From: Octopus sinensis | Lineage: Eukaryota | Assembly: GCF_006345805.1 (NCBI RefSeq) | Contig: NC_043010.1 | Span: forward strand, 50,530,001-50,594,000 | Length of the DNA stretch: 64,000 nucleotides | Direction of reading: 5' to 3' | Part shown: one piece after another, positions 1-64,000 of the stretch | Layout: the number at the start of each line of letters is the position of its first letter | Position numbering within the stretch: position 1 is the stretch's first letter | Notes under the pieces: generated by a model | Database searches by the model: none | The model's input: the letters and a program-made list of their open reading frames with translations, nothing else | What the model was told of the DNA's origin: nothing | Translations under genes and position numbers: made by a program

Positions 1-144
1 CTTACTTAACATGTACAAATGAATATAAATATAAATAACAAATAAAAATAATAACTGAATATTAAAAAATTAAGGAGTAAAAATTTAAGGAATATTCCCT
101 AATAATTATGTGTGTGTGTGTGTGTGTGCGCGTGTGTATGTATG

Positions 145-176
<32 letters not shown>

Positions 177-184
<8 letters not shown>

Positions 185-959
185 TGCATACGCGCCGCGT
201 ATACAGACACTGCCTATTCTCCTCAGCCCTACTCTAACGCTCTGAAATCTTCTCCCTGCTCATATCTTTAAAGTTGGTGTTGGTCTGCTCATTCGTTCTC
301 AACCATTTTACCTATGGACCCTTCTGATTCCTATTTCCCTCAGGTGGATGTCTCATAGCCTATTATATTTTTATATTTAAATATCATTAAAAACTGTGTT
401 TAAAAATTTTCTTTTAATATTTTGTGTATTGCAAAAGTATAGAGGAAGTGCTCAAAAGTTCCTGGTTTGGGGTAAAAGAAAATACAGGAGGATCGGTTAA
501 TTATGATCTTATTCAACATATTCCCCTCTCAGATTGATACACTTATTGCAGCAATTCTTCAGTTTTTTCTAGGCCCTATAAAAGAACTTGTAAGGTTGGG
601 CATCCAACCAGGCTTTCGTGACACCCTTAAAGCTAGAAACTTTTCAGCACCCCCTTGTACAAGTAAACACACTGAGGCAGGTTCCTGTGGAGTTGATTTT
701 ATTGTTTGTTATTTCAAAGATACTCTTTTACTCTTTTACTTGTTTCAGTCATTTGACTATGGCCATGCTGGAGCACTGCCTTTAGTCGAGCAAATTGACC
801 CCAGGACTTATTCTTTGTTAGCCTAGTACTTATTTTATTGGTCTCTTTGGCCGAACCGCTAAGTTACGGGGACGTAAACACACCAGCATCGGTTGTCGTG
901 CGATGTTGGGGGCGGGGACAAACACATACATACAAACATACTCACACACACACACACAA

Positions 960-1013
<54 letters not shown>

Positions 1014-1778
1014 TGCATACGCGCCGCGTATACAGACACTGCCTATTCTCCTCAGCCCTACTCTAACGCTCTGAAATCTTCTCCCTGCTCATATCTTTAA
1101 AGTTGGTGTTGGTCTGCTCATTCGTTCTCAACCATTTTACCTATGGACCCTTCTGATTCCTATTTCCCTCAGGTGGATGCTCATAGGCCTATTATATTTT
1201 TTATTTAAATATCATAAAAACTGTGTTTAAAAATTTTCTTTTAATATTTTGTGTATTGCAAAAGTATAGAGGAAGTGCTCAAAAGTTCCTGGTTTGGGGT
1301 TAAGAAAAATAAGGAGGATCGGTTAATTATGATCTTATTCAACATATTCCCCTCTCAGATTGATACACTTATTGCAGCAATTCTTCAGTTTTTTCTAGGC
1401 CCTATAAAAGAACTTGTAAGGTTGGGCATCCAACCAGGCTTTCGTGACACCTTAAAGCTAGAAACTTTTCAGCACCCCATTGTACAAGTAAACACACTGA
1501 GGCAGGTTCCTGTGGAGTTGATTTTAGTGTTTGTTATTTCAAAGATACTCTTTTACTCTTTTACTTGTTTCAGTCATTGACTATGGCCATGCTGGAGCAC
1601 TGCCTTTAGTCGAGCAAATGGACCCCAGGACTTATTCTTTGTTAGCCTAGTACTTATTTTATTGGTCTCTTTGGCCGAACCGCTAAGTTACAGGGACGTA
1701 AACACACCAGCATCGGTTGTCGTGCGATTTTGGGGGCGGGGACAAACACATAATACAAACATACTCTCACACACACAC

Positions 1779-1790
<12 letters not shown>
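177..1790. repeat. About 830-bp tandem duplication (two near-identical copies) bounded by (TA)n tracts
   Basis: 177-960 is repeated at about 1007-1782; the differences are mostly 1-bp indels. Confidence 0.9.
438..659 (-). mobile_element. Internally deleted mariner (MITE); second copy 1265-1484
   Basis: TA-flanked TIRs (GGGGTGCTGAAAAGTT-like); minus strand encodes GLEKLKNCCNKCINLRGEYVE*, a mariner C-terminus. Related fragment at 47520-47672. Confidence 0.7.
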
Positions 1791-1842
<52 letters not shown>

Positions 1843-2012
1843 ATATATACGACAGGCTTCTTTCAGTTTCCGTCTACCAAATCCACTCACAAGGCTTTGG
1901 TCGGCCCGTGGCTATAGTAGAAGACACTTGCCCAAGATATCACGCAGTGGTACTGAACCCGGAACCATGTGGTTGATAAGCAAGCTATTTACCACACAGT
2001 CATTCCTATGCC
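1548..2012 (-). mobile_element. SINE family A (tRNA-like head, central TA/TG microsatellite, GTAAAAGAG tail)
   Basis: The same consensus recurs at about 8236-8647(-), 10290-10700(+), 17110-17500(+), 19010-19720(+), 30950-31525(-), 42520-43145(-), 53625-53900(-) and as many partial copies. Confidence 0.85.
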
Positions 2013-2374
2013 TATATCGATGTCGATAAAATATATAAATTATGGCAATCTTTCGGTAAAAGTCCATGATGTCACAAGTGAGTGTGTGCCATTGTGTTTC
2101 TTCTGCTCGTTACAGCTTAATAAACACACACACACACACACACACAACACACACACACATGACTGGTATTATATACTAATATCGTAACATTGCTTAAATT
2201 ACATATGCTTGTCTATCTAACACACAGCCAGATGAACACTAGTAGCGTGACAAAAGGCATTTAATTCTTTATTATATCTACAGCTCGACTGTAAAGTGAA
2301 GTTAGCATTAATTTGTTGAGTGTGGCACAAATTTGTTGAGTGCAGACAAAGACAATCCAAATAAGACTTTATAT

Positions 2375-2566
2375 CTATTTCTTTACTACCCACGACAAAC
2401 GGATTAAGTCGATTATATCGATCCAATGCGTAACTGGTACTTTATTTATCGACCCCGAAAGGATGAAAGGCAAATCGACCTCGACGGAAATTGAACTCAG
2501 AACGAAGCGGCAGACGAAATACTGCTAAGCATTTCGCCCGGCGTGCTAACGTTTCTGCCAGCTCGA
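2375..2566 (-). mobile_element. SINE family B (GGCGGCGAGCTGGCAGAA head; GCCTTTCATCCTTTCGGGGTCGATAAA core)
   Basis: Recurrent about 230-bp unit, also at 7482-7864, 21916-22147, 24950-25372, 39655-39860, 49185-49380(+) and 63230-63456. Confidence 0.85.
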
Positions 2567-2767
2567 TCTTGGCCTTAGAAATGTATGGCTTTCTACCTCT
2601 GATAGTAATCATTATTATTAATTACTGTTTTCAAGGTCAGTGGACTGGCAGAATCGGGGGAGTGGTGGACAAAATACATTATGTAGCCTTGGGTGACAGA
2701 ATAAATAATGACAAAGGCCAGTGCTAAAGTAAGTAATGTTAGAAATAAGTGGGGTGGTGTGGATTAA

Positions 2768-2979
2768 CCCTTTCGTTACAAACCCGGCTGAAACTGGCTC
2801 TGGCTCTGAGTACAAATGTCTTGTTTTCATAAGTCTTGAATTAAAAGCTTCCACCAAACCTTAGCCACAATTTATGTTCCTAACACAAGCTGAACGATAA
2901 CTAAGTTATTTTACTAAATTCTTTGTTATATTTAAAGTAATTGAAAGAGCATCTCAAAATAAATACAGTAACGAAAGGG
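2768..2979. mobile_element. piggyBac-type MITE
   Basis: TTAA-CCCTTTCGTTAC ... GTAACGAAAGGG-TTAA. Confidence 0.85.
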
Positions 2980-3376
2980 TTAAGGTTAGGTTGCTAAATG
3001 TTAGAATCAGTGGGGCAACATAGACAAGTGTTAGGGTGGTGTATGATGATAGAGTCAGTGGAGTCGTTGACCAAATGCCTTGCAGTATTTAGATACATTT
3101 ATTCCTATCCCAAGTTCAAATCATAAGACTACACACCTTTTCTTATCCTTTTCCTTTTCTTTATTGGGAAGATGAACAATATAAATTAGCCAAGTACCCT
3201 TTCCCTCCAATACAAAATTTGTGGCAAGAAGGGAGCCTCCATCTGATCAATCAACCTACAAAGAAATATCAACCAAAGAGCCCTCAAATGTTACGTTGAA
3301 CTGGACTGGATCGTCCAGTGGTGGAATCATGGACCAAATGCCTTGCAGTATTCAGTTACATTTATTCCTATCTTGA

Positions 3377-3712
3377 AGGCGCATGGCTCGGTGGTTAGAG
3401 CGTCGGGTTCATAATCATGAAGTAGCGAGTTCGATTCCCGGACTAGGTTATGTGATGTGTTCTTGAGCAAGACATTTTATTTCACATTGCTCCAGTTCAC
3501 TCAGCTGTAGAAATGAGTTACAATGTCACAGGTGCCAAGCTGTATCAGCCTTTGCTTTTCCCTGGGACAATATCGGTAACATGGACAATGGAGGCTGGTA
3601 TGCATGGGCAACTGCTGGTCTTCCATAAACAACTTTGCCTGGACTTGTGCCACAGAAGGTAACTTTCTATGTGCAATTCCATGACAATTCATGACCAAAG
3701 AGGGCCTTTACC
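3377..3712 (+). mobile_element. SINE family D (tRNA-derived, about 335 bp)
   Basis: A/B-box head TGGCTCGGTGG...GTTCGATTCC; further copies at 4846-5175(-) and 60735-61066(-). Confidence 0.8.
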
Positions 3713-4104
3713 CTTTTTATTCATAACCAAAGTTTAAATCATTAAAAGACCAACTTTGCTTCTCATTTTTTTTTCCTTTATTGGGAAAATGAATTATAAA
3801 AACTAACCCAGTACCCTTTCCCTCCAATAAAAAATGTGTGGCAAGAATGGGACCTTTATGCGATCATTCGACCTACAAAGAAATATCGGCTAAAGAGCCC
3901 TCAAATGTTATCTTGAATTGGTTTGGATTGCCCACATTCAGTTAACGGAAGGATGAAAGTCCCATCGTGTTCTCTCCACCAACAACGGTTTGATGTAGAG
4001 GCCATGAATTTGAGCTTGAAATCATACTAGTTTGATGAGACTACTCTGCTACACAAGTTCGACATGGCTTGGCAGAGGGATGTAGTTTTTATGCTCATAC
4101 CTAG

Positions 4105-4845
4105 AAGTAGTTAAGTCGATTACATCGACCCTAGTACTAAATTGGTACTTGTTTTATCGACGCCGAAAGGATGAAAGGTAAAGTCGACTTCGGTGGAATT
4201 TAAACTCAGAACGTAAAGACGGACGAAATACCTATTTCTTTACTACCCACAAGAGGCCAAACACAGAGAGGACAAACAAGAACAGATAAACGGATTAAGT
4301 CGATTATATCGACCCTAATCAGTAATTTGTATTTATTTAATCGACCCCGAAAGGATGAAAGGCAAAGTCGACCTCGGCGGAATTTCAACTCAGAACGTAG
4401 CGGCAGACGAAATACCTATTTCTATTTCTTTACTACCCACAAGGAGCTAAACACAGAGAGGACGAACAAGGACAGACAAATGGATTAAGTCGATTATATC
4501 GAACCCAGTGCGTAACTGGTACTTATTTAATCGACCTCGAAAGGATGAAAGGCAAAGCCGACCTCGGCGGAATTTGAAATCAGAACGTAACGGCAGACGA
4601 AATACCGCTAAGCATTTCGCCCGGCGTGCTAACGTTTCTGCTAGCTCGCCGCCTTAAATACCTATTTCTTTACTACCCACAAGGCGCTAAACACTGAAAG
4701 GACAAACAAGGACAGACAAACGGATTAAGTCGATTACATCGACCCCAGTGCGTAGCTGGTAGTTAATTTATCGACCCCGAAAGGATGAAAGGCAAAGTCG
4801 ACCTCGGCGGAATTTGAACTCACAACGTAACGGCAGACGGAATAA
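4105..4845 (-). repeat. Head-to-tail array of four SINE-B units
   Basis: Core repeated four times at about 180-250 bp spacing with a recurrent junction GAAATACC/TATTTC. Confidence 0.85.
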
Positions 4846-5966
4846 GGGTAAAGACCCCCTTCGGTCATGAATGACCATGGGATTGCACCTAGAAAGTTAC
4901 CCTCCTAGACACAAGTCCGGGCAAGGTTGTTTATGGAAGGCCAGCAGTCGCCCATGCATACCAGCCTCCCCTCTCCACGCCACCAGTGTTATCCAAGGGA
5001 AAGACAAAGGTCGACACAGCTTGGCACCAGTGACGTCGCAACTCATTTCTACAGCTGAGTGAACTGGAGCAACGTGAAATAAAGTGCCTTGCTCGAGAAC
5101 ACAACACGCAGCCCGGTCCGGGATTCGAGCTCACAACCTCACGATCGTAAGCTCGACGCTCTAACCACTGAGCCAGGAATATGGCTACGCATTTCGCCCG
5201 GCGTGTTAACGTTTCTGCCAGCCCACCGCTTTTAAAAGCTGTCATTTTGTCTAGCTCACTCACGATTCTGTTAATTTGCTACCTAAACGAGGGTTAAGTA
5301 ATTTTTAATATGAAGAAAATGATTATAACTTACATTTTTGTGTGTGGATCGATGAGAAGCACAAAATTAATACAACGCAAATAAAGCTCTTCATTTTCTT
5401 TTTCTATAGCTTCTTGTAACTTATGAAATTCTTCTTCTTCTTCTTCTTCTCCTTCCTTTTCTTCCTTTTCTCTCACCAAGCAGTAAGGGACAATGAAATA
5501 ACAAAATGGCTCGAACTGAAGCTATATCTGAGGCTTTTATATATACTTCCGCGACGAATAAATAAATAAATAAATACAAAAAATATACACAGTAAATACA
5601 AAAATTAAATATTCGAAATACACTCAAAAACAATGAAATAAAAACGTGCCTGTTTAAATGTTAATACGTCTGCGTGTAGGTGAATGTGTGTGTGTGTGTG
5701 TGTGCATATATGTATGTAATTATGCATGTGCATATTTATGTACACACACACATACACATATTCACACACACACACACACACACACGCAGTCACTTTAACA
5801 TTTGAACAGACATGCTTTATGTTGTTTTGTGTGTATTTTGTTTAAGTCTCGTGTTACTATGTATATTTTTATTTATTTATTCATCACCAAAGCATACATA
5901 CATACATACATACATACACATACAGACACACCTATCAGTGTGAGAGTAGGAGTATGTATGTGTGCT

Positions 5967-5968
<2 letters not shown>

Positions 5969-6048
<80 letters not shown>

Positions 6049-6049
6049 A

Positions 6050-6132
<83 letters not shown>
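5969..6132. repeat. Long compound (TA)n microsatellite
   Basis: Seen directly; similar tracts occur throughout the window. Confidence 0.95.
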
Positions 6133-6139
<7 letters not shown>

Positions 6140-6667
6140 ATATGCATGCATCTATACGTCTAGCAATCTAGCAAATAAATGCATTCCACTTCAAGTGTCT
6201 ATTATATTATCTGACCATTTGAACCTAAAGATTTTATGGTTTGTTTTATATTCAAAGCAGCGTTGACCTAGAGATAGCAACACATGACAAGGCACGGCGT
6301 GGATTTCGTTTTGTAACGGGGAAACTTTTCATTGCAAACCTCTTTGCCTTTTAGAATAGACTCCATTTGATACAAAGTCACAATGATAACTTAAAGATTC
6401 TGATAAGAAGGGGGGAAAAAAAGGCGTTCTTTGAACCAAAAGAAAGTTCAAAATAGCAACTACATTATTAAAGGGTTATTTAAGCCGTGTAAAAGTACAT
6501 GAAGACTTTAAATAATCATTATCAAGCTGCGTGGTTCCAGGTTCAGTCCCACTGCGTGGCACCTTGGCCAGGTGTCTTCTGCTATAGCCTCGGGCCAACC
6601 AAAACCTTGTGAATGGATTTGGCAGGAGAAAACTGAAAAAATGCCAGTTGTGTGTGTGTGTGCGCGC

Positions 6668-6716
<49 letters not shown>

Positions 6717-6914
6717 TATCGGTGTGTGCCCCTCACCACCGTTTCCCAAACGGTATTGGTGTGTTTATGTCTCCGTAAGCAATGACTCCAATATTCACAA
6801 ATGTTCCTGCTCGTGTACTCAATGTGCACCAGTATATGAGATTTTCCCGTATATATATTAGGTTCTTCTGTACATCAGGTTCTTCAAATAGAATGGAATT
6901 TAATATGTATGTAT

Positions 6915-7235
6915 GTGAGGAGCACTCCGTCGGTTGCGACGACGAGGGTCCCAGCTGATACGATCAACGGAACAGCTTGCTTGTGAGATTAACGAACAAG
7001 TGGTTGAGCACTCCACAAACACTTGTACCCTTAACGTAGTTCTCGGGGAGATTCAGCGTGACACAGAGTGTGACAAGGCTGACCCTTTGAAATACAGGTA
7101 CTACTCATTTTCGCCAGCTGAGTGGACTGGAGCAACGTGAAATAAAGTGTCTTGCTCAAGGACGCAACGTGCCGCCGGATATTGAACTCACGTCCTTACG
7201 ATCATGAGCCGAATGCCCCTAGCCACTAAGCCACA
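6915..7235 (-). mobile_element. tRNA-headed SINE, additional family
   Basis: Minus-strand head GTGGCTTAGTGGCTAGGG...GAGTTCAAT; TTGAGCAAGACACTTTATTTCACGTTGCTCCAG core shared with family D; distinct tail. Confidence 0.7.
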
Positions 7236-8860
7236 TATGTATGTATGTCAAGTCACTTTCGAGTGCTACTGGTAACATGTAACCCTGTACAACCTGTTGC
7301 ATGGTCGGATCGTCGGCGACTAAACCGGCAACCCCACCAAGCTTGCTTGGTGTGGAGAGTGTTTATTGGACACCCTGCGGGATGAAAAACAAAACCCGTC
7401 AAAGGGCGGCGGAACTCTTGAGAGTCAACGGCCATCCAAATTGTAATTTGATTCATAACATCTCTCGATATATTCTTTTCTACTCTAGGCACAAGGCCTG
7501 AAATTTTGGGGGAGGGGGCCAGTCGATTAGAGCGACCCCAATACGGAACTGGTACTTAATTTATCGATCTCGAAAGGATGAAAAGCAAAGTCGACCTCGG
7601 CGGAATTTGAACTCAAAACGTAAAGATAGACGAAATACCTATTTCTTTACTACCCACAAGGGGCTAAACAGAGAGGGGACAAACAAGGATAGACAAAGGG
7701 ATTAAGTCGATTATATCGACCCCAGTGCGTAACTGGTACTTAATTTATCGACCCCGAAAGGATGTAAGGCAAAGTCGACCTCGGTGGAATTTGAACTCAG
7801 AACGTAGCGGCGGACGAAATACGGCTACGCATTTCACCCGGCATGCTAACGTTTCTGCCAGCTCTCGATATATCATACACACAATGAATAAGAGAAGTCA
7901 GAATCAGTTAATAAGAATTCTAAGGGAAAAGGTTGGAAATATGGAATTCACTAAGAGAATATTCCATTACACATTAGAAGACTATATATTAGGAATAATT
8001 ATATTCCAAATTTGGATAAGATGAAATAAAGCGAGTTTAAAAAAATAAAAAATATATAATAAAATCCCAGATGAAAGAGACTAAATTAAATCAGAGACGA
8101 AGGACTCTACTTAATATTTACCACTAAAAGATGATCTTGTAACAAGATTCTAGTATATTTGATGGTGGGAAATGCTTGTGTAGGGTCATGAAAATTTACC
8201 TGGTATATTTGCGACTACACGGGACATGTATCTCTCTCTTTTCTCTTTTACTTGTTTCAGTCATTTGACTGCGGCCATGCTGGAGCACCGCCTTTAATCG
8301 AGCAACTCAACCCCGGGACTTATTCTTTGTAAGCCCAGTACTTATTCTATCGGTCTCTTTTCGCCAAACCGCTAGGTGACGGGGACATAAACACACCAGC
8401 ATCGGTTGTCAAGCAATGCTAGGGGGACAAACACAGACACACAAACATACACACGCATACATATATATATATATACATATATCCGACAGGCTTCTTTCAG
8501 TTTCCGTCTACCAAATCCACTCACAAGGCATTGGTCGGCCCGAGGCTATAGCAGAAGACACTTGCCCAAGGTGCCACGCAGTGGGACTGAACCTGGAACC
8601 ATGTGGTTGGTAAGCAAGCTATTTACCACACAGCCACTCCTGCGCCTATGGAGCATTATACCATATAATCTGTCTTTAGAGAGGTCTCCGCTTTCTAGGA
8701 CTAATAGCATAGTTAATATTGCCGCATATATCCCCTTTTATAAAAATATTATTAATGCTCTGAGGAGAAACAAGTTCAGCCTTCAGGACTGAATCACGTT
8801 ATTTTTTATTCTATTTCTACGTTCTTTGCTCTCTCTGTTATTGCTACTACTATTCCTGAT

Positions 8861-9280
8861 GGATCTTTTCGGTTTGAGCAGCAGTTTTTCTAGCGGTGTT
8901 ATATGAAATTGTCACCCATAGTTATGACCCTAGTATCGATCTATTGCATTTCAATCTGTTTTAGAGTTAGGGGTTGGGGGAAGGGTATCTTTTTTTCTTC
9001 AGAAATGTAAATAAACCCAATCTGTTTCTTAAACGAGGGACATATTCATACGGCACCGAATGTTTTCACCTCAATAGACGTCATTGATTGGTTGAAATTG
9101 CAGAATTTGAAGAAAAATAAAACAACAAATATCTTACAAACTATAGAATTTTCTCAATAAAGCCAAGAGAAAAAGATGTTTTATAAACACATTCTACCAG
9201 TATACGAAGTTTAAGAGTTTAAAAGTGTTTAGTTACGTGGAAATTATTTTAAAAAACTGCCGTTCAAATCGAAAAGATCC
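8861..9280. mobile_element. MITE with GG...CC termini and 8-bp TSD (Merlin-like)
   Basis: TIR GGATCTTTTCGGTTTGA.CGGCAGTTTT; perfect TSD ttcctgat on both sides; second copy at 25656-26056. Confidence 0.85.
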
Positions 9281-9968
9281 TTCCTGATACCCTTATCATC
9301 GTAATTATCGTTGTTAATGATTTTATTATCTATATCATTATTTCTATTTATTTTTATCTGCATACTGCCTGTTGATTATAATGGTCCTGTTAATGCTAAT
9401 TCTTTTTTGGTTCGCATAGCTGCGCACACTCCTTACTATTATACCTATTATTCAGAGTTTTTCCATTGTTATTTACTATTCTTCCTGCACTGCCTTTCTT
9501 ATTAACAATAACATCTTGTTAGGAACAATCCTGTGAGGAACATTAAATTCCATAAATTCTCTATGAGACGGAATGAACATTTAAGGAAGTTACACTTCTG
9601 AATTAAGGAACTAAGAATGAAATCCTATCCACGCTGATAAGACTTAATAATTTGGAGTTCAATTTTTTTAAATATCTTGTTAGGAAGGGTCTTTTGAAGT
9701 ATTATAAAATTATCTCTAAGGCTATTTTTTAAAAATATTAATAGGGTGAGAGAAAAGATATAGTGGATAGACTGACAATAAGCAGAAGACAGGACTGAGC
9801 CGTATAAACTCAGAGTACCACAAATATATTTGAAGGCTCACAAGCTTAACTTCACAACTAATTCTATAGTTTGATTAATATTCATTCACAATCAGACATA
9901 GGTAAAACAAATGAATTAGTTATTGATAGGTAATACCTCCACATAGAAGAAAAATTAAATTAAATTTG

Positions 9969-10253
9969 AAATACTAAATTTCTAAATCTCTCGTAGAGAC
10001 ATGTACGGTGGTGGAGCGATAGAATGGTTGTATACTGTCAATCTAACACGAACGTGACAGTAGGGGGTACACCACCGCTGTTTAGCCCTAGGAAGCATCG
10101 ACGCCTCCCGATGGCTTTGACACATTTTTCCTGTGCCCTTATATACGGACACAGGAAAAATGTGTCAAAGCCATCAGGAGGCTAGGGCTAAACAGCGGTG
10201 GTGTACCCCCTACTGTCACGTTCGTGTTAGATTGACAGTATACAACCATTCTA
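9969..10253. mobile_element. Fold-back insertion (about 110-120-bp arms) flanked by an 11-bp direct repeat
   Basis: 10020-10139 is inverted at 10146-10253; aattaaatttg at 9958-9968 and 10254-10264. Confidence 0.75.
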
Positions 10254-10452
10254 AATTAAATTTGTGGGCAAACTAAGTCTGAAAATATAGGCATAGGAAT
10301 GGCTGTGTGGTAAGCAGCTTGCTTACCAACCGCATGGCTCCGAGTTCAGTCCCACTGCGTGGCACCTTGGGCAAGTGTCTTCTACTATAGCCTCGGGCCG
10401 ACCAAAGCCTTGTGAGTAGATTTGGTAGACGGAAACTGAAAGAAGCCCGTCG

Positions 10453-10494
<42 letters not shown>

Positions 10495-10909
10495 TGTTTG
10501 TGTTTGTCCCCCCAACATCGCTTGACAACTGATGCTGGTGTGTTTACGTCCCCGTACCTTAGCGGTTCGGCAAAAGCGACCGATAGAATAAGTACCAGGC
10601 TTATAAAGAATAAGTCCTGGGGTCGATTTGCTCAACTAAAGGCGGTGCTCCAACATGGCCGCAGTCAAATGACTGAAACAAGTAAAAGAGTAAAAGAGAA
10701 AGAGAGTAAACACTTAAAGCAATTAAGAAAAAGAAACTTACTAAGTTAATCCAAATTTATATATCGGGTTGCCACTCCTCAATTGATATATCAGGTTACT
10801 ATTCTTCGATTAACCCTGTTTTACTAATAAGTCACTCATCTTCGCAATGAAGAACTCTTATTTATCTAAACTGTGTACATAGTTTAACATCTGGGAAGAC
10901 TATAACAGA

Positions 10910-11325
10910 ATTCGAGGATAAATACTGATCTAGAAAAGGCAGACCAAAAAATTTTGATACCACAATGGAGATCAGCAACTCTGCACAAAACTGATTTAGT
11001 AGGCATATATATATTTTATAATTCCTGAGTTAGAGGAGTATTATATAGAAATGGTGCTTTATTTGCAAGATTTATTTGGAATAAAAGAGAATATCCGACT
11101 AGAGAAAGGAAAGTATGGACCAAACAGGAGGCGGAACTTTTCCTATCGAAGTCGGATGTAGAGGGTTTGTTGGACACAACGTGAGACGGCTGTTGTTATC
11201 GCTAGGCCTAACTCATCGTAAAGTCAATACCACCATGACCGGTATCCAATCTACAGTGGAGAAGGCTAGCCACTGGATTTGGTTAAAAAGAGACGATGAG
11301 CGATGGCTAGAAGTATATTGAGTTC
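10910..11325 (+). mobile_element. 3' ORF remnant of a HERO-like non-LTR retrotransposon (REL endonuclease)
   Basis: PIEVGCRGFV...LG...EKASHWIWLKR is the C-terminal motif typical of HERO-type elements; upstream part degraded. Confidence 0.65.
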
Positions 11326-13480
11326 TTCATAACCAGGACCCTGTCTATGAAGCATATATAAGTCAACCGTACAGCTCATGAATTTGTGGTTTGTGTAACC
11401 GACGATTTTTAAAAATGGACAACTTATACTATACTTATCTACTGACCTACAGAACACTATATCCAGATACGACCTAAATGACCCGATGCAGTTCGTCCAT
11501 GTCCACACTGGCACACACAGGAAATCTAGTCGGTACCTGTCAGACAATTGGAAATGCATGAGCAGGTTTGCAAAGTTTTTACACCCTCCTCCTCTATCTG
11601 CTAAACCTACAGTCCCGGCGTGCGTTTTAAGATACCGTTCCAGTCTCCCATTAACACTAAAGAGTGAGACGTTCCTTGAAAGGTCTTGAGGCACCTGAAG
11701 AAATCAGGGCGTCCTGCCCCTGTTGGAGCATAGACAGCCACTAGCCTGAAAGCGTAGTCTTTGCTGCTGGTCACAACCGGCACTGCCAACTTACCTTCTG
11801 GGTCCAGGAAGATAACCCATATCACGAGATCCAAGCTTTTCCAAAACAACACAGCAGCACCACCTCCGTATCCCACATCTGTGTACGAGGTGTACACATC
11901 TCCAAGCCATGTGGGATACATGGCTTGGAGATGCGTACACCTCGTAGTTACCAAAAATGGGTGCGAAGAGTCGTGCCTCTGAAATTCTAGTTTCGCTGAT
12001 GGCCGCCACATCTATGTTCAGTGCCCTGAAGTCGTTGAGTGGGTGAACCTGCTTCCAGAACGACCCCAGTATACTGCATATTCTGAGTGAGGCTGTATAT
12101 TCTGAGTGAGGCTATGTATACTGCATATTCTGAGTGAGGCTATGTTGACTAAAGAGTTGGGGGAAGTGGAAAAGACCACTTACATTATGCTTTTGGAGGA
12201 AGGGTGGTTGCCCCATCCTTGTGTCCAGTTGTGGGTTCTTTCACGAGATCATCTTTATACATTCTATTTGATAGAGTCCCTCGGTAGTCTCCTGTTGCCC
12301 TGGGGGAATTTCTTTGTTAGACTTGTGTATGTGATTTGGTTTATGTGTATTATTTTTATGTTTGCGAGTGATGTGATCTTTTTTTTGTGTTATGCAATTT
12401 GTTTTCGATATGCTGGTGTTATAATGTATGTGGTGGAGTAAGCTTTTGCTGTGAATGTTTATAGCTGTGTAGGGTGTGAAATTTGTCTTTGTTGTTGCAG
12501 ACAAAGGTTTGAATGTGTTTGGGATATTAAATGTTGTAATGGTTGTGGAGGTAAGGTGAGCTTGGTGGTGATGGTGGTGGCAACGGCGGCGGCGGTGGTG
12601 GTAGTGGATTAGGCTGGTACTGTGAAGATTAGTGTATGTGTTATGCTTATGATGCGTCTTTTTGAATAGTTTCTTTTGTGGGTGAATTGTCAACTTCTTT
12701 CTTTTTTTCCTTTATTATTTACAATTTTCCACTACCCCCACCACCCCCACCACCACCACCGCTACCACCACCATTGCTACATTCCATGTCCATGCGTGCC
12801 AAGTCGGAGAGGAGCACTCCTCTATTTATGGGGCTTGTTACGTATGTTTGAGCTGTTTGTAGCGTGGTAGATGGTGGCGTGAAGGTTCAGCTACTGTTGT
12901 TGGTAGAAGGCTTGGTGGTATTGTAACCGCTGATGGTACCAGTGTGGGTTGTGGCGTAAGCAGGAGAGAGGAGGCCACATGTGTTTCATGGTTTACTGAG
13001 GGCAGAAAGCCTTCAGGTACATTTTTGCACCACATGTGTTGTACTTTGGCCTACAGCCCTCTACGGTCTCAGAGAGATGGGTGCCGTCCACATCGTCTAT
13101 TATGTCTGGAATGACGTCACAGTTTCCTGGGTTGTTTGGGTGAAGAAATTCCATCCCGGACCCCGATCGGTTTTCAGTCTTTATTTTTTAACTTCGAGGA
13201 TTTGGGTTGTCTTCTCAACATCCATGAGGACAACTGCCACCAGCCATGAAATAACTATTGTGGACGGCACCCGGGATACTTTAATTTTTACTACTCTTTG
13301 GCCACAATATGTTGGCAGCAGGGTAAGCTCTTTTCTCCTGAGTGGTGTCAGGGAGCATTGTCTTACATCCTCTGGTGCCTTAAATAATACATCCACCATC
13401 CCAAATCCCCTACCAAGGTTGATATGGTTCTTGCATTCCCATACGCAACCCAAAACATTTTGGATCTGGGACTAGCAAAA
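11325..13480 (-). mobile_element. Degenerate Tx1/L1-clade LINE, 5' part (ORF1 plus APE endonuclease)
   Basis: ISETR, GGGAAVLF, RLVAVYAP, LMGDWNG, TWTN...RSYLDIVF and HKFM APE motifs across frameshifts; ORF1-like segment at 13181-13453; no RT. Confidence 0.8.
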
Positions 13481-13701
13481 AAGATTAGTTTATTTTGTCT
13501 CTCTGTCTTTTCTCCTGGCGCGATATGAACATTTAAGGTGGTTTTAGGGTCAGGGTTTTGACTGCTATTTCAGCATGGTGGTATCTCTCAGATACGCTAA
13601 TTTATAGTTTTAAATTATTTTTACCTTTGTATGGTATTTATTCCCATGCTGGCCACTTGATAAGATCGATATTTAAATATCGATATTATCCTTATATATA
13701 A

Positions 13702-13758
<57 letters not shown>

Positions 13759-14590
13759 ACGGGCTTCATTCAGTTTCTGTCTACCAAATCCACTTACAAG
13801 GCTTTGGTTGACCCAAGGCTATAGTAGAAGACACTTGACCAAGGTGCCATGCAGTGGGACTGAACCCGGAACCTTGTGGTTGGTAAACAAGCTTCTTACC
13901 ACACAGCCACCCCTACGCCTATATGTATGTTTGTATATATGAATGTGTGTATATATATATATATGTATATATGTGTGTGTGATGTATCTCCTTTGTGGCA
14001 GTACACCTGTTTCTATCCTCACTCTCTCTTTCCAGCTGGGTAACTTTGTACCTCCTCTCGTGTGAGACATCTGTTTTTGCTTCTCTGTCTCACATTTCAT
14101 CATCTAACAAGATCACCTCCTCTGATGCCCCCCACCCTCAAAACATTTTTGTCTTGAAAGTTACTTGGTGACTCTGTCAGTGCAGGTGCCACTTAAAAAA
14201 AGCATTCAGTCCATACAGTAAAATGAATGGTGTTTGGAAGGGACCTGACTGTAAATACTTTATCAAAACTGACCTCACCTGTGTTTGTGCCATGTAAAAA
14301 GCACTATGTCCACTCTGCTAGGTGGTTGGTATTAGAAAGGGCATCCAGCTGTAAACATTTTTGCCATAAGTCACAGAAATCTGGTGCAGACTTCTGCCTG
14401 GCTGGCTCTCGTGGAACCATCACCACCATGCCAAAGTCAAAAGATGATGATGGTGGTGATGGTGATAGATATATATGTAAATATCTATATATGTATATAA
14501 ACATGGGTATGTATATAGCAAAAATTTAGATTCAGATGAATTAGATACTTGAGTTGAGGCATCAGAATTTAGTATGGTGTTATTCATACA

Positions 14591-14890
14591 GAGGCGCAAT
14601 GGCCCAGTGGTTAGAGCAGCGGACTCGTGATCATAGGATCACAGTTTCGATTCCTAGACCGAGTGTTGTGAGTATTTATTCAGCGAAAACACCTAAAGCT
14701 CCACGAGGCTCCGGCAGGGGATGGTAGCGACCACCCTTGTACTCTTACGCCACCACTTTCTCTCACTCTTTCTTTTGTTGGCCTGCTCACTTAGCCAGTG
14801 AGGTAGCATCATTTGAAGGCTAAAACAATGCGAAGCGCATTGTGACCAGCAATATGTAGCAACATCTGATAGCCTGGCTGATCACGGTGA
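14591..14890 (+). mobile_element. SINE family E (tRNA-derived, about 300 bp)
   Basis: Head GAGGCGCAATGGCCCAGTGGTTAG; inverted copy at 48860-49148. Confidence 0.8.
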
Positions 14891-15005
14891 TCATGGAGAT
14901 TATCCATACAGCTTCAAACTAAGGTGATTAAAATCAAAATAAGCAACAGGATATCCAGAGGTAATGCAGTACAATTGTTTCAAGCGACTCCATTTAATTG
15001 AACTA

Positions 15006-15286
15006 TGCAATCATTACATCATTTTAAATGCAGAGCAATCTTTAGCTGCATAAATACATAGAATTAAATTAAATTAAAATGGATGGACACATTAGTATAA
15101 TTTTACCGAAAACCTCCAAGAAGGCAGGGAAATAGACAAAGAACATGCTGTTTTCACTTCAGCTTCTCCTTACCTTCTTGGAGGTTTTAGGTAAAATTAT
15201 ACTAATGTGTCCATCTGTTTTAATTTAATTCTATGTATTTATGCAGCTGAGGATTGCTCTGCATTTAAATTGATATAATGATTGCA
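15006..15286. repeat. Inverted repeat, about 115-bp arms and 48-bp spacer, abutting (TA)n
   Basis: 15006-15124 versus 15173-15286 reverse complement. Confidence 0.85.
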
Positions 15287-15328
15287 TTATGTATATATAT
15301 ATATATATATTATATATATATATATGTA

Positions 15329-15380
<52 letters not shown>

Positions 15381-15825
15381 CAGGTTATGAGAGGTAATGG
15401 TGTCACTGAGACCCAAAGGTGTCAGGTAATGCTGAATAAGTGTTATAAATAGACCATAGTTAAGTTCCAGGTTTGGTGATTTTGTGAATAAGAGGTTCAA
15501 CATTGGTCATATATCAGTGTGTATATAAAAAATTATTTTCGTAATGAGATAAAAAAAACCAAGGCTATCTATTTTCTTTCCTCCACCTCACTCTCTATTT
15601 TGTATCTTATATAAATTAACTATTACTTAACCATCCTCTCACACCATCTCCAATAAAGGGATATAATAAATATCCTGGGAACAGCTGTAAGACCTTCTAT
15701 CTGTAAATTCTAATGTCTACACAGCCTTGGTTTTTTTATCTCATTACAAAATATTGCATATATTTATGTGTGTGTGTATATATATATATATATTTAGTGG
15801 TGGGTGTTTCTCCATGTGTGAACAT

Positions 15826-16045
15826 CATCATCATCATCATCTTCGTTTAGCGTCCGCTTTCCATGCTAGCATGGGTTGGACGGTTCAACTGGGGTCTGGG
15901 AAGCCAGAAGGCTGCACCAGGCCCAGTCTGATCTGGCAATGTTTCTACAGTTGGATGCCCTTCCTAACGCCAACCACTCCGAGAGTGTAGTGGGTGCTTT
16001 TTACGTGCCACCGGCACAGGTGCCAGACGAGGCTGGCAAAAGCTG
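15826..16045 (-). mobile_element. RTE-type 3' tail element (GGCGTTAGGAAGGGCATCCAGC ... (GAT)n)
   Basis: Very frequent short unit: 17652-17955, 19190-19470, 23636-24020, 31165-31345(+), 39130-39430(+), 43640-43830, 57760-58015 and 58490-58825(+). Confidence 0.8.
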
Positions 16046-16418
16046 CTTTTTAAGTTGATATTTGTAAACAAGTATCGCTGTCATACAGATGGTGTCTTTC
16101 GATCCCAATTCTTCCAAAAGGGTATGTTGTGTGACCATGGAGAAATATTTATTATCTTACTTGAAAGTGGTGAAGGGGATTGTGACAGCAAAGAACATCA
16201 GGCCGTAGAAAATCTGCCACTGCAAATTCCATCTACACAAAGTCAGCATGGGAAAATGGACACTAAAACAATAATGGTGGTGGTGGTGGTGGCAATGTAT
16301 TTTTTGAATAAAACATTTCATTTCACATTGCTCCAGTCCACTCAGCTAACAAAAATGGGTAATCCTGTGACCGACCAGTGTCCTGTCCAGGTGGGGAATA
16401 TAAATGCTGCAGCAACTG

Positions 16419-16907
16419 ACATGCATAAGATCTGGTCATCAAATCTAAGTAGAGACTTCAGACTTGAAATCTTCAAAGCCACAGTCGAACCAATTCTACT
16501 ATATGGCTCAGAAACCTGGACGTTATCAAAGAAGCTTGAGAGGCGGTTGGATGGAACCTACACTCGCCTCCTTATGAGAGCTCAAAATCTCTTGTGGAAG
16601 CGCCATCCAACCAAAATGCAAATATATGGGAAACTACCACCTGTGGCATCTCTTGTGAAAAGTAGGAGAGTCCAGTTTGCTGGACATTGTTGTAGAGCTG
16701 AAAAAGAGGTAATTTCTATTCTTCTCCTCTGGAAGCCATCTACTCGCAATGCCAGAGGGCGCACACTCTCCTACCCTGATGTAATCTCCAGGGATACAGG
16801 CATCCAGCAACAGGACCTCCGTAATGCTATGATGGACCGTGAAGTCTGGCATAGCATGGCAAATTCCATTGTCTTGACCACGGTCGAACAATGATGAATG
16901 ATGATGA
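16419..16907 (+). mobile_element. 5'-truncated RTE-clade LINE with open C-terminal ORF and 9-bp TSD
   Basis: FKATVEPILLYGSETWTL...RRVQFAGHC..R motifs; TGA-repeat tail; TSD cagcaactg at 16410-16418 and 16908-16916; inserted in a SINE. Confidence 0.9.
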
Positions 16908-18859
16908 CAGCAACTGGGAAACTGGCCCTTTGACTCAAGAAGGATCTTAATCCATTTCTTTTTTTAAATATTTGCTGAAATTTCTTGTGTGCTTAATTTT
17001 ATCTTTCTTTGCAAAAAAAAAATGAACACATTGGGGTGAGTAACCATTGCTCAAATGCTGTATTAATCACCTGAGCAAATGCATACCATATTCAATTGTA
17101 TATCATTAAGGTGCAGGCGTGACTGTTTGGTAAGAAGCTTGCTTCCCAACCACATGGTTCTGAGATCAGTCCCACTGCATGACACCATGGGCAAGTGTCT
17201 TCTGTAATAGCCTTGGACCAACCAAAGCCTTGTGGGTGGATTTGGTAGATAGAAACTGAAAGAAGCCCATCATATGTGTGTGTGTGTGTGTGTGTGTCTA
17301 TGTTTGTCCCCGACCACTGCTTGACAACTGGTGTTGGTGTATTTATGTCCCTGTAACTTAGCAGTTTAGCAAAAGACACAGATAGAATAAGTACTAAAAC
17401 TAAAACCAAAAATAAGCCCTGAGGTTGTTCGTTCAACTAAAACCCTTCAAGGCGGTGCCCCATCTTGGCCACAGTCAAATGATTGAAACAAGTAAAAGAA
17501 GATTCTATTATGAAATTTGAACATTAATTCTTCAAAAAAAAAAAAATTCATCTTGTAAATCTTGTACATACACATTTTTGCCTTTGTGCACCAGTTGCAA
17601 AACATTTATGTGCATGCACCAGCACACCACTTAGAGAGAACATACATTCGTTCATCATCATCACCATCGTCATCGTTTAACGTCCGCTTTCCATGCTGGC
17701 ATGGGTTGGACGATTTGACTGAGGACTGGCGAACCAGATGGCTGCACCAGGCTCCAATCTGATCTGGCAGAGTTTCTACAGCTGGATGCCCTTCCTAACG
17801 CCAACCACTCCGAGGGTGTAGTGGGTGCTTTTACGTGCCACCAGCACGAGGGCCAGTCAGACAGTACTGGCAATGGCCATGCTCAAATGGTGTTTTTTAC
17901 GTGTCACCTGTACAGGAGCCAGTCTAGCAGCACTGGCAATGACCTCGCTCGAATATTTTTTTTTTTTACGTTGTAACACACTTATGAACAAACGCATTAC
18001 AGTTATGACCATGCAATTATTTTAAAGTTATCTAGGGCTACATTATCTAATGCAAACATTTCCTACCTTTTCCTATTGTTTGCGCACCTAAAACACTTGA
18101 ATTCTTACAACTGCTTCCTATTTTAACTGTTATACAGATAAGCACAGCTGTATGTAGTTTCAGGTTTCATTACACAGCATTTCTGGCAAATGTTGATTTC
18201 TATAGCCTTTGGCTGATCAGGGTCTGGTGAATAATAGTGGTTAGAGTAGAGAGAGTTACCTTTATGAGTCATACTAACTCATAAGGGCTGGTTTCCAAGT
18301 TTCATGGCGTATATATTCCCCACCTAGAAACAATGTCAGTCTGTTGCCGGATAACTCATTTTTGCCAGCTGAGTGGAATGGTGCAATGTGAAATGAAGTG
18401 TTTTGCTCCAGAACACAATGTGTTGCTCAGTCAAGGAATCGAAACCACAATATTACAATCAAGAATCCAGTACCCTAACCACTAAGCCACGCAACTCCAT
18501 GTGTAGTATTGAGGGGTTTGGCATTAGAAGAAAGACATGCCCACCTTAGATGGAGAGAGGGGGAAGAGAGAAGAGAGAGAGAGAGAGATGGTGAAGATGT
18601 GACAGAAAGGTCACAGTGGCCAGGCCTCCATATAGTTCTTGTTAACCAATTTCATTCATAAGGCACTGGTCAGGCTACAGTAGAAGACACTTGCCCGTGG
18701 TACCACACTGTGAGGCAGAACAAAAGGCTATGTAGTTTCATAGTAATTTCTATCCATAAACCTATGTTTGTGCCTACATCACTTTTGATATAATTTTCTT
18801 TTATCATTAATGAATCTGAATAGCAGAGCAAGGAATCACAGTCTAGACCTTTTTTTTTT

Positions 18860-20850
18860 TACTTTTGGACCCTTCTGATCCCTATCTAACTCTACAGGAC
18901 CCTCATAGCCATTTGATGTTTAAAAAAGTTTTATTATATTTTTATAATTAACCTTTTAGCATTCAGATTATTCACCTTGTTTTGAATTAATCCTGCATTC
19001 TCTCATAGCGCAGGAGTGGCTTTATGGTAAGTAGCTTGCTTACGAACCACATGGTTCCGGGTTCAGTCCCATTGCGTGGCACCTTGGGCAAGTGTCTTCT
19101 ACTATAGCCTCAGGCTGACCAAAGCCTTGTGAGTAGATTTGGTAGACGGAAACTGAAAGAAGCCCAACATATATACGTGTATATATCTACGTATCATCAT
19201 CATCGTTTAACGTTCGCTTTCCATGCTAGCATGGGTTGGACGATTTGACTGAGGTCTGGTGAACCAGACTCCAATCTGATCTAGCAGAGTTTCTACAGCT
19301 GGATGCCCTTCCTAACGCCAACCACTCCGAGAATGTAGTGGGTGCTTTTACGTGCCACCGGCACGAGGGCCAGATTGGTGGTACTGGCAACGACCACGCT
19401 CAAATGATGCTTTTTATGTGCCACCTGCACAGGAGCCAGTCCAGTGGCACTGGCAACGACCTGGCTCGAATGTTTTGGGGGGAGGGGAGTTGCGTATATA
19501 TATACATATATGTGTGTCTGTGTTTGTCCCCCCCCCCCAACATTGCTTGACAACTAATGCTGGTGTGTTTACGTCCCCATAACTTAGCGGTTCAGCAAAA
19601 GAGACTGATAGAATAGTACTAGGCTTATAAAGAATAAGTCCTGGGGTCGATTTGCTCGCCTAAAGGTGGTGCTCCAGCATGGCCACAGTCAAATGACTGA
19701 AACTGAAACAAGTAAAAGAGAGTAGCTTAGAGATTTTTAAGATGTGGTTACTTATTTTTAGAATAACACTGTCAGAAAAGTGTGAAAGTCTGGATATGGC
19801 CAGGTTGAATATTTGGTCTGGATAGGGCCGGTTTAAATATCATTAAGAATTGCATTTAAAAAATTGTCAAAATATTTTATGTATTCTTCTATTCTTTCAC
19901 TTGTTTCAGTCATTTGACTGTGGCCATGCTGGAACACCACCTTCAAGGGTTTCTGTGAAATATATCAACTCTAGGACATTTTTTTTTTGAGTCTAGTACT
20001 TATTCTATCTATCTCTTTTCCTGATCTGCTAAGTTACAGGGACATAAACACGCCAACACTAGTTGTCAAGCAGTGATGGGAGAACTAATACAGACACAAA
20101 GACACACACACAGATATAAGTAATAGCAGTCACAAAAGTGACAGAGGGGGCTGGTCAGCACCGATTATGCTAAAATAAGAGTTAAATTAACTCTAAAGCC
20201 ACAAAGCACACTGATTTAATGACTGACAAATGGAGTTAAGTCCCTAGCATATGAAGCCATATCGCAATTTTGAATCTTGTTGTTGACACCTTAATTCTCA
20301 TCAGCCAATCATATAAGAAAAACCGTTTAAATTGTAAGCTGATTTTCTAAACAATGTAAGTGTAAATAACTAATTAAGGTGTTAAAAGCCGCTGATGAGA
20401 ATTAAGGTGTCAACACCAAAATAATCTCCCTCCATACAGTGTTTTGTAGCTTTAGAGTTAATTTAACTCTTATTCTGGCATAATCAGTGCTGACCAACAC
20501 CCTCCGTCACTTTTGTGACCTATTAATTTTGCCTTTAGGTTCTAATTGCTAATAAGCCACCCTTTTAATTATATAAATATATATATATATATATACACAC
20601 ATATACGACAGGATTCTTTCAGTTTCTGTCTACTAAATCCACTCACAAGGCTTTGGTCGACCCCAAGCTACAGTAGAAGACACTTTCCCAAGGTGCCATG
20701 CAGTGGGTCTGAACCTGGAACCATGTAGTTGGGAAGCAAGCTTCTTACCACACAGCCACATCTAGAAGTACAACTAATTATTTGCAGATAAATTTTAACA
20801 ACAAAATTTTATATAGACTCCCAATAGACCCTTATTAAGAACCACTGATC
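18860..20850. mobile_element. Nested stack: hAT MITE > piggyBac MITE > SINE-A > RTE tail, plus further SINE/MITE insertions
   Basis: Left hAT-MITE half at about 18865-18945 and right half ending GAACCACTG at about 20847; piggyBac halves at about 18950-19010 and 19722-19846. Confidence 0.6.
20129..20520. mobile_element. MITE with about 85-bp TIRs and an inner inverted repeat
   Basis: GTCACAAAAGTGAC.GAGGG... / ...CCCTCCGTCACTTTTGTGAC; inner pair gttgacaccttaattctcatcagc / gctgatgagaattaaggtgtcaac. Confidence 0.8.
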
Positions 20851-21915
20851 TAAGCACTTTCCACATTGAAGGAAGGGTCCTGATAACTAGACGAAGATGA
20901 AGTAGATAACATTCAGTTTGAACTCTCATAGATTGGTTTTCGTTTTTGCTTGTTGAGTCTGGAGAAAGGAGAAATGCCTGTCTCTTGCAGGCCCTTTAAA
21001 ACTGGTGAGCTTGACAATAATAATATTTCCTTTAAAACCATTGCAGATCAATACCTGCAAGAAAGACATGAGCAGGGAAAAGATTCCAGAAGGCTGATGT
21101 CATGGGGAAGAAGGACTGGACATAGTGGTTAGTGCAAAACTAAGAGTGTTGTATGCACAAAAAGTGATTGATAGGTGAAAAGATGAATGTGTCAGGGAGT
21201 ACTTGAGTTGTAGAGATATGAGCTCTGAGGAATGGAGGCCATTATAATAACAATAGAAAAGAATGGAAAACAAAAGTTGATAAGGAGTCGGTCAATCAAT
21301 TATTTAATACCATTCACTTGGTGCTTGAACTGTCTTTAGTGCAATCCACTCTGTTGCAGGCATTTGAGTGGTGTCTTTGGTTTGAAATTAGCTTCCTCAC
21401 TTCTTCACACCTGTCTTAGAGGAAGATTTTAAAAGGACCAGGAGCACTGCCCTTCCTTTTCTGTTTAAGCCATTTGTAAAAAACAAAAGGCAGGGTAAGA
21501 AAGAACTGGGGAAAAAGACTGTTTAGTACAGGGTCTGAAGAGGAGTGTAACAGGATGTGGGGAGGTAGAAGGAAGAGAAACAGGTACATTGGTGCTCATC
21601 ATCATTATCATCGTTTAATGTTCGTTTTTTTTTCATGCTGGCATGGGTTGGATGGTTTGACAGAAAGTGGTAAGTCTCAAGGCTGTGCTGAGCTCCAGTG
21701 TCAACTCTGGCATGTTTTCTATAGCTGGATGCCCTTCCTAACACTAGACACAGAGACATTAGTGGTGTTTCAGCAAATCTAGTGAAGGGTGGACCAATCC
21801 AGTAGTGGTAAAAGGGGCAAAGAGAATACACAGCTTTACAGTGGTTAAATGGTGTACAGTGTTGATGAGTAAAAGCTTACTTGTTATTAGAAGGACAGCC
21901 TTCTTTTGCTAATGT

Positions 21916-22258
21916 ATTTCTTTACTGTCCACAAGGGGGCTAAACATAGAGGGGACAAACAAGAACAGACAAAGGGATTAAGTCGATTACATCAACCCCA
22001 GTGGGAAACTGGTACTTTATTTATTGACCCCGAAAGGATGAAAGGCAAAGTCGACCTCGGTGGAATTTGAACTGAGAACGTAACGACAGACGAAATACGG
22101 CTACGCATTTCACCCAGCGTGCTAACGTTTCTGCCAGCTCGCCGCCTTCACAGCTGAATGGCTTTTCCCCAGTGTGCTTGCTGTGATGGATTTGTAATTT
22201 GCCCTTCGTGTCAAATGTCCACAGACATCACAACTGTATGGTTTTCCTCCAGGATGTG
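21916..22258 (-). mobile_element. Chimeric retroposon: zinc-finger fragment fused to a full SINE-B, within a 13-bp TSD
   Basis: cttttgctaatgt at 21903-21915 and 22259-22271; 22148-22258 resembles CDS 22911-23025; SINE-B at 21916-22147. Confidence 0.8.
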
Positions 22259-22366
22259 CTTTTGCTAATGTGTTACATAAAGTGCATGTGTACATATAAC
22301 GGGTGCATCATACGAAAATTTACAGTGTAGTAGTAGTCCAATGAGGATTTAATGAAGAGGTGAATA

Positions 22367-23446
22367 TTAGTTCGATTCAGTCAAAGAAAATGACACACTC
22401 TCACTGAATGTGACATGTGGGAAGTCAGCCTCATGTGTTTTTAAATGAGTTCTCAGCCTGCTGTTTGTCATGAACGTTTTCCCGCAAATGTCACAACAAA
22501 AATGTTTGTCATCTATGTGTATGCGATAATGTCTTTTCAAGTGAGCACTGTCACGAAACCCTTTACCACACATCTCACAGTAAAACGATTTCTCCCCCGT
22601 GTGAGTCTTAATATGTCTCCTTAGGTTATCATTACGTATGAAGTTTCTACCACATACGTCACAATGGAATGGTCTCTCTGTGGTGTGAATCTTTAAGTGC
22701 CTGTTTAACTGGCTGTTGGTAATAAAACCTTTCCAGCAGATTTTGCAATAAAAGGGTCTTTCCCCTGTATGGGTCCTGACATGAATTTTCAAATCTTCGT
22801 TTTTCAGAAAATCTTTGCCACAACTTTTACAATGGAAACATTTTATACCTGTGTGTATTCTTCGATGTTTTGACAAGTGACCCTTAGTTGCAAAATCTTT
22901 ATCACATATTTCACAGCTGAATGGCTTTTCCCCTGTGTGCTTTCTATGATGGATTTGTAATTTGCCCTTCGTGTCAAAACAGTGTCCACAGACATCACAA
23001 CTGTATGGTTTTCCTCCAGTATGGGCTTTAGCATGGCGTTTCAAGTTGTTAGCATCAGAAAAGGTTTGGCCACAAAACACACAATCAAATGGTCTCCCAC
23101 CTACGTGTATCTTTCTGTGTAAATTCAGTTTACGACTGTTACTAAACTCATGTCCACAAATTTCACAGCATAATTCTTTGAATTCGTCATGGACTTTTAA
23201 GTGTTGTTTCAAGTGGTTAATATCAGAGAATCTGTAATGGCAAATGTTACACAGGTAGCAGTTAAGTCTCGTATGAGTTACACTATGCTTTCTGATTTTA
23301 TTCTCAGTCAGGTATATTTTACCACATATCTCACAAGGGAACAAGTCTTGGGATTCAGAATTGGTTTGAGTAAAGTCATCATCAGACACATCACTGCATG
23401 AAGGAAGCAGTGTGACATTATTATCAGTGAGGAGCTCCATTTCCAT
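22367..23446 (-). CDS. C2H2 zinc-finger protein, 11 tandem fingers, single coding exon, 359 aa
   Basis: Eleven C-x2-C-x12-H-x3-H repeats with TGEKP-type linkers and a short acidic N-terminus; no KRAB or BTB domain seen. A strong acceptor (ctttatctttccag) at 23550 implies a spliced 5' UTR. Confidence 0.93.
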   Translation of the reverse strand: MEMELLTDNNVTLLPSCSDVSDDDFTQTNSESQDLFPCEICGKIYLTENKIRKHSVTHTRLNCYLCNICHYRFSDINHLKQHLKVHDEFKELCCEICGHEFSNSRKLNLHRKIHVGGRPFDCVFCGQTFSDANNLKRHAKAHTGGKPYSCDVCGHCFDTKGKLQIHHRKHTGEKPFSCEICDKDFATKGHLSKHRRIHTGIKCFHCKSCGKDFLKNEDLKIHVRTHTGERPFYCKICWKGFITNSQLNRHLKIHTTERPFHCDVCGRNFIRNDNLRRHIKTHTGEKSFYCEMCGKGFRDSAHLKRHYRIHIDDKHFCCDICGKTFMTNSRLRTHLKTHEADFPHVTFSESVSFSLTESN

Positions 23447-24537
23447 GGCAACAAAGCAGCATTAGATTAAACTTTAATTAACTGGTAACTGGTCAGGTTG
23501 GTAAGTAAGGCATCCAAATTATTTCCCTAAAAAAGCCATTGTTTTGGAACTGGAAAGATAAAGATTACATGTTATTCACTAGTATATTTGTGTATGTGTG
23601 TGTGTGATTTTAAAAGTTTATGTATATATGTATGTATCATCATCATCATCGTTTAACGTCCGTTTTCCATGCTAGCATGGATTGGACGTATGACTGAGGG
23701 CTGGCGAACCAGATGGCTGCACCAGGCTTCAATCTTGATCTGGCAGAGTTTCTACAGCTGGATGCCCTCCCTTCCTAACGCCAACCACTCTGAGAGTGTA
23801 GTGGGTGCTTTTACGTGCCACCGGCACAGGGCCAGTCAGGCGGCACTGGCAACGACCTCACTCGAATCTTTTACACATGCCACCGGCGCGGGTGCCAGTA
23901 AGGCGATCTGGTAACGATCACGCTCGAATGGTGTTTTTTACATGCCACCAGCACGGAGGCCAGATAGCCACTCTGGCAACAATCACGCTCGGATGGTGTT
24001 CTTAATACCCTACTAGCACGGTATGTATGTATGTATATATATTACTCTTATACAAGAATGTTGTTGACAGTGACTTTGAAGTTTCAACCAGCTAAGTTGT
24101 TTTTCAACTAAAGCAGGATGATGGCTTGTATAAGAATAATAAATTTGTACTCTACAAAAGTATAAAGTAACCCGTAATTGATTAATGTAAAATTGTTTAT
24201 ATTTTAACTAAACATAAAAACAAACATTAATATACATGTGTGTGATGTGCAGGAGTGGCTGTGTGTTAAGAAGCTTGTTTCCTAATCACATGGTTCTGGG
24301 TTCAGTTCCACTGCATGGCACCTTGGGCAAGTGTCTTCTGCTATAGCCCCGGGCTGACCAAAACTGTGTGAGTGGATTTGGTAGATAGAAACAGAAAGAA
24401 GCCCATCATATATATATATATATATGCATGTATGTATTTGTTATTTTGTGTCAGTTTGTCCCCAACATCACTATATATATATATACACACACACACATAT
24501 ATATTATTATTTATATACATATGTGTATATATATATA

Positions 24538-24568
<31 letters not shown>

Positions 24569-25521
24569 ATAACATATTTATATATATACATATACAAACA
24601 TATACATATATACAAATTTATATATACCTTTCACTTTGACTTTGTTTCGTAATAGCATTCTGAAAAAATGCATATTTTTGAAATGACATTTTGCCAAAAT
24701 ATGTTTTTGATGTGTACATTTGTAATGAGTAAATACAATTGAGAATTTTTCGGTTGTCTTTTTTTTTTTTTTGTTGGGGAATTTCGGATTGTTCAACCTC
24801 AAACTTACCCCACCACAACTTTGTATCAATTTCGATAACTTGAGCATTTTTCATTTCTAATAATAGAAAGATTTATATATTTGAAACGTTAACTTAAATT
24901 TCATTGGGAAAACACGCCTTTTTTTATTGTCAGAAAGTTATGCAGAATCAAGGCACAAGGCCCGAAATTTGGGGGGAAGGGGGCCAGTCGATTACATCGA
25001 CTCCAGTACAGAACTGGTACTTAATTTATCGATCCCAAAAGGAATGAAAAGCAAAGTCGACCTCGGCGGAATTTGAACTCAGAATGTAATGACAGACGAA
25101 ATACTGCTAAGCATTTCACCCGGTGTGCTAACGTTTCTTATTTCTTTACTACCCACAAGGGGCTACACACAGAGGGGACAAACAGGACAGATAAAGGGAT
25201 TAAGTCGATTACATCGATCCCAGTGTGTAACTGGCACTTAATTTATCTACCCCGAAAGGATGAAAGGCAAAATCGACCTCGGCGGAATCTGAACTCAGAA
25301 CGTAGCGGCAGACGAGATAAGGCTAAGCATTTCGCCCGGCGTGCTTAACGTTTCTGCCAGCTCGCCACCTTTAACAAAGTCAGGGGGCACCAAATTGTAG
25401 TTACACCTGCTCCTGTAAACTTAGTAAAGTGGGCGCTACATATCTAATAAAACAAAGGTTTTTCTTTTTAATTAAAATCAGTGAAGTTCAATAAACTTTA
25501 GGATAATTATTACCAAAATTA

Positions 25522-26447
25522 CTGAGTGGGCGGAATCCCACTTTAGCACACCACTAATAACCTGTCATAACTTTTTAAATATTTTTGGGAATTTTCAGAA
25601 AATTTTTGCATATTTGTGTTTTACAGACGGTAATTCATACGACTATGAAAAAATTGGATCTTTTCGGTTTGAACGGCAGTTTTTTCTAGCGGTGTCATAT
25701 GAAATTGTCACCCATAATTATGACCCTAGTATCGATCTATTGCATTTCAATGTGTTTTAGGGTTAGGGGTGGGGGCAGGGTATCTTTTTTTCTTCAGAAA
25801 TGTAAATAAACCCAATCTGTTTCTTAAATGAGGGACATATTCATACGGCACAATGTTTTTTTTTTACCTTAATGGACGTCATTGATTGGTTGAAATTGCA
25901 GAAATTGAAGAAAAAAAACAACAAACTATAGAATTTTCTCAATAAAGCCAAGAGAAAAAGATGTTTTATAAACACATTCTACCAGTATACGAAGTTTAAA
26001 ATTTTTTAGTTACCTAGAAATTATGTTAAAAACTGCCGTTCAAACCGAAAAGATCCAAAAAAAATTTTTCTCAGGCTTTCGAATATATAAATTTTGTTTT
26101 TTTAATTTTTCGGACTTTTATTTTTATTTAAATTAGTTTACAATACGGACAATTCAAATGTTTTGCTTAATCCCAGCAACACAGTATTAAATGAGTTTAT
26201 GGGGAGAAAAATATTGAAAAACATCAATTAGTGTGACAGAGATGAAGAGGATACCAGATCGTCATGAGATGTGTGAAAAATAACAGCTAAATCGCCCTTA
26301 AATCACACACAAATTTTTTTTTTCTTTTTTTTTGCATATGAATTCCCGTGTGTAGAACACAAGATCGCAAAAGTTTTCTGAAAATTCCCCAAATAAAAAA
26401 AGTTATGAGAGGTTATATGGAGTGCTTAAAGGAGGATTCACCACTAA
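25522..26447. mobile_element. Long-TIR non-autonomous DNA element with nested Merlin-like MITE (25656-26056)
   Basis: About 115-bp imperfect inverted ends (25522-25640 versus 26340-26447). Confidence 0.7.
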
Positions 26448-26602
26448 GTCTAGTCTAATAAAGAGAGACTTTTTTTTATTAAATACAAGATGCAGAAAAA
26501 GGGAGAAGTTAGAAACATATTTGAAGGAACTGCCTATCTTTCTTTCTTTCTTTTTTTTACTCCATTTTCTATTTGTTTTCTGCAAAAGTTCCTCCTACTT
26601 AC

Positions 26603-27420
26603 CGTTTAATTGAACTTTGGACTCTGCGAGACGTTCCAAGAAGTTATTTGTGATTCATTTTGTGGCTTGAATTAAATATGATTAAATGTGAACATTTTAT
26701 TGACGCCTGTTACAGTTCGAGTTTGTATTAATCGGTCCTTTTATTTATTTATTTTTTTTTTGGCTCTCCCAAATATTCTGTAAATTCATTTATTGAGATG
26801 TAGGATCTTACAGGCATGACACCTTTAATAGTTTGTTTATGCCTATAAATGAATTTCTGTTCGTTTTTTTTTTTTTTAATTACGTGAATATATTTGTATG
26901 CGTATTTTAGCTGCATATATTAAATGTAAAAATTTATTTGTGCATATATATAACCAGGTATAATAGGTATACAACCGAATTATTGATGGATAAATATGAG
27001 GTTCTCTGTATACATCAGTGTCTATAAGTATATTTATGTTGATGTAATTCTTTCTTTCTTTCTTTCTCTCGCACACGCACTTCGAGTATATTAATGAGAT
27101 GTGTGTGACTGTGTGATCAATGAAGACATATATTTCAAAACAAGATGGGTTTTTTTTATGAGTTTTTAAGTTAAAATAAAGTTCATTCGTTAAGTAACAA
27201 ACAATTTTCCTACTTTTAAGAAATTTCTACATTGCTTCCATTCTGTATGAGTGTGTTTATAAATATATAACGGCGCATGTTGTAAGCCTTTATGAGTGAT
27301 CGAAGAATCAAATAACAAATATTAAAAATAAAAATGAGATTTTAAGCTTCGGCAAAGAAATACAATAACATTTGTGTAAAAAAAAAGTTATGAGGCGGGC
27401 AATATGCGGTGAATAGGTTA
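26603..27420 (-). promoter_or_regulatory. Candidate non-coding first exon and promoter of the zinc-finger gene
   Basis: Perfect donor CG|gtaagt at 26603 in a repeat-poor, CpG-retaining island about 3 kb upstream of the 23550 acceptor. Confidence 0.4.
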
Positions 27421-27574
27421 AAAGTATCCCTTACAAAATAATGACCAGTAACAGTTGAGTCATACAAGGAACAAACACATTTTAATTTTATCTCAATCTG
27501 TTGCTTAAAACATAATATTGTTGCATTTAGAAAGACTTGTTTTTGTCATTCACAGATTAAACACATAAACTAAT

Positions 27575-27741
27575 GGCGATCCTTCGGTATAGGTACCGTA
27601 AGTGGCTTTGTTTACATTTCTGAAAATAACAGAAACCCTTTTCTCCCACCCCTAACTCTAACCCCCCTCCCACCATATATAGAAAAAAACACTTTGTTGA
27701 AATGTATCCGGTACTTCCGGTACCTATACCGAAGTTACGCC
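27575..27741. mobile_element. MITE with GG...CC termini and 8-bp TSD (Merlin-like)
   Basis: TIR GGCG..CTTCGGTATAGGTACCG.AAGT; perfect TSD aaactaat; internal CCCTAACTCTAACC. Confidence 0.85.
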
Positions 27742-27935
27742 AAACTAATATTTATTCATTACTTTCTTTAAATTTCTTTCACACACTTTCGCTGCAGAAA
27801 TGGCAATTCTTTACAACTCCATGATTTGTTGGGAAGGGGGGGGGGGAATTTTCAGAAAAGTTTTGTGAATTTCTGTTCTGCACACAAGAATTCAAACGAT
27901 TATGAAAAACAACGGTTATCTTTTAAACCCACCAC

Positions 27936-28735
27936 CACTGTCTGGATGTTTTGTTGTCGCCTGTTACATTCTTGTTCCATTTTTTGTTTTCTTTTTTATA
28001 TATACATATAGTGGCGTACGTACACTTTTGGTCTCTTATATATAAGTCCATATATAAATATATATATATAAATTCTGTACGACTCCTTTATTCTTTCTTT
28101 CAGCTCCTTCACACCTTGTTCTTTTCACTTTTTTTTTTCTCACTCACATTTCTTCGCTTTCCCTGCTCTTTTACTCTGTCCCTTTTCTTTTTTCTTTCTT
28201 TCTTATCCCCACCTCGAATTCTTCTATTCCTCTGCCCCTACCTCTCTCTCCTCTCCTTCCACATGACCGGTATTCTGCTTAACCTGACCTTTCTTTCTTG
28301 GTTCGACTATCATCCATGCAACATCTATATTCCTTCCCATGACTTACGTCTCATATGTCCCTGCCATAAGGCTTCACTTCCACACATGCCAGCTTAATTT
28401 AATTCATCCTTAGTCGAAAGACACCTGTTGTTTGTATTTGTGTACCATTTCTCCATTTTTTAGACCTTGTTTTCTTATACATTCACTTGCTTTCTTCCAA
28501 GGAATTTAGTGCTCTTAGCTAAGATTTTCTTGGGGCCTGCCAGATTGGAGCAGTCTCAAGTGTAACCAGCCAAAACTACTGAGAAGATCTGGAACTCGAC
28601 TGAAGATAGAAAACTCCAAATGATCCTTCCTTTTTTTTTCCCCCCAGTCCTTTTTTGTATCATCTAACTGTCCAGATGTTTTGTTGTCACCTGTTACATT
28701 CTTGTTCCATTTTGTTTTCTTTGTTACACACACAC
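27936..28735 (+). mobile_element. Repeat remnant with about 75-bp directly repeated 3' ends, possibly Penelope-like
   Basis: actgtc..gatgttttgttgtc.cctgttacattcttgttccatttt at both ends, each followed by a microsatellite. Class is inference. Confidence 0.4.
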
Positions 28736-29035
28736 ACATATATATATATATATACATACATACATATATATATTTACATATATACATACATACATATATA
28801 TATATATTTACATATATACATACATACACACACACATATATATATGTATATATATATACATATATCTTTCAGTACATCTCAATGCTTCTAAAGGAAACTT
28901 TGTTGACTTTCAATGGAAGTTGAATTTAACGTAATATATATATATATATTTAATGTAGAATAAAATCTTTTCGAAAAAAAATTTTATCAATGGCCAGCAT
29001 ATTAAAAAATACCTTTAAAGGTTAAAATTATAAAC

Positions 29036-29224
29036 AACTTATAAATAAGGGCAAACGAAAAAATTTCTAATGCCAAATATGCCGAAAAATGGACATATTG
29101 TCCATAACCATATAATTTTTCACAATACGCACGTATTGTGAAAAATTATATGGTAATGGACAATATGTCCAATTTTCGGCATATTTGGCATTAGAAATTT
29201 TTTCGTTTGCCCTTATTTATAAGT

Positions 29225-29225
<1 letters not shown>
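29036..29225. repeat. Near-perfect 190-bp palindrome (94-bp arms, 2-nt loop, 2 mismatches)
   Basis: Centre CAATACG-CA-CGTATTG; right end runs into (TA)n. Confidence 0.95.
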
Positions 29226-29255
<30 letters not shown>

Positions 29256-29409
29256 TAGCAGTAATGTTCATCATTGATTGATTGGGTAATTACATTTACT
29301 GTTTCTTGGGAGCCACATTTAAAGTATTATTATATATATAATTTACTCCTCTTGTATGTGTGTATTTTTATAAGAGCAAAATATGTGATAACTGAAGTAG
29401 AAAAAACTC

Positions 29410-30298
29410 AATAGCACCCTGGTAGATAGAGCAATTAAGGATATGAAGAGAAAGCCCCTAGCCCATCAGGAATCACTGCTGAGATGCTTAAAATATCTGG
29501 CAGTGTGGGTTATGGTCTAGTCACCTGTATAGTAAATCAGAAGTCATACCATAGTCAACTGCTACAAAAGTAAAGGTGGTGTTTTAGATAGAAATAACTA
29601 CAGGGGTATTAAATTACTGGATCAGGTGATGAAAGTCATGAAGAGGGTCATAGCCCAACTAATTAGGGAGAGAGTTAGCCTAGATGAGATGCAGTTTGGC
29701 TTTGTGCCAGGTAGAAGCACCACTGATGCTATATTTCTGGTAAGGCAACTGCAGGAGAAATACCTAACCAAAGATAAACCTCTGTACTTGGCTTTTGTTG
29801 ACTTGAAGAAAGCCTTTGACAGGATTCCCTGATCCCTTATCTGGTGGTCAATGCAGAAACTAGGGATAGACGAGTAGTTGGTAAGAGCTGTACAAGTCCT
29901 GTACAGGGATGCTGTCAGTAAGGTGAAGGTTGGCAATGAGTATAGTGAAGAATTTTGGGTAGAAGTAGGGGTTCACCAAGGATCAGTCCTCAGCCCCCTC
30001 TTGTTCATCATAGTCTTCCAGGCAATAACAGAGGAATTCAAGACAGGCTGCCCCTGGGAGCTCTTCTATGCTGATGACCTTGCTCTGATAGCTGAGTCAC
30101 TACCAGAACTAGAGATGAAGTTTCAAGTGTGGAAGCAAGGTCTAAAATTGAAGGGCTTTAGAGTCAATCTAGCAAAAACCAAAGTCCTAGTAATTAGGAA
30201 GGCAGACAAATCACAAACCCCTTCAAGAAGAAGGCCCTACTTGATTTGTAGAAAAGACATAGGTAGAAACTCCATAAGATGTACCTGGTGTAAGCTGG
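29410..30298 (+). mobile_element. Degenerate RTE (BovB-like) reverse transcriptase fragment
   Basis: QFGFVPGRSTTDAIF, AFVDLKKAFD, GVHQGSVLSPLLF, YADD and VNLAKTK motifs, with in-frame stops. Confidence 0.92.
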
Positions 30299-31714
30299 CA
30301 CTCCCTTTAATATAAACCTCAATACTCACCATCCAAAGCATAACCACTCCATCTATACATTTAAAGTAGATTCATCAACAGACTTACGACCACAAAACAC
30401 ATTTAGATATACTGAGTGGTTACTACTACCACACATAGCCATGTCAGACAAAAAAGGATGCGGTTGAAGCCAGAAATTTGAGCTTACAGAACACAGAAGC
30501 AATATTTATATATCACCTGATGCACATAACACACGGAAATGGTTACATAACCAAATACCTGCAAACCTGGAGAACTACATTGCATGGAAACAATTGTAGT
30601 GATTACAAATAAATGTTCCTTTGCGCTCCTTGTTGACTCCAACTTATTCAATTATATATGTGTGTGTGTTAATGCTATCTATTTATACAAATGTAATTCC
30701 ATGTCCCATTTGAGTTATTTCATGCAAATACCATACCTAAAACTTTCCCTATCTTGGATCTGGAACTTGCATTGAATCGTGAAGCTACATGCATCTGTAC
30801 ATGGGTATATATTTGCCTGTATAGAAATCCCTTGACTAGCGCAGGTGTTACGCTCGAAAACCTCCCACGATAGGTGAAAATCCGTGAAGTAAGAAACGGT
30901 ATTGTACATACAGTATATATTTTTTATCATTTTTATAATTTGTATTCTTTTACTCTTTTACTTGTTTCAGTCATTTGACTGTGGTCATGTTGGAGCACCA
31001 CCTTTAGTCGAGCAAATCGACCCCAGGACTTATTCTTTGTAAGCCTAGTACTTATTCTATCGGTCTCTTTTGCCGATCCGCTAAGTTACAGGGACGTAAA
31101 CACACCAGCATTGGTTGTCAAGCAATGTTTGGGGGGGGGGACAAACACACACATACATATATATATATATAGGCACGTAAAAAGCACCCACTACACTAGC
31201 GGAGTGGTTGGCGTTAGGAAGGGCATCCAGCTGTAGAAACTCTGCCAGATCAGACTGGAGCCTGGTGCAGTCCCTGGCTTCCCAGACCCCGGTCGAACCG
31301 TCCAACCCGTGCTAGCACGGAAAACGGACGTTAAACGATGATGATTTATATATATATACACGATGGGTTTCTTTCAGTTTCTGTCTACCAAATCCACTCA
31401 CAAGGCTTTGGTTGGCCTGAGGCCATAGCAGAAGACACTTGCCCAAGATGCCACGCAGTGGCACTGAACCCGGAACCATGTGGTTCGTAAGCAAGCTACT
31501 TATCACACAGCCACTCCTACGCCATGTATATATTTATTTTACACACAAATGCAAAATAATACCACACATTCGCTCCAAAATTTCATTTTCCATACAGTAT
31601 GTGCAATTCTTTGTTTACTCATCTACAGTACACTATGTATTTTCTTTTAATATATTTTAATTAATATCTTATACAGTGCAGTTCTGTACTGTATTCTTAT
31701 TTATTAATTTTTAG

Positions 31715-32910
31715 GCATGAAAATTTTATTCATCAAAGTAAGTACCATTACGATCAACACATTTTTGCCAGTGAGTTACAAGTTTGTTTATTCTGGTAAA
31801 ATAAAAATCTGGAGTCCTGGAGCTGATGAACTCTTTGAAGACACTTTCAGCATCGGTTTGATTATTGAATTCTTTCTCTCACAGGAAACCATCACAGTGC
31901 TTGAAAAAGTTGTAGTCAGTAGGGGACAGGTCTGGGGAATAAGCTGGATGGGGAAGAACTTTGTAACCAAGTTCCCTCAACTTCTGGAGTGTCATTAGTG
32001 AAACATGTGGTCGAGCAGTCATGAAGAATGATTGGCCCTCTTTTGTTGACCAGTCTGGAATGGAGGAGTAGCAGTTTTTCATTCATTTTGGCAATTTCAT
32101 CACAATATGTTTCTCCAGTAACGGTTTTTCTGGATTTTAAGAAGTTATAGTGGATGAGTCCAGCAGTACACAACCAAACAATCCCCCATAACCTTCTTTT
32201 TGAAGAGCTCGGGTTTAGGGATGGTTTTTGGTGCTTCATTTTGGTCCAACCACTGCAAAGAATGTTTTTTATTATAGTACAGAATCCACTTTTCATCACA
32301 AGTTACAATATAGTCATGAAATTGATTTGTCTGGTTATGGAGAAGAAGCGATGAGCAAATTTCATATCTGCACATTTTCTGATTTTCATTCAAACCGTAT
32401 GGCATCCATTTGTTGAGCTTTTTTGATTTTCCAATTGCATGCAAATGGTTGCAGCAGGCAGTTTTCTGGCTAATTTAAAGTTTTTTTTGCCAGTTCTCAA
32501 ATGGTTTTATGTGGATCTTTCTCAGTGACGGTCTTTAGTTGACTGTCATCGATGACTGATGGGCATCCACTATGCTCAGGTCTCCACTGCAAAATCGTTT
32601 AAACCATTTTTGAGCTGACCACTCACTGGTCATTTCCTCACCAAATATTTTATTGATATCACGAGCAGTTTCAGCTGCTTTACATACTCTTTCGAAGTTG
32701 AATAGCAAAATTGCTTGAATATTGTGCTTTGAATGTTCCATTTCAGATGATTATAAAAATGTTAATTTATTGATGCATTTGGACAAGTCCATGTCTGTAT
32801 TATTAGACAATTGCATAAAAAATGTTTAAAAAAAAAATCAAAACTCTACAAAAATCCGGTACAAATTCTTCATCGTTCAAAACGTTGCTTACTTTTTACT
32901 CAACCTGATA
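31715..32910 (-). mobile_element. Decayed DD34D mariner transposon
   Basis: 5' TIR TATCAGGTTGAGTAAAAAGTAA at 32910; frameshifted KW(V)P, TCDEKW, LHD..ARPH and HPAYSPDLSPTDY motifs; 3' TIR not seen. Confidence 0.9.
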
Positions 32911-33384
32911 TTTTATATATATATGTGTGTGTGTTTATGTGCAGGTATGAATGTGCAAAAATATCCTTTCTGCTTATTTTATTTTAGTGTAGCATATCTA
33001 TCTACTGAGTGAAATGTTTAATGAGTAAGCCATTTGAAATAATACACAATCATGCAACCTTGAAATTGTTTACATAATTTATTCTAGAAGAATCCAGAGA
33101 ATTATAGTTATCATTTAAGCTGGTCAACATAAATGTAACGTTCAAAATTGGAAACTGGTTTGGTAAGTGCCAATACATTAAACTCTCAGTCCTGGAGTCA
33201 CTCTGTAACTTCTTCCAATTAATAAACACACACGCATACACACACATATACATAATTACATATATATATATATATGTGCCCCAGCATGGCCACAGCTCAA
33301 GAGCTGAAACTGGAAAACATAAGCATAAACATAATATGAACATAAAAAAATAGACATATACAGTTAGATGGAAACCATGAAGTA

Positions 33385-33621
33385 TCATGCTGAAGCTTCA
33401 CCCAGCAAACGTCTCTGTGCCAGTTCATTATTAGGATTCAACTCAATCAGTTCGTTGCTGGAGACAGCCAAATCTTGAACTGATACACGTCCTCTCTGTT
33501 GCATATACTTTGCTACGGACTGCAATTCATCTCTGGTGATGTAGATGAACTTTCCACGGTCATCCATGACTCCAGTCAAAGTGCCGTCACCAAGGAGACA
33601 CTGCACCCGATCAATTGCTTC
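33385..33621 (-). CDS. DDRGK1: DDRGK1 last coding exon (EAIDRVQ...[17 protein letters not shown]...RGRVSV...GEASA*)
   Basis: Acceptor ttctcag; DDRGK signature; stop at 33385. Confidence 0.97.
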
Positions 33622-36600
33622 CTGAGAAAGAGATCACATTGGACACTTGAAATAGAAACGGTCAACCAATTTTTGAAGAAAGTCGATTTGGGGAAATGAA
33701 GAAACAGAGGAAAGTATGTATGGTATTTCAGTCAATGTGGAGTGAGATTGGGGCTGGAGTAAGGTAATATGACAGTAGTGTAAGATTGTGGTGAGTTGGA
33801 ATGAATTGAATGTGGGTGTGGTTAGGTTGGATGAACCGAGTGTGGAGTTGTAGAAGGGTTGGATGAACTGAGTGTGGGATTGTAATGGAATGGGATGAAG
33901 TGAGTGTAGGATTGGAGTGGTCGTGGTAAAGTTGTATAAAGTGAGTGTAGGATTGGAGTGTGTGGTTGTGGTGAGATTGGACGAAGCTTGAATGGGGTTG
34001 GATGACGTGAGTGAGGGAGGGAGGGACTAGATTGAGGAAGAGTGAAATGAAGGTTTATAATGTTTATAAATCTGCTGTTTAATCTTTGGAAGCAAAAAAC
34101 ATGGTGGCAGCAGTGTCAATTGTAATGTTAATTATTGTGATAATGATGATAGTAATATTCATAGTGAGGGTAGAAAGATCATCATAGAGGTGGTTATATT
34201 GATGATGATGATGATGTAATGAAGAGGTTGGAGCCAGACTTGCTTAATACACAAGGCAGTAATATATTAAGAATCAGAAAGAGCTGTTAACCCTACCTGT
34301 GTTTTTATTGAGAAATGGTGAGCCAAATCTTCCAGCATTACAACTTTGATCTCCTGAAATATGCAATAAAATATTGATTAGTGGCAGGGGAAGAAGTGGG
34401 GAGAGAGGGTTTAGATTTAAGAGTCAGTTTTGTAATAACGAGAAAAGGATAAAAAAAGCAGTCAATTACTGACCCTGGAGAGATGAAAAATACCTCACCC
34501 TGATATCATCTAAAGCAAAGGTTCTCAACCAATTTTTATCTATGGACACCTTTGATTACTATTTTACAGCTATAGTGGACCCACATAGCCATTCAATGTT
34601 TAAAAATTAGTTTTATAGAAACTGCTTTCAAATTTCTTATTTTGTTTTTTGTTTTACATATTAACTTGTGTAGGTTGAACTATGCAAAACATTAGAGAAA
34701 GAAACCCAGCTGTTTCTTGCAAAGCAAAATTTTTCATAGGTTCTTAGAATATTATTGTGGATCCCCAATTTACTATTTTGTTGCGGACCCCACAAGATTT
34801 TATATAGACCATCAGGGGCCACATGGACCCCAGTTGAGAACCCTGATGAGGAGATGAGTCACAGCTATCTTTTGCAGTCAAGCATCCATCATCGATGAGA
34901 TCAAGGAATGTTGAAATCATGTGATCTGGTGGTTTCAGTATTGAAGGTGCAGAGATTTATCTCCCCACCAGCAATATAAACAAGAGTGCATTTTGTACCA
35001 AAAGCCAATATGAGAGTTTCTCTCATGGTATCTACCACAGTATAGCTTGTTCTAATAGAACATCAATGTTTCAGTGGGGATGAGTATTAGCTCTTGGTAT
35101 TAATACTGCCTCTGTCACTAATATATATCTTTTAACAAGCTCACTGGGTAATCGCAACACCAATGCCAGTTCTCGTATTGTTTTTCTATATATTGCTGGT
35201 GCAGAGAGGAGTCCTTGCTATCTCTAGCAGTTCAGCAACCATCACTGACAAGACCAAAGAAGGTGTGGCAGAAACACAGGCACAAAGACACACACATACA
35301 GATATAAATATATATATGCAAGCATGAAAGACAGATGTTAAATGACGATGGTGATGTTGATATACATACATACATATACGGGGGTCTTCTTTCAGTTTCT
35401 GTCTACCAAATCCACTCACAAAACTTAGATTAGCCTAAGGCTATAAAAGGTACTTGCCCAAGATGCCATGCAGTGGGACTGAACCTGGAATCATGTGGTT
35501 CAGAAGCAAGCTTCTTACCACACAGTCACACATTAAATTTAACAACACTCATCATCATCATCATAATCATTTAACATCCATCTTCCATGCATGCATGGAT
35601 AGGATGGTTCACAAGAGCCAGCCAGGTAGGAAAACAACCCTATGCCACTGTGTCTGTTTTAGCAAGGTTTTTACGGCTGGATGCTCTTCCTAACCTAACA
35701 CTATGAGATTAATTTTTTTTTTTTTTAAAGTACTTTCCACATCCCACAATATAACAACTTCTATACCTCTACTCTTCAGACAGTGTTCTGGTTTTCCCAA
35801 AGCTCTACTTACCTTGATGTAATTGATAAATTCTTCCAGCAGAGATTGTGACTGTAAGAAAAGAAGAGAAATATTTAACACCGATTTAACATCTTGGGAC
35901 AAGGCCGGCAAGTTTGGGGGAGGAGGTAAGTCAATTACATTGACCCCAGTGTTCAACTGGTACTTATTTTATCGACCCTAAAGGATGAAAAGCAAAATTG
36001 ACCTCAGTGGAATTTAAACCCAGAATGTAAAGAGGAAAGAAATGCCACTAAGCATTTTGCCTCACAGGCTAACAACTCTGCTAGCTCATCGCCTCAAAAT
36101 CTTATAATAATACTGCTTGTCATTGCATTACTTAGCCCGATGGTAATGCTTTCGTCTGATTAGAGATAAAGTGGTACAAAGAAAAGGAAAGAGAAAAGGA
36201 GGGAGGGAGAGCATCCATGACATGTGGTAGAAGGAATGTTAATTGTAAAGCTTTCACGTAATTAGCTGAAGGAAAAGAGAGAAGGGAGAAAAAGAGGATA
36301 AGACGAAGAATGAGATAGAAAGTGGGAGAAAGATAAAGCCTTTACTTTATTTGATTTCCAATGTGCATTTCTGCTTATTTTTCTTCTTACTTTCCCCTTA
36401 CATTTCCATGTGTAGTTTATATTTTCTTTTTGTAACATATTTCCATTTTATATATATATATTTACTTGGAAATGGATGCATGGCAATCAATTAATAATAA
36501 TAATAATAATATATATATATTTATTTAATCAGCCGAAATTGCGAGGATGATCCGGTTCTTGACTGAAGATTGAAGGCTTCGAATGTCCTGTCCGTGCTTT

Positions 36601-36652
36601 TTGTATCGTCTTCTAAATGTTTTGCGTTCTTGTCCCAGTTTGTATTTTTTTT

Positions 36653-36686
<34 letters not shown>

Positions 36687-39600
36687 GCATATACCGGAAC
36701 AGGACGTCACCAACAGTAAACAACATGAAATACGAAAACAAATGAGTTAAATATGCAAATAACAAGAGAAAAAAAGGACAAGTAATACAAAGGATGACCC
36801 TTCATTAGTAGTCAGCTGTCTATCTACTCTCCATTTTAAGCACGCCATCACAAGAATGCACAGGCAATGGCGCCTGTGAAAAGTGTTGGTAATGGTACCA
36901 TGTAAAAAGCACTGGTGATGGTGCCACATAGAAAGCACAAGTGATGGTGCTACATAAAAAGCACCCAGTACACTCTTTAAAGTGGTTGGTTGCAGGAAGT
37001 GCATCCAGTTGTAGAAACTATGCCAGAACAAACTATGAAGCCTGGTGTGGTCCCATGGCCTTACTAGCTCGTGTCAAACTGCCCAACCCATGCCAGTATG
37101 GAATATGGACATTAAATTATGTGTGTGTGTGTGTGTGTACCCTTGTCTCGACATCATGTGATGGTTGTAAATTAGCATCCCCACCATACAAGTGATGCTG
37201 TTCGTTTCTAGTCTTATGTGAAAAATGTCTGACCATGGAGGTATTTAACTTTGTTTGGAAGCAGGTGAAGGCAGGCAACAGAAAGGGCATCCATAGAAAA
37301 TCTATCTCAACAAATTCTGTCTGATCCATGCAAGCATGGAAAAGTAGACATAAAAATGATAATAACGATGATGATTACACACACATAGACATGAAAAATT
37401 AAAAAGCTTACGTCTAAATCTGTTGCTTTTTCTTCTTCTCCTTCTTCATCTATTGTAAACTCAGCTTTCATCTTCAAATATTCTTCATGTTCTCTTTTCT
37501 GTTCTTCTTCCTTTGCTTTCTGCTGAGCAAGTGCCTGAAAAATAATAAAAATGCTAATGATAATAATGGTTTCAAATTTTGGCACAAGGCTAGCAACTTC
37601 AGGGAAGGCGTTAAGTTCATTAAATTAACCACAGTGTACAACTGGTAACAACAACAATAATGATAATAATGGTTTCAAATTTTGGCACAAGGCTAGCAAC
37701 TTCAGGGAAGGCGTTAAGTTCATTAAATTAACCACAGTGTACAACTGGTAACAACAACAATAATGTTAATAATGGTTTCAAATTTTGGCACAAGGCCAGC
37801 AACTTCAGGGAAGGCGTTAAGTTCATTAAATTAACCACAGTGTACAACTGGTAACAACAATAATAATGATAATAATGGTTTCAAATTTTGGCATAGGGCA
37901 GTAATTTTAGTGGAAGGGGATCAATCAATAACACTGACACAAATTCTTGACTGGTACTTTATTTAATTGACCCTCAAAAAGATGAAAAGCAAAGTTCACC
38001 TTGCCAGCTCAAATGGTTTCCATTTTCAGCACATAACCAGCAATTTTCCAGGGAGGGGTTTAGTTGATGATGTCAGCCCAGTACTTGACTGATATTTAGT
38101 TTACCAACCCCTACAAGAGGATGAAAGGCATTGTTGACCCCAGCTCAAATGGTTTCAATTTTCAGCACATAACCAGCAATTTTCCAGGGAGGGGTTTAGT
38201 TGATGATGTCAGCCCAGTACTTGACTGATATTTAGTTTACCAACCCCTACAAGAGGATGAAAGGCATTGTTGACCCCAGCTCAAATGGTTTCAATTTTCA
38301 GCACATAACCAGCAATTTTCCAGGGAGGGGTTTAGTTGATGATGTCAGCCCAGTACTTGACTGATATTTAGTTTACCAACCCCTACAAGAGGATGAAAGG
38401 CATAGTTTTGATCCCAGTGGAATTTGAACTCAGAACGTAGAGAGCCTGAACAAATACTGCAAGGTATATTTTTCCAATGATCTATGGATTCTGCCGGTTC
38501 ATATCCTTAACAATAATAATTCTTTCTTTCTAATTTTGGCACAAAGCTAGCAATTTTAAAAGAGAAAGTATGTTGATTACTTAATCCCCAGATGCCATGC
38601 AGACAATTTGGTATGGCTGACTGGGCATTCATCTTGTTTTGGCCACTATACTTTTTAGCACTGAAACAAATACACGTGCATACACACACATACGTGTGCA
38701 CAAAAGTATACACATAGATAGAAAGAGTAAGAGAGGTAGGGAAAGACATTACAGTTTATCAAATGAACTTGGTTGATATAAATAATTTCCCTCACCCCCA
38801 AAATATAAAGGGAGATAACTTGCACTCCATCAGTTATGTGACGTGGTCAGTCCTTTGAATTACTTGTTTTTGCCAGCTTAGTAGACTGGAACAACACGAA
38901 ATAAAGCATTTCAATCAAGAACATAACTGCTGGGAACTGAGATCATGACCTTACAATTCTGAGCCTGATACACTAATCACAAAGCCATGTACCGATTGTG
39001 CCACAGGGGCAGCTACTTATGCATACCTTTCCTTCTTGGGACACAAAACTCTGCTTGCGAAGACCTGTTGAGGTAAGTGAAATCAGAATCAAAATTGCTC
39101 AAAAATCAATGGAAATTGTAGTTGTGATACCAGTGCTGGTGGCACGTAAAAGAACCATCCGAACGTGGCCGTTGCCAGCGCAGCCCCGACTGGCCTCCGT
39201 GCCGGTGGCACGTAGAAGTCACCAACTGATTGTGGCCGTTGCCAGCTTCGCCTAGCACGTAAAAAGCACCCACTACACTCATGGAGTGGTTGGCGTTAGG
39301 AAGGGTATCCAGCTGTAGAAACACTGCCAGATCAGACTGGGCCTGGTGCAGCCTCCTGGCATCCCAGACCCCAGTCAAACCGTCCAACCCATGCTAGCAT
39401 GGAAAGCAGACGTTAAACGATGACGATGATGTACCCACACATAGAGAAAATATACTCACACACATAAACAGAGAAGGAACTAGGGAGAGAACGGAAAAAA
39501 ACATTAAAACACCTGATGTCAAATAAGTAGGCATAGAACTGGTGATGCCAAAATGCCTGTGCCAAAACTTCTCCAGGCCTTGTGATCAAACAGCCAGACT

Positions 39601-42345
39601 GTCTTAAAATCTGATAATTTCAGAACATGCCATATCAATATTAATATCCTTTTCTACTCTAGGCACAAAGCCCGAAATTTTATGGGGGGGGGGGCAGTCG
39701 ATTATATTGACCCCAGTATGCAACTGGTACTTAATTTATTGACCCTGAAAGGATGAAAGGCAAAGTTGGCCTCAGCGGATTTTGAACTTAGAACGTAAAG
39801 ACAGACGAAATACTGCTAAGCATTTTACCTGGCATGCTAATGTTTCTGCTAGCTCACCGACTTATATCGATATTAATATAGAAACTTACCATTTCAGCTT
39901 CTTCTCGTTCCCGTTTTTTCTCCTCTTCTTTCTTTTTCGCCTCCTCAGCAGCTAACCGCTCCCTTTTCTCCTCACGTTCTATCTCCATTTGCTGTAAAAA
40001 TGTAAACCATCAATAGAATATAAACCAATATGCCACAGACAGTAAAGCAATTGCAAGAGTTAAATGACTAGATCAAAAAACACAAACTAGTAGGATTAGA
40101 TTGTCAACGGTCATCTCTACTAGCAGACAATTTAACAAGGAGTACACACATCCTTATATACAAATATATATCGTTATTTACATTAGACGGATATTTATCC
40201 TCATCTTGTTCTTAACCCTTTAGTATTTAAACCGGCCATATCCGGCCAAAATAGTTAATCTGTTTTATGTTCAAACAAACCAGATTCAGGCTCTCACACC
40301 TACCCTACAATGTTATTCTACATTAAGTAATTACACCATCAAGATCTTGAAGATATGAGATAATGCATGATTAATTCAAATTAATGGGAATCAATAGGCA
40401 TTATGTTTGATTGAATAATCAGAATACTAAAGGGTTAAATACCCAATTTTTATTTTGCTTTCAGTCCAAACTTTACCTCTCTCATTGCTTTTTTCTCTGC
40501 CTTTTCCTGTAGTTTACGCATCTTCTTGGCACCAATCTTGCCTTCAGGCATGGCAATGTTGTCGAAAATACTTTCTTCATTATCCGAAAAACTTTGTTCC
40601 TCTCCTCTTCCCACATTAACAGGTGCATCATCATCTGCAAGAAAGATTGATTACAATGAGTTAGATTCTAAACATCAAGCTATGCCTTCTATTCTCCACA
40701 ACCTAACAACTACTTTTCTTTTGAATTTTTTCCACTATTTAGTCCAGGAGTTCTCAACTATTTTATTCTGGTGGACCCCACCAGAGCCATTCAATGTTTA
40801 AAAACTAGTTTTATAGAAATGTCTTTCCAAATTCCTATTTTGTTTTTCACACATTAACTTGTGTAAGCTGAACTATATAAAATATTAGAGAAAGAAACTT
40901 AACTGTTTCTTGCAATACATACATCTAAAGTATAATTTTTTTAGGGGCCCTTAAAATACTATTTTGTTGCATGGACCCCAAAAATCTTATTTGGACCCTG
41001 GCTGAAAACCACTGATTTAGTCAGAGAGACAAGGTCGTTGCCTGTGATCCTTTATTCTACATGGCTTCCAAGACAGATAGGAAAGGAGGAAATGATCCTC
41101 AAATCAGAGAGCTAGGCCAAATGCTTGCAACAGAATGAAGGCAATTAAAAGCATCTAAGGACCATGTTGTGGTGTTAAACAGAGTGACGGATACAAGTCT
41201 TCCACCACCCAAGAACTCAAAATACAAAGAGCTCAGACAGCTTCCACATGACATCTCAAACATTCTAACAATCACATCAATCGTCACCAACCATGAAAGG
41301 CAGGATTTGATCTCAGAGTGTAGAGACACAGAACAAAAACAGTATGTCCTTATGTCCGACATTCAGCCACTTTGTTGCAAGAGAGAGAAGAACTGAACTG
41401 ATTTAGGTTCAAGAGTGTTAAAATATTCTTCATAAGATGCAAGCATGGTTATATGGTTAGGAAGCTTGCTTTGCAATCATATGGTTTTGGGTTCAGTCCT
41501 CACTGCAAGGAATCTCAAGCATCTCCTACAAAAGTTACATGTAGGCCAATGCTTTCTGAATGAATTTGGTAAACAGAAACTGAGTGAAAGTCTGTCATAT
41601 AACATACATTTTATATATGCATGTGTGTGTGTGTGTATATATATATATATAGATGAGTGTATTTTACCTTGTTAACAATTAACACGGAAAAAATAAATAA
41701 ATAGTTACCAGGGCAGCAAAAATCTCACAAGTAAAGGTGTTGTAACTCCTTGTTTATAAAGGTAGAAACTTCGTGTTAACGTTGAATATTTTGAATAATA
41801 TATGAATAAATAAATGGAGTTTAATGCAGGTGTAATCAAATATTTTTACTTTCGACACGTTTCGAAAATTCCACTGATACCATCGGTATCTACATATCAA
41901 ATTTGAGCGCAATTGGATGGAGGGTTTCCGAGATCCTAGAAGCCACACACACAGACAGACAGAACTGTTTATATATATATATATACGAGCAAAACGCACC
42001 CTCCCCATGTCCAATGGACGATGCTGAGTTGTCAAACATTTAAACCAAATTTTCTCAAAACAACTTGTCCGGCAGTCCCATAGGCCTCCCCTTTGAGAAA
42101 CACTGATTTAACCTAAATTTGAGACACCAGCAAAAGAAGAAACAAAAATAGACTTTTTTCTATTCAAAAGAAAAACGATTCCCCATGGCTTTATTGATCA
42201 CATTCTCACTTGGAAACGATTTTTGTAATTTTTATAAGACATCTACATGCCCTGAGACCGTCGGTATCTACATATCAGATTTGAGTGCAATCGGATGGAG
42301 GGTTTCCAAGATCCTAGAAGCTGCACACACACACACAGAACTGAT

Positions 42346-42378
<33 letters not shown>

Positions 42379-42946
42379 TTAACATCTGTTTTCCATGCTG
42401 GCAAGGGTTGGATGGTTTGACTGAAAATTAAGAAGTTGGGTTCCGATCTGATTTGGCATGGCTTCTACAGCTGAAAGTTTTTGCAGGAATGATAACCCGG
42501 TTTGCTTTGTTTACTTTCTTTTACTTGTTTCAGTCATTTGACAGTGGCCATGCTGGAGCACCGCCTTTAGTCAAGCAAATCAACCCCAGGACTTATTCTT
42601 TGTAAGCCTAGTACTTATTCTATCAGTCTCTTTTGCCAAACCACTAAGTTACAGGGACGTAAACACACAACCACTGGTTGTCAAGCGATGTTGGTGGGGA
42701 CAAACACAGACACACAAACATATACACGCACATACATATATATATATCGGAGTAAACACATAAATGTGAAACAAGGTGGAAAAAAGAGTACTCAAATACC
42801 AGTGGTAGAGTAATATGCTTTATTTAAAGCAGCAGAAAATTCAACAAAACCTGTTACTCTGAGTTTCCCGTTGCCGTTTGTCGGACGAACGGCAACGGGA
42901 AACTCAGAGTAACAGGTTTTGTTGAATTTTCTGCTGCTTTAATAAA

Positions 42947-42993
<47 letters not shown>

Positions 42994-44707
42994 TATACGA
43001 CAGGCTTCTTTCAGTTTCTGTCTAACAAATCCACTTTGGTAGACAGAAACTGAAAGAAGCCCGTTGCCCAAGTTGCCCCGCAGTGGGAGTGAACCCGGAA
43101 CCATGTGGTTGGTAAGCAAGCTATTTACCACACAGCCACACCTGCACCTATAAATGTGTGATGCTTACAGCACCTAGGTTTCCCAAGCAGTCACCCATCT
43201 AAGTACTAACTTGGCTTGATGTTGCTTAACTTCAGTGATCGGATGAGAACCGGTGCTTTCAAAGTGATATGTCCATAATTAAGTAACAAAGAAGATTATC
43301 CCATTTGTCAAAGTTTGCAGAAGGAAGGGTGTCAAGTAACAAAAAACAAAAAGAAATAAACCTATACTTCCAAGAAAATCTACATCATGAATGTTAGTTG
43401 ACACAGAAAAACTGACATAACATTGAAAATCTGTAAGAAAAAAAAAAATACCAGAAAAAGTAAAGAAACCTCTTACCTGAATCTCTCTCCAGTTGCATTC
43501 GCCGCCGAGCTATCTTACGCCTGGCTCCAACTGGGATATTCTCACGAACAGGAACATTCTGTAGTCGGTGTACAGGTTCAGCTTCAAATAGCAATGACAG
43601 AATATGTTAAATACTGATTCAAACATTATCATAATTAATCATCATCATCATCATCATCGTCGTTTAACGTCCGTTCTCCATGCTAGCATGGGTTGGACGG
43701 TTCGACCGGGGTTCTGGGAAGCCAGAAGGCTGCACCAGGCTCCAGTCTAATTTGGCAATGTTTCTACAGCTGGATGCCCTTCCTAACGCCAACCACTCCA
43801 TGAGTGTAGTGGGTGCTTTTTACGTGCCAAGGCTAGCAATTTGGTGGGAGAGGGAAAGCCAAATACATCGATCTCGGTGTCCAACCAGTACTGATTTTAT
43901 CAACCCCGAAAGGATGAAGGGCAAAGCCAACCTTGGTGGAATTTGGACTCAGAGCGTAAAGATGGATGAAATGCCACTATGCATTTTGCCTAACATGCTA
44001 ATAATTCTGCTAGTTCACCACTTGACTATCATAATTAATATGGACATTGATTAATGTGCTTGTTAATGAAAGAAGATAACACATGTACACAAATGTATTT
44101 GTACATATATAAATTTATATTTACAAGTATGACCTCAGACATAGCTTTTATATTCTGTTTTTTCTTTTACTTGTTCTCAGTCATTAGATTGTGGCCATGC
44201 TGGGGCACTGCCTTGAAGGCTCTTTAGGTAAATGAACCAACCCCAGTGCTTGTTTATTTTTACTTCTGGTACTTATTCTATCAGTCTCTGTTGCTGAACT
44301 AAGTTACAGGCACATAAATACACCAATACCAATTGTCAAGTGGTGATGGGTGACAAACACAGATACACTCACACACACACAATATATACATACACATATG
44401 ATTGACTGCTAACACCAGAAGTCTTTTTTATTCTTTCTCTGTGTTCCTTTCTGTTGAAGAGCATAGGCTCAAAACGTAAAAGATTTTCTCACCTTCCTGA
44501 GCGTTAAACTAATACACCTGTTTATTGCTTATATACCTGTCTTCTTCACCTTTTATTTTCTTGTAAATTTCAACTATATACATATATATAGTTGAAATTT
44601 CAGTGTAACTTTTCTGATGTTTCATTTTAGTTTGTCACAATCAAAACCTCAGATGTTTTTATATATATGAAAAGGATTATATTTAAGGAATGCAAGTACT
44701 GTTTGTG

Positions 44708-44745
<38 letters not shown>

Positions 44746-45496
44746 GACATGTTTATTTCAGTTTCCATCTACCAAATCCACTCAAAAGGCTTTGATCAGC
44801 CTGAAGCTATAGTAGGAGACAGTTGCCTATGGTGTCATGCAGAGGGACTGCACCCCTAGAACGATGTGGTTGGGTCATTAGCTTCTCACCACATGGCCAC
44901 ACCTGCACCTATGCAAGCTCCTTCAGAAAGACTTTCGGCATTCCGTCGATATAACTCGACAAAATTAAAACATTTCACTTCAGATATTTCCGTGGAAGCA
45001 AATTTGCGGATTTTACATACACACACGAAACAGGTAAGAACAAATATACAAGACTTTTTTCCTCAAGTTTAAATAAAATGAGACATTGCTGGCATAATTT
45101 CGTTATATCTATACTCCACAACCACGGAAAATACCCGAAGTAAAATGTTATGATTTTGTCGAGTTATATCGAAGGAATGCCGAAAGACTGTGAAATCATC
45201 AGGTTTACAAAATTAACTAAAATATTAATGAATCACGAGATATTAAACGTTGTTCAATCGAATAGTAACACAAATAAACAAATATCAACATATGTGTATG
45301 GTGCAACATATGTTTACCTGTGACGGAACATCTTACCTCTAACTGGTTGCAGTGGCTCGCTAGAGCTGAACCATCGGTTAATGAGAGTGAGTATCAAGAT
45401 AGTTAACAGCAATAACCCAACTAATACAAGGTAAACCGTCTCTCGGGGCCAAATCGACTGCTTATTGCCGGTGAAACTCTGACCGTGGTCAGCCAT
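33385..45496 (-). CDS. DDRGK1: DDRGK domain-containing protein 1 (UFBP1), 8 coding exons, 981 nt, 326 aa
   Basis: Exons 45337-45496, 43477-43581, 40477-40634, 39890-39991, 37412-37534, 35813-35851, 34297-34353 and 33385-33621 all have GT/AG sites and join in one open frame. The product has an N-terminal TM anchor, KIGAKK...KLQEK, a charged coiled coil and a PCI-like C-terminus with the literal [13 protein letters not shown] signature. Confidence 0.96.
34297..34353 (-). CDS. DDRGK1: DDRGK1 coding exon 7 ([19 protein letters not shown]), 57 nt; absent from the ORF track
   Basis: Acceptor atttcag, donor gtaggg; conserved KVV.LEDLA..F..KTQ. Confidence 0.93.
34516..34845. mobile_element. hAT-type MITE (DDRGK1 intron 6)
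   Basis: GGTTCTCAACC ... GTTGAGAACCCTG termini; same family as 40745. Confidence 0.75.
35813..35851 (-). CDS. DDRGK1: DDRGK1 coding exon 6 ([13 protein letters not shown]), 39 nt
   Basis: Acceptor cttacag, donor gtaag; conserved LL.EFINYIK. Confidence 0.93.
37412..37534 (-). CDS. DDRGK1: DDRGK1 coding exon 5 ([32 protein letters not shown]...)
   Basis: Acceptor ttttcag, donor gtaag; conserved [14 protein letters not shown] motif. Confidence 0.95.
37556..37895. repeat. 103-bp unit x3.3 tandem repeat next to the exon 5 acceptor
   Basis: Unit starts at 37561, 37664, 37767 and 37870; near-identical. Confidence 0.95.
38005..38402. repeat. 136-bp unit x3 tandem repeat
   Basis: Unit starts at 38005, 38141 and 38277; near-identical, SINE-B-tail-like. 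Confidence 0.95.
39890..39991 (-). CDS. DDRGK1: DDRGK1 coding exon 4 ([34 protein letters not shown])
   Basis: Acceptor tttacag, donor gtaag, 102 nt, phase 0; coiled coil. Confidence 0.92.
40216..40434. mobile_element. piggyBac-type MITE (DDRGK1 intron 3)
   Basis: TTAA-CCCTTTAGTATT ... AATACTAAAGGG-TTAA. Confidence 0.88.
40477..40634 (-). CDS. DDRGK1: DDRGK1 coding exon 3 (DDAPVNV...[23 protein letters not shown])
   Basis: Acceptor cttgcag, donor gtaaag; conserved KIGAKK motif. Confidence 0.92.
40745..41014. mobile_element. hAT-type MITE with perfect 8-bp TSD
   Basis: TSD atttagtc on both sides; CAGGAGTTCTCAAC ... GCTGAAAACCACTG. Confidence 0.88.
41860..42350 (-). mobile_element. Non-autonomous Helitron-like element in partial head-to-tail tandem; plus-strand copy at 59800-60180
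   Basis: 5' TC..TATATAAAA..CTGTCTGTCTG start and GC-rich 3' end finishing CTCGT; no TIR or TSD. Class is inference. Confidence 0.55.
42737..42942. mobile_element. Penelope-like terminal remnant with a 119-bp fold-back (42824-42942) and minimal hammerhead-like motif
   Basis: 59-bp arms with 1 mismatch; the arm reads C(C/G)GACGA-ACGGCAACGG-GAAA-CTCAGAG-TA-ACAG; flanked by (TA)n. Confidence 0.55.
43477..43581 (-). CDS. DDRGK1: DDRGK1 coding exon 2 ([34 protein letters not shown])
   Basis: Acceptor tatttgaag, donor G|gtaag, 105 nt, phase 1-1; basic linker as expected. Confidence 0.8.
44923..45193. mobile_element. MITE with about 70-bp TIRs in DDRGK1 intron 1
   Basis: ctttcggcattcc.tcgatataactcgacaaaat / attttgtcgagttatatcgaaggaatgccgaaag. 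Confidence 0.75.
45337..45496 (-). CDS. DDRGK1: DDRGK1 coding exon 1 (MADHGQ...[23 protein letters not shown]...PVR), TM anchor
   Basis: ATG at 45496, hydrophobic helix, donor G|gtaag; phase 1 matches exon 2. Confidence 0.85.
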
Positions 45497-45801
45497 CTTT
45501 AAATCGTGGCGACACAATTGAGTAGGTCGAAAACTGGAATGGATAAACGGAACGAATGATTATATTTATTGACAAACGAAAAACGGAAATGAATGTTACG
45601 CTCACAATATATTTCACATCATATGGTGATAACCTTATTATATGAATATTTTTAGACTTTATCAACATATGTATAAAATATTTTAAAATATATAAACATT
45701 ATACAGAAATAGTAATATTAGTTTTGGTTATGTTTTACGTTTCTTGGGGTTTCCAAGTTAGATAATTCCTACGACCATCAAGCAAACAAGAACCTCTACG
45801 T
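45497..45801. promoter_or_regulatory. DDRGK1 promoter/5' UTR, candidate bidirectional promoter
   Basis: Repeat-free, CpG-retaining interval between divergent ATGs 528 bp apart. Position-based inference. Confidence 0.55.
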
Positions 45802-47374
45802 CAGTGGTTCTCAACCAATTTTTAATAATGGAACCTTCTGATTACTATTTTATTGTAGTGGAGCCATCTGATGTTTAAAAAACTATCCTCTGTGTGAAAA
45901 GTCTGGCTGCATACACGTTAGCATATGTCAGGTGCATACAACTGACAACACAGTTAATTAAGATTTATTCAGTGAGTTCTATTCAACACATATTTACAAT
46001 CAGCAGAATCATTATTAACTTTAGATGGCTCGCAGGCGAGGTGAACAAATTGGTGAGAGAGATAGACTGGCAATACTTCTACGCTACCAGCAAATTAAAG
46101 ATGGGGTCGCAAATGAAACAGTGAGTGATCTTTGCAATGCCTTTCAAGTAGACCGCAATATACCAGCGCGAATTTATAAAAATGCAACTCTTCATGGAAC
46201 AATACAGCCAAAACAGCGTTCTGGGCGACCAAGCCTTGTCAAAAATGCTGCTTTGCAAGAAAGAATGGTCAATGCTATTCGTGAAAGGCGTACTGCAACC
46301 AGTAGACAACTTGGTAGAGAATTGGGATGCTCTAACAGTACAGCAAACATAATGAGGCATATTCTAAAATTTTGTGCTCAAGGCCGTGTGAGTAGACCTC
46401 CTTTATCTGCCCTAAACATGGAAAAACGTTTGCAGTTTTGTCAGGAACATCCAAATGTTAGACCACATACAGGTTTCTTAGATGAAAAATGGTGGCATAC
46501 ATTTTGGGGTAGCAAGAAGATTTACAGACGGTCAACATCACCGCATATTTATGAACACCCACCATGTCATGTTCCTAAAGCTATGTTTATCGCTGTGATT
46601 AGCAGAGACGTGCCTGGTGGAAAAGTTGGCTTTTGGCCAGTTGCTGAACAAAGACAATACGTACGGAACTCTCGATATCATCAACGCGGTGATCCTTATT
46701 GGAGTGATTCAAGCTGCGATGGTGCTTTTTTCTGCCGTACACTGGATGTTGATATTTTACCAGCCTGTGAAGAACATGGGATCCGCATATTGCAAATGGA
46801 CAATGCGAGACCACATATTGTCAACAATTTGGATGCTTCTATTGCCGAAGTAATGGCTCGTCACCCGACAGTGCAACTTTTATTGCAACCGCCCCAAAGC
46901 TCGGATTTAAATCCATTAGAGGAAGGCATTTTCAAAGTTTTGGTCGATAAAGTTGAACTGAAAAACCCTACAACGCGGCATGAATTGCACGAAGCCGTCT
47001 TGCAGTCTTGGGAAGAGCTATCTGAGCGGAAAATTCGTGGATGTATTCAACATCAAACTCGTGTTCGGCGTCAAATAGTTGACTGTCGTGGGGGTAACAG
47101 ATTCGTGTAATAAATTTTGTGTTTATTTTTGTTTCATAATATATTTTGTTTTTCATATGTGTAGTTTGAGCTATACAAAAATTTGAAAATTAGCTTTTTC
47201 TTGCAATAAATACATCTAAATCTAGACTTTTTCCTTAGCCTTTAAAATAAGACTGTTTACTATTTTGTTTACATGGACCCCAAAAAATCCTGTATGAAAT
47301 AGATAGAGAAGAAAGAAAATCATAGTGATGGTGCCTGGTTTTATTTTCATACGGATCCTGGTTGAGAAGCACTG
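45802..47374 (+). mobile_element. hAT (Charlie-like) MITE shell enclosing the transposase ORF
   Basis: TIRs CAGTGGTTCTCAACCA / TGGTTGAGAAGCACTG match 15/16; 8-bp flanks ctctacgt / ctttatgt. Both halves align to the simple MITE copies at 34516 and 40745. Confidence 0.8.
46025..47110 (+). CDS. Intact IS630/Tc1/mariner-superfamily transposase-like protein, DD39E catalytic spacing, 361 aa
   Basis: N-terminal HTH region with SGRP, then FLDEKWW, KAMFIAVISR, GKVGFWP, QMDNARPH, QPPQSSDLNPLE and a GGN C-terminus. There are 39 residues between the second D and the E. No stops or frameshifts; AATAAA overlaps the stop. Confidence 0.92.
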   Translation: MARRRGEQIGERDRLAILLRYQQIKDGVANETVSDLCNAFQVDRNIPARIYKNATLHGTIQPKQRSGRPSLVKNAALQERMVNAIRERRTATSRQLGRELGCSNSTANIMRHILKFCAQGRVSRPPLSALNMEKRLQFCQEHPNVRPHTGFLDEKWWHTFWGSKKIYRRSTSPHIYEHPPCHVPKAMFIAVISRDVPGGKVGFWPVAEQRQYVRNSRYHQRGDPYWSDSSCDGAFFCRTLDVDILPACEEHGIRILQMDNARPHIVNNLDASIAEVMARHPTVQLLLQPPQSSDLNPLEEGIFKVLVDKVELKNPTTRHELHEAVLQSWEELSERKIRGCIQHQTRVRRQIVDCRGGNRFV

Positions 47375-50322
47375 CTTTATGTGGTCTTTGGATCTGTTAG
47401 AAACAACGACCAAAACTCCTTTAAATGTCACTCCTTATATATATATATATATAATGTGATTCTACTAACTTCTAAGTTCAGTGTTGATCTGGGACAAAAA
47501 CGATTCTGATGTCCAGTTATTTCTTTTACAGGGTTTAGAAAAACTGAAGGACTGCTGCAATAAACGTGTGAACCTGAGAGAGGAATATGTTGAATAAAAT
47601 CATAGTTAACTGATCCTTCTGTATGTTTTTTTTTTTTTTTAACTCAAATCCAGGAACTTTCCAACACCCCTTCATAAAGATATTGTTCACAAAGGAAAAT
47701 TACCAACTAGTTCAGTGCTAGAGATGAAAATAATATATGATTTTAGGTTCTGTCATAGCGGAAAGATCGCTAGCAAATGATTTAGCATACATGTTGATAA
47801 CACCAGTGCCAACATATTTAATGCAGTGAACAAACAAATTTTAATTGAAGGAAATTAGTCACAAGAAAACATTAGTATAATTCAGATTAAAAACCAAAAC
47901 TTCAAGGAGAAACAATTATGGTATGCAAAGTAAAACAAAAATGTTAATTAATTCAGTGGGAAGGTGTTTTATCTTGACAGTATGGTGACAATGATTCTAT
48001 TTTTAATTTCAATGGAGTAAGCTAAATCACCAACCAAATAATTTTATTCTATTGTTTATCTAAAAGATTGTATTTTTAATTTAAATTAAGTATGCTAATC
48101 ACCAACCTCGTCATTTTATTCAATTTTTCAATGAATTTAAATGAACTTCACTGTAATTTTAAATAAAGTATGTCAATACCAATCTAACAATTTTAATTCA
48201 TTTTTAATTTATTTAAATCACGTATGTTAATCACTGACCTTACCATTTGATTTTCAAGCAGAGCATATTGTCAGGTATTTTACCTACGTCTTATCTTAAA
48301 ATTTCCTAGCAGTGCCTTCTGTCTACCAGAACCATTCACAAAGCTTTGGTTGATCTGGGACTATAGTGAAAGACACGTGCCCAAAGTAGTATGCAATGGG
48401 ACTGAACCTGGAACCTTGTGGTTTGGAAACAAACTTCTAAACCACATTTCTTACTAAGAACAATGTGGGAGAAAACTCTGGAATCTAGAAATTGCTTAAG
48501 AATTGAATGGAGATGTAGAGTGGAGAGTGAATCTAATCCCCAGTATGGTAGCAATGGCAGACATGTTTCTGTTTTATTAGATATCTGCAGCAAAGCATAA
48601 TCAAAGAATACAGATTGACTAGAATCAAAGTTTACATTGTTTTTCAAATGTAAAATTCAAATTCAAAGTTCAATTTCCACTGAGGTTGACTTAGCCTTTT
48701 AGCCTTTTGGAATCAATGAAATAAATACCAGTTGCAAATTGGAATTGATATAATCAACTATCCCTTCCCTCAAAATTTCAGACTTTTTGCCTTTAACAGA
48801 AGGGATTAACATTATTGAAAGGATATTGATTAATGTTGATTAGTTTCTACAACTGACATCACCGTGACCGACCAGGTTATCAGATGTTGCTACACATCGC
48901 CGGTCACAATGCGCTTCGCATTGTTTTAGCCTTCAAATGACGCCACCCCGCTGGCTAAGTGAGCAGGCCAACAGAAGAAAGAGTGAGAGAAAGTTGTGGC
49001 GAAAGAGTACAGCAGGGATCGCCACCACCCCCTGCCGAAGCCTTGTGGAGCTTTAGGTGTTTTCGCTCAATAAACACGGTCTGGGAATCAAAACTGCGAT
49101 CCTACAACCGTGAATCCGCTGCCCTAACCACTGGGCCATTGCGCCTCCACAACTGACATAAAATGTATTATTATTAAGGTGACTGCTGGTAGAACTGTTA
49201 GCACGCCAGGCAAAATGCTTAGCAGCATTTCATCTGTCTTTACGTTCTGAGTTCAAATTCCACCGAGGTTGACTTTGCTTTTCATTCTTTTGGGGTTGAT
49301 AAAATAAGTACCAGTTGAGCACTAGGGTTGATGTAACCGACTAGTCCCCTCCCCACAAATTTCAGGCCTTGTGCCTTTAGTAGAAAGGGTTATTATTATT
49401 ATTAACCAGAATTGTTAGCATGCTAGACAAAATGCTTTACTGTATTTTGTTCCATCTCAGTTCAAATCCCGCTGAAGTTGACTTTGCATTTGGGGTTGAT
49501 AAAGTACCAGCTGAACACTGGGGTTAATGTAATCGATTTACCCCTACCCCACCTGAAATTGCTGGTCTTGTGCCAAACTTTGAAACTGCTATTAATATTA
49601 TCATAGCAGTGAGCTGGTAGAACTGTTAGCGCACCAGGCAAAATGTTTAGTGACATTTTGTCTATCTTTACATTCTGAGTTCAAATTCTGTCAAGGCTGA
49701 ATTTGTTTTTCATCCTTTTGGAGTCAATAAAATAAGTACCAGTTGAGCACTGGGGTCAATGAAATGAATATCAGTTGAACATTGAGGCCAATATATATTT
49801 ACACACACACATGCACATATGTATGAGTATGTGTATGTCTTTGTTTGGCCTCCTACCACCCTGTGCTTAACTACAGCTGTTGGTTTGTTTACTTCCCTTT
49901 AACTCAGTGGTTCAGCAGAAAAAAAACCAATAGAATAAGTATCTGACTTTACAAAAAAATAAGCAGTGGAATCAATCTATTTGACTAATAACCCTTCAAA
50001 GTGGTGCTCCAGCATGGCTGTAGTTCAATAACTGAAACGGATAAAAAAATAAAATGATACCTTTCTTCACAAACTGTTTCAAATCATCTGTCCCCTATTC
50101 TGCTATATTTCCCTCCTATCTTTCTTTCTGCAACTTACTTGATCTAATCCACTTCCTCCAAATCATAAACATTAAACCTGTATCTTCTCTTCTCATCACT
50201 GTCACTAGCATTGAAGCTAGAATCACTCACTAAAACACAATCTTATCTTCATCAGAATTGCATTTCTTTAGAAGTTATTTCCTGTCCGAGTATTTTCCTT
50301 CCCTTTCAGCAACTTCATTTTA

Positions 50323-50844
50323 GGCAGATCTTTACCTTTTGACTGACAGATTTAAAAAATAATTTTTTGTAACTAAACACTTTAAAACTTTGGACACTGG
50401 AAGAATGTCATATAAAACATGTTTTACTCTTAGCATTTTTGAGAAAAACTTATATAGTTAGCCTAAAAGGATCTTTACCTTTTGACCTACAGATTTAAAA
50501 AATTATTTTTTGTAACTAAATACTTTCAAACTTCAGACACTGGTAGAATGTGTCATATGAAACATACTCTTAACATTTTTGAGAAAAACTTATATTTACA
50601 AAGTTATTTCACATTAAAGTTCTCATATTTTGGTAATTTCAACCAATCAATGACGTGTATTCAGCTGAATAAAATTACTGCTGTTGTTTGTCAAGAAGAA
50701 CTTCTGGCAGTGTATATTTCGTTTGTCACTGTTATTTATGACAACCCTAACCCTAAAACCCTAACTGTAACCCTAAAACCTTAAAACCAGTACAAACGCA
50801 CAAATGATGTCATAAATAACAGTGACAAACGAAAAATACACCAT
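50323..50844. mobile_element. MITE remnant related to the 8861 family with about 145-bp internal duplication, plus mini-MITE 50710-50844 carrying CCCTAA repeats
   Basis: GATCTTTACCTTTTGAC start is duplicated; TIR GTGTAT.TTTCGTTTGTCACTGTTATTTATGAC. Confidence 0.6.
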
Positions 50845-51074
50845 GCTCCAGCATGGCTGTAGTTAAGTGACTGAAACAAATAAGAGGGTAACTAGTTAGT
50901 TGTCTTACAAATCATCATTTATTAATTACTAACAAGGACACATTATTTCATTTTGCAACCATAAAATATATACATGTATACATACATACATACACACATA
51001 GTAGACATATACACATATATATGAGTTGAATGCGAGAATTCATCATCATCATATATACAGTCAGGCATACGTAA

Positions 51075-51427
51075 ATAATGTGGACCGCATCCCCTTTTGT
51101 TATTTATTTATTTATTTATTTTACAGAAAGCCCCATTTTTGAATACAGAGATTCTGATTCTGCAAAAATAAAAATAAAAAACGGCATTTAAAAATTTTTA
51201 TTTTTTCCCCACCCCCACCACTGCCAAATTCTTCAATTTGACTGTAAAAAAGAATTTCTGTAAAAAGTGAAAATTGAAGAATTTGGTGGTGGTGGTGGGG
51301 AGGCGATTAAAATTTTTAAAAGCTATTTAAAAAATTTTTTTTTGCCGAATCAGAATCTCGAAAATGGGAAATTCTTTAAAAAAAAAAAAAAAAATAACTA
51401 AAGTGGGTGTGGTCCACATTCTTTACC
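51075..51427. mobile_element. Imperfectly palindromic MITE
   Basis: aatgtggacc / ggtccacatt termini and ccaaattcttcaattt / aaattgaagaatttgg inner arms. Confidence 0.6.
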
Positions 51428-51718
51428 TCTGTCCATACGCATACACACACGCACACATATATGTGTGTGTGCCTATATACATGCCAACAATACCTGTGCA
51501 AAATTTTAAGTTTGATAAGGCTTGCATGATACCTCATAGTTTCTCTCCACCCTATGACATGATCGAGTCAAACTGAGATAAGTTATCTAGTGCCAATATG
51601 AGTCACAAGCTCAGGACTATAGCAGTGCCAAGATATCAAAACACCAAGAAAAACATCACCATAATGTTCAATGCCATTCCATGCATATCTGGTTTTACAT
51701 CAGTGATCTACATTTTCT

Positions 51719-52485
51719 GGAAAGACTTCTGCTCATTCCCCCCCCCCCACCACCACCACCCATTTTCTCCCAAATTTGTTTATTTAAAAAATTTTTTTTG
51801 CCAAAAATCCCCGTTTTCGGATACGGAGATTCCGGAAAATTGCCAAAAATTGGCATTGTGAAAATTTTTCTCCTCCTTTACCCGCCAACTTCTTCAATTT
51901 TGACATTTTTCTGCAACACTAACCTTAAAACCCTAACCCTAACACCCTAAAACCCTAACCCTAAAACCTTAACCCTAAAACCTTAACCCTAAAACCTTAA
52001 CCTTAAAACCTTAACCCTAAAACCCTAACCCTAAAACCCTAAAACCTTAACCCTAAAACCCTAACCCTAAAACCCTAAAACCGTAACCCTAAAACCCTAA
52101 CCCTAACCCTAACCCTAACCCTAAAACCCTAACCATAAGTACAGAAATGTTCTGGAATTTTTGTCCGAATCCTGATGTCTGTATTTTTCTGCATGCTTAG
52201 AAAAGAAAAAATTCTTAAAAAAAATTTTACAAAGATTTTTGGAAATTTTTTTCAGAATCATAATCTTCATATTTTTCCGCATATTTTGAGGGGAAAAATT
52301 CTGAAAAAGTTTTAAATGAAGGAAATGGGGGTGGGGTGGTGCTGGTAATTTAGAAATGTCAATTTTTGCCAATTTTTTTGCAGATTCATATTCCTTGTAG
52401 CTGAAAAAAAAGGGGCAGGGATGGGTGTTGTAAAAAAGAAAAAAGTTTTAAAAAAGAGTGGTTTTTCGGGGACAGAAGTCTTGCC
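51719..52485. mobile_element. GG...CC MITE with 8-bp TSD hosting the telomere-like array
   Basis: GG.AAGACTTCTG termini; perfect TSD cattttct at 51711-51718 and 52486-52493. Confidence 0.8.
51919..52134. repeat. Interstitial telomere-like array (CCCTAA, CCTTAA and CCCTAAAA variants)
   Basis: About 216 bp, seen directly. Confidence 0.95.
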
Positions 52486-52799
52486 CATTTTCTTCTTCTT
52501 CTGACAGATATATGTATGTATATACGTATAAAAACAACTGTATGTGTGTGTGTGTGCATATACACATAGTGTCATTTAATCATCCATAAAAGCATTTTCC
52601 AGGCTGTTTGCTATTCAATAAACTGAGGATATTATTATCTTACTCAAAATCAAATGAAGATTGATGACAAGAAGTGCATCAAGCAGTAGAAAATTTTGAT
52701 TCAACAAAGTTTTGTCACATTGAGCCCTTGAGCAAGGCATTTCATTTCATTTTAGTTGACTCAGCTGAAAATTAGTACTAACCTAAATTTGGTGCTGTG

Positions 52800-53300
52800 G
52801 AGGCGGGTAGCTTAGTGGTTAGGGTGTCAGAACCATGATCGTAAGATTGTGGCTTCGATTCTTGGACCGGGCAACGCATTGTGTTCTTTAGCAAAACACT
52901 TCATTTCACATTGCTCCAGTCCACTCAGCTGGCAAAAATGAGTAACGCTGCGATGGACTGGTGTCCCGTCCAGCTGGGGAACACATACGCCATAGAAACC
53001 AGCAAACCGGGCCCATGAGCCTGGCTAGGCTTTAAAAGGGCATGTTTATTTTGTGGATGCACGTGGCTTAGTGGTTAGGGTGTCAGCACCATGATTGTAA
53101 GATTGTGGTTTTGATTCCTGGACCGGGCAACGCATTGCGTTCTTGAGCAAAACACTTCATTTCACGTTGCTCCAGTCCACTTAGCTGGCAACAATGAGTA
53201 ATGCTGCAATGGACTGGTGTCCCGTCCAGCTGGGGAACACATACGCTATGGTAACCGGGAAACCGGGCCCATGAGCCTGGCTAGGCTTTAAAAGGGCGCA
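52800..53300 (+). mobile_element. Two tandem copies of a tRNA-headed SINE (about 250 bp each)
   Basis: GCTTAGTGGTTAGGGTGTCAG...GGCTTTAAAAGGG repeated at about 52805 and 53062. Confidence 0.85.
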
Positions 53301-55199
53301 TTTATTTTTATTAAATTTGGTGCAGCCCTTCTGCTATTATTTTAGAGAGTTGAGACAGTTTCTCTGTTCTTGACTACATAGGCACTTAAAATAGTTAGAA
53401 AAAAAAAACATGAATGGGGTGGGGCTAATTTTTTGAAAATATTTTTCGGATTCCTAAGTTTTAGATGTCAGAGATTACAAATATGTAAAAAAAATTTATC
53501 CCTGTCTGTTTATTCATAAAATATATGTCAACTAAATGTAGCAGTCCTATAAAAAATGGTGTTGCTGTTGTTTTTAGCCCCAGGAAAATATATCTATCTC
53601 TTCATACAAATATCTATATGCTTACTCTTTTACTTGTTTCAGTCATTTGACTGTGGCCATGCTGGAGCACTGCCTTTAGTCGAGCAAATCGACACTAGGA
53701 CTTATTCTTTGTAAGCCTAGTACTTATTCTATCGGTCTCTTTTTGCCGAACCACTAAGTTACAGGGACTTAAACACACCAGCATTGGTTGTCAAGGGATG
53801 TTGGGGGGACAAACACACACACACACAAACACACACATTTTCCGTCAACCAAATCCACTCACAAGGCTTTGGTCGGCACGAGGCTATAGCAGAAGACACT
53901 TGCCCAAGGTGCCATGAAATTTTCTTCAAATACTTTTCAGGGCGTGTAAATTACGATTATATTGCTATTTAATAAGTAAATGAAAATAAGAGCCCACACC
54001 CACATACATACTGAAACACATCACAATTTTTTTCGAAATTTCAAGTTTCCTTTTGTAGATCTATACGATGTGCGTCAGTAAATATGTGCACAAATACACC
54101 AATTTTGTTTTTCATATTAAATTCCGATATAATTGTAATCTATACGTTCTGAAATGTATTTAAAGAAAATTAAACCTTTTTTTTTTTCTAAAAGATATGA
54201 GGAAACAAATTCGATTCGTGTGAATTTTTTTTAATTCCTCTCCCCACTCATGGAATTAAAAAAATTTTTTTTTTTCACAATTTCTCATTCAATAAATAAT
54301 TGAAGTCTACACTGTATGAAGCATATTTATTCAACATTTCATAAAAAAAAATATCCATTTTTCTGGAAGTTTTGAAGCAATAATAAGGATCAATCAGTGG
54401 TAGAGGGGGCATACATGTGGAGGTATGCCTATTATCTAACGTGTCCTTACCGTATTTAACACAGTTGGGAGCAGTTTGAGAGAGATTTGGCTATTATTTT
54501 TAGCATGTCGAACGATCGAGTAGAGTTATTCGCTCTAACTTGGCAGTTAAACTTAGCAGACATAAGGCGCACACAAAAGGCTAATATAACCCTATAAAGG
54601 TATCCAGGATGTGAATGGAATTAAAATAGAAAAAGAAAACAATAAGTACACGAACAACAACTAAAAACTTTGTATAAAAGTTTTTATTTATTTATTTTTG
54701 AGGATGAGTAAAAGAAACGAAAAAGATAAAGGAAAAGAACTATTAATAGTTACACTACACTTGAATATTACGAGAACCAACGAGGATACATCTATGTCTT
54801 CGTTCGACCTGCTAGAAATAACAGTCATATCTTACTCAAATCATACCTATGACTTCGAGTCACATTAGACGATGTAGTCTTAGGATTAACTTTCAGGATA
54901 AATAATGCGCTAATCATAACTAGAACGTCTTTGATAAGTCTACACGACCCACTGCCAACTTGGGGTTAAATATCTTCAGTCCTAAAATAATAAATACGAA
55001 ACTGCTATTTTATTCTGATAAACTATTATTCTTTACTGAAATAAGAAAGAATATACATATATAATTATATATATATGTAAAAAATCAAATCGATCTAATA
55101 ATATTTTAGATTTTAGACGAACAGAAAACGAACACCTAGAATGTTAAAAGGCATAAGAACAGATTGATACAATTCTGTTGAACTGCTATTCTTAGAACC

Positions 55200-55554
55200 G
55201 GTTCAGCCGACGACAATACGCACCATTTTTGACTCAAACCTGACGATGGTAGAGGTAAAGGTTGGCTGTCAGTGACAGCTCCTCTCGGCAATAGATGTCA
55301 TAATTACTTCACATTTACGTCACAAACTGACAATTATCTCTCCTTCTAGTATACACTACACTGAGTGAAAGTACGAAGATACTTTCCAGTGTAATAAACG
55401 TCGTCCGACTTGTTCGAATTTGTTGTTGTTTCTGCTCTAATTAATGTCATGGAGACGACTTAATTATTCGACTACGTGTACCCCAATCATTTCCTGTACT
55501 CATATCGTTGTCTTCTACTGATCTCTTCAGACACAGACATATACACATGGCTCG
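55200..55554 (+). promoter_or_regulatory. Candidate promoter and first exon of an unidentified plus-strand gene
   Basis: CpG-retaining unique DNA, CRE-like TTACGTCA near 55315, ending ATGGCTCG|gtaagt. No downstream coding exon could be joined. Confidence 0.4.
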
Positions 55555-55746
55555 GTAAGTTTGTCCTTTTTTTAGTCGCAAATATCAAATCGCATTTGTA
55601 TTGTGTAGACTACACGAACGAATGCGAAACACACAAACATTACATTATATTATATTATATTATATTATATATATATATATATAATTAGGGTTCAGCAAAA
55701 AAATTTACTTTACCACACACCGAACTTTTGGAAATAGCAGCCAAAG

Positions 55747-55798
<52 letters not shown>

Positions 55799-55966
55799 CG
55801 TGAATTTTTTTGAGTGTATGTGTACACGTGTCATACATACATACATACACACACACATATATATGTATATATACACATACGTACACACTACATACGCACA
55901 CGTCTTTTAATGATTGTCATTCCAACACTTAATCAAGTTTCATCATTCACTTGTTCTGTGTGTGTA

Positions 55967-56014
<48 letters not shown>

Positions 56015-56213
56015 GTAAGAGTAGTATAATTTCCGTGTGTGTGTTGTACGTTGTGTCTACAAACTTTGAAGTACATTTATGGAACTCATCATGTTTAAAG
56101 TACACATGCCACAACGTATACGTGTTGTTTGGGATGCCAACCAATAAGCGGAAACATTTATTAGACAGTAGAGACATATGTGTTAAATGTAAATGTTTAT
56201 GGGAACGTATGGT

Positions 56214-56244
<31 letters not shown>

Positions 56245-56486
56245 GTATGTTTAGGCAATCTTTCGTTTTAAACTTATAAACTCAATCTTAAGAATCGTGA
56301 CTGTGAGATACTGTTAGATTTTTTAACAAGTGTATAAATTTTACTTGAGTACGCTTTTCTTACGTTTGTATATCCAAACGCATATGATATAATCATATAC
56401 ACATACCTTCTGAAGCATATGTATACTGAGTTCTAACAGCAGGTTATTACTATCGCTATCCCTAAGTGAAATATATATATATATAT

Positions 56487-56525
<39 letters not shown>

Positions 56526-56896
56526 AGAGAGAGAGAGAGTTAAATGTACGGCACAAGATCAGATTCTATAACGGGAAAATAACCACGTTCTTTCTACTGG
56601 TATTAATCATCCTCGCATACTTACAAACTTATGTTATATATAAATGTAATGTATATGGGGGTTGATTGTGACATCACTTGCGCTTTTCGAGGTCTATTCA
56701 AGCAGATTGCTTCCATAAGCCCCGAGAGACGAGACCTGAGGTCACGGTCAACTCGTGTGTATGTGTATATAATATTTATTCACTCTTATACCGTTGTTTA
56801 ATTCTTTCATCAGTTACTGTTTTGCCGATGTTACTTAAAAACCTTAACATAAATGCATGCATATATATGTGTGTGTTTGTATACATACATACATAC

Positions 56897-56929
<33 letters not shown>

Positions 56930-57354
56930 TAATTATTTACCGTCCGCTTTTGGTATGTTAACTGTTGGGCAGTTAACAAGAGCTGGAAAACCACAAGACT
57001 GTGCCAAGCTTTACCATCTACTTTCGCGTGGTTTCTACGGCTGAATGACCTTCCTAACACCAACCACTTTACAAAGAGTACTGGATACCATATTTTTTTT
57101 TTTTTTTTTGTGGTGCACAAGCTTCAGCAGGGTCACCAAATAGCTTGCAAGACAAAGGCCTCTTGACTAGGAGGGAAAATAGTGTTGAAGGAGATGGCTT
57201 TGTGCCAGTTGATGAGAGGTTGAAACGAATAATACAAAGAAAGGGAGAAGCGTTTTGCTTCAGAAGACATACAAGGATATTCCAGTTGGAAGAGAATGGA
57301 GAAAAAAGAGAGACTTGGAGAGAAACAGAGAGAAAGAGAATGCATGTATATCCA

Positions 57355-57393
<39 letters not shown>

Positions 57394-57398
<5 letters not shown>

Positions 57399-57585
57399 TC
57401 CAAATTTAAGGAATTGAGTTGGTAAAAATCCAAGCTACATACGTTTCCTAGCTAGTAGAACCCCAGAAATAGTAATTACTCAATGAGGGGTACTTGTTGA
57501 GTAATTATAACTTCCAAGGTTCTGCTAGCTAGGAAATACATGCAGCCTGGATTTTACCTAGTACATTCCCTAAATTTGGATTTAT
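57394..57585. repeat. Imperfect inverted repeat (about 90-bp arms) abutting (TA)n
   Basis: atgaatccaaattta.ggaa... versus ...ttccctaaatttggatttat. Confidence 0.8.
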
Positions 57586-58014
57586 ATTTGCGTACACAGT
57601 AACTTTGAACTATAAAATAACTTATTTCAGCTGAACAAACTTCAGTATAGGAAACATTTACAACCTTCTATGTCAATAAAGCACTGTTGTTCTTGAAAGT
57701 TGTTTTTTTATACCTTCTATGGACTACTTGAAGCGTGATAACTTCCTACACCTGGATCCTAAACAACATTTGAGCGAGGGCGTTGCCAGTGCTGCTGGAC
57801 TGGCTCCTGTGCAGGTGGCATATAAAACACCATTTGAGCGTGACCGTTGCCAGTACCGCCTGACTGGCCCTTGTGCCGGTGGCTTGTAAAAGCATCCACT
57901 ACACTCTTGGAGTGGTTGACGTTAGGAAGGGCATCTGGCTGTAGAAACTCTACCAGATCAGATTGGAGCCTGGCGCAACCATCTGGTTCAGTCAAGCGTA
58001 TGTTAAACGATGAT

Positions 58015-58046
<32 letters not shown>

Positions 58047-60174
58047 ATATATTATATATATATATACATATACATACATACATACATTTAGCCTTTTGTC
58101 CAGCACAAGTCTAACAATTCTGCCAGCTCACTGCCTCAGTAGTAGTAGTAGTAATAATGGTTTAAAATTTTGCCACAAGGGCAGCCATTTTGGAGGAGAG
58201 GATGAGGTCGATTCCATCAACCCAAGTGTTCATCTGGTACTTGTTTTATTGACCCCGAAGGATGAAAGACAAGGTCAACCTCAGTGGAATTTGAACTCAG
58301 ACTGTAGCAACGGGCGAAATACCGCTAAGCATTTTGTCCAGCACGCTAAGGATTCTGCCAGTTCACCACCTTAATAATAATAATAATAATAATAATAACT
58401 CTTTGTAGTATAGGCACAAGATCTGAAATTTTTGTGGGGAAGGGAATAGTTTATTACATAGACCCCAGTGCTCAACTGGTATTTATATTATCAGCCGCCC
58501 TGACTGGCCTCGTGCCAGTGGCACATAAAAAGCACCATCCAAGCGTGGCCGTTGCCAGCCTCACCTGGCCCCCGTGCTGGTGGCACGTAAAAGGCACCAT
58601 CTGATCATGGCCGTTTGCCAGCCTCGTCTGGCACCTGTGCCGGTGGCATGTAAAAGCACCCACTACACTCACGGAGTGGTTGGCGTTAGGAAGAGCATCC
58701 AGCTGTAGAAACATTGCCAGATCAGACTGGGCCTGGTGCAGCCTTCTGGCTTCCCAAACCCCAGTTGAACTGTCCAACCCATGCTAGCATGTAAAGCGGA
58801 TGCTAAACGATGATGATGATGATAATGAATCCCAAAAGGATGAAAGGCAAGTCAGCAGAATTTGAACTCAGAACGCGAAGGCAGATGAAATGCTGCACAG
58901 CATTTTGTCCAGTGCGTTAATGATTCTGCCCAACAACATCAGCACCATACTTGGCTAGTTAAGAGATGCTAATAATAAACATAACACCACATTTTACAAT
59001 TTGACAGAGTACACCTCCATCCTATTGTTTTCAGGTTCACACTTTGTAAAGCACTAAATTTCACCAAATTGTATTGATACAATAGTGTAGATAACAATGA
59101 ATTAGCAGAATGACAAACAAATTCCATTTTGACAATTGTATTGTGTCAAGAGATCCAAGGTAGACACATGTATTGATACAGACCGGGGTCCATTTGATAG
59201 TGTAGAGGTTTGCAACATTATCGGACACTATATCTAAATGTAACTTAGGAACAAATTTACTTCAATAATTTTTTTTTTTTTTGTGGCTTATATTATGATG
59301 TTGGATTGGCTGTTTCCAATAATGTTAGCAGACATACTCTAGATAAATACAGGAAGGATATGATTCAATTTTTCTACTTGTTAAGGATAAAAATTACCAT
59401 TGCAGCTTCATCGTATCATTTATCTTTTACTTGTTTCAGTCATTAGACTGCGGCCATGCTGGGGTACTGCCTTGAGGAATTTTTAGTTGAATCGAGCTAC
59501 TTACCTGGTGTTTATTTTCTTTTTAAGCCTGATACTTACTCTATCAGTCTCTTTTGCTGAATTGCTAAGTTATGAGGACACAAACACACTAATAGCGGCT
59601 GTCAAGCACATACCCACACACACACCTACAATGGGCTTCTTTCAGTTTCCGTCGACCAAATCCACTCACAAGGAAGAACTGCTAAGTTGCATAAACATAA
59701 ACACACCATCTGGTTGTCACAGGGTGGTGAAGGGCAAACACACGCATACAGAGAAACACTTGCACATAAACACATATACATGTACACACACACACAACCA
59801 TCTCTTATATAAAATCCGTTCTGTCTGTCTGTGTGTGTGTGGCTTCTAGGATCTCGGGCATCCTCCATCCGATTGCATTCAAATTTGATATGTAGATACT
59901 GATTGTATCAGGGCATGTATGTCTTGAAAAAATTACAAAAATCGATTCCAGTTGAGAATGCGATCAATAAAGCCGTGGTAAATCGTTTTTCTTTGGAATA
60001 GAAAAAAAGTCTATTGTTATTTCTTCTTTTGCTGGTGTCTCAAATTTAGGTTAAATCAGTGTTTCTCAAAGGGGAGGCCTATGGGACGGTCGGACAAGTT
60101 GTTTTGAGAAAATTTGGTTTAAATGTTTGACAACTCAACACCGTCCATTGGACGGGGGGGGGGGCGTTTTGCTC

Positions 60175-60210
<36 letters not shown>

Positions 60211-61478
60211 TGGTCTTATTTCAGTTTCTGTCTATCACATCCACTCAAAAGGCTTTGGTCAACCTGAGGCTATAGCAGGAGACACTGCGGATGAAATAAT
60301 TTTTCGAGTGTTTGTTTTTATTGGAATGATTAAACGATGATCTGTTTCTAGTAAGCAAAATGAAACTTCATTTAATTCATTTAGAGGAATTACATAGGAG
60401 TCAAATTCGATATTTATGAAGTCTGAATATTCGTATCTTCAGTATGTGGTTGGGAAGCAAACTCCTCGCCATACAGTCACACTTGTGCCTATATATTCAC
60501 TATTCAGACATCATCCTCTACTTTAGTATCTTATAAGAAACCTATTGAGAAGCTCACCTACATCAATACTGAATCGAGCTACTTACCGAGAGTTTTACAG
60601 TTTTTAGCGACTTGGTTAAGAATATAAGGAAGAGGATATCAAACCTCACTGTTAAGAAATCATTGATAAAGCAACTCCTTATTACAGTGGTACAGTAAAG
60701 ACCAATGGATCTAAAGATAAGCTAGTACTCCAGTAAAGGGTAAGGATCCCATTTGGTCATGAATGACCATGGGACTGCATCTAGAAAGGTTCCTCTCAGA
60801 GTCACAAGTCTGGGCAAGGTTGTTCATGGAAGACCAGCAGTCGCCCATGCATATCAGCTTCTCCTCTCCATGCCACCAATGTTGTCCAAGGGAAAGGCAA
60901 AGGGGCCGATACAGCTTAACACCAGTGGTGTCCTAACTCATTTCTACAGCGAGTGAACTGGAGCAATGTGAAATAAAGTGTCTTGCTCAAGAACACAACA
61001 CACAGCCCTGTCCGGGATTCGAACTTACTACTTCATGATTGTGACCCTGATGCTCTAACCACTGAATATGGCTACATATTCAAGATTCCCTCAAAAGAAG
61101 GCAATATGTTAACTGGTTTGCAGCCTCACCTTCATCCAGTATAAAATTTAATGTATCAAAAATCTTTCTTAATAGACAAGCAGTTTTCCCACATCCATCA
61201 ATAACGGAATATTACAGTTTATTTAGCAGTCACACTCTTAAGTTGAGTTAGATTTGTAAAACACCAGATTGTATCGATCCACAGCCAAATGTGAAGAAGT
61301 GAAGCCTCGCACTTGTTCTCAGAATTGATTCAGTAACATCTAAGCAATTATTTCCCAAGCAACAGTTGGGTATTGAAACCCTAAACCAGGCAATACCATC
61401 CAGCAATATACATGCACACATATACATATATATTTCATATATATATATATATATTACCATACAACTATGCCTGAGCCT

Positions 61479-61510
<32 letters not shown>

Positions 61511-62321
61511 TATTCTTTATACTTTATACTTTGTCATTTGACTGTGGCCATGCTGGAGCACTGCCTTTAGTCAAGCAAGTCAACTTCAGGTCTTATTCCT
61601 TGTAAGCCCTCGTACATATTCTATCAGTCTTGATTTGCTGAACTACTAAGTTACAGGAACGTAAACGCTTCAGCATTGGTTGTCAAGCGATGGTGGGGAG
61701 GATAAACACAGACACACAAACATATATATATATATATATATATGATGGGCTTCTTTCAGTTTCCCTCTACCAAGTCCACTAGATATTTATACATGCATTT
61801 ATAAATATCTCATTTATTTCCCTAAGTATGGCTCGATGATGAAGAAAAATTATTGGGCTAATCCAAAAACTGAGCAATCCAAGGCATTTTTCCAAATTTT
61901 CATGGGATTTTCCCTCACAAAATAATGACAATTGTTGACATTATGACCAAGATTCCAAGAACATGGTTTCGGATGCTGATTGATAATGTCTTGTTTAAGA
62001 CTGTTTTGTCTGAAGCAGTGTGGAGCCGGCTTAATAGAGTAGCAATGAAAACAATCACTGTATCACTTTAAGTCTCAATGCTAAAAAGCAAGTCTGTAAA
62101 ACTGATGCACGCACTGATGGATTTACGGTTTCACATAAGGCTATAACAAACTCAGTCTCACAAAACAAGTCAGTATAAAGTTGGCCATGACTATGTAATT
62201 ACTAAGTAAAATACGTAGCACAGATCACAATGAAAAAGTGGATGAGACAGGGACTCTTTGTGTATTATACATGAAGTCACTTTGTCCCACTATGCTGGTG
62301 TAGCTGACAAGGAAATATTAC

Positions 62322-62591
62322 CTTGATATACTTGTTGCTTTGAGTTTAAATTGATTGCATTCAAAGAAAAATGCTTCCAGTCTCTAGGAATGACATCATT
62401 AAACACAGTAAACTTTCCTTTCATATATCTGTATTGTAAGTTTAGGGCGTTTAATGATTTTAGACAAAAAATATTCAACATTAAAAAAAGAAACAAAATA
62501 TACCAATGGCCACACTTAATTACCTGGAAGGCCGCAGGTTCCCCCATTTCTGTCTTAATGGCTTTGGCATACAACCCTGGGCACATTGTTC
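62322..62591 (-). CDS. Two candidate exons (62524-62591, 62322-62428) of an unidentified gene
   Basis: Canonical ag/gt sites and compatible phases give EQCAQGCMPKPLRQKWGNLRPSRYMKGKFTVFNDVIPRDWKHF...; protein not recognised. Confidence 0.35.
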
Positions 62592-62685
62592 CTTATAACA
62601 AAAACAGGTTTAAATTAATGGAGGTGTTTGTCTTGTTCTTTTCTCATTCATTTATTAACTAATATATACTTATTTGTATGTATAC

Positions 62686-62734
<49 letters not shown>

Positions 62735-62905
62735 AATTGAGATAGGGGTTGTAAATGCAACCCTCTATGGGATAACGTATATCCAATATACTGCTAGTGA
62801 AGTACCCAACAAAGTTAATACATAAATGTTAATAATTGCGATGCAATCAATTCATTTACTGTATTATATGGGCAAAGGTAAAATGATTTACCACAAATTA
62901 CTAAT

Positions 62906-63128
62906 ACAAGATAAGAAAATGTAGAAATACATCTAAATCAAATATCAATTACCAGATAATACTCAATCACATACTTTATTAAACCACCACATAAGAGACT
63001 GTAGGGTTAAATATAAAAAGCAGAACAAATCAGTGTACATAAAGGAGTGGTTTAATAAAGTATGTGATTGAGTATTATCTGGTAATTGATATTTGATTTA
63101 GATGTATTTCTCCATTTTCTTATCTTGT
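62906..63128. repeat. Inverted repeat, 82-bp arms and 59-bp spacer, abutting (TA)n
   Basis: 62906-62987 versus 63047-63128, nearly identical. Confidence 0.9.
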
Positions 63129-63148
63129 GTATATATATATATATATAT

Positions 63149-63180
<32 letters not shown>

Positions 63181-64000
63181 ATATACACACACACATGCAC
63201 ACCATACACAAACACGTTATCAATTACCTATTTCTTTATTACTCACACGGGGCTAAACATTGAGGGGACAAACAAGGACAGACATAGGTATTAAGTCGAT
63301 TACATCGACCCCAGTGCATAACTGGTACTTATTTAACCGACCCCGAAAGGATGAAAGGCAAAGTTGACCTTGGTGGAATTTGAACTCACAACGTAACGGC
63401 AGACGAAATACCACTAAGCATTTCACCCGGCGCGCTAACGTTTCTGCCAGCTCGTCCCATAAACAGACATTTAGGATTGGCCATGTCTCCACTTGTGTTC
63501 ACACTTCACTGCATTCACCTCTGTAAACAATCTATCCATTTACTGATCTCCTTTCAAATTCTCACAAAATTACTCACCTATCCCCCCAACTTCTGTACTA
63601 CTTTTCTTATATTAAACTTCCTGTAACTTGAGAGTAACCTCATGGTATGCTCTGACACATTTCCACTACTATCTTCTCTCTCTTTTCCAACTGGAGTAGC
63701 CATGTATCTGCTGGACAGCGAGACACCTGTTCCCATTTCCCTATCATGCTTTAAACCTCTCATCATCAAGTATAAAACCATCTTCTTCAGTACTATACAT
63801 CAGGCCTGGCCAATTCAAACTACATTGGGGGCCACTTTAATCACAGAAAGTTTTTGAGGTCTGCTTGTATACTTTATGCACTAATAGTCAATCAAATTAC
63901 AGAATCAAGAATTTTTTGTACTTTTCATTTCTTTAAAATTATAAAATTGTAGGCTATTACTCTATTGCCACTTATGAATTCTAATTTTATTTTAAAATTA

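What the first reader, a model, noticed from the sequence alone, without database searches (positions are those of the whole stretch)
21903..22271. TSD-bounded zinc-finger/SINE chimeric retrocopy just downstream of the zinc-finger gene
Seen: a 13-bp direct repeat (cttttgctaatgt) flanks, on the minus strand, about 110 nt matching finger 5 plus linker of the adjacent gene (22911-23025), fused directly to a full-length SINE-B. It starts about 100 bp past the stop codon. It differs from the source by a 4-bp deletion and a few substitutions, at least two synonymous (ACA/ACT, CAT/CAC). The 5' junction has microhomology (GCAAAAGCACAT versus GCTAAAGCCCAT). Established: LINE RT template switching and 5' transduction create such chimeras (for example U6-L1). 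Inference: the RT copied the SINE and then jumped onto a ZNF mRNA, or onto a paralogue containing the SINE. This would be a retro-mechanism for shuffling individual finger units in the expanded cephalopod C2H2 repertoire.
Basis: partly seen in the sequence, partly recalled or inferred. Interest (0 to 1): 0.75.

Follow-up and report, generated by a model that had tools for sequence, protein, structure and literature searches.

The report
SINE insertion carrying a zinc-finger gene piece
A mobile SINE element that landed just after an octopus zinc-finger gene also carries a 112-base copy of that gene's fifth finger, most likely because the copying enzyme jumped onto a nearby second template; it is a clean example of a known kind of chimeric insertion, and the copied piece is non-functional.

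Summary
The window is Octopus sinensis chromosome DNA. An exact 13-bp direct repeat (21903-21915 and 22259-22271) encloses two parts, listed here in minus-strand order:
- A 112-nt copy of the end of finger 4, all of finger 5 and the start of finger 6 of the adjacent 11-finger C2H2 gene. It is 95% identical to the gene and has a 4-bp frameshifting deletion.
- A full-length 233-bp SINE, joined base-for-base at its consensus first nucleotide.

Both junctions show microhomology. AA is shared at the ZNF/SINE joint. At the 5' joint, 6 of 7 bases match, exactly at the 3' end of the target overhang, where target-primed reverse transcription predicts it.

The same window holds another composite bounded by target-site duplications (SINE plus SINE, 12-bp duplication) and several SINE-to-SINE joints. 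This retroposon system therefore changes template often.

A one-step chimeric insertion is the best reading. However, the insertion lies 95 nt past the stop codon of the very gene it copies, so the second template was local. It was either that gene's nascent RNA (favoured) or its DNA, and the sequence cannot tell them apart.

The idea of a finger-shuffling mechanism is unsupported, because the piece is non-functional and cannot be mobilised with the SINE.

No cephalopod sequence was reachable, so the tests for an empty site and for a paralogous donor could not be run.

The parts
22259..22271 (-). Target-site duplication, copy at the 5' side of the insert (minus strand reads ACATTAGCAAAAG). Its last 7 nt, GCAAAAG, match the ZNF source GCTAAAG at 6 of 7 positions. 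This is the microhomology at the 5' joint.
22149..22258 (-). ZNF-derived fragment. With the shared AA at 22147-22148 it is 112 nt long. It covers the last residues of finger 4, the linker, finger 5, the linker and the first 4 residues of finger 6. It has 5 substitutions beyond the microhomology zone and a 4-bp deletion that breaks the frame.
22147..22148 (-). AA shared by the ZNF sequence (TGTGAA) and the SINE's first bases (AAGG). This is a 2-nt microhomology at the point where the template changed.
21916..22148 (-). Full-length SINE of 233 bp. Its head is AAGGCGGCGAGCTGGCAGAA and its tail is ...GTAAAGAAAT. It differs by 6.1% from a rough consensus of 8 copies. Its 3' end stops about 7 nt short of the longest tails (GAAATAGGTATTT).
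21903..21915 (-). Target-site duplication, copy at the 3' side of the insert, directly abutting the SINE tail.
22910..23032 (-). Source segment in the adjacent gene (codons 139-179). It lies on the same strand, 767 nt upstream of the copy.
22367..23446 (-). Intronless 359-aa reading frame with 11 C2H2 fingers. It is the only ZNF gene in the window and is recorded as a called gene on Octopus sinensis CM016872.1.

Best explanation
This is a single retroposition event by target-primed reverse transcription.

1. A LINE-encoded endonuclease and reverse transcriptase nicked the DNA 95 nt downstream of the ZNF stop codon.
2. The bottom-strand end ...GCTAATGT-3' primed copying of a SINE RNA from near its 3' end to its very first base.
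3. The enzyme did not stop there. It continued on a second template carrying ZNF fingers 5-6, landing where AA is shared, and copied 112 nt.
4. The new DNA then paired with the 13-nt top-strand overhang ...GCAAAAG-3' at the imperfectly matching GCTAAAG. This primed the second strand and produced the 13-bp duplication.
5. The copied gene is the one next to the nick, so the second template was local. It was most likely the gene's own nascent or read-through transcript.

Shown: the one-unit insertion, the full-length SINE and both microhomologies.
Inferred: the template switch itself, its local origin and RNA as the template.

The product is an inert, frameshifted fragment in the gene's 3' flank.
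For: - An exact 13-bp duplication encloses the composite and no repeat encloses the SINE alone.
- The SINE 3' end abuts one copy of the duplication. The ZNF homology ends inside the other copy, at the 3' end of the predicted top-strand overhang.
- The SINE begins at its consensus first base, with AA shared with the ZNF sequence.
- Duplications of 12-16 bp flank two other SINE insertions in the window.
- A second one-event composite lies at 7462-7873. It is a SINE plus a 5'-truncated SINE inside a perfect 12-bp duplication, and its 5' joint also shows microhomology.
- At 4655/4663 a full-length SINE head is joined directly to another SINE's 3' terminus. The joint GAAATAGGTATTTCG recurs three times with different 3' partners.
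- The fragment is sense to sense with the SINE, as an RNA template requires.
- Only one ZNF gene and one fragment exist in 64 kb, and the match is specific to finger 5.
- Both amino-acid changes (T>P in the linker, R>S in the H-x3-H stretch) depart from the usual finger pattern (my reading of C2H2 fingers), which fits decay on the fragment side.
- Literature: template switching and RNA ligation are the recognised routes to same-orientation chimeric insertions (10.1101/2025.02.02.635956). Microhomology-mediated attachment of the 5' end is an established model (PMC2912911). An RTE-clade LINE is expressed in Octopus vulgaris (PMC9115989).
Against: - Nothing distinguishes an RNA template from a DNA template.
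- The landing site on the second template is internal. It is not an RNA 3' end as in the classical U6/L1-type chimeras.
- Five of the six differences from the adjacent gene are at third codon positions. The probability is 0.018 if all changes were random decay of the fragment, and 0.11 if the gene also drifted at synonymous sites. This leans mildly towards a functional paralogue or an allele as donor.
- Three of the six differences lie in the first 13 aligned bases.
- No empty site, orthologue or genome-wide junction search could be done.
- Germline transcription of the gene is assumed.
Confidence: 0.5

Rival explanations
1. The same one-step insertion, but the 112-nt extension was copied from the neighbouring gene's DNA. 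The free 3' end of the SINE cDNA invaded the ZNF gene 0.77 kb away at the AA microhomology. It was extended by the reverse transcriptase or a repair polymerase, as in synthesis-dependent strand annealing or microhomology-mediated template switching. It then rejoined the target overhang.
For: - The source lies 767 nt away on the same chromosome. Short-range templated insertions typically draw on nearby DNA (established knowledge).
- The microhomologies of 2 nt and 6 of 7 nt suit this route equally well.
- There is no feature specific to RNA. The stretch has no splice junction, none of the six changes is A>G as editing would give, and there is no poly(A).
Against: - The sense orientation is guaranteed with an RNA template but has only an even chance with DNA.
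- The other composites in the window join SINE transcripts end to end, which shows jumps between RNAs in this system.
- This route needs single-stranded access to duplex DNA.
Confidence: 0.28
2. A chimeric RNA that already existed was retroposed. There are two versions. In the first, a transcript from a paralogous ZNF gene with this SINE inserted after codon 4 of a finger was read through, primed at the SINE tail and 5'-truncated (5' transduction). In the second, a ZNF mRNA fragment was ligated to the SINE RNA before reverse transcription.
For: - A SINE inserted into an exon would also give a full-length SINE flush against ZNF sequence.
- The excess of third-position, mostly synonymous differences fits a functional paralogue as donor.
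- RNA ligation before retrotransposition has been demonstrated for U6/L1 (PMC6789731).
Against: - The product would then have landed by chance 95 nt from a gene whose finger 5 is 95% identical. In a gigabase-sized genome that is very unlikely.
- There is no other ZNF gene or fragment in the 64-kb window.
- Reverse transcription would have to start at a SINE tail lying inside a longer mRNA.
Confidence: 0.12
3. Two unrelated events: an older local DNA duplication of finger 5 into the 3' flank, followed by an independent SINE insertion next to it. The 13-bp repeat would then be coincidence.
For: About one 13-bp direct repeat spaced 50-500 bp apart is expected by chance somewhere in the window (my calculation from the base frequencies).
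Against: - The repeat copies sit exactly at the SINE's 3' end and at the end of the ZNF homology. The probability of recurrence within 500 bp is about 1.7e-5.
- The SINE alone has no duplication of its own.
- The ZNF homology stops exactly at the SINE's first base.
- No further ZNF homology exists in either flank.
Confidence: 0.04
4. An assembly artefact in the long-read O. sinensis assembly, such as a chimeric read or a collapsed repeat.
For: None was found. The only support is that a 4-bp indel and scattered substitutions are the kind of error long-read assemblies can carry.
Against: An artefact would not produce an exact target-site duplication, a SINE joint precise to the base and microhomology where the insertion mechanism predicts it.
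Confidence: 0.03

Closest known systems
Bipartite chimeric retrocopies made by LINE reverse transcriptase, such as U6/L1, U3/L1, 5S/L1 and Alu/L1 in mammals and the MINE chimeras in Magnaporthe
   Same: - Two unrelated sequences are fused head to tail in the same orientation.
- One target-site duplication encloses both.
- The 3' partner carries the tail that the reverse transcriptase recognises.
- The recognised routes are template switching during target-primed reverse transcription or prior RNA ligation (10.1101/2025.02.02.635956; PMC2104539; PMC6789731).
   Different: - In the classical cases the 5' partner is a complete small RNA whose own 3' end accepts the jump, and the 3' partner is 5'-truncated. 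Here the 3' partner (the SINE) is complete. The 5' partner is an internal 112-nt piece of a coding sequence.
- The donor gene is next to the insertion site rather than elsewhere in the genome.
Microhomology-mediated 5'-end attachment of L1 and Alu insertions (Zingler et al. 2005 model, cited in PMC2912911)
   Same: Target and insert overlap at the 5' joint, exactly at the 3' end of the top-strand overhang. Here the overlap is 6 of 7 nt. A 3-nt or longer overlap is seen at the 7.6-kb composite.
   Different: In the model, the overlap is with the retroposon's own sequence in 5'-truncated copies. Here it is with a foreign sequence added after a full-length copy.
5' transduction by retrotransposons, and mRNA/L1 chimeras formed by cis- or trans-splicing
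   Same: Host-gene sequence is attached in sense orientation to the 5' end of a full-length element, inside one target-site duplication.
   Different: - No source locus with the same upstream flank could be looked for.
- The joint has no GT or AG splice-site dinucleotide (read from the sequence).
- SINEs are transcribed from an internal promoter, so upstream sequence is not normally part of the transcript.
End-to-end template jumping by the R2 reverse transcriptase (Bibillo and Eickbush; from my own knowledge)
   Same: On reaching the 5' end of its RNA, the enzyme continues on another nucleic acid, with little or no homology needed.
   Different: - That behaviour was shown in vitro for R2, with acceptor 3' ends.
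- The LINE partner of this octopus SINE is not identified, and the acceptor site here is internal.

Membership tests
Endonuclease-dependent insertion by target-primed reverse transcription (LINE-mobilised SINE) | A target-site duplication flanks the inserted unit. | tested here: met
   Exact 13-bp duplication at 21903-21915 and 22259-22271. Other SINE insertions in the window have duplications of 12 and 16 bp.
Endonuclease-dependent insertion by target-primed reverse transcription (LINE-mobilised SINE) | The element's 3' end lies at the boundary of the duplication. | tested here: met
   The tail ...GTAAAGAAAT abuts the duplication directly. It is about 7 nt shorter than the longest tails, GAAATAGGTATTT.
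Endonuclease-dependent insertion by target-primed reverse transcription (LINE-mobilised SINE) | An empty site with one copy of the target exists in an allele or a related species. | not testable with these tools
   - No cephalopod sequence was reachable. The exact-protein look-ups gave only the window's own contig.
- The protein searches found no cephalopod relatives.
- The 27-mers for the empty site and for the junction are absent from the metagenome collection.
Template-switch chimeric retrocopy (U6/L1 type) | Two unrelated transcribed sequences lie in the same orientation inside one target-site duplication. | tested here: met
Template-switch chimeric retrocopy (U6/L1 type) | The 5' partner ends at its own RNA 3' terminus and the 3' partner is 5'-truncated. 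| tested here: not met
   The 3' partner (the SINE) is full length. The 5' partner is internal to a reading frame at both ends, covering codons 139-179 of 359.
Template-switch chimeric retrocopy (U6/L1 type) | The second template was RNA. | not testable with these tools
   The copied stretch has no intron, no poly(A) and no A>G change.
5' transduction from a source locus | A source element exists with the identical upstream flank. | not testable with these tools
   None in the window. A genome-wide search was not possible.
Processed pseudogene (mRNA retrocopy) | It contains the mRNA's 3' end with a poly(A) tail. | tested here: not met
   The fragment ends inside finger 6 and is followed by the SINE head. 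There is no A-run.
Local segmental or tandem DNA duplication | The duplicated block has arbitrary ends, unrelated to mobile-element boundaries. | tested here: not met
   One end coincides with the SINE's first base and the other with the target-site duplication.
tRNA-derived SINE | A tRNA-related head with A and B boxes. | tested here: inconclusive
   Motifs resembling box A (TAGCACGCCGGG) and box B (GAGTTCAAATTCC) are visible in the consensus. ARAGORN and Rfam gave no tRNA call.
tRNA-derived SINE | Short, non-coding, many dispersed copies with target-site duplications. | tested here: met
   About 20 copies or fragments in 64 kb. Target-site duplications.

The most novel reading that the evidence does not exclude
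When a retroposon inserts into an actively transcribed octopus gene, its reverse transcriptase may routinely continue onto that gene's nascent RNA. Each such insertion would leave a short sense-strand duplicate of nearby exon sequence. Repeated inside the long single-exon finger arrays, this would be a recurrent way of adding or reshuffling C2H2 finger units in cis in the expanded cephalopod ZNF repertoire.
Probability: 0.08. Interest if true: 0.65.

Novelty: new member of a known kind. Interest (0 to 1): 0.3.

Why it matters
- It is an unusually well-preserved record of a retroposition event in a cephalopod. Every step can be read from the sequence: priming site, full-length copy, change of template, and microhomology-primed second strand.
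- Together with the SINE-SINE composites nearby, it suggests that the enzyme moving these abundant octopus SINEs changes template readily.
- The adjacency of donor and insertion argues that the second template was local. This point bears on how retroposition intermediates interact with the locus they enter.
- It gives no evidence that the process has built functional zinc-finger genes.

Tried and rejected
1. Orthologous or allelic locus.
   - The exact-protein look-up of the ZNF returned only its own contig, Octopus sinensis GCA_006345805.1 CM016872.1.
   - An alternative start codon and the 57-aa ORF spanning the junction are not on record.
   - The cluster look-up found neither sequence.
2. 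Paralogue donors.
   - The whole-protein search returned only vertebrate and arthropod multi-finger proteins at 29-50% identity.
   - The N-terminal 142 aa found nothing.
3. Synteny route through the neighbouring DDRGK1 gene.
   - Its last exon (33388-33633, minus strand) found no hit above 72% identity.
   - The database therefore seems to hold no cephalopod relatives, so the negative results in (2) say nothing about paralogues.
4. The 27-mers for the junction and for the empty site are absent from the metagenome collection, as expected.
5. Rfam and ARAGORN on the SINE gave no hit.
6. Cis-splicing as the origin of the ZNF/SINE joint was rejected. No GT or AG dinucleotide lies at any placement of the joint.
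7. An RNA-editing signature was rejected, because none of the six changes is A>G.
8. A decayed extra finger in the flanks was rejected. tblastn and blastn find no ZNF similarity outside about 22147-22307.
9. Other isolated 13-bp direct repeats (9513/9674 and 45283/45660) enclose unique sequence with no SINE, so they give no parallel.

Full report
**What the window is.** The 359-aa reading frame at 22367-23446 (minus strand) is recorded as a called gene on Octopus sinensis chromosome CM016872.1, assembly GCA_006345805.1. Pfam finds C2H2 zinc-finger domains throughout it, and by eye it has 11 fingers. It is the only ZNF gene in the 64 kb. The last exon of a DDRGK1 homologue lies about 10 kb upstream on the same strand. 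The region is dense with interspersed repeats.

**Checking the observation.** All elements of the finding are present.
- CTTTTGCTAATGT occurs exactly twice, at 21903-21915 and 22259-22271.
- Between the two copies, read on the minus strand, the first part is 22265-22147. It aligns to 23032-22910 of the gene: 119 aligned bases, 95.0% identity, six substitutions and one 4-bp deletion.
- The second part, 22148-21916, is a SINE with about 20 other copies or fragments in the window.
- The fragment covers codons 139-179: the last four residues of finger 4, the linker, finger 5, the linker and the first four residues of finger 6. No other finger of the gene matches at the DNA level.
- The deletion breaks the frame.
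- The repeat copy nearest the gene starts 95 nt after the stop codon.

**Is the SINE full length?** An alignment of the window's copies shows the element starting at AAGG(C/T)GG(C/T)GAGCTGGCAG. One copy, with its head at 39863, has a 16-bp target-site duplication with one mismatch that abuts AAGT directly. This fixes the true 5' end. The SINE in the finding starts at that same base. The ZNF sequence reads ...AGCTGTGAA and the SINE reads AAGGCGG..., so AA is shared by both.

**Is the repeat more than chance?** From the base frequencies, I calculate that roughly one 13-bp direct repeat spaced 50-500 bp apart is expected somewhere in the window. One search lists a few isolated ones. The bare repeat is therefore weak evidence, and what counts is its position.
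- One copy abuts the SINE's 3' end to the base.
- The other lies exactly where the ZNF homology stops.
- The chance that this particular 13-mer recurs within 500 bp is about 1.7e-5.
- No direct repeat of 6 bp or more flanks the SINE alone.

The fragment and the SINE therefore entered together.

**How the anatomy fits target-primed reverse transcription.** In the orientation of the insert, the empty site reads ...TATGTAAC|ACATTAGCAAAAG|AAGGCTG....
1. The bottom-strand primer ends ...GCTAATGT-3' and is followed directly by the complement of the SINE tail.
2. The top strand is left with a 3' overhang ending ...GCAAAAG-3'.
3. That overhang has to pair with the new cDNA to prime the second strand.
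4. The gene reads GCTAAAG exactly at the point where the fragment begins, which is 6 of 7 matches.

The first 13 aligned bases hold three of the six differences. One of these is simply the target's own base. The remaining 106 aligned bases hold the other three.

**Parallels in the same window.**
- At 7462-7873, a perfect 12-bp duplication (ATATATCGAGAG) encloses a SINE of the same tail type, truncated at its 5' end. It is joined to a 5'-truncated SINE with a different tail, and its 5' joint again shows microhomology.
- The joint GAAATAGGTATTTCG recurs three times with different 3' partners. GGTATTT is both the 3' terminus of the first tail type and an internal SINE motif.
- At 4655/4663, a full-length SINE head (AAGG...) follows directly on another SINE's 3' terminus. 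This is the same situation as in the finding, with a SINE RNA rather than ZNF sequence as the second template.
- At 25138/25139, the joint is GAAATA|AGAAACGTT, with AGAAA shared.

These joints are best explained by frequent changes of template. Insertion aimed at existing SINE tails, or unequal crossing-over, cannot be excluded for the joints that lack a clear duplication.

**Where the second template came from.** The copy lies 767 nt downstream of its source on the same strand, 95 nt past the stop codon. A pre-formed chimeric RNA, or a randomly chosen mRNA acting in trans, would have no reason to land there. Established knowledge puts the octopus genome at gigabase scale with many hundreds of C2H2 genes, so coincidence is very unlikely. 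I therefore infer a local template, either the nascent or read-through transcript of the gene or the gene's DNA. The sequence cannot separate the two. The copied stretch has no intron, there is no poly(A), and none of the six changes is A>G as RNA editing would give. I favour RNA for two reasons:
- The sense-to-sense orientation is obligatory with RNA but has only an even chance with DNA.
- The neighbouring composites show jumps between RNAs.

**A caution about the donor.** Five of the six differences are at third codon positions and four are synonymous.
- If all changes were random decay of the fragment, the probability is 0.018.
- If the gene also drifted at synonymous sites, it is 0.11.
- With a functional paralogue as donor, it is about 0.5.

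This leans mildly towards a paralogue or a divergent allele. O. sinensis heterozygosity is reported as 1.10% (PMC9795677). Six sites cannot outweigh the argument from adjacency. Both amino-acid changes depart from the usual finger and linker pattern (my reading), which fits decay of the fragment. The SINE's 6.1% distance from a rough 8-copy consensus is compatible with the fragment's 5%.

**What is not supported.** The fragment is frameshifted and lies outside the reading frame. It also lies upstream of the SINE's internal promoter, so the SINE cannot carry it onward. It is the only such fragment in the window. Nothing here shows that this process has shaped functional finger arrays.

**Comparison with what is known.**
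- Same-orientation chimeric insertions inside one target-site duplication are well documented for L1. They are attributed to template switching or to RNA ligation before reverse transcription (10.1101/2025.02.02.635956; PMC6789731; PMC2104539).
- Microhomology-mediated attachment of the 5' end is an established model (PMC2912911).
- An RTE-clade LINE is expressed in Octopus vulgaris (PMC9115989). The LINE partner of this SINE was not identified here.
- The present case differs from the U6/L1 pattern in three ways. The 3' partner is complete, the 5' partner is an internal piece of coding sequence, and the donor is adjacent.

I class it as a new member of a known kind.

**Limits.** No cephalopod sequence other than the window's own contig could be reached. 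The empty-site test, the genome-wide junction search and the search for the best donor all remain to be done.

Noticed in passing
window 7462-7873: A second composite retro-insertion bounded by a target-site duplication. A SINE truncated by about 8-11 nt at its 5' end is joined through GAAATAGGTATTTCG to a 5'-truncated SINE with a different 3' tail. The whole is enclosed by a perfect 12-bp duplication, ATATATCGAGAG (7462-7473 and 7862-7873).
   Followed up: yes
window 4111-4850: A head-to-tail array of four SINE units on the minus strand. It includes a full-length head joined directly to the preceding unit's 3' terminus (4655/4663) and two GAAATAGGTATTTCG joints. No clear flanking duplication was found. 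Its origin is open: serial template jumps, insertion aimed at SINE tails, or unequal crossing-over.
   Followed up: partly
window 24986-25371: A SINE-SINE composite with a different joint, GAAATA|AGAAACGTT, where AGAAA is shared. No target-site duplication was detected.
   Followed up: partly
window-wide (heads at 2571, 4654, 5229, 7869, 22148, 25370, 39859, 58132, 63460): All nine recognisable heads of this SINE family are on the minus strand. This strong orientation bias may reflect the local transcription units or the array structure.
   Followed up: no
window 22017-22026: This SINE copy carries AATAAATAAA in the sense of the ZNF gene, 341-345 nt after the stop codon. The family consensus reads GATAAATTAAG there. 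An ATTAAA also lies 13 nt after the stop. The insertion could have supplied an alternative polyadenylation signal.
   Followed up: no
window 46025-47110 (+): An intact 361-aa ORF with Tc1/mariner-type transposase domains. HTH_Tnp_Tc3_2 is just above the Pfam cut-off and DDE_3 is below it.
   Followed up: partly
window 21596-21742 and 23636-23939: Copies of another interspersed repeat family (about 10 copies in the window) flank the ZNF gene on both sides in the same orientation. They are about 72% identical, so they are old and probably unrelated to the finding.
   Followed up: partly
window 37555-37800 and 38004-38400: Tandem repeats with units of about 103 bp and about 136 bp.
   Followed up: no
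window 9513-9686 and 45283-45672: Isolated exact 13-bp direct repeats enclosing 148 bp and 364 bp of sequence unique in the window. They could be target-site duplications of unidentified insertions, or chance.
   Followed up: partly
window 33388-33633 (-): The last exon of a DDRGK1 homologue (...[16 protein letters not shown]...). The protein database returned no hit above 72% identity to it, and no self-hit for the ZNF. It therefore seems to hold no cephalopod relatives.
   Followed up: yes

What the first reader, a model, noticed from the sequence alone, without database searches (positions are those of the whole stretch)
46025..47110. Intact DD39E mariner-type transposase with no TIRs of its own: candidate domesticated gene
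Seen: an uninterrupted 361-aa ORF with the triad LDEKW / QMDNARPH / SSDLNPLE and 39 residues between the second D and the E. Every other long TE ORF in the window is broken, and the enclosing TIR/TSD already carry mismatches. No inverted match exists between the about 135 bp upstream and the about 30 bp downstream of the ORF. Established: KVMF..VARP, GKIG.WP and QPPNSPD.N.LD motifs with 39-aa spacing mark the DD39D (plant mariner / Guest) lineage, whose third residue is D. Inference: a DD39D-lineage protein with a D-to-E switch (and SPDL to SSDL), kept open by selection after losing mobility.
Basis: partly seen in the sequence, partly recalled or inferred. Interest (0 to 1): 0.85.

Follow-up and report, generated by a model that had tools for sequence, protein, structure and literature searches.

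The report
Immobilised, decaying DD39D-type mariner copy
This is an ordinary, fairly young copy of a mariner-type jumping gene in the octopus genome that lost one of its two ends and cannot move, and its reading frame is most likely still open by chance rather than because the octopus uses it.

Summary
The 361-aa ORF (46025..47110, +) is real and intact, with D153, D259 and E299 and 39 residues between D259 and E299. The claim of "no TIRs of its own" is half wrong. A 26-nt left TIR with its TA (45884..45911) matches the TIRs of related elements. The right TIR was removed by a ~62-bp deletion that also took the TA and ~28 bp of the MITE-like host element.

The window is Octopus sinensis. The element lies ~390 bp upstream of the true DDRGK1 start codon, head-to-head with it.

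All close relatives and ~100 distant ones have D as the third catalytic residue, so E299 is a private GAT>GAG change on a DD39D background.

Domestication is not supported:
- At least two more damaged paralogous copies exist in O. vulgaris.
- A 5'-truncated, plainly dead paralogue is just as open over 283 codons.
- The orthologous O. vulgaris copy has the same insertion and deletion but two frameshifts.
- Argonauta hians keeps the CD39-DDRGK1 synteny with no transposase.
- Changes specific to this copy's lineage hit family-conserved residues.

One weak contrary signal remains: the orthologues differ by 7 synonymous and 5 non-synonymous changes (one-sided p~0.03). Verdict: an ordinary relic of low interest.

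The parts
45802..45885 (+). Left part of the MITE-like host element. Its outer TIR CAGTGGTTCTCAACCA is at 45802..45817. It ends in the TA target site used by the mariner (45884..45885).
   Evidence: Other copies of the host element at ~34516..34900 and ~40700..41014 read AAAAACTA|GTTTTATAGAAA across the empty site.
45886..45911 (+). The mariner's own left terminal inverted repeat, TCCTCTGTGTGAAAAGTCTGGCTGCA, directly preceded by TA.
   Evidence: It is homologous to the TA-flanked TIRs of L002, L003, L004 and L005.
45912..46024 (+). 5' untranslated part of the element.
   Evidence: It is partly shared with paralogue L008 (45943..45998).
46025..47110 (+). Intact 361-aa transposase ORF. The HTH_Tnp_Tc3_2 match covers aa 80-143 (46262..46453). 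Key codons: D153 at 46481..46483, D259 at 46799..46801, S293 (TCG) at 46901..46903, E299 (GAG) at 46919..46921.
47111..47147 (+). Remnant of the 3' untranslated part. It ends in the deletion junction, a TATTTT microhomology at 47142..47147. The ~32 bp that should follow, including the 26-nt right TIR, are missing, as are the TA and ~28 bp of the host element.
   Evidence: comparison with L001, L008 and the host copies. One search finds no right TIR in the window. One search shows the same junction in O. vulgaris.
47142..47374 (+). Right part of the MITE-like host element. Its outer TIR (reverse complement CAGTGCTTCTCAACCA) is at 47359..47374.
45337..45496 (-). True first coding exon of DDRGK1 (ATG at 45496). 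It is head-to-head with the transposase ORF, with the two start codons 528 bp apart.
   Evidence: The reconstructed 326-aa protein is identical to O. vulgaris CAI9733143.1.

Best explanation
This is a one-ended, immobile relic of a compact (~1.3-1.6 kb) Tc1/mariner element of DD39D type in Octopus sinensis.

Inferred history:
1. The element inserted by cut-and-paste at a TA inside a MITE-like element. The site is ~390 bp upstream of the DDRGK1 start codon, in the opposite orientation.
2. A ~62-bp deletion between TATTTT microhomologies then removed its right TIR, the right TA and ~28 bp of the host element, so the copy can no longer be excised.
3. Before the O. sinensis / O. vulgaris split the copy acquired replacements at family-conserved positions: R161W, A196V, R227S, A307V and the third catalytic residue D299E.
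4. After the split O. sinensis added L229S and P293S (SPD to SSD). O. vulgaris acquired two frameshifts.

The ORF is still open in O. sinensis because the copy is young, about 1.7% from its common ancestor with paralogue L001. This is not evidence that the host needs it. If translated, the protein would keep its HTH DNA-binding half. By analogy with Mos1, where a third-residue D-to-E change abolishes activity, it is probably catalytically dead.

Shown here: the anatomy, the orthology, the paralogues and the substitution pattern. Inferred: neutrality, loss of catalysis and the dating.
For: Anatomy:
- ORF and triad.
- Left TIR plus TA, homologous to the TIRs of relatives that have both ends and TA duplications.
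- The host element's empty site and the missing 28 bp.
- Paralogues retain the inner right TIR exactly where the window copy breaks off.

Source and context:
- The window is O. sinensis CM016872.1.
- The DDRGK1 CDS was reconstructed and matches database proteins exactly.

Not single copy:
- L001 on O. vulgaris OX597822.1 is 96.5% identical over 895 bp and is 5'-truncated by a SINE-like repeat.
- L008 on OX597825.1 is internally deleted.

Orthologue (L009, O. vulgaris OX597827.1):
- It is colinear at ~97% identity, with the same insertion and the same deletion junction.
- It has a 1-bp deletion at the equivalent of 46542 and a 1-bp insertion near 47090. The first stop comes after 190 codons.

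Outgroup:
- Argonauta hians keeps CD39(-) and DDRGK1(+) only 1.2 kb apart, with no transposase hit.

Catalytic residue:
- E299 is private to this locus. All family members, including paralogue L001, have D.
- A third-residue D-to-E change abolishes Mos1 activity (Lohe 1997, PMC19784, as cited in PMC9632168).

Control for openness:
- The dead paralogue L001 has no stop or indel over 283 codons, and it contributes as many non-synonymous differences as the window copy (8 against 7).

Ascertainment:
- O. vulgaris has 1,553 Tc1-Mariner insertions that are <=2% from their consensus and >=90% full length (PMC13282606).
- My rough estimate is a ~5% chance that any one copy of this age stays open. It uses a nonsense fraction of 0.045 and an indel:substitution ratio of 0.14.
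Against: - Between the two orthologues the ORF shows 12 substitutions in 1085 sites (1.1%). The flanking and locus-wide non-coding rate is 2.6-2.8%.
- Seven of the 12 changes are synonymous and 8 of the 12 fall at third codon positions. One-sided p is 0.033 and 0.023 against a mutation-spectrum-weighted neutral expectation. This is the pattern purifying selection would give, with omega about 0.2-0.3.
- The O. vulgaris assembly was built from ONT R9.4.1 reads with Illumina polishing (PMC10700109). One frameshift lies in a G5/G6 run, so assembly error is not fully excluded.

Counterpoints:
- 6 of 206 non-ORF windows of the same size are equally little diverged.
- The low-divergence zone (45129..46864) also covers DDRGK1 exon 1 and its upstream region.
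- The exact two-sided 95% interval for 7/12 (0.28-0.85) still contains the neutral value of 0.29.
Confidence: 0.84

Rival explanations
1. Young, lineage-restricted domestication. After losing its right end, the ORF was kept by selection in the O. sinensis/O. vulgaris lineage as a host protein, for example a DNA-binding factor. It could be transcribed divergently from the DDRGK1 promoter region.
For: - The copy is immobile.
- The ORF is intact in O. sinensis.
- It is present at the orthologous site in O. vulgaris.
- Orthologues show 5 N: 7 S, with 8 of 12 changes at third positions (p ~0.02-0.03), and 2.4-fold lower divergence than the flanks.
- It sits head-to-head with DDRGK1, 528 bp between start codons.
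- RefSeq calls a gene here, LOC118766002.
Against: - The O. vulgaris orthologue has two frameshifts.
- The ORF is absent in Argonauta although the flanking synteny is kept.
- Paralogous copies exist.
- Lineage-specific replacements hit family-invariant residues: R161W, L229S, P293S, D299E and A307V.
- The dead paralogue L001 is equally open and shows the same N:S ratio.
- The RefSeq model needs a non-canonical 570-nt intron.
- Neither the full-length product nor any O. vulgaris version of it is in the 15-billion-protein collection.
- The low divergence extends beyond the ORF into the DDRGK1 promoter and exon 1.
Confidence: 0.06
2. The ORF still encodes a working transposase. Its own copy is stuck, but it could mobilise other family copies or derived MITEs in trans.
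For: - The reading frame is complete, with both HTH regions and all three acidic positions occupied.
- Close relatives elsewhere have perfect TIRs and TA duplications, so the family was recently active in some hosts.
Against: - E replaces the D that is invariant in ~110 relatives, and the same change abolishes Mos1 activity.
- The adjacent SPD motif is SSD, and four other conserved positions are replaced.
- The only other Octopus copies found are truncated or internally deleted, with damaged right TIRs.
Confidence: 0.04
3. The DNA, rather than the protein, has been co-opted. The insertion would supply promoter or first-exon sequence to the neighbouring genes DDRGK1 and/or the CD39-family gene.
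For: - The O. vulgaris CD39 gene model (769 aa, against 740 aa in O. sinensis) starts inside the mariner ORF on the same strand, at about the Met187 equivalent.
- RefSeq DDRGK1 XP_036364912.1 has an upstream 23-nt exon at 48266 spliced across the element.
- The element lies ~390 bp from the DDRGK1 ATG, in a zone of low divergence.
Against: - This rests on gene models only. No transcript data could be examined.
- The 20-aa DDRGK1 extension and the CD39 extension are absent from the other species' models, so they may be prediction artefacts.
- Argonauta runs both genes without the insert.
Confidence: 0.1

Closest known systems
DD39D family of Tc1/mariner (plant mariner-like elements, 'PlantMar', also called Guest/GT)
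   Same: - In the family to which this copy belongs, the acidic triad has 39 residues between the second and third residue, and the third residue is D.
- It shares the KxMF..AV, GK(V/I)G.WP and QPPxSPD.N.LD-type motifs with many DDxD relatives.
- It uses a TA target site and short TIRs. The TIR start (TCCTCTG / CCCGCTG) resembles the CTCCC start reported for GT (PMC8472432).
   Different: - This copy has E, not D, at the third position.
- The host is a cephalopod, whereas DD39D is described as mainly a plant family (PMC7325037, PMC9777934).
- The elements are much shorter (1.3-1.6 kb and 361-365 aa, against 2-6 kb for PlantMar).
- By HMMER score the nearest non-family relatives are a mixed DD37-42D set (P0012, P0015, P0022-P0025). 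Sequences carrying the QPPNSPDLNVLDLGFF form of the motif, which I recognise as plant-like from my own knowledge and could not label from the unnamed library, score lower at ~60-70 bits.
- No phylogeny with named references was possible.
Mos1 / mariner DD34D transposase and its third-residue D-to-E mutant
   Same: - It belongs to the same superfamily and has the same DDD logic.
- A third-residue D-to-E change is reported to abolish Mos1 activity (Lohe et al. 1997, cited in PMC9632168). That is the basis for predicting that E299 is inactivating.
   Different: - The spacing is 39, not 34.
- There is no significant sequence hit to Mos1 in the PDB. The only hit is the Sleeping Beauty catalytic domain at E = 0.009.
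- The effect of D-to-E was not tested for this family.
Domesticated Tc1/mariner or pogo transposase genes (e.g. SETMAR; Drosophila CG14478)
   Same: It is an immobilised transposase ORF next to host genes. CG14478 also carries E at the third position of a mariner-derived triad (PMC13548663).
   Different: - Those genes are single-copy, syntenic and intact across many species, and are under demonstrable purifying selection.
- Here the only orthologue available is frameshifted, an outgroup lacks the ORF, paralogues exist, and the selection signal is marginal.

Membership tests
Tc1/mariner superfamily | N-terminal paired HTH DNA-binding region plus a C-terminal DDE/D catalytic domain | tested here: met
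   Pfam HTH_Tnp_Tc3_2 scores 31.6 bits against a cutoff of 31.5. DDE_3 is weak (E = 5.5e-4). The catalytic motif aligns to SB100X. 769 HMMER relatives were found.
Tc1/mariner superfamily | TA target-site duplication and short terminal inverted repeats | tested here: inconclusive
   The left TA and the 26-nt left TIR are present (45884..45911). The right TIR and right TA are deleted in this copy. Both ends with TA are present in relative L002.
DD39D (PlantMar / Guest) | 39 residues between the second and third catalytic residues | tested here: met
   D259 to E299 has 39 residues between them. All close relatives also have a spacing of 39.
DD39D (PlantMar / Guest) | The third catalytic residue is D | tested here: not met
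   This copy has E299 (GAG). Paralogue L001 and all family members have D (GAT), so the family meets the feature and this copy does not.
DD39D (PlantMar / Guest) | Phylogenetic clustering with named DD39D reference transposases | not testable with these tools
   The library holds no named reference sequences. The best non-family HMMER hits have mixed spacings of 37-42.
DD39D (PlantMar / Guest) | TIR beginning CTCCC (as stated for GT in PMC8472432) | tested here: inconclusive
   The window TIR starts TCCTCTG and relatives start CCCGCTG. These are similar to CTCCC but not identical.
Domesticated transposase gene | Loss of mobility (TIRs lost) | tested here: met
   The right TIR is deleted. The same junction is present in O. 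vulgaris.
Domesticated transposase gene | Single copy in the genome | tested here: not met
   At least two further copies at 95-96.5% identity lie on other O. vulgaris chromosomes (L001, L008). The full copy number in O. sinensis could not be counted.
Domesticated transposase gene | Intact syntenic orthologues in other species | tested here: not met
   The O. vulgaris orthologue is present but has two frameshifts. In Argonauta hians the synteny is kept but the ORF is absent. No O. bimaculoides DDRGK1 protein appeared among the listed hits, so its locus could not be fetched.
Domesticated transposase gene | dN/dS well below 1 between orthologues | tested here: inconclusive
   There are 5 N: 7 S changes, giving omega about 0.2-0.3 and a one-sided p of 0.033. 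The two-sided 95% interval includes neutrality. Against paralogue L001 omega is 0.42, with the dead copy contributing equally.
Domesticated transposase gene | Expression as a host transcript or protein | not testable with these tools
   The only evidence is a RefSeq model (XP_036364913.1, 171 aa) that needs a non-canonical intron. The exact 361-aa product is not in the protein collection.

The most novel reading that the evidence does not exclude
A very young co-option, a few million years old and restricted to Octopus. After the right TIR was deleted, the ORF came under purifying selection in the O. sinensis/O. vulgaris lineage as a catalytically altered DD39E protein, expressed divergently from the DDRGK1 promoter region. 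On this reading the two O. vulgaris frameshifts would be nanopore-assembly errors or a secondary loss.
Probability: 0.06. Interest if true: 0.5.

Novelty: new member of a known kind. Interest (0 to 1): 0.15.

Why it matters
As it stands this matters little. It is one more decaying DNA-transposon copy in a genome that holds more than 1,500 young, near-full-length Tc1/mariner insertions.

Two modest points are useful:
- A compact DD39D-type mariner family exists in a cephalopod. Its relatives (TA plus 26-28-nt TIRs, 361-365 aa) are rare in public protein data: only 9 of 1.84 billion representatives reach E < 1e-30. This widens the known host range of a spacing class regarded as mainly plant-borne.
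- The case shows that an intact ORF plus a missing TIR is not evidence of domestication. A clearly dead paralogue of the same age is just as open.

If the weak synonymous excess proved real, it would be a snapshot of the earliest stage of transposase co-option.

Tried and rejected
- **Enclosing TIRs as the mariner's own ends.** I first suspected that CAGTGGTTCTCAACCA (45802 and 47374) were the mariner's own TIRs. I rejected this because other copies of that MITE-like element, without the mariner, exist in the window, and because relatives carry a different TIR that matches 45886..45911.
- **Right TIR elsewhere in the window.** None was found within 3 mismatches.
- **Exact look-up of the 361-aa product.** It is not on record in the contig index or the protein collection.
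- **Independent check of the O. vulgaris frameshifts.** I made an exact look-up of O. vulgaris versions of the product: with both frameshifts removed, with only the first one removed, the 190-aa product as assembled, and the 171-aa frame starting at the Met187 equivalent. None is in the collection, so the test was uninformative.
- **Searching with the DDRGK1 last exon.** This returned no cephalopod proteins. I got round it by reconstructing the whole CDS and using an exact cluster look-up.
- **O. bimaculoides orthologous locus.** No DDRGK1 protein from that species appeared among the listed hits.
- **PDB sequence search for Mos1.** The only hit was marginal, to Sleeping Beauty.
- **The RefSeq 171-aa model as evidence of splicing or expression.** Rejected, because all four possible intron placements are non-canonical.
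- **A 'DD39E' class in the literature.** The term occurs in no paper of the library.
- **Low ORF divergence as proof of constraint.** Weakened, because equally low windows occur in a DDRGK1 intron and the low zone extends over DDRGK1 exon 1 and its upstream region.
Full report
**1. The observation**

The ORF at 46025..47110 (+) is real: 361 codons from ATG to stop. There are 105 residues between D153 and D259 and 39 residues between D259 and E299. Pfam gives HTH_Tnp_Tc3_2 at its cutoff and a weak DDE_3 match. In the one PDB hit, 'qssdlnple' aligns with the 'QSPDLNPIE' motif of Sleeping Beauty SB100X, so E299 sits at the catalytic third position. An open frame of this length in 38% G+C DNA, with homologues at E = 1e-100 to 1e-180, is not a chance feature.

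**2. The ends**

- Relatives recovered from public assemblies are complete small elements. L002 (67% aa identity) has TA|CCCGCTGTGTAAAAAGTCTGTGTGCA on the left and its inverted copy followed by TA on the right. L003, L004 and L005 carry the same type of end.
- The window has the homologous sequence TA|TCCTCTGTGTGAAAAGTCTGGCTGCA at 45884..45911, 114 bp before the ATG. That is the element's own left TIR with its TA.
- The reverse complement of this TIR is nowhere else in the window within three mismatches, so the right TIR is truly gone.
- The 'enclosing' repeat (CAGTGGTTCTCAACCA at 45802..45817 and inverted at 47359..47374) belongs to a separate MITE-like element. That element has other copies at ~34516 and ~40700..41014.
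- Aligning those copies shows the empty site AAAAACTA|GTTTTATAGAAA. The mariner entered at that TA. On the right, the host element resumes at TATTTTGTTTTTCA (about 47142) and lacks ~28 bp of its own sequence.
- Two O. vulgaris paralogues continue past the break with ...TTTTTCGG(G/A)TGCAGCCAG..., the inner part of the right TIR.

I conclude that a single deletion of about 62 bp, between TATTTT microhomologies, removed the last ~32 bp of the element, the right TA and ~28 bp of the host. The copy is one-ended and cannot be excised by the normal two-end reaction. That last step is an inference from the known Tc1/mariner mechanism.

**3. Where it is**

An annotated 171-aa model (P0009 = XP_036364913.1, LOC118766002) places the window on Octopus sinensis CM016872.1, where window position = record position - 50,530,000. 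That model removes 570 nt from the ORF, and no placement of the removed stretch gives canonical splice sites. I treat it as an artefact.

I reconstructed DDRGK1 on the minus strand in eight exons (45496..45337 through 33621..33385). The 326-aa product is identical to O. vulgaris CAI9733143.1. RefSeq XP_036364912.1 (346 aa) adds 20 residues from a 23-nt exon at 48266.

The mariner therefore lies ~390 bp upstream of the true DDRGK1 ATG, head-to-head with it, with the two start codons 528 bp apart. A CD39-family gene starts ~8.4 kb further on (55547).

**4. What family**

- Close relatives are few: eight proteins in the 5.8-billion set, and nine below E = 1e-30 among 1.84 billion representatives.
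- Every one that covers the motif reads SPDxxPLD (one fragment, P0018, has SSDLNPFD), with a spacing of 39.
- Of ~110 relatives with a recognisable motif, all those with a spacing of 35 or more and a D-type motif have D as the third residue. The spacing ranges from 35 to 58, and 39 is the commonest value (34 cases).
- Only eight low-scoring Tc1-like hits have E, and their spacings are 32-35. The window is the single 39+E case.
- The paralogue L001 reads CCG GAT ... GAT where the window reads TCG GAT ... GAG.

E299 is therefore a point mutation in this copy and not a lineage. 'DD39E' occurs in no paper of the library.

Assignment to the named DD39D/PlantMar/Guest family is plausible on spacing, motifs and a similar TIR start. 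It is untested by phylogeny. The best non-family hits have mixed spacings of 37-42, and sequences carrying the QPPNSPDLNVLDLGFF form of the motif, which I recognise as plant-like from my own knowledge, score lower. The literature regards DD39D as mainly plant-borne, with some records in bees (PMC7325037, PMC9777934, PMC8472432).

**5. Tests of domestication**

(a) Copy number.
- O. vulgaris has at least two more copies on other chromosomes.
- L001 (OX597822.1) is 96.5% identical over 895 bp and is cut at codon 78 by a SINE-like repeat.
- L008 (OX597825.1) is 95-96% identical, has an internal deletion (45998 to 46910) and a truncated right TIR.

(b) Orthologous site.
- The O. vulgaris DDRGK1 locus (L009, OX597827.1) is colinear with the window at ~97% identity. 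It contains the same insertion with the same right-end junction, so the insertion and the deletion predate the species split.
- There the ORF has a 1-bp deletion (CACCGC to CAC-GC, equivalent to 46542) and a 1-bp insertion in a G run near 47090. The frame from the ATG stops after 190 codons.
- Paralogue L001 agrees with O. sinensis at both positions, so both indels are derived in O. vulgaris.
- The O. vulgaris assembly is ONT R9.4.1 polished with Illumina (PMC10700109). Error is possible, especially in the G run. However, DDRGK1's 981 coding bases show no indel.

(c) Outgroup.
- Argonauta hians keeps CD39(-) and DDRGK1(+) only 1.2 kb apart. tBLASTn finds no transposase anywhere in 25 kb.

(d) Substitutions between the orthologues.
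- The ORF shows 12 substitutions in 1085 sites (1.1%), against 2.6% in the immediate flanks and 2.8% locus-wide.
- Five are non-synonymous (G10S, M110I, S229L, E250K, S293P) and seven are synonymous. Eight of the twelve are at third codon positions.
- With the flank mutation spectrum the neutral expectation is 29% synonymous. This gives one-sided p = 0.033 (synonymous) and 0.023 (third position).
- This is the one result that leans towards constraint. It is weak. The two-sided 95% interval for 7/12 includes 0.29. Six of 206 non-ORF windows are equally little diverged. The low-divergence zone runs from 45129 to 46864, over DDRGK1 exon 1 and its upstream region.

(e) Direction of change.
- Polarising with L001 and the family alignment, the lineage leading to the window acquired R161W, A196V, R227S, D299E and A307V before the species split. 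It acquired L229S and P293S afterwards.
- Five of these seven (R161W, L229S, P293S, D299E, A307V) hit positions conserved across the family.
- The dead copy L001 acquired about as many replacements (8). Window against L001 gives 17 N: 11 S and omega 0.42, which is therefore not specific to the window copy.

(f) Control for openness.
- L001 is certainly non-functional, yet it has no stop and no indel over 283 codons.
- My estimate uses about 18 substitutions since the common ancestor, a nonsense fraction of 0.045 and an indel:substitution ratio of 0.14. It gives roughly a 5% chance that a copy of this age stays fully open.
- O. vulgaris alone has 1,553 Tc1-Mariner insertions within 2% of their consensus and at least 90% full length (PMC13282606).

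**6. Mechanism and verdict**

Most likely (about 0.84) this is a neutral relic. A DD39D-type mariner landed in a MITE upstream of DDRGK1 and lost its right end. It has since drifted, staying open in O. sinensis and frameshifted in O. vulgaris.

Using the calibration in PMC13282606 (a JC distance of 0.09 is about 25 My), the copy would be roughly 5 My old and the species split roughly 4 My old. These dates are rough inferences.

If translated, the protein keeps its HTH half. It carries E at the third metal-binding position, a change reported to abolish Mos1 activity (Lohe 1997, cited in PMC9632168), next to an altered SPD motif. I predict no catalysis. This was not tested.

The rival readings are:
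- young domestication (0.06);
- a still-active trans-acting transposase (0.04);
- co-option of the DNA as promoter or first exon for the neighbouring genes (0.10). This last reading rests only on gene models: the O. vulgaris CD39 model starts at the Met187 equivalent inside the ORF, and RefSeq DDRGK1 has an exon spliced across the element.

**7. Novelty**

This is a new member of a known kind. The small 361-365-aa DD39D-type family in a cephalopod is a minor addition to the catalogue. 'DD39E' is not a class. Interest is low (0.15). The most novel reading that the evidence does not exclude is a few-million-year-old co-option (probability about 0.06).

Noticed in passing
L009 ~8378..9466 (O. vulgaris orthologue of window 46025..47110); window ~46583: The O. 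vulgaris CD39-family gene model is 769 aa, against 740 aa in O. sinensis and 692 aa in Argonauta. It starts at L009 8909, which is inside the mariner ORF on the same strand, at about the Met187 codon. This suggests a chimeric or read-through first exon derived from the transposase, or a prediction artefact.
   Followed up: partly
window 48244..48266 (-) and 45497..45533 (-): RefSeq DDRGK1 XP_036364912.1 (346 aa) has a 20-aa N-terminal extension. It comes from a 23-nt exon at 48266 spliced across the mariner to an acceptor 37 nt upstream of the real ATG. The 326-aa form starting at 45496 is identical to the O. vulgaris protein and has the expected N-terminal membrane anchor.
   Followed up: yes
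window 46289..46861: RefSeq LOC118766002 (XP_036364913.1, 171 aa) is the transposase ORF with 570 nt removed as an 'intron'. None of the four possible placements has GT-AG or GC-AG ends, so it is probably an annotation artefact.
   Followed up: yes
window 22367..23446 (-); L009 32121..33200: An intact single-exon 359-aa ORF made of tandem C2H2 zinc fingers lies downstream of DDRGK1. A 359-aa gene is annotated at the corresponding place in O. vulgaris.
   Followed up: partly
window 45802..47374, ~34516..34900, ~40700..41014; weaker matches at 290 and 1119: A MITE-like repeat family with terminal CAGTGGTTCTCAACCA inverted repeats has several copies in the window. One of them is the host of the mariner insertion.
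   Followed up: partly
window 38141..39480 (DDRGK1 intron): This intronic stretch is as little diverged between O. sinensis and O. vulgaris (10-11 substitutions per 1085 bp) as the transposase ORF, against a median of 24. It may be a conserved non-coding element or a local low-mutation region.
   Followed up: no
L010 8816..10001 versus window 45496..55547: The CD39-DDRGK1 intergenic interval is 1.2 kb in Argonauta hians and about 10 kb in Octopus sinensis. The difference is largely repeat insertions.
   Followed up: no
L001 ~5897..6070: In paralogue L001 the right TIR is interrupted by a ~170-bp near-perfect palindrome (CTGCTCTGATATGACACG ... CGTGTCATATCAGAGCAG). It looks like a hairpin-type MITE insertion.
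   Followed up: no
window 16055..16894 (+): A 279-aa open frame that looks, by eye, like the C-terminal part of a LINE reverse transcriptase. It was not scanned against any profile library.
   Followed up: no

What the first reader, a model, noticed from the sequence alone, without database searches (positions are those of the whole stretch)
45802..47374. Cross-superfamily composite: mariner ORF packaged in a hAT MITE shell
Seen: Charlie-like TIRs (15/16 match) and an 8-bp TSD (ctctacgt / ctttatgt, two C>T changes) enclose the ORF. The left (45802-45888) and right (about 47142-47374) parts align to the two halves of the simple 270-330-bp MITE at 40745 and 34516, with about 30 bp of MITE centre missing. 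Inference: either a mariner jumped into the MITE and lost both ends, or the hAT MITE captured the ORF and could move it as cargo using a different superfamily's enzyme.
Basis: partly seen in the sequence, partly recalled or inferred. Interest (0 to 1): 0.7.

Follow-up and report, generated by a model that had tools for sequence, protein, structure and literature searches.

The report
Transposon nested inside an octopus MITE
A small Tc1/mariner-type jumping gene landed at a TA inside an older hAT-type miniature transposon in an octopus genome and then lost its right end in a roughly 60-bp deletion; this is an ordinary nested insertion with no sign that the pair ever moved together.

Summary
Window 45802-47374 has 16-bp hAT-type terminal inverted repeats (15/16) and an 8-bp target duplication (6/8). 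Its two arms align collinearly to the simple MITEs at 40745 and 34516, with about 28 bp of MITE centre missing. They enclose an intact 361-aa transposase ORF.

The ORF belongs to a small IS630-Tc1-mariner element. Relatives from other organisms carry 27-bp repeats of the form CCnCTGTGTnAAAAGTCTGnnTGCAT, flanked by TA. The window keeps a complete left repeat of this type (45886-45912). It sits directly after the TA (45884-45885) that both simple MITEs have at that position.

Only the right end is gone. The break lies in a 6-bp microhomology, TATTTT (47142-47147). The loss covers about 30 bp of element, the TA and 28 bp of MITE.

An Octopus vulgaris copy (96.5% identical) lies at a different locus. 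It keeps part of the right repeat and has no MITE arm there.

The window copy has private changes at family-invariant residues, including the third catalytic residue (D299E).

Verdict: a routine nested insertion followed by a deletion. Movement as hAT cargo is conceivable but unsupported. The orthologous site in other species could not be retrieved.

The parts
45794..45801 (.). Left 8-bp target-site duplication of the hAT MITE (ctctacgt)
   Evidence: It matches 47375-47382 at 6/8, chance P about 0.006. It fits the NYYTARRN target pattern reported for SPIN-like hAT elements at 7 of 8 positions, counting the two free N positions (PMC3014272).
45802..45885 (+). Left arm of a SPIN-like hAT MITE. 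Includes the 16-bp TIR at 45802-45817 and ends with the TA (45884-45885) used as target by the inner element.
   Evidence: 83% identical over 65 bp to MITE_34516 (E=1e-11). Collinear alignment. Both uninterrupted MITEs read tttaaaaa(c/t)TAgttttatag at this point.
45886..45912 (+). Complete left terminal inverted repeat of the inner Tc1/mariner-superfamily element (TCCTCTGTGTGAAAAGTCTGGCTGCAT)
   Evidence: Aligns collinearly, and directly after a TA, with the TIRs of relatives L002 (both ends), L003 and L005, at 22/27 identity to each of L002-left and L005-right. Its inverted partner is found after the ORF in the O. vulgaris copy L001 but nowhere in the window.
45913..46024 (+). 5' untranslated leader of the inner element
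   Evidence: It lies between the TIR and the ATG. Relatives have 140-175 bp between the element start and the ATG.
46025..47110 (+). Intact 361-aa transposase ORF with triad D153/D259/E299 (spacing 39). The third residue is D in all eight relatives that cover it.
   Evidence: ORF. Pfam HTH_Tnp_Tc3_2 31.6 bits and DDE_3 20 bits. Family profile against PDB: SB100X 2.6e-10, Mos1 4e-7, SETMAR 1e-6. Alignment A4. Residue numbering. Private substitutions R161W, P293S, D299E and A307V at family-invariant columns.
47111..47141 (+). Remaining 3' untranslated part of the inner element. The right TIR that should follow is missing.
   Evidence: The window matches O. vulgaris L001 up to this point (L001 9993-10887 = window 46257-47151, 96.5%). 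L001 then continues with ttcgggtgcagccagacatttctgctctga|TA.
47142..47147 (.). Deletion junction: 6-bp microhomology TATTTT, shared by the element's 3' UTR and the MITE centre
   Evidence: Three-way comparison of window 47095-47175, L001 10838-10925 and MITE 40795-40860.
47142..47374 (+). Right arm of the hAT MITE, including the TIR at 47359-47374
   Evidence: 70% identical over 163 bp to MITE_40745 positions 92-240 (E=6e-15). Alignments.
47375..47382 (.). Right 8-bp target-site duplication (ctttatgt)
40745..41014 (+). Simple MITE copy of the same family, with a perfect 8-bp TSD atttagtc at 40737-40744 and 41015-41022
34516..34843 (+). Second, older simple MITE copy of the family. Its TSD is no longer recognisable (4/8).

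Best explanation
This is a three-step history, not a functional composite.

1. A non-autonomous hAT element of about 300 bp inserted here and made an 8-bp target duplication. Its TIR is of the SPIN/Charlie type, CAGTGGTTCTCAACC.

2. Later, an autonomous element of about 1.3 kb from the IS630-Tc1-mariner superfamily integrated into the MITE. This element has a 361-aa transposase, 27-bp TIRs and TA target duplication. It used the TA of the MITE sequence ...tttaaaaacTAgttttatag...

3. A deletion of about 60 bp then removed the element's right TIR (about 30 bp), the duplicated TA and 28 bp of MITE centre. The junction lies in a 6-bp microhomology, TATTTT. The loss is roughly symmetrical around the transposon/flank boundary. 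That fits a break at the right end repaired by microhomology-mediated joining. Replication slippage is equally possible.

The result is a one-ended inner element that cannot be excised by its own transposase. Its ORF is still open because the copy is young, but it carries private changes at invariant residues, including the third catalytic residue (D299E).

Shown: the anatomy, both junctions, the TIR homology and the free-standing relatives. Inferred: the order and mechanism of the deletion, and the inactivity of the protein.
For: - Left junction. TA at 45884-45885 is followed directly by TCCTCTGTGTGAAAAGTCTGGCTGCAT. This aligns with the TA-flanked TIRs of relatives L002, L003 and L005. Both intact MITEs have TA at the homologous site.
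- L002 is a complete relative with both TIRs and TA on each side.
- Right junction. No second copy of the TIR core exists in the window. The O. vulgaris copy L001 continues beyond window position 47147 into an inverted copy of the TIR core, then TA. TATTTT is shared by the element and the MITE at the break.
- Shell. The joined arms align collinearly to both MITEs with one gap of about 28 bp.
- Independent mobility of the inner element. L001 lies at a non-orthologous locus and has no MITE arm on its 3' side.
- Relative age. The TSD matches 6/8 and the MITE arms are 82-87% identical to other copies. The ORF is 96.7% identical (28/849 differences) to the paralogue.
- Decay. Four window-private changes fall at columns invariant in five relatives, including D299E. 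dN/dS against L001 is 0.42 from only 28 differences.
- Superfamily. Pfam and PDB profile matches.
Against: - The orthologous site in O. vulgaris or O. bimaculoides could not be retrieved. A MITE-only allele was therefore not shown, and the order of events rests on nesting logic and divergence.
- Only one other octopus copy was accessible. It is 5'-truncated, so it says nothing about a MITE arm on its left side.
- The outer 9-10 bp of its right TIR differ from the window's left TIR and lie inside a palindrome. The exact size of the missing piece is therefore approximate.
- Genome-wide copy number, and the presence or absence of further composite copies, were not testable with these tools.
Confidence: 0.87

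Rival explanations
1. Cargo mobilisation. After the inner element was trapped, the whole 1.57-kb unit was moved at least once by a hAT transposase acting on the MITE ends. The present 8-bp duplication would then date from that move.
For: Both hAT TIRs are nearly intact (15/16) and the subterminal MITE sequence is kept on both sides. From general knowledge, hAT transposases can move non-autonomous elements with unrelated internal DNA. The inner element can no longer move by itself because its right TIR is missing.
Against: - No second composite copy was found.
- The only other octopus copy lacks the shell on its 3' side. It cannot derive from the composite, because it keeps TIR sequence that the composite has lost.
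- The TSD has 2 mismatches in 8. The ORF differs from a paralogue by only 3.3% in total, so a duplication younger than the inner insertion should be near-perfect.
- Exact look-ups of junction-spanning ORFs found nothing on record.
Confidence: 0.04
2. Single autonomous element. The whole 1573-bp unit is the autonomous parent of the MITE family, and the simple MITEs are its internal-deletion derivatives. That would mean a Tc1/mariner-like transposase making 8-bp duplications.
For: The MITE centre (atagaaatgtctttcc) shows a faint resemblance to the inner element's TIR core (gtgaaaagtctggctgc), seen.
Against: - Relatives of the ORF are complete elements with their own 27-bp TIRs and TA duplications, and without any MITE-like ends.
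- The window has that TIR directly after a TA in the middle of otherwise continuous MITE sequence.
- The O. vulgaris copy ends in its own TIR and not in a MITE arm.
- The resemblance is short, about 10 bp.
Confidence: 0.01
3. Domesticated gene. The ORF is kept open by selection as a host gene, and the transposon remains around it are incidental.
For: The 361-aa ORF is intact in a repeat-rich region. dN/dS against the O. vulgaris copy is 0.42, below 1.
Against: - The compared copy is a paralogue at another locus, not an orthologue.
- Only 28 differences underlie the ratio.
- The window copy has private changes at four family-invariant residues, including a catalytic one, where the paralogue keeps the conserved residue.
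- The family elsewhere has the full anatomy of a mobile element.
Confidence: 0.03

Closest known systems
Nested DNA-transposon insertions (one TIR element inside another), as routinely seen in repeat-rich animal and plant genomes
   Same: The inner element sits at its own preferred target (TA) inside continuous sequence of the outer element. The outer element keeps its own TIRs and TSD.
   Different: The inner element's ORF is still open, and one of its ends was removed together with adjacent outer-element DNA.
IS630-Tc1-mariner superfamily, families with a DD39D signature (PlantMar / DD39D-GT; PMC7325037, PMC8533490)
   Same: It has a paired-like HTH N-terminus, a DDE/D catalytic domain alignable to SB100X, Mos1 and Hsmar1, 39 residues between the second and third catalytic residues, D at the third position in all relatives, short TIRs, a TA duplication and a length of about 1.3-1.4 kb.
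   Different: - The host is a cephalopod.
- Only about eight close homologues (48-94% identity) turned up among 5.8 billion proteins, none with an informative name: one is called 'hypothetical predicted protein' and the rest have no name.
- PlantMar elements are described as 2-6 kb and plant-restricted (PMC7325037).
- No phylogeny was made, so sharing the spacing does not show common descent. Papers note that equal signatures can arise in unrelated lineages (PMC8533490).
- This particular copy has E at the third position.
SPIN / hAT-N1-type non-autonomous hAT (Charlie-group) elements
   Same: The TIR CAGTGGTTCTCAACC(A) matches the SPIN TIR CAGYGGTTCTCAACCT at 15/16. The 8-bp TSDs resemble the NYYTARRN target consensus listed for these elements in Anolis (PMC3014272).
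   Different: Only the TIR and the TSD pattern were compared. Internal similarity to SPIN and a cognate octopus hAT transposase were not examined.
Pack-MULE / transduplication-type cargo capture by non-autonomous transposons
   Same: Foreign coding DNA lies between the ends of a non-autonomous element.
   Different: The 'cargo' here arrived by its own transposition: the TIR plus TA junction is intact on the left. There is no evidence of amplification of the composite.

Membership tests
IS630-Tc1-mariner superfamily (inner element) | DDE/D catalytic triad in an RNase-H-like domain alignable to known members | tested here: met
   D153, D259 and E299. The family profile hits the SB100X catalytic domain (2.6e-10), Mos1 (4e-7) and SETMAR/Hsmar1 (1.3e-6). 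NPL[D/E] aligns with the third catalytic residue.
IS630-Tc1-mariner superfamily (inner element) | N-terminal paired-like helix-turn-helix DNA-binding domain | tested here: met
   Pfam HTH_Tnp_Tc3_2 scores 31.6 bits (cut-off 31.5) in the window protein. 8 of 10 family members match it.
IS630-Tc1-mariner superfamily (inner element) | Short terminal inverted repeats at both ends | tested here: inconclusive
   The left TIR is present and homologous to the relatives' TIRs. The right TIR is absent from the window. It is present in the O. vulgaris copy and in relatives.
IS630-Tc1-mariner superfamily (inner element) | TA target-site duplication | tested here: inconclusive
   TA directly precedes the left TIR, at the MITE's own TA. 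The right-hand TA was deleted. Relative L002 has TA on both sides.
mariner family sensu stricto (DD34D) | 34 residues between the second and third catalytic residues, D at the third position, and a match to the mariner transposase model | tested here: not met
   The spacing is 39. There is no hit to Pfam Transposase_1 (PF01359), although a decayed true mariner at 31916-32299 in the same window does hit it.
DD39D families (PlantMar / GT) | DD39D signature | tested here: met
   The spacing is 39, and all eight relatives that cover the position have D at the third position. The window copy itself reads DD39E.
DD39D families (PlantMar / GT) | Phylogenetic placement inside the described clade | not tested
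hAT superfamily, non-autonomous (outer element) | 8-bp target-site duplication | tested here: met
   6/8 at the composite (P about 0.006) and 8/8 at MITE_40745.
hAT superfamily, non-autonomous (outer element) | Short TIRs (about 10-25 bp) of the CAG...CTG type and no coding capacity of its own | tested here: met
   16-bp TIR, 15/16. The simple copies are 270-330 bp without ORFs. The TIR equals the SPIN/hAT-N1 type in the literature table.
hAT superfamily, non-autonomous (outer element) | A cognate hAT transposase-encoding element with the same ends in the genome | not testable with these tools
   No octopus genome search is available. None is present in the window.
Transposon-mobilised cargo (composite moving as a unit) | Two or more copies with identical internal junctions at different loci with different TSDs | tested here: inconclusive
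   Not met in the little that could be examined. The only other octopus copy retrieved lacks the shell on its 3' side and retains sequence that the composite has lost. Exact look-ups of junction-spanning ORFs found nothing. A genome-wide search, which is what the feature requires, was not possible.

The most novel reading that the evidence does not exclude
The one-ended but still open transposase gene is stranded between functional-looking hAT ends. It could therefore be carried around only by a SPIN-like hAT transposase, which would make it a transposase gene of one superfamily hitch-hiking on another. Separately, the 361-aa DD39D-type lineage may be an undescribed, sparsely distributed Tc1/mariner family in cephalopods and unidentified marine samples.
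Probability: 0.05. Interest if true: 0.45.

Novelty: new member of a known kind. Interest (0 to 1): 0.15.

Why it matters
It matters little beyond annotation. The locus is a clean worked example of dating by nesting: an old MITE, a young inner element, and a microhomology deletion centred on a transposon end. It also flags a compact Tc1/mariner lineage in Octopus that carries only 'hypothetical protein' labels in public data and still has at least one open reading frame. If composite copies were found elsewhere in the genome, that would document cross-superfamily mobilisation of a transposase gene. That would be of moderate interest to transposon biologists.

Tried and rejected
- I considered whether the MITEs are deletion derivatives of the ORF-bearing unit, because of a resemblance of about 10 bp between the MITE centre and the inner TIR core. 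I rejected this once the relatives L002, L003 and L005 showed free-standing TA-flanked TIRs.
- I tried to find further copies or alleles. The exact look-up of the 361-aa protein found nothing on record, and neither did two ORFs near the right-hand junctions: 46968-47156, which crosses the deletion junction, and 47222-47431, which crosses the right TIR/TSD junction.
- I tried to reach the orthologous O. vulgaris site through the neighbouring DDRGK-domain gene. A homologue search with its last exon returned no octopus protein, so the MITE-only or empty-site comparison could not be made.
- The exact look-up of the neighbouring zinc-finger ORF identified the source record but found no orthologue.
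- dN/dS (0.42) rests on 28 differences to a paralogue and does not discriminate between the explanations.
- The profile search of 1.84 billion representatives showed a large distant superfamily: 493 clusters at E below 1e-30. The ten top clusters I looked up carried no informative name, and all sit on short contigs. It did not help to name the lineage.
- The literature search found no description of this octopus composite.

Full report
**Source and setting**

The window is AT-rich (about 37% GC) and repeat-dense. A 21,080-bp stretch (window 12367-33446) is identical to GenBank record CM016872.1 of assembly GCA_006345805.1. The window is therefore CM016872.1:50,530,001-50,594,000. To my knowledge this is the Octopus sinensis reference; I could not verify the species name with the tools.

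The best protein hit of the ORF is an Octopus vulgaris 'hypothetical predicted protein'. Exons of a DDRGK-domain gene lie on the minus strand at 33388-33633, about 37.4 kb, about 39.9 kb and about 40.5 kb. The feature therefore sits about 5 kb beyond the last recognisable exon, in a 5' intron or upstream of that gene, in the opposite orientation.

**Checking the observation**

- The ends CAGTGGTTCTCAACCA (45802-45817) and, in reverse complement, CAGTGCTTCTCAACCA (47359-47374) match at 15/16.
- The flanking 8-mers ctctacgt and ctttatgt match at 6/8, with two C>T differences. The chance probability at a fixed position is about 0.006.
- The simple element at 40745-41014 has a perfect 8-bp duplication, atttagtc.
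- When 45802-45885 is joined to 47142-47374, the product aligns collinearly with both simple MITEs at 87% and 82% identity. The two simple MITEs are 81% identical to each other. There is a single gap of about 28 bp exactly at the join, MITE_40745 positions 64-91 (BLAST E=1e-11 and 6e-15 for the arms).
- The TIR is the one listed for SPIN and hAT-N1 elements of Anolis (CAGYGGTTCTCAACCT), with target consensus NYYTARRN (PMC3014272). 'Charlie-like' is therefore a fair description of the ends.
- The ORF at 46025-47110 is intact, 361 aa.

**What the ORF is**

Pfam gives HTH_Tnp_Tc3_2 at 31.6 bits, just at the cut-off, and a weak DDE_3 match. A profile of the ORF and its nine homologues hits three solved structures: the Sleeping Beauty catalytic domain (2.6e-10), Mos1 (4e-7) and SETMAR/Hsmar1 (1.3e-6).

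The catalytic residues are D153, D259 and E299, with 39 residues between the last two. All eight relatives that cover the third position have D there. The family is therefore of the DD39D type and is not a mariner sensu stricto. A decayed true mariner elsewhere in the window (31916-32299) hits the mariner model PF01359; this ORF does not.

Close homologues are rare: nine proteins among 5.8 billion clusters, most of them 361-365 aa. Distant relatives are many: 493 representative clusters at E below 1e-30. The ten I looked up had no informative name and sit on short contigs.

**The inner element has its own ends**

The contigs that encode the relatives show a compact element.

- L002 reads TA|CCCGCTGTGTAAAAAGTCTGTGTGCAT ... 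ATGCACACAGACTTCCTACACAGCGGG|TA.
- L003 has the same left end after TA.
- L005 has the corresponding right end.
- L004 begins and ends with a related repeat.

Window 45886-45912, TCCTCTGTGTGAAAAGTCTGGCTGCAT, aligns with these repeats base for base, at 22/27 to L002 and 22/27 to L005. It is preceded by TA at 45884-45885. Both uninterrupted MITEs read tttaaaaa(c/t)TAgttttatag at the homologous place.

The left junction is therefore a textbook Tc1/mariner integration at a TA inside the MITE. The claim that both ends were lost is wrong for this end.

**The right end**

The TIR core occurs only once in the window. The O. vulgaris copy (L001 9993-10887 = window 46257-47151, 96.5% identity) continues after ...cataatatatatttt with ttcgggtgcagccagacatttctgctctga, then TA. 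That is an inverted copy of the TIR core. In the window the same 3' UTR runs straight into MITE sequence.

The hexamer TATTTT (47142-47147) is common to the element's 3' UTR and to the MITE (ttccTATTTTgttttt). The simplest reading is one deletion of about 60 bp. It would have removed about 30 bp of element, the duplicated TA and 28 bp of MITE, with 6 bp of microhomology at the junction.

The loss is about equal on both sides of the former transposon/flank boundary. That is what a break made at that end and repaired by microhomology-mediated joining would leave. Replication slippage would do as well. This step is inference.

**Independent mobility and relative ages**

The flanks of L001 share only dispersed repeats with the window, so it is a different locus. 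Its 3' side has no MITE arm, and its 5' part is cut off by a SINE-like repeat. Because L001 keeps TIR sequence that the window copy has lost, it cannot descend from the composite.

The MITE arms are 13-18% diverged from the other copies, and the TSD has two mismatches in eight. The ORF differs from L001 at 28 of 849 sites. A duplication created after the inner element arrived should be nearly perfect. The 8-bp duplication therefore most likely dates from the original MITE insertion. The numbers are small and one mismatch is at a CpG, so this argument is supportive and not decisive.

**State of the protein**

113 alignment columns are invariant in five full-length relatives. At four of them the window protein has private changes where the O. 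vulgaris copy keeps the conserved residue: R161W, P293S (in the QSPD motif), D299E (catalytic) and A307V. dN/dS against L001 is 0.42, from 11 synonymous and 17 non-synonymous differences. Part of that ratio reflects shared history as an active element.

From my own recollection (not checked here), exchanging the third D for E inactivates mariner Mos1 transposase (Lohe and colleagues, 1997). If that holds here, this copy may be catalytically impaired; this was not tested. With one TIR missing, it cannot be mobilised by its own family's enzyme in any case.

**Rivals**

- Cargo mobilisation by a hAT transposase is mechanistically possible, since both hAT ends are present. It has no positive evidence here and some evidence against it.
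- A single autonomous element with 8-bp duplications is excluded by the internal TA-TIR junction and by the free-standing relatives.
- Domestication is unlikely, given the private changes at invariant sites.

**What could not be done**

No eukaryotic genome search was available. Genome-wide copy counts and the orthologous sites in O. vulgaris and O. bimaculoides remain open. Attempts through exact protein look-ups and through the neighbouring DDRGK gene failed.

**Verdict**

This is a real but ordinary feature: a nested insertion of a DD39D-type Tc1/mariner-superfamily element into a SPIN-like hAT MITE, followed by a microhomology deletion across the right junction. Interest is low. The only mildly notable points are the still-open transposase ORF and the poorly annotated lineage it belongs to.

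Noticed in passing
L001:10905-11065 (O. vulgaris OX597822.1, about 13.63 Mb): A palindrome with 72-nt arms (96% complementary, 17-nt spacer) starts inside the last 11 bp of the inner element's right TIR. It includes the TA and 59 bp of flank, so the transposon end and its flank are duplicated in inverted orientation. This may be a fold-back or template-switch repair product at a transposon end. It also explains why the outer 9-10 bp of that TIR differ from the window's left TIR.
   Followed up: partly
L001:9600-9997: The O. vulgaris copy of the transposase element is 5'-truncated at the equivalent of window 46257. The truncating sequence is an abundant SINE-like repeat (many 80-90% copies in the window), preceded by a (CT)n microsatellite. 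The annotated 281-aa 'hypothetical predicted protein' is this truncated transposase.
   Followed up: partly
window 22367-23446 (-): An intact single-exon 359-aa C2H2 zinc-finger ORF with at least 8 fingers. It is recorded as a called gene in GCA_006345805.1. The exact look-up of this ORF is what identified the source record.
   Followed up: partly
window 31916-32299 (-): A decayed classical mariner transposase fragment (Pfam Transposase_1, 34 bits). It is a different family from the ORF in the finding and served as an internal contrast.
   Followed up: partly
window 33388-33633, about 37400-37520, 39857-40009, 40453-40650 (-): These are exons of a DDRGK-domain (DDRGK1-like) gene. The simple MITE at 40745-41014 lies only about 95 bp from the exon at 40453-40650. 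The first exon was not located, so it is unclear whether the composite is intronic or upstream.
   Followed up: partly
window 1945, 6540, 8579, 13852, 20701, 24299, 31456, 35471 and others: A recurring CAGTGG(G/T)ACTGAACC motif belongs to a very abundant SINE-like repeat, also dense in the O. vulgaris locus. It resembles the hAT TIR at 12-13 of 15 positions and could be mistaken for it in motif scans.
   Followed up: no
window 295-336 and 1124-1165; 18856-18934: Partial copies of the MITE's left arm. The first two are 829 bp apart and identical in their matched stretch, which suggests a local tandem duplication near the window start.
   Followed up: no
L004:1-1595 (Logan SRR25569770): This relative's contig begins and ends exactly with its 30-bp inverted repeats. 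It also contains an extra internal TIR-like motif (atgcacacagac, about 1381) of the type seen at the right ends of L002 and L003. It may be a nested or duplicated end, or an assembly collapsed to the repeat unit.
   Followed up: no
window 29878-30315 (+), 16055-16894 (+), 11607-12011 (-): Retrotransposon remains. Only 29878-30315 has support: its reverse-transcriptase fragment hits RVT_1 at 48 bits. 16055-16894 gave no Pfam hit and 11607-12011 was not scanned, so both are judged LINE-like by eye only. They add to the general repeat load of the region.
   Followed up: no
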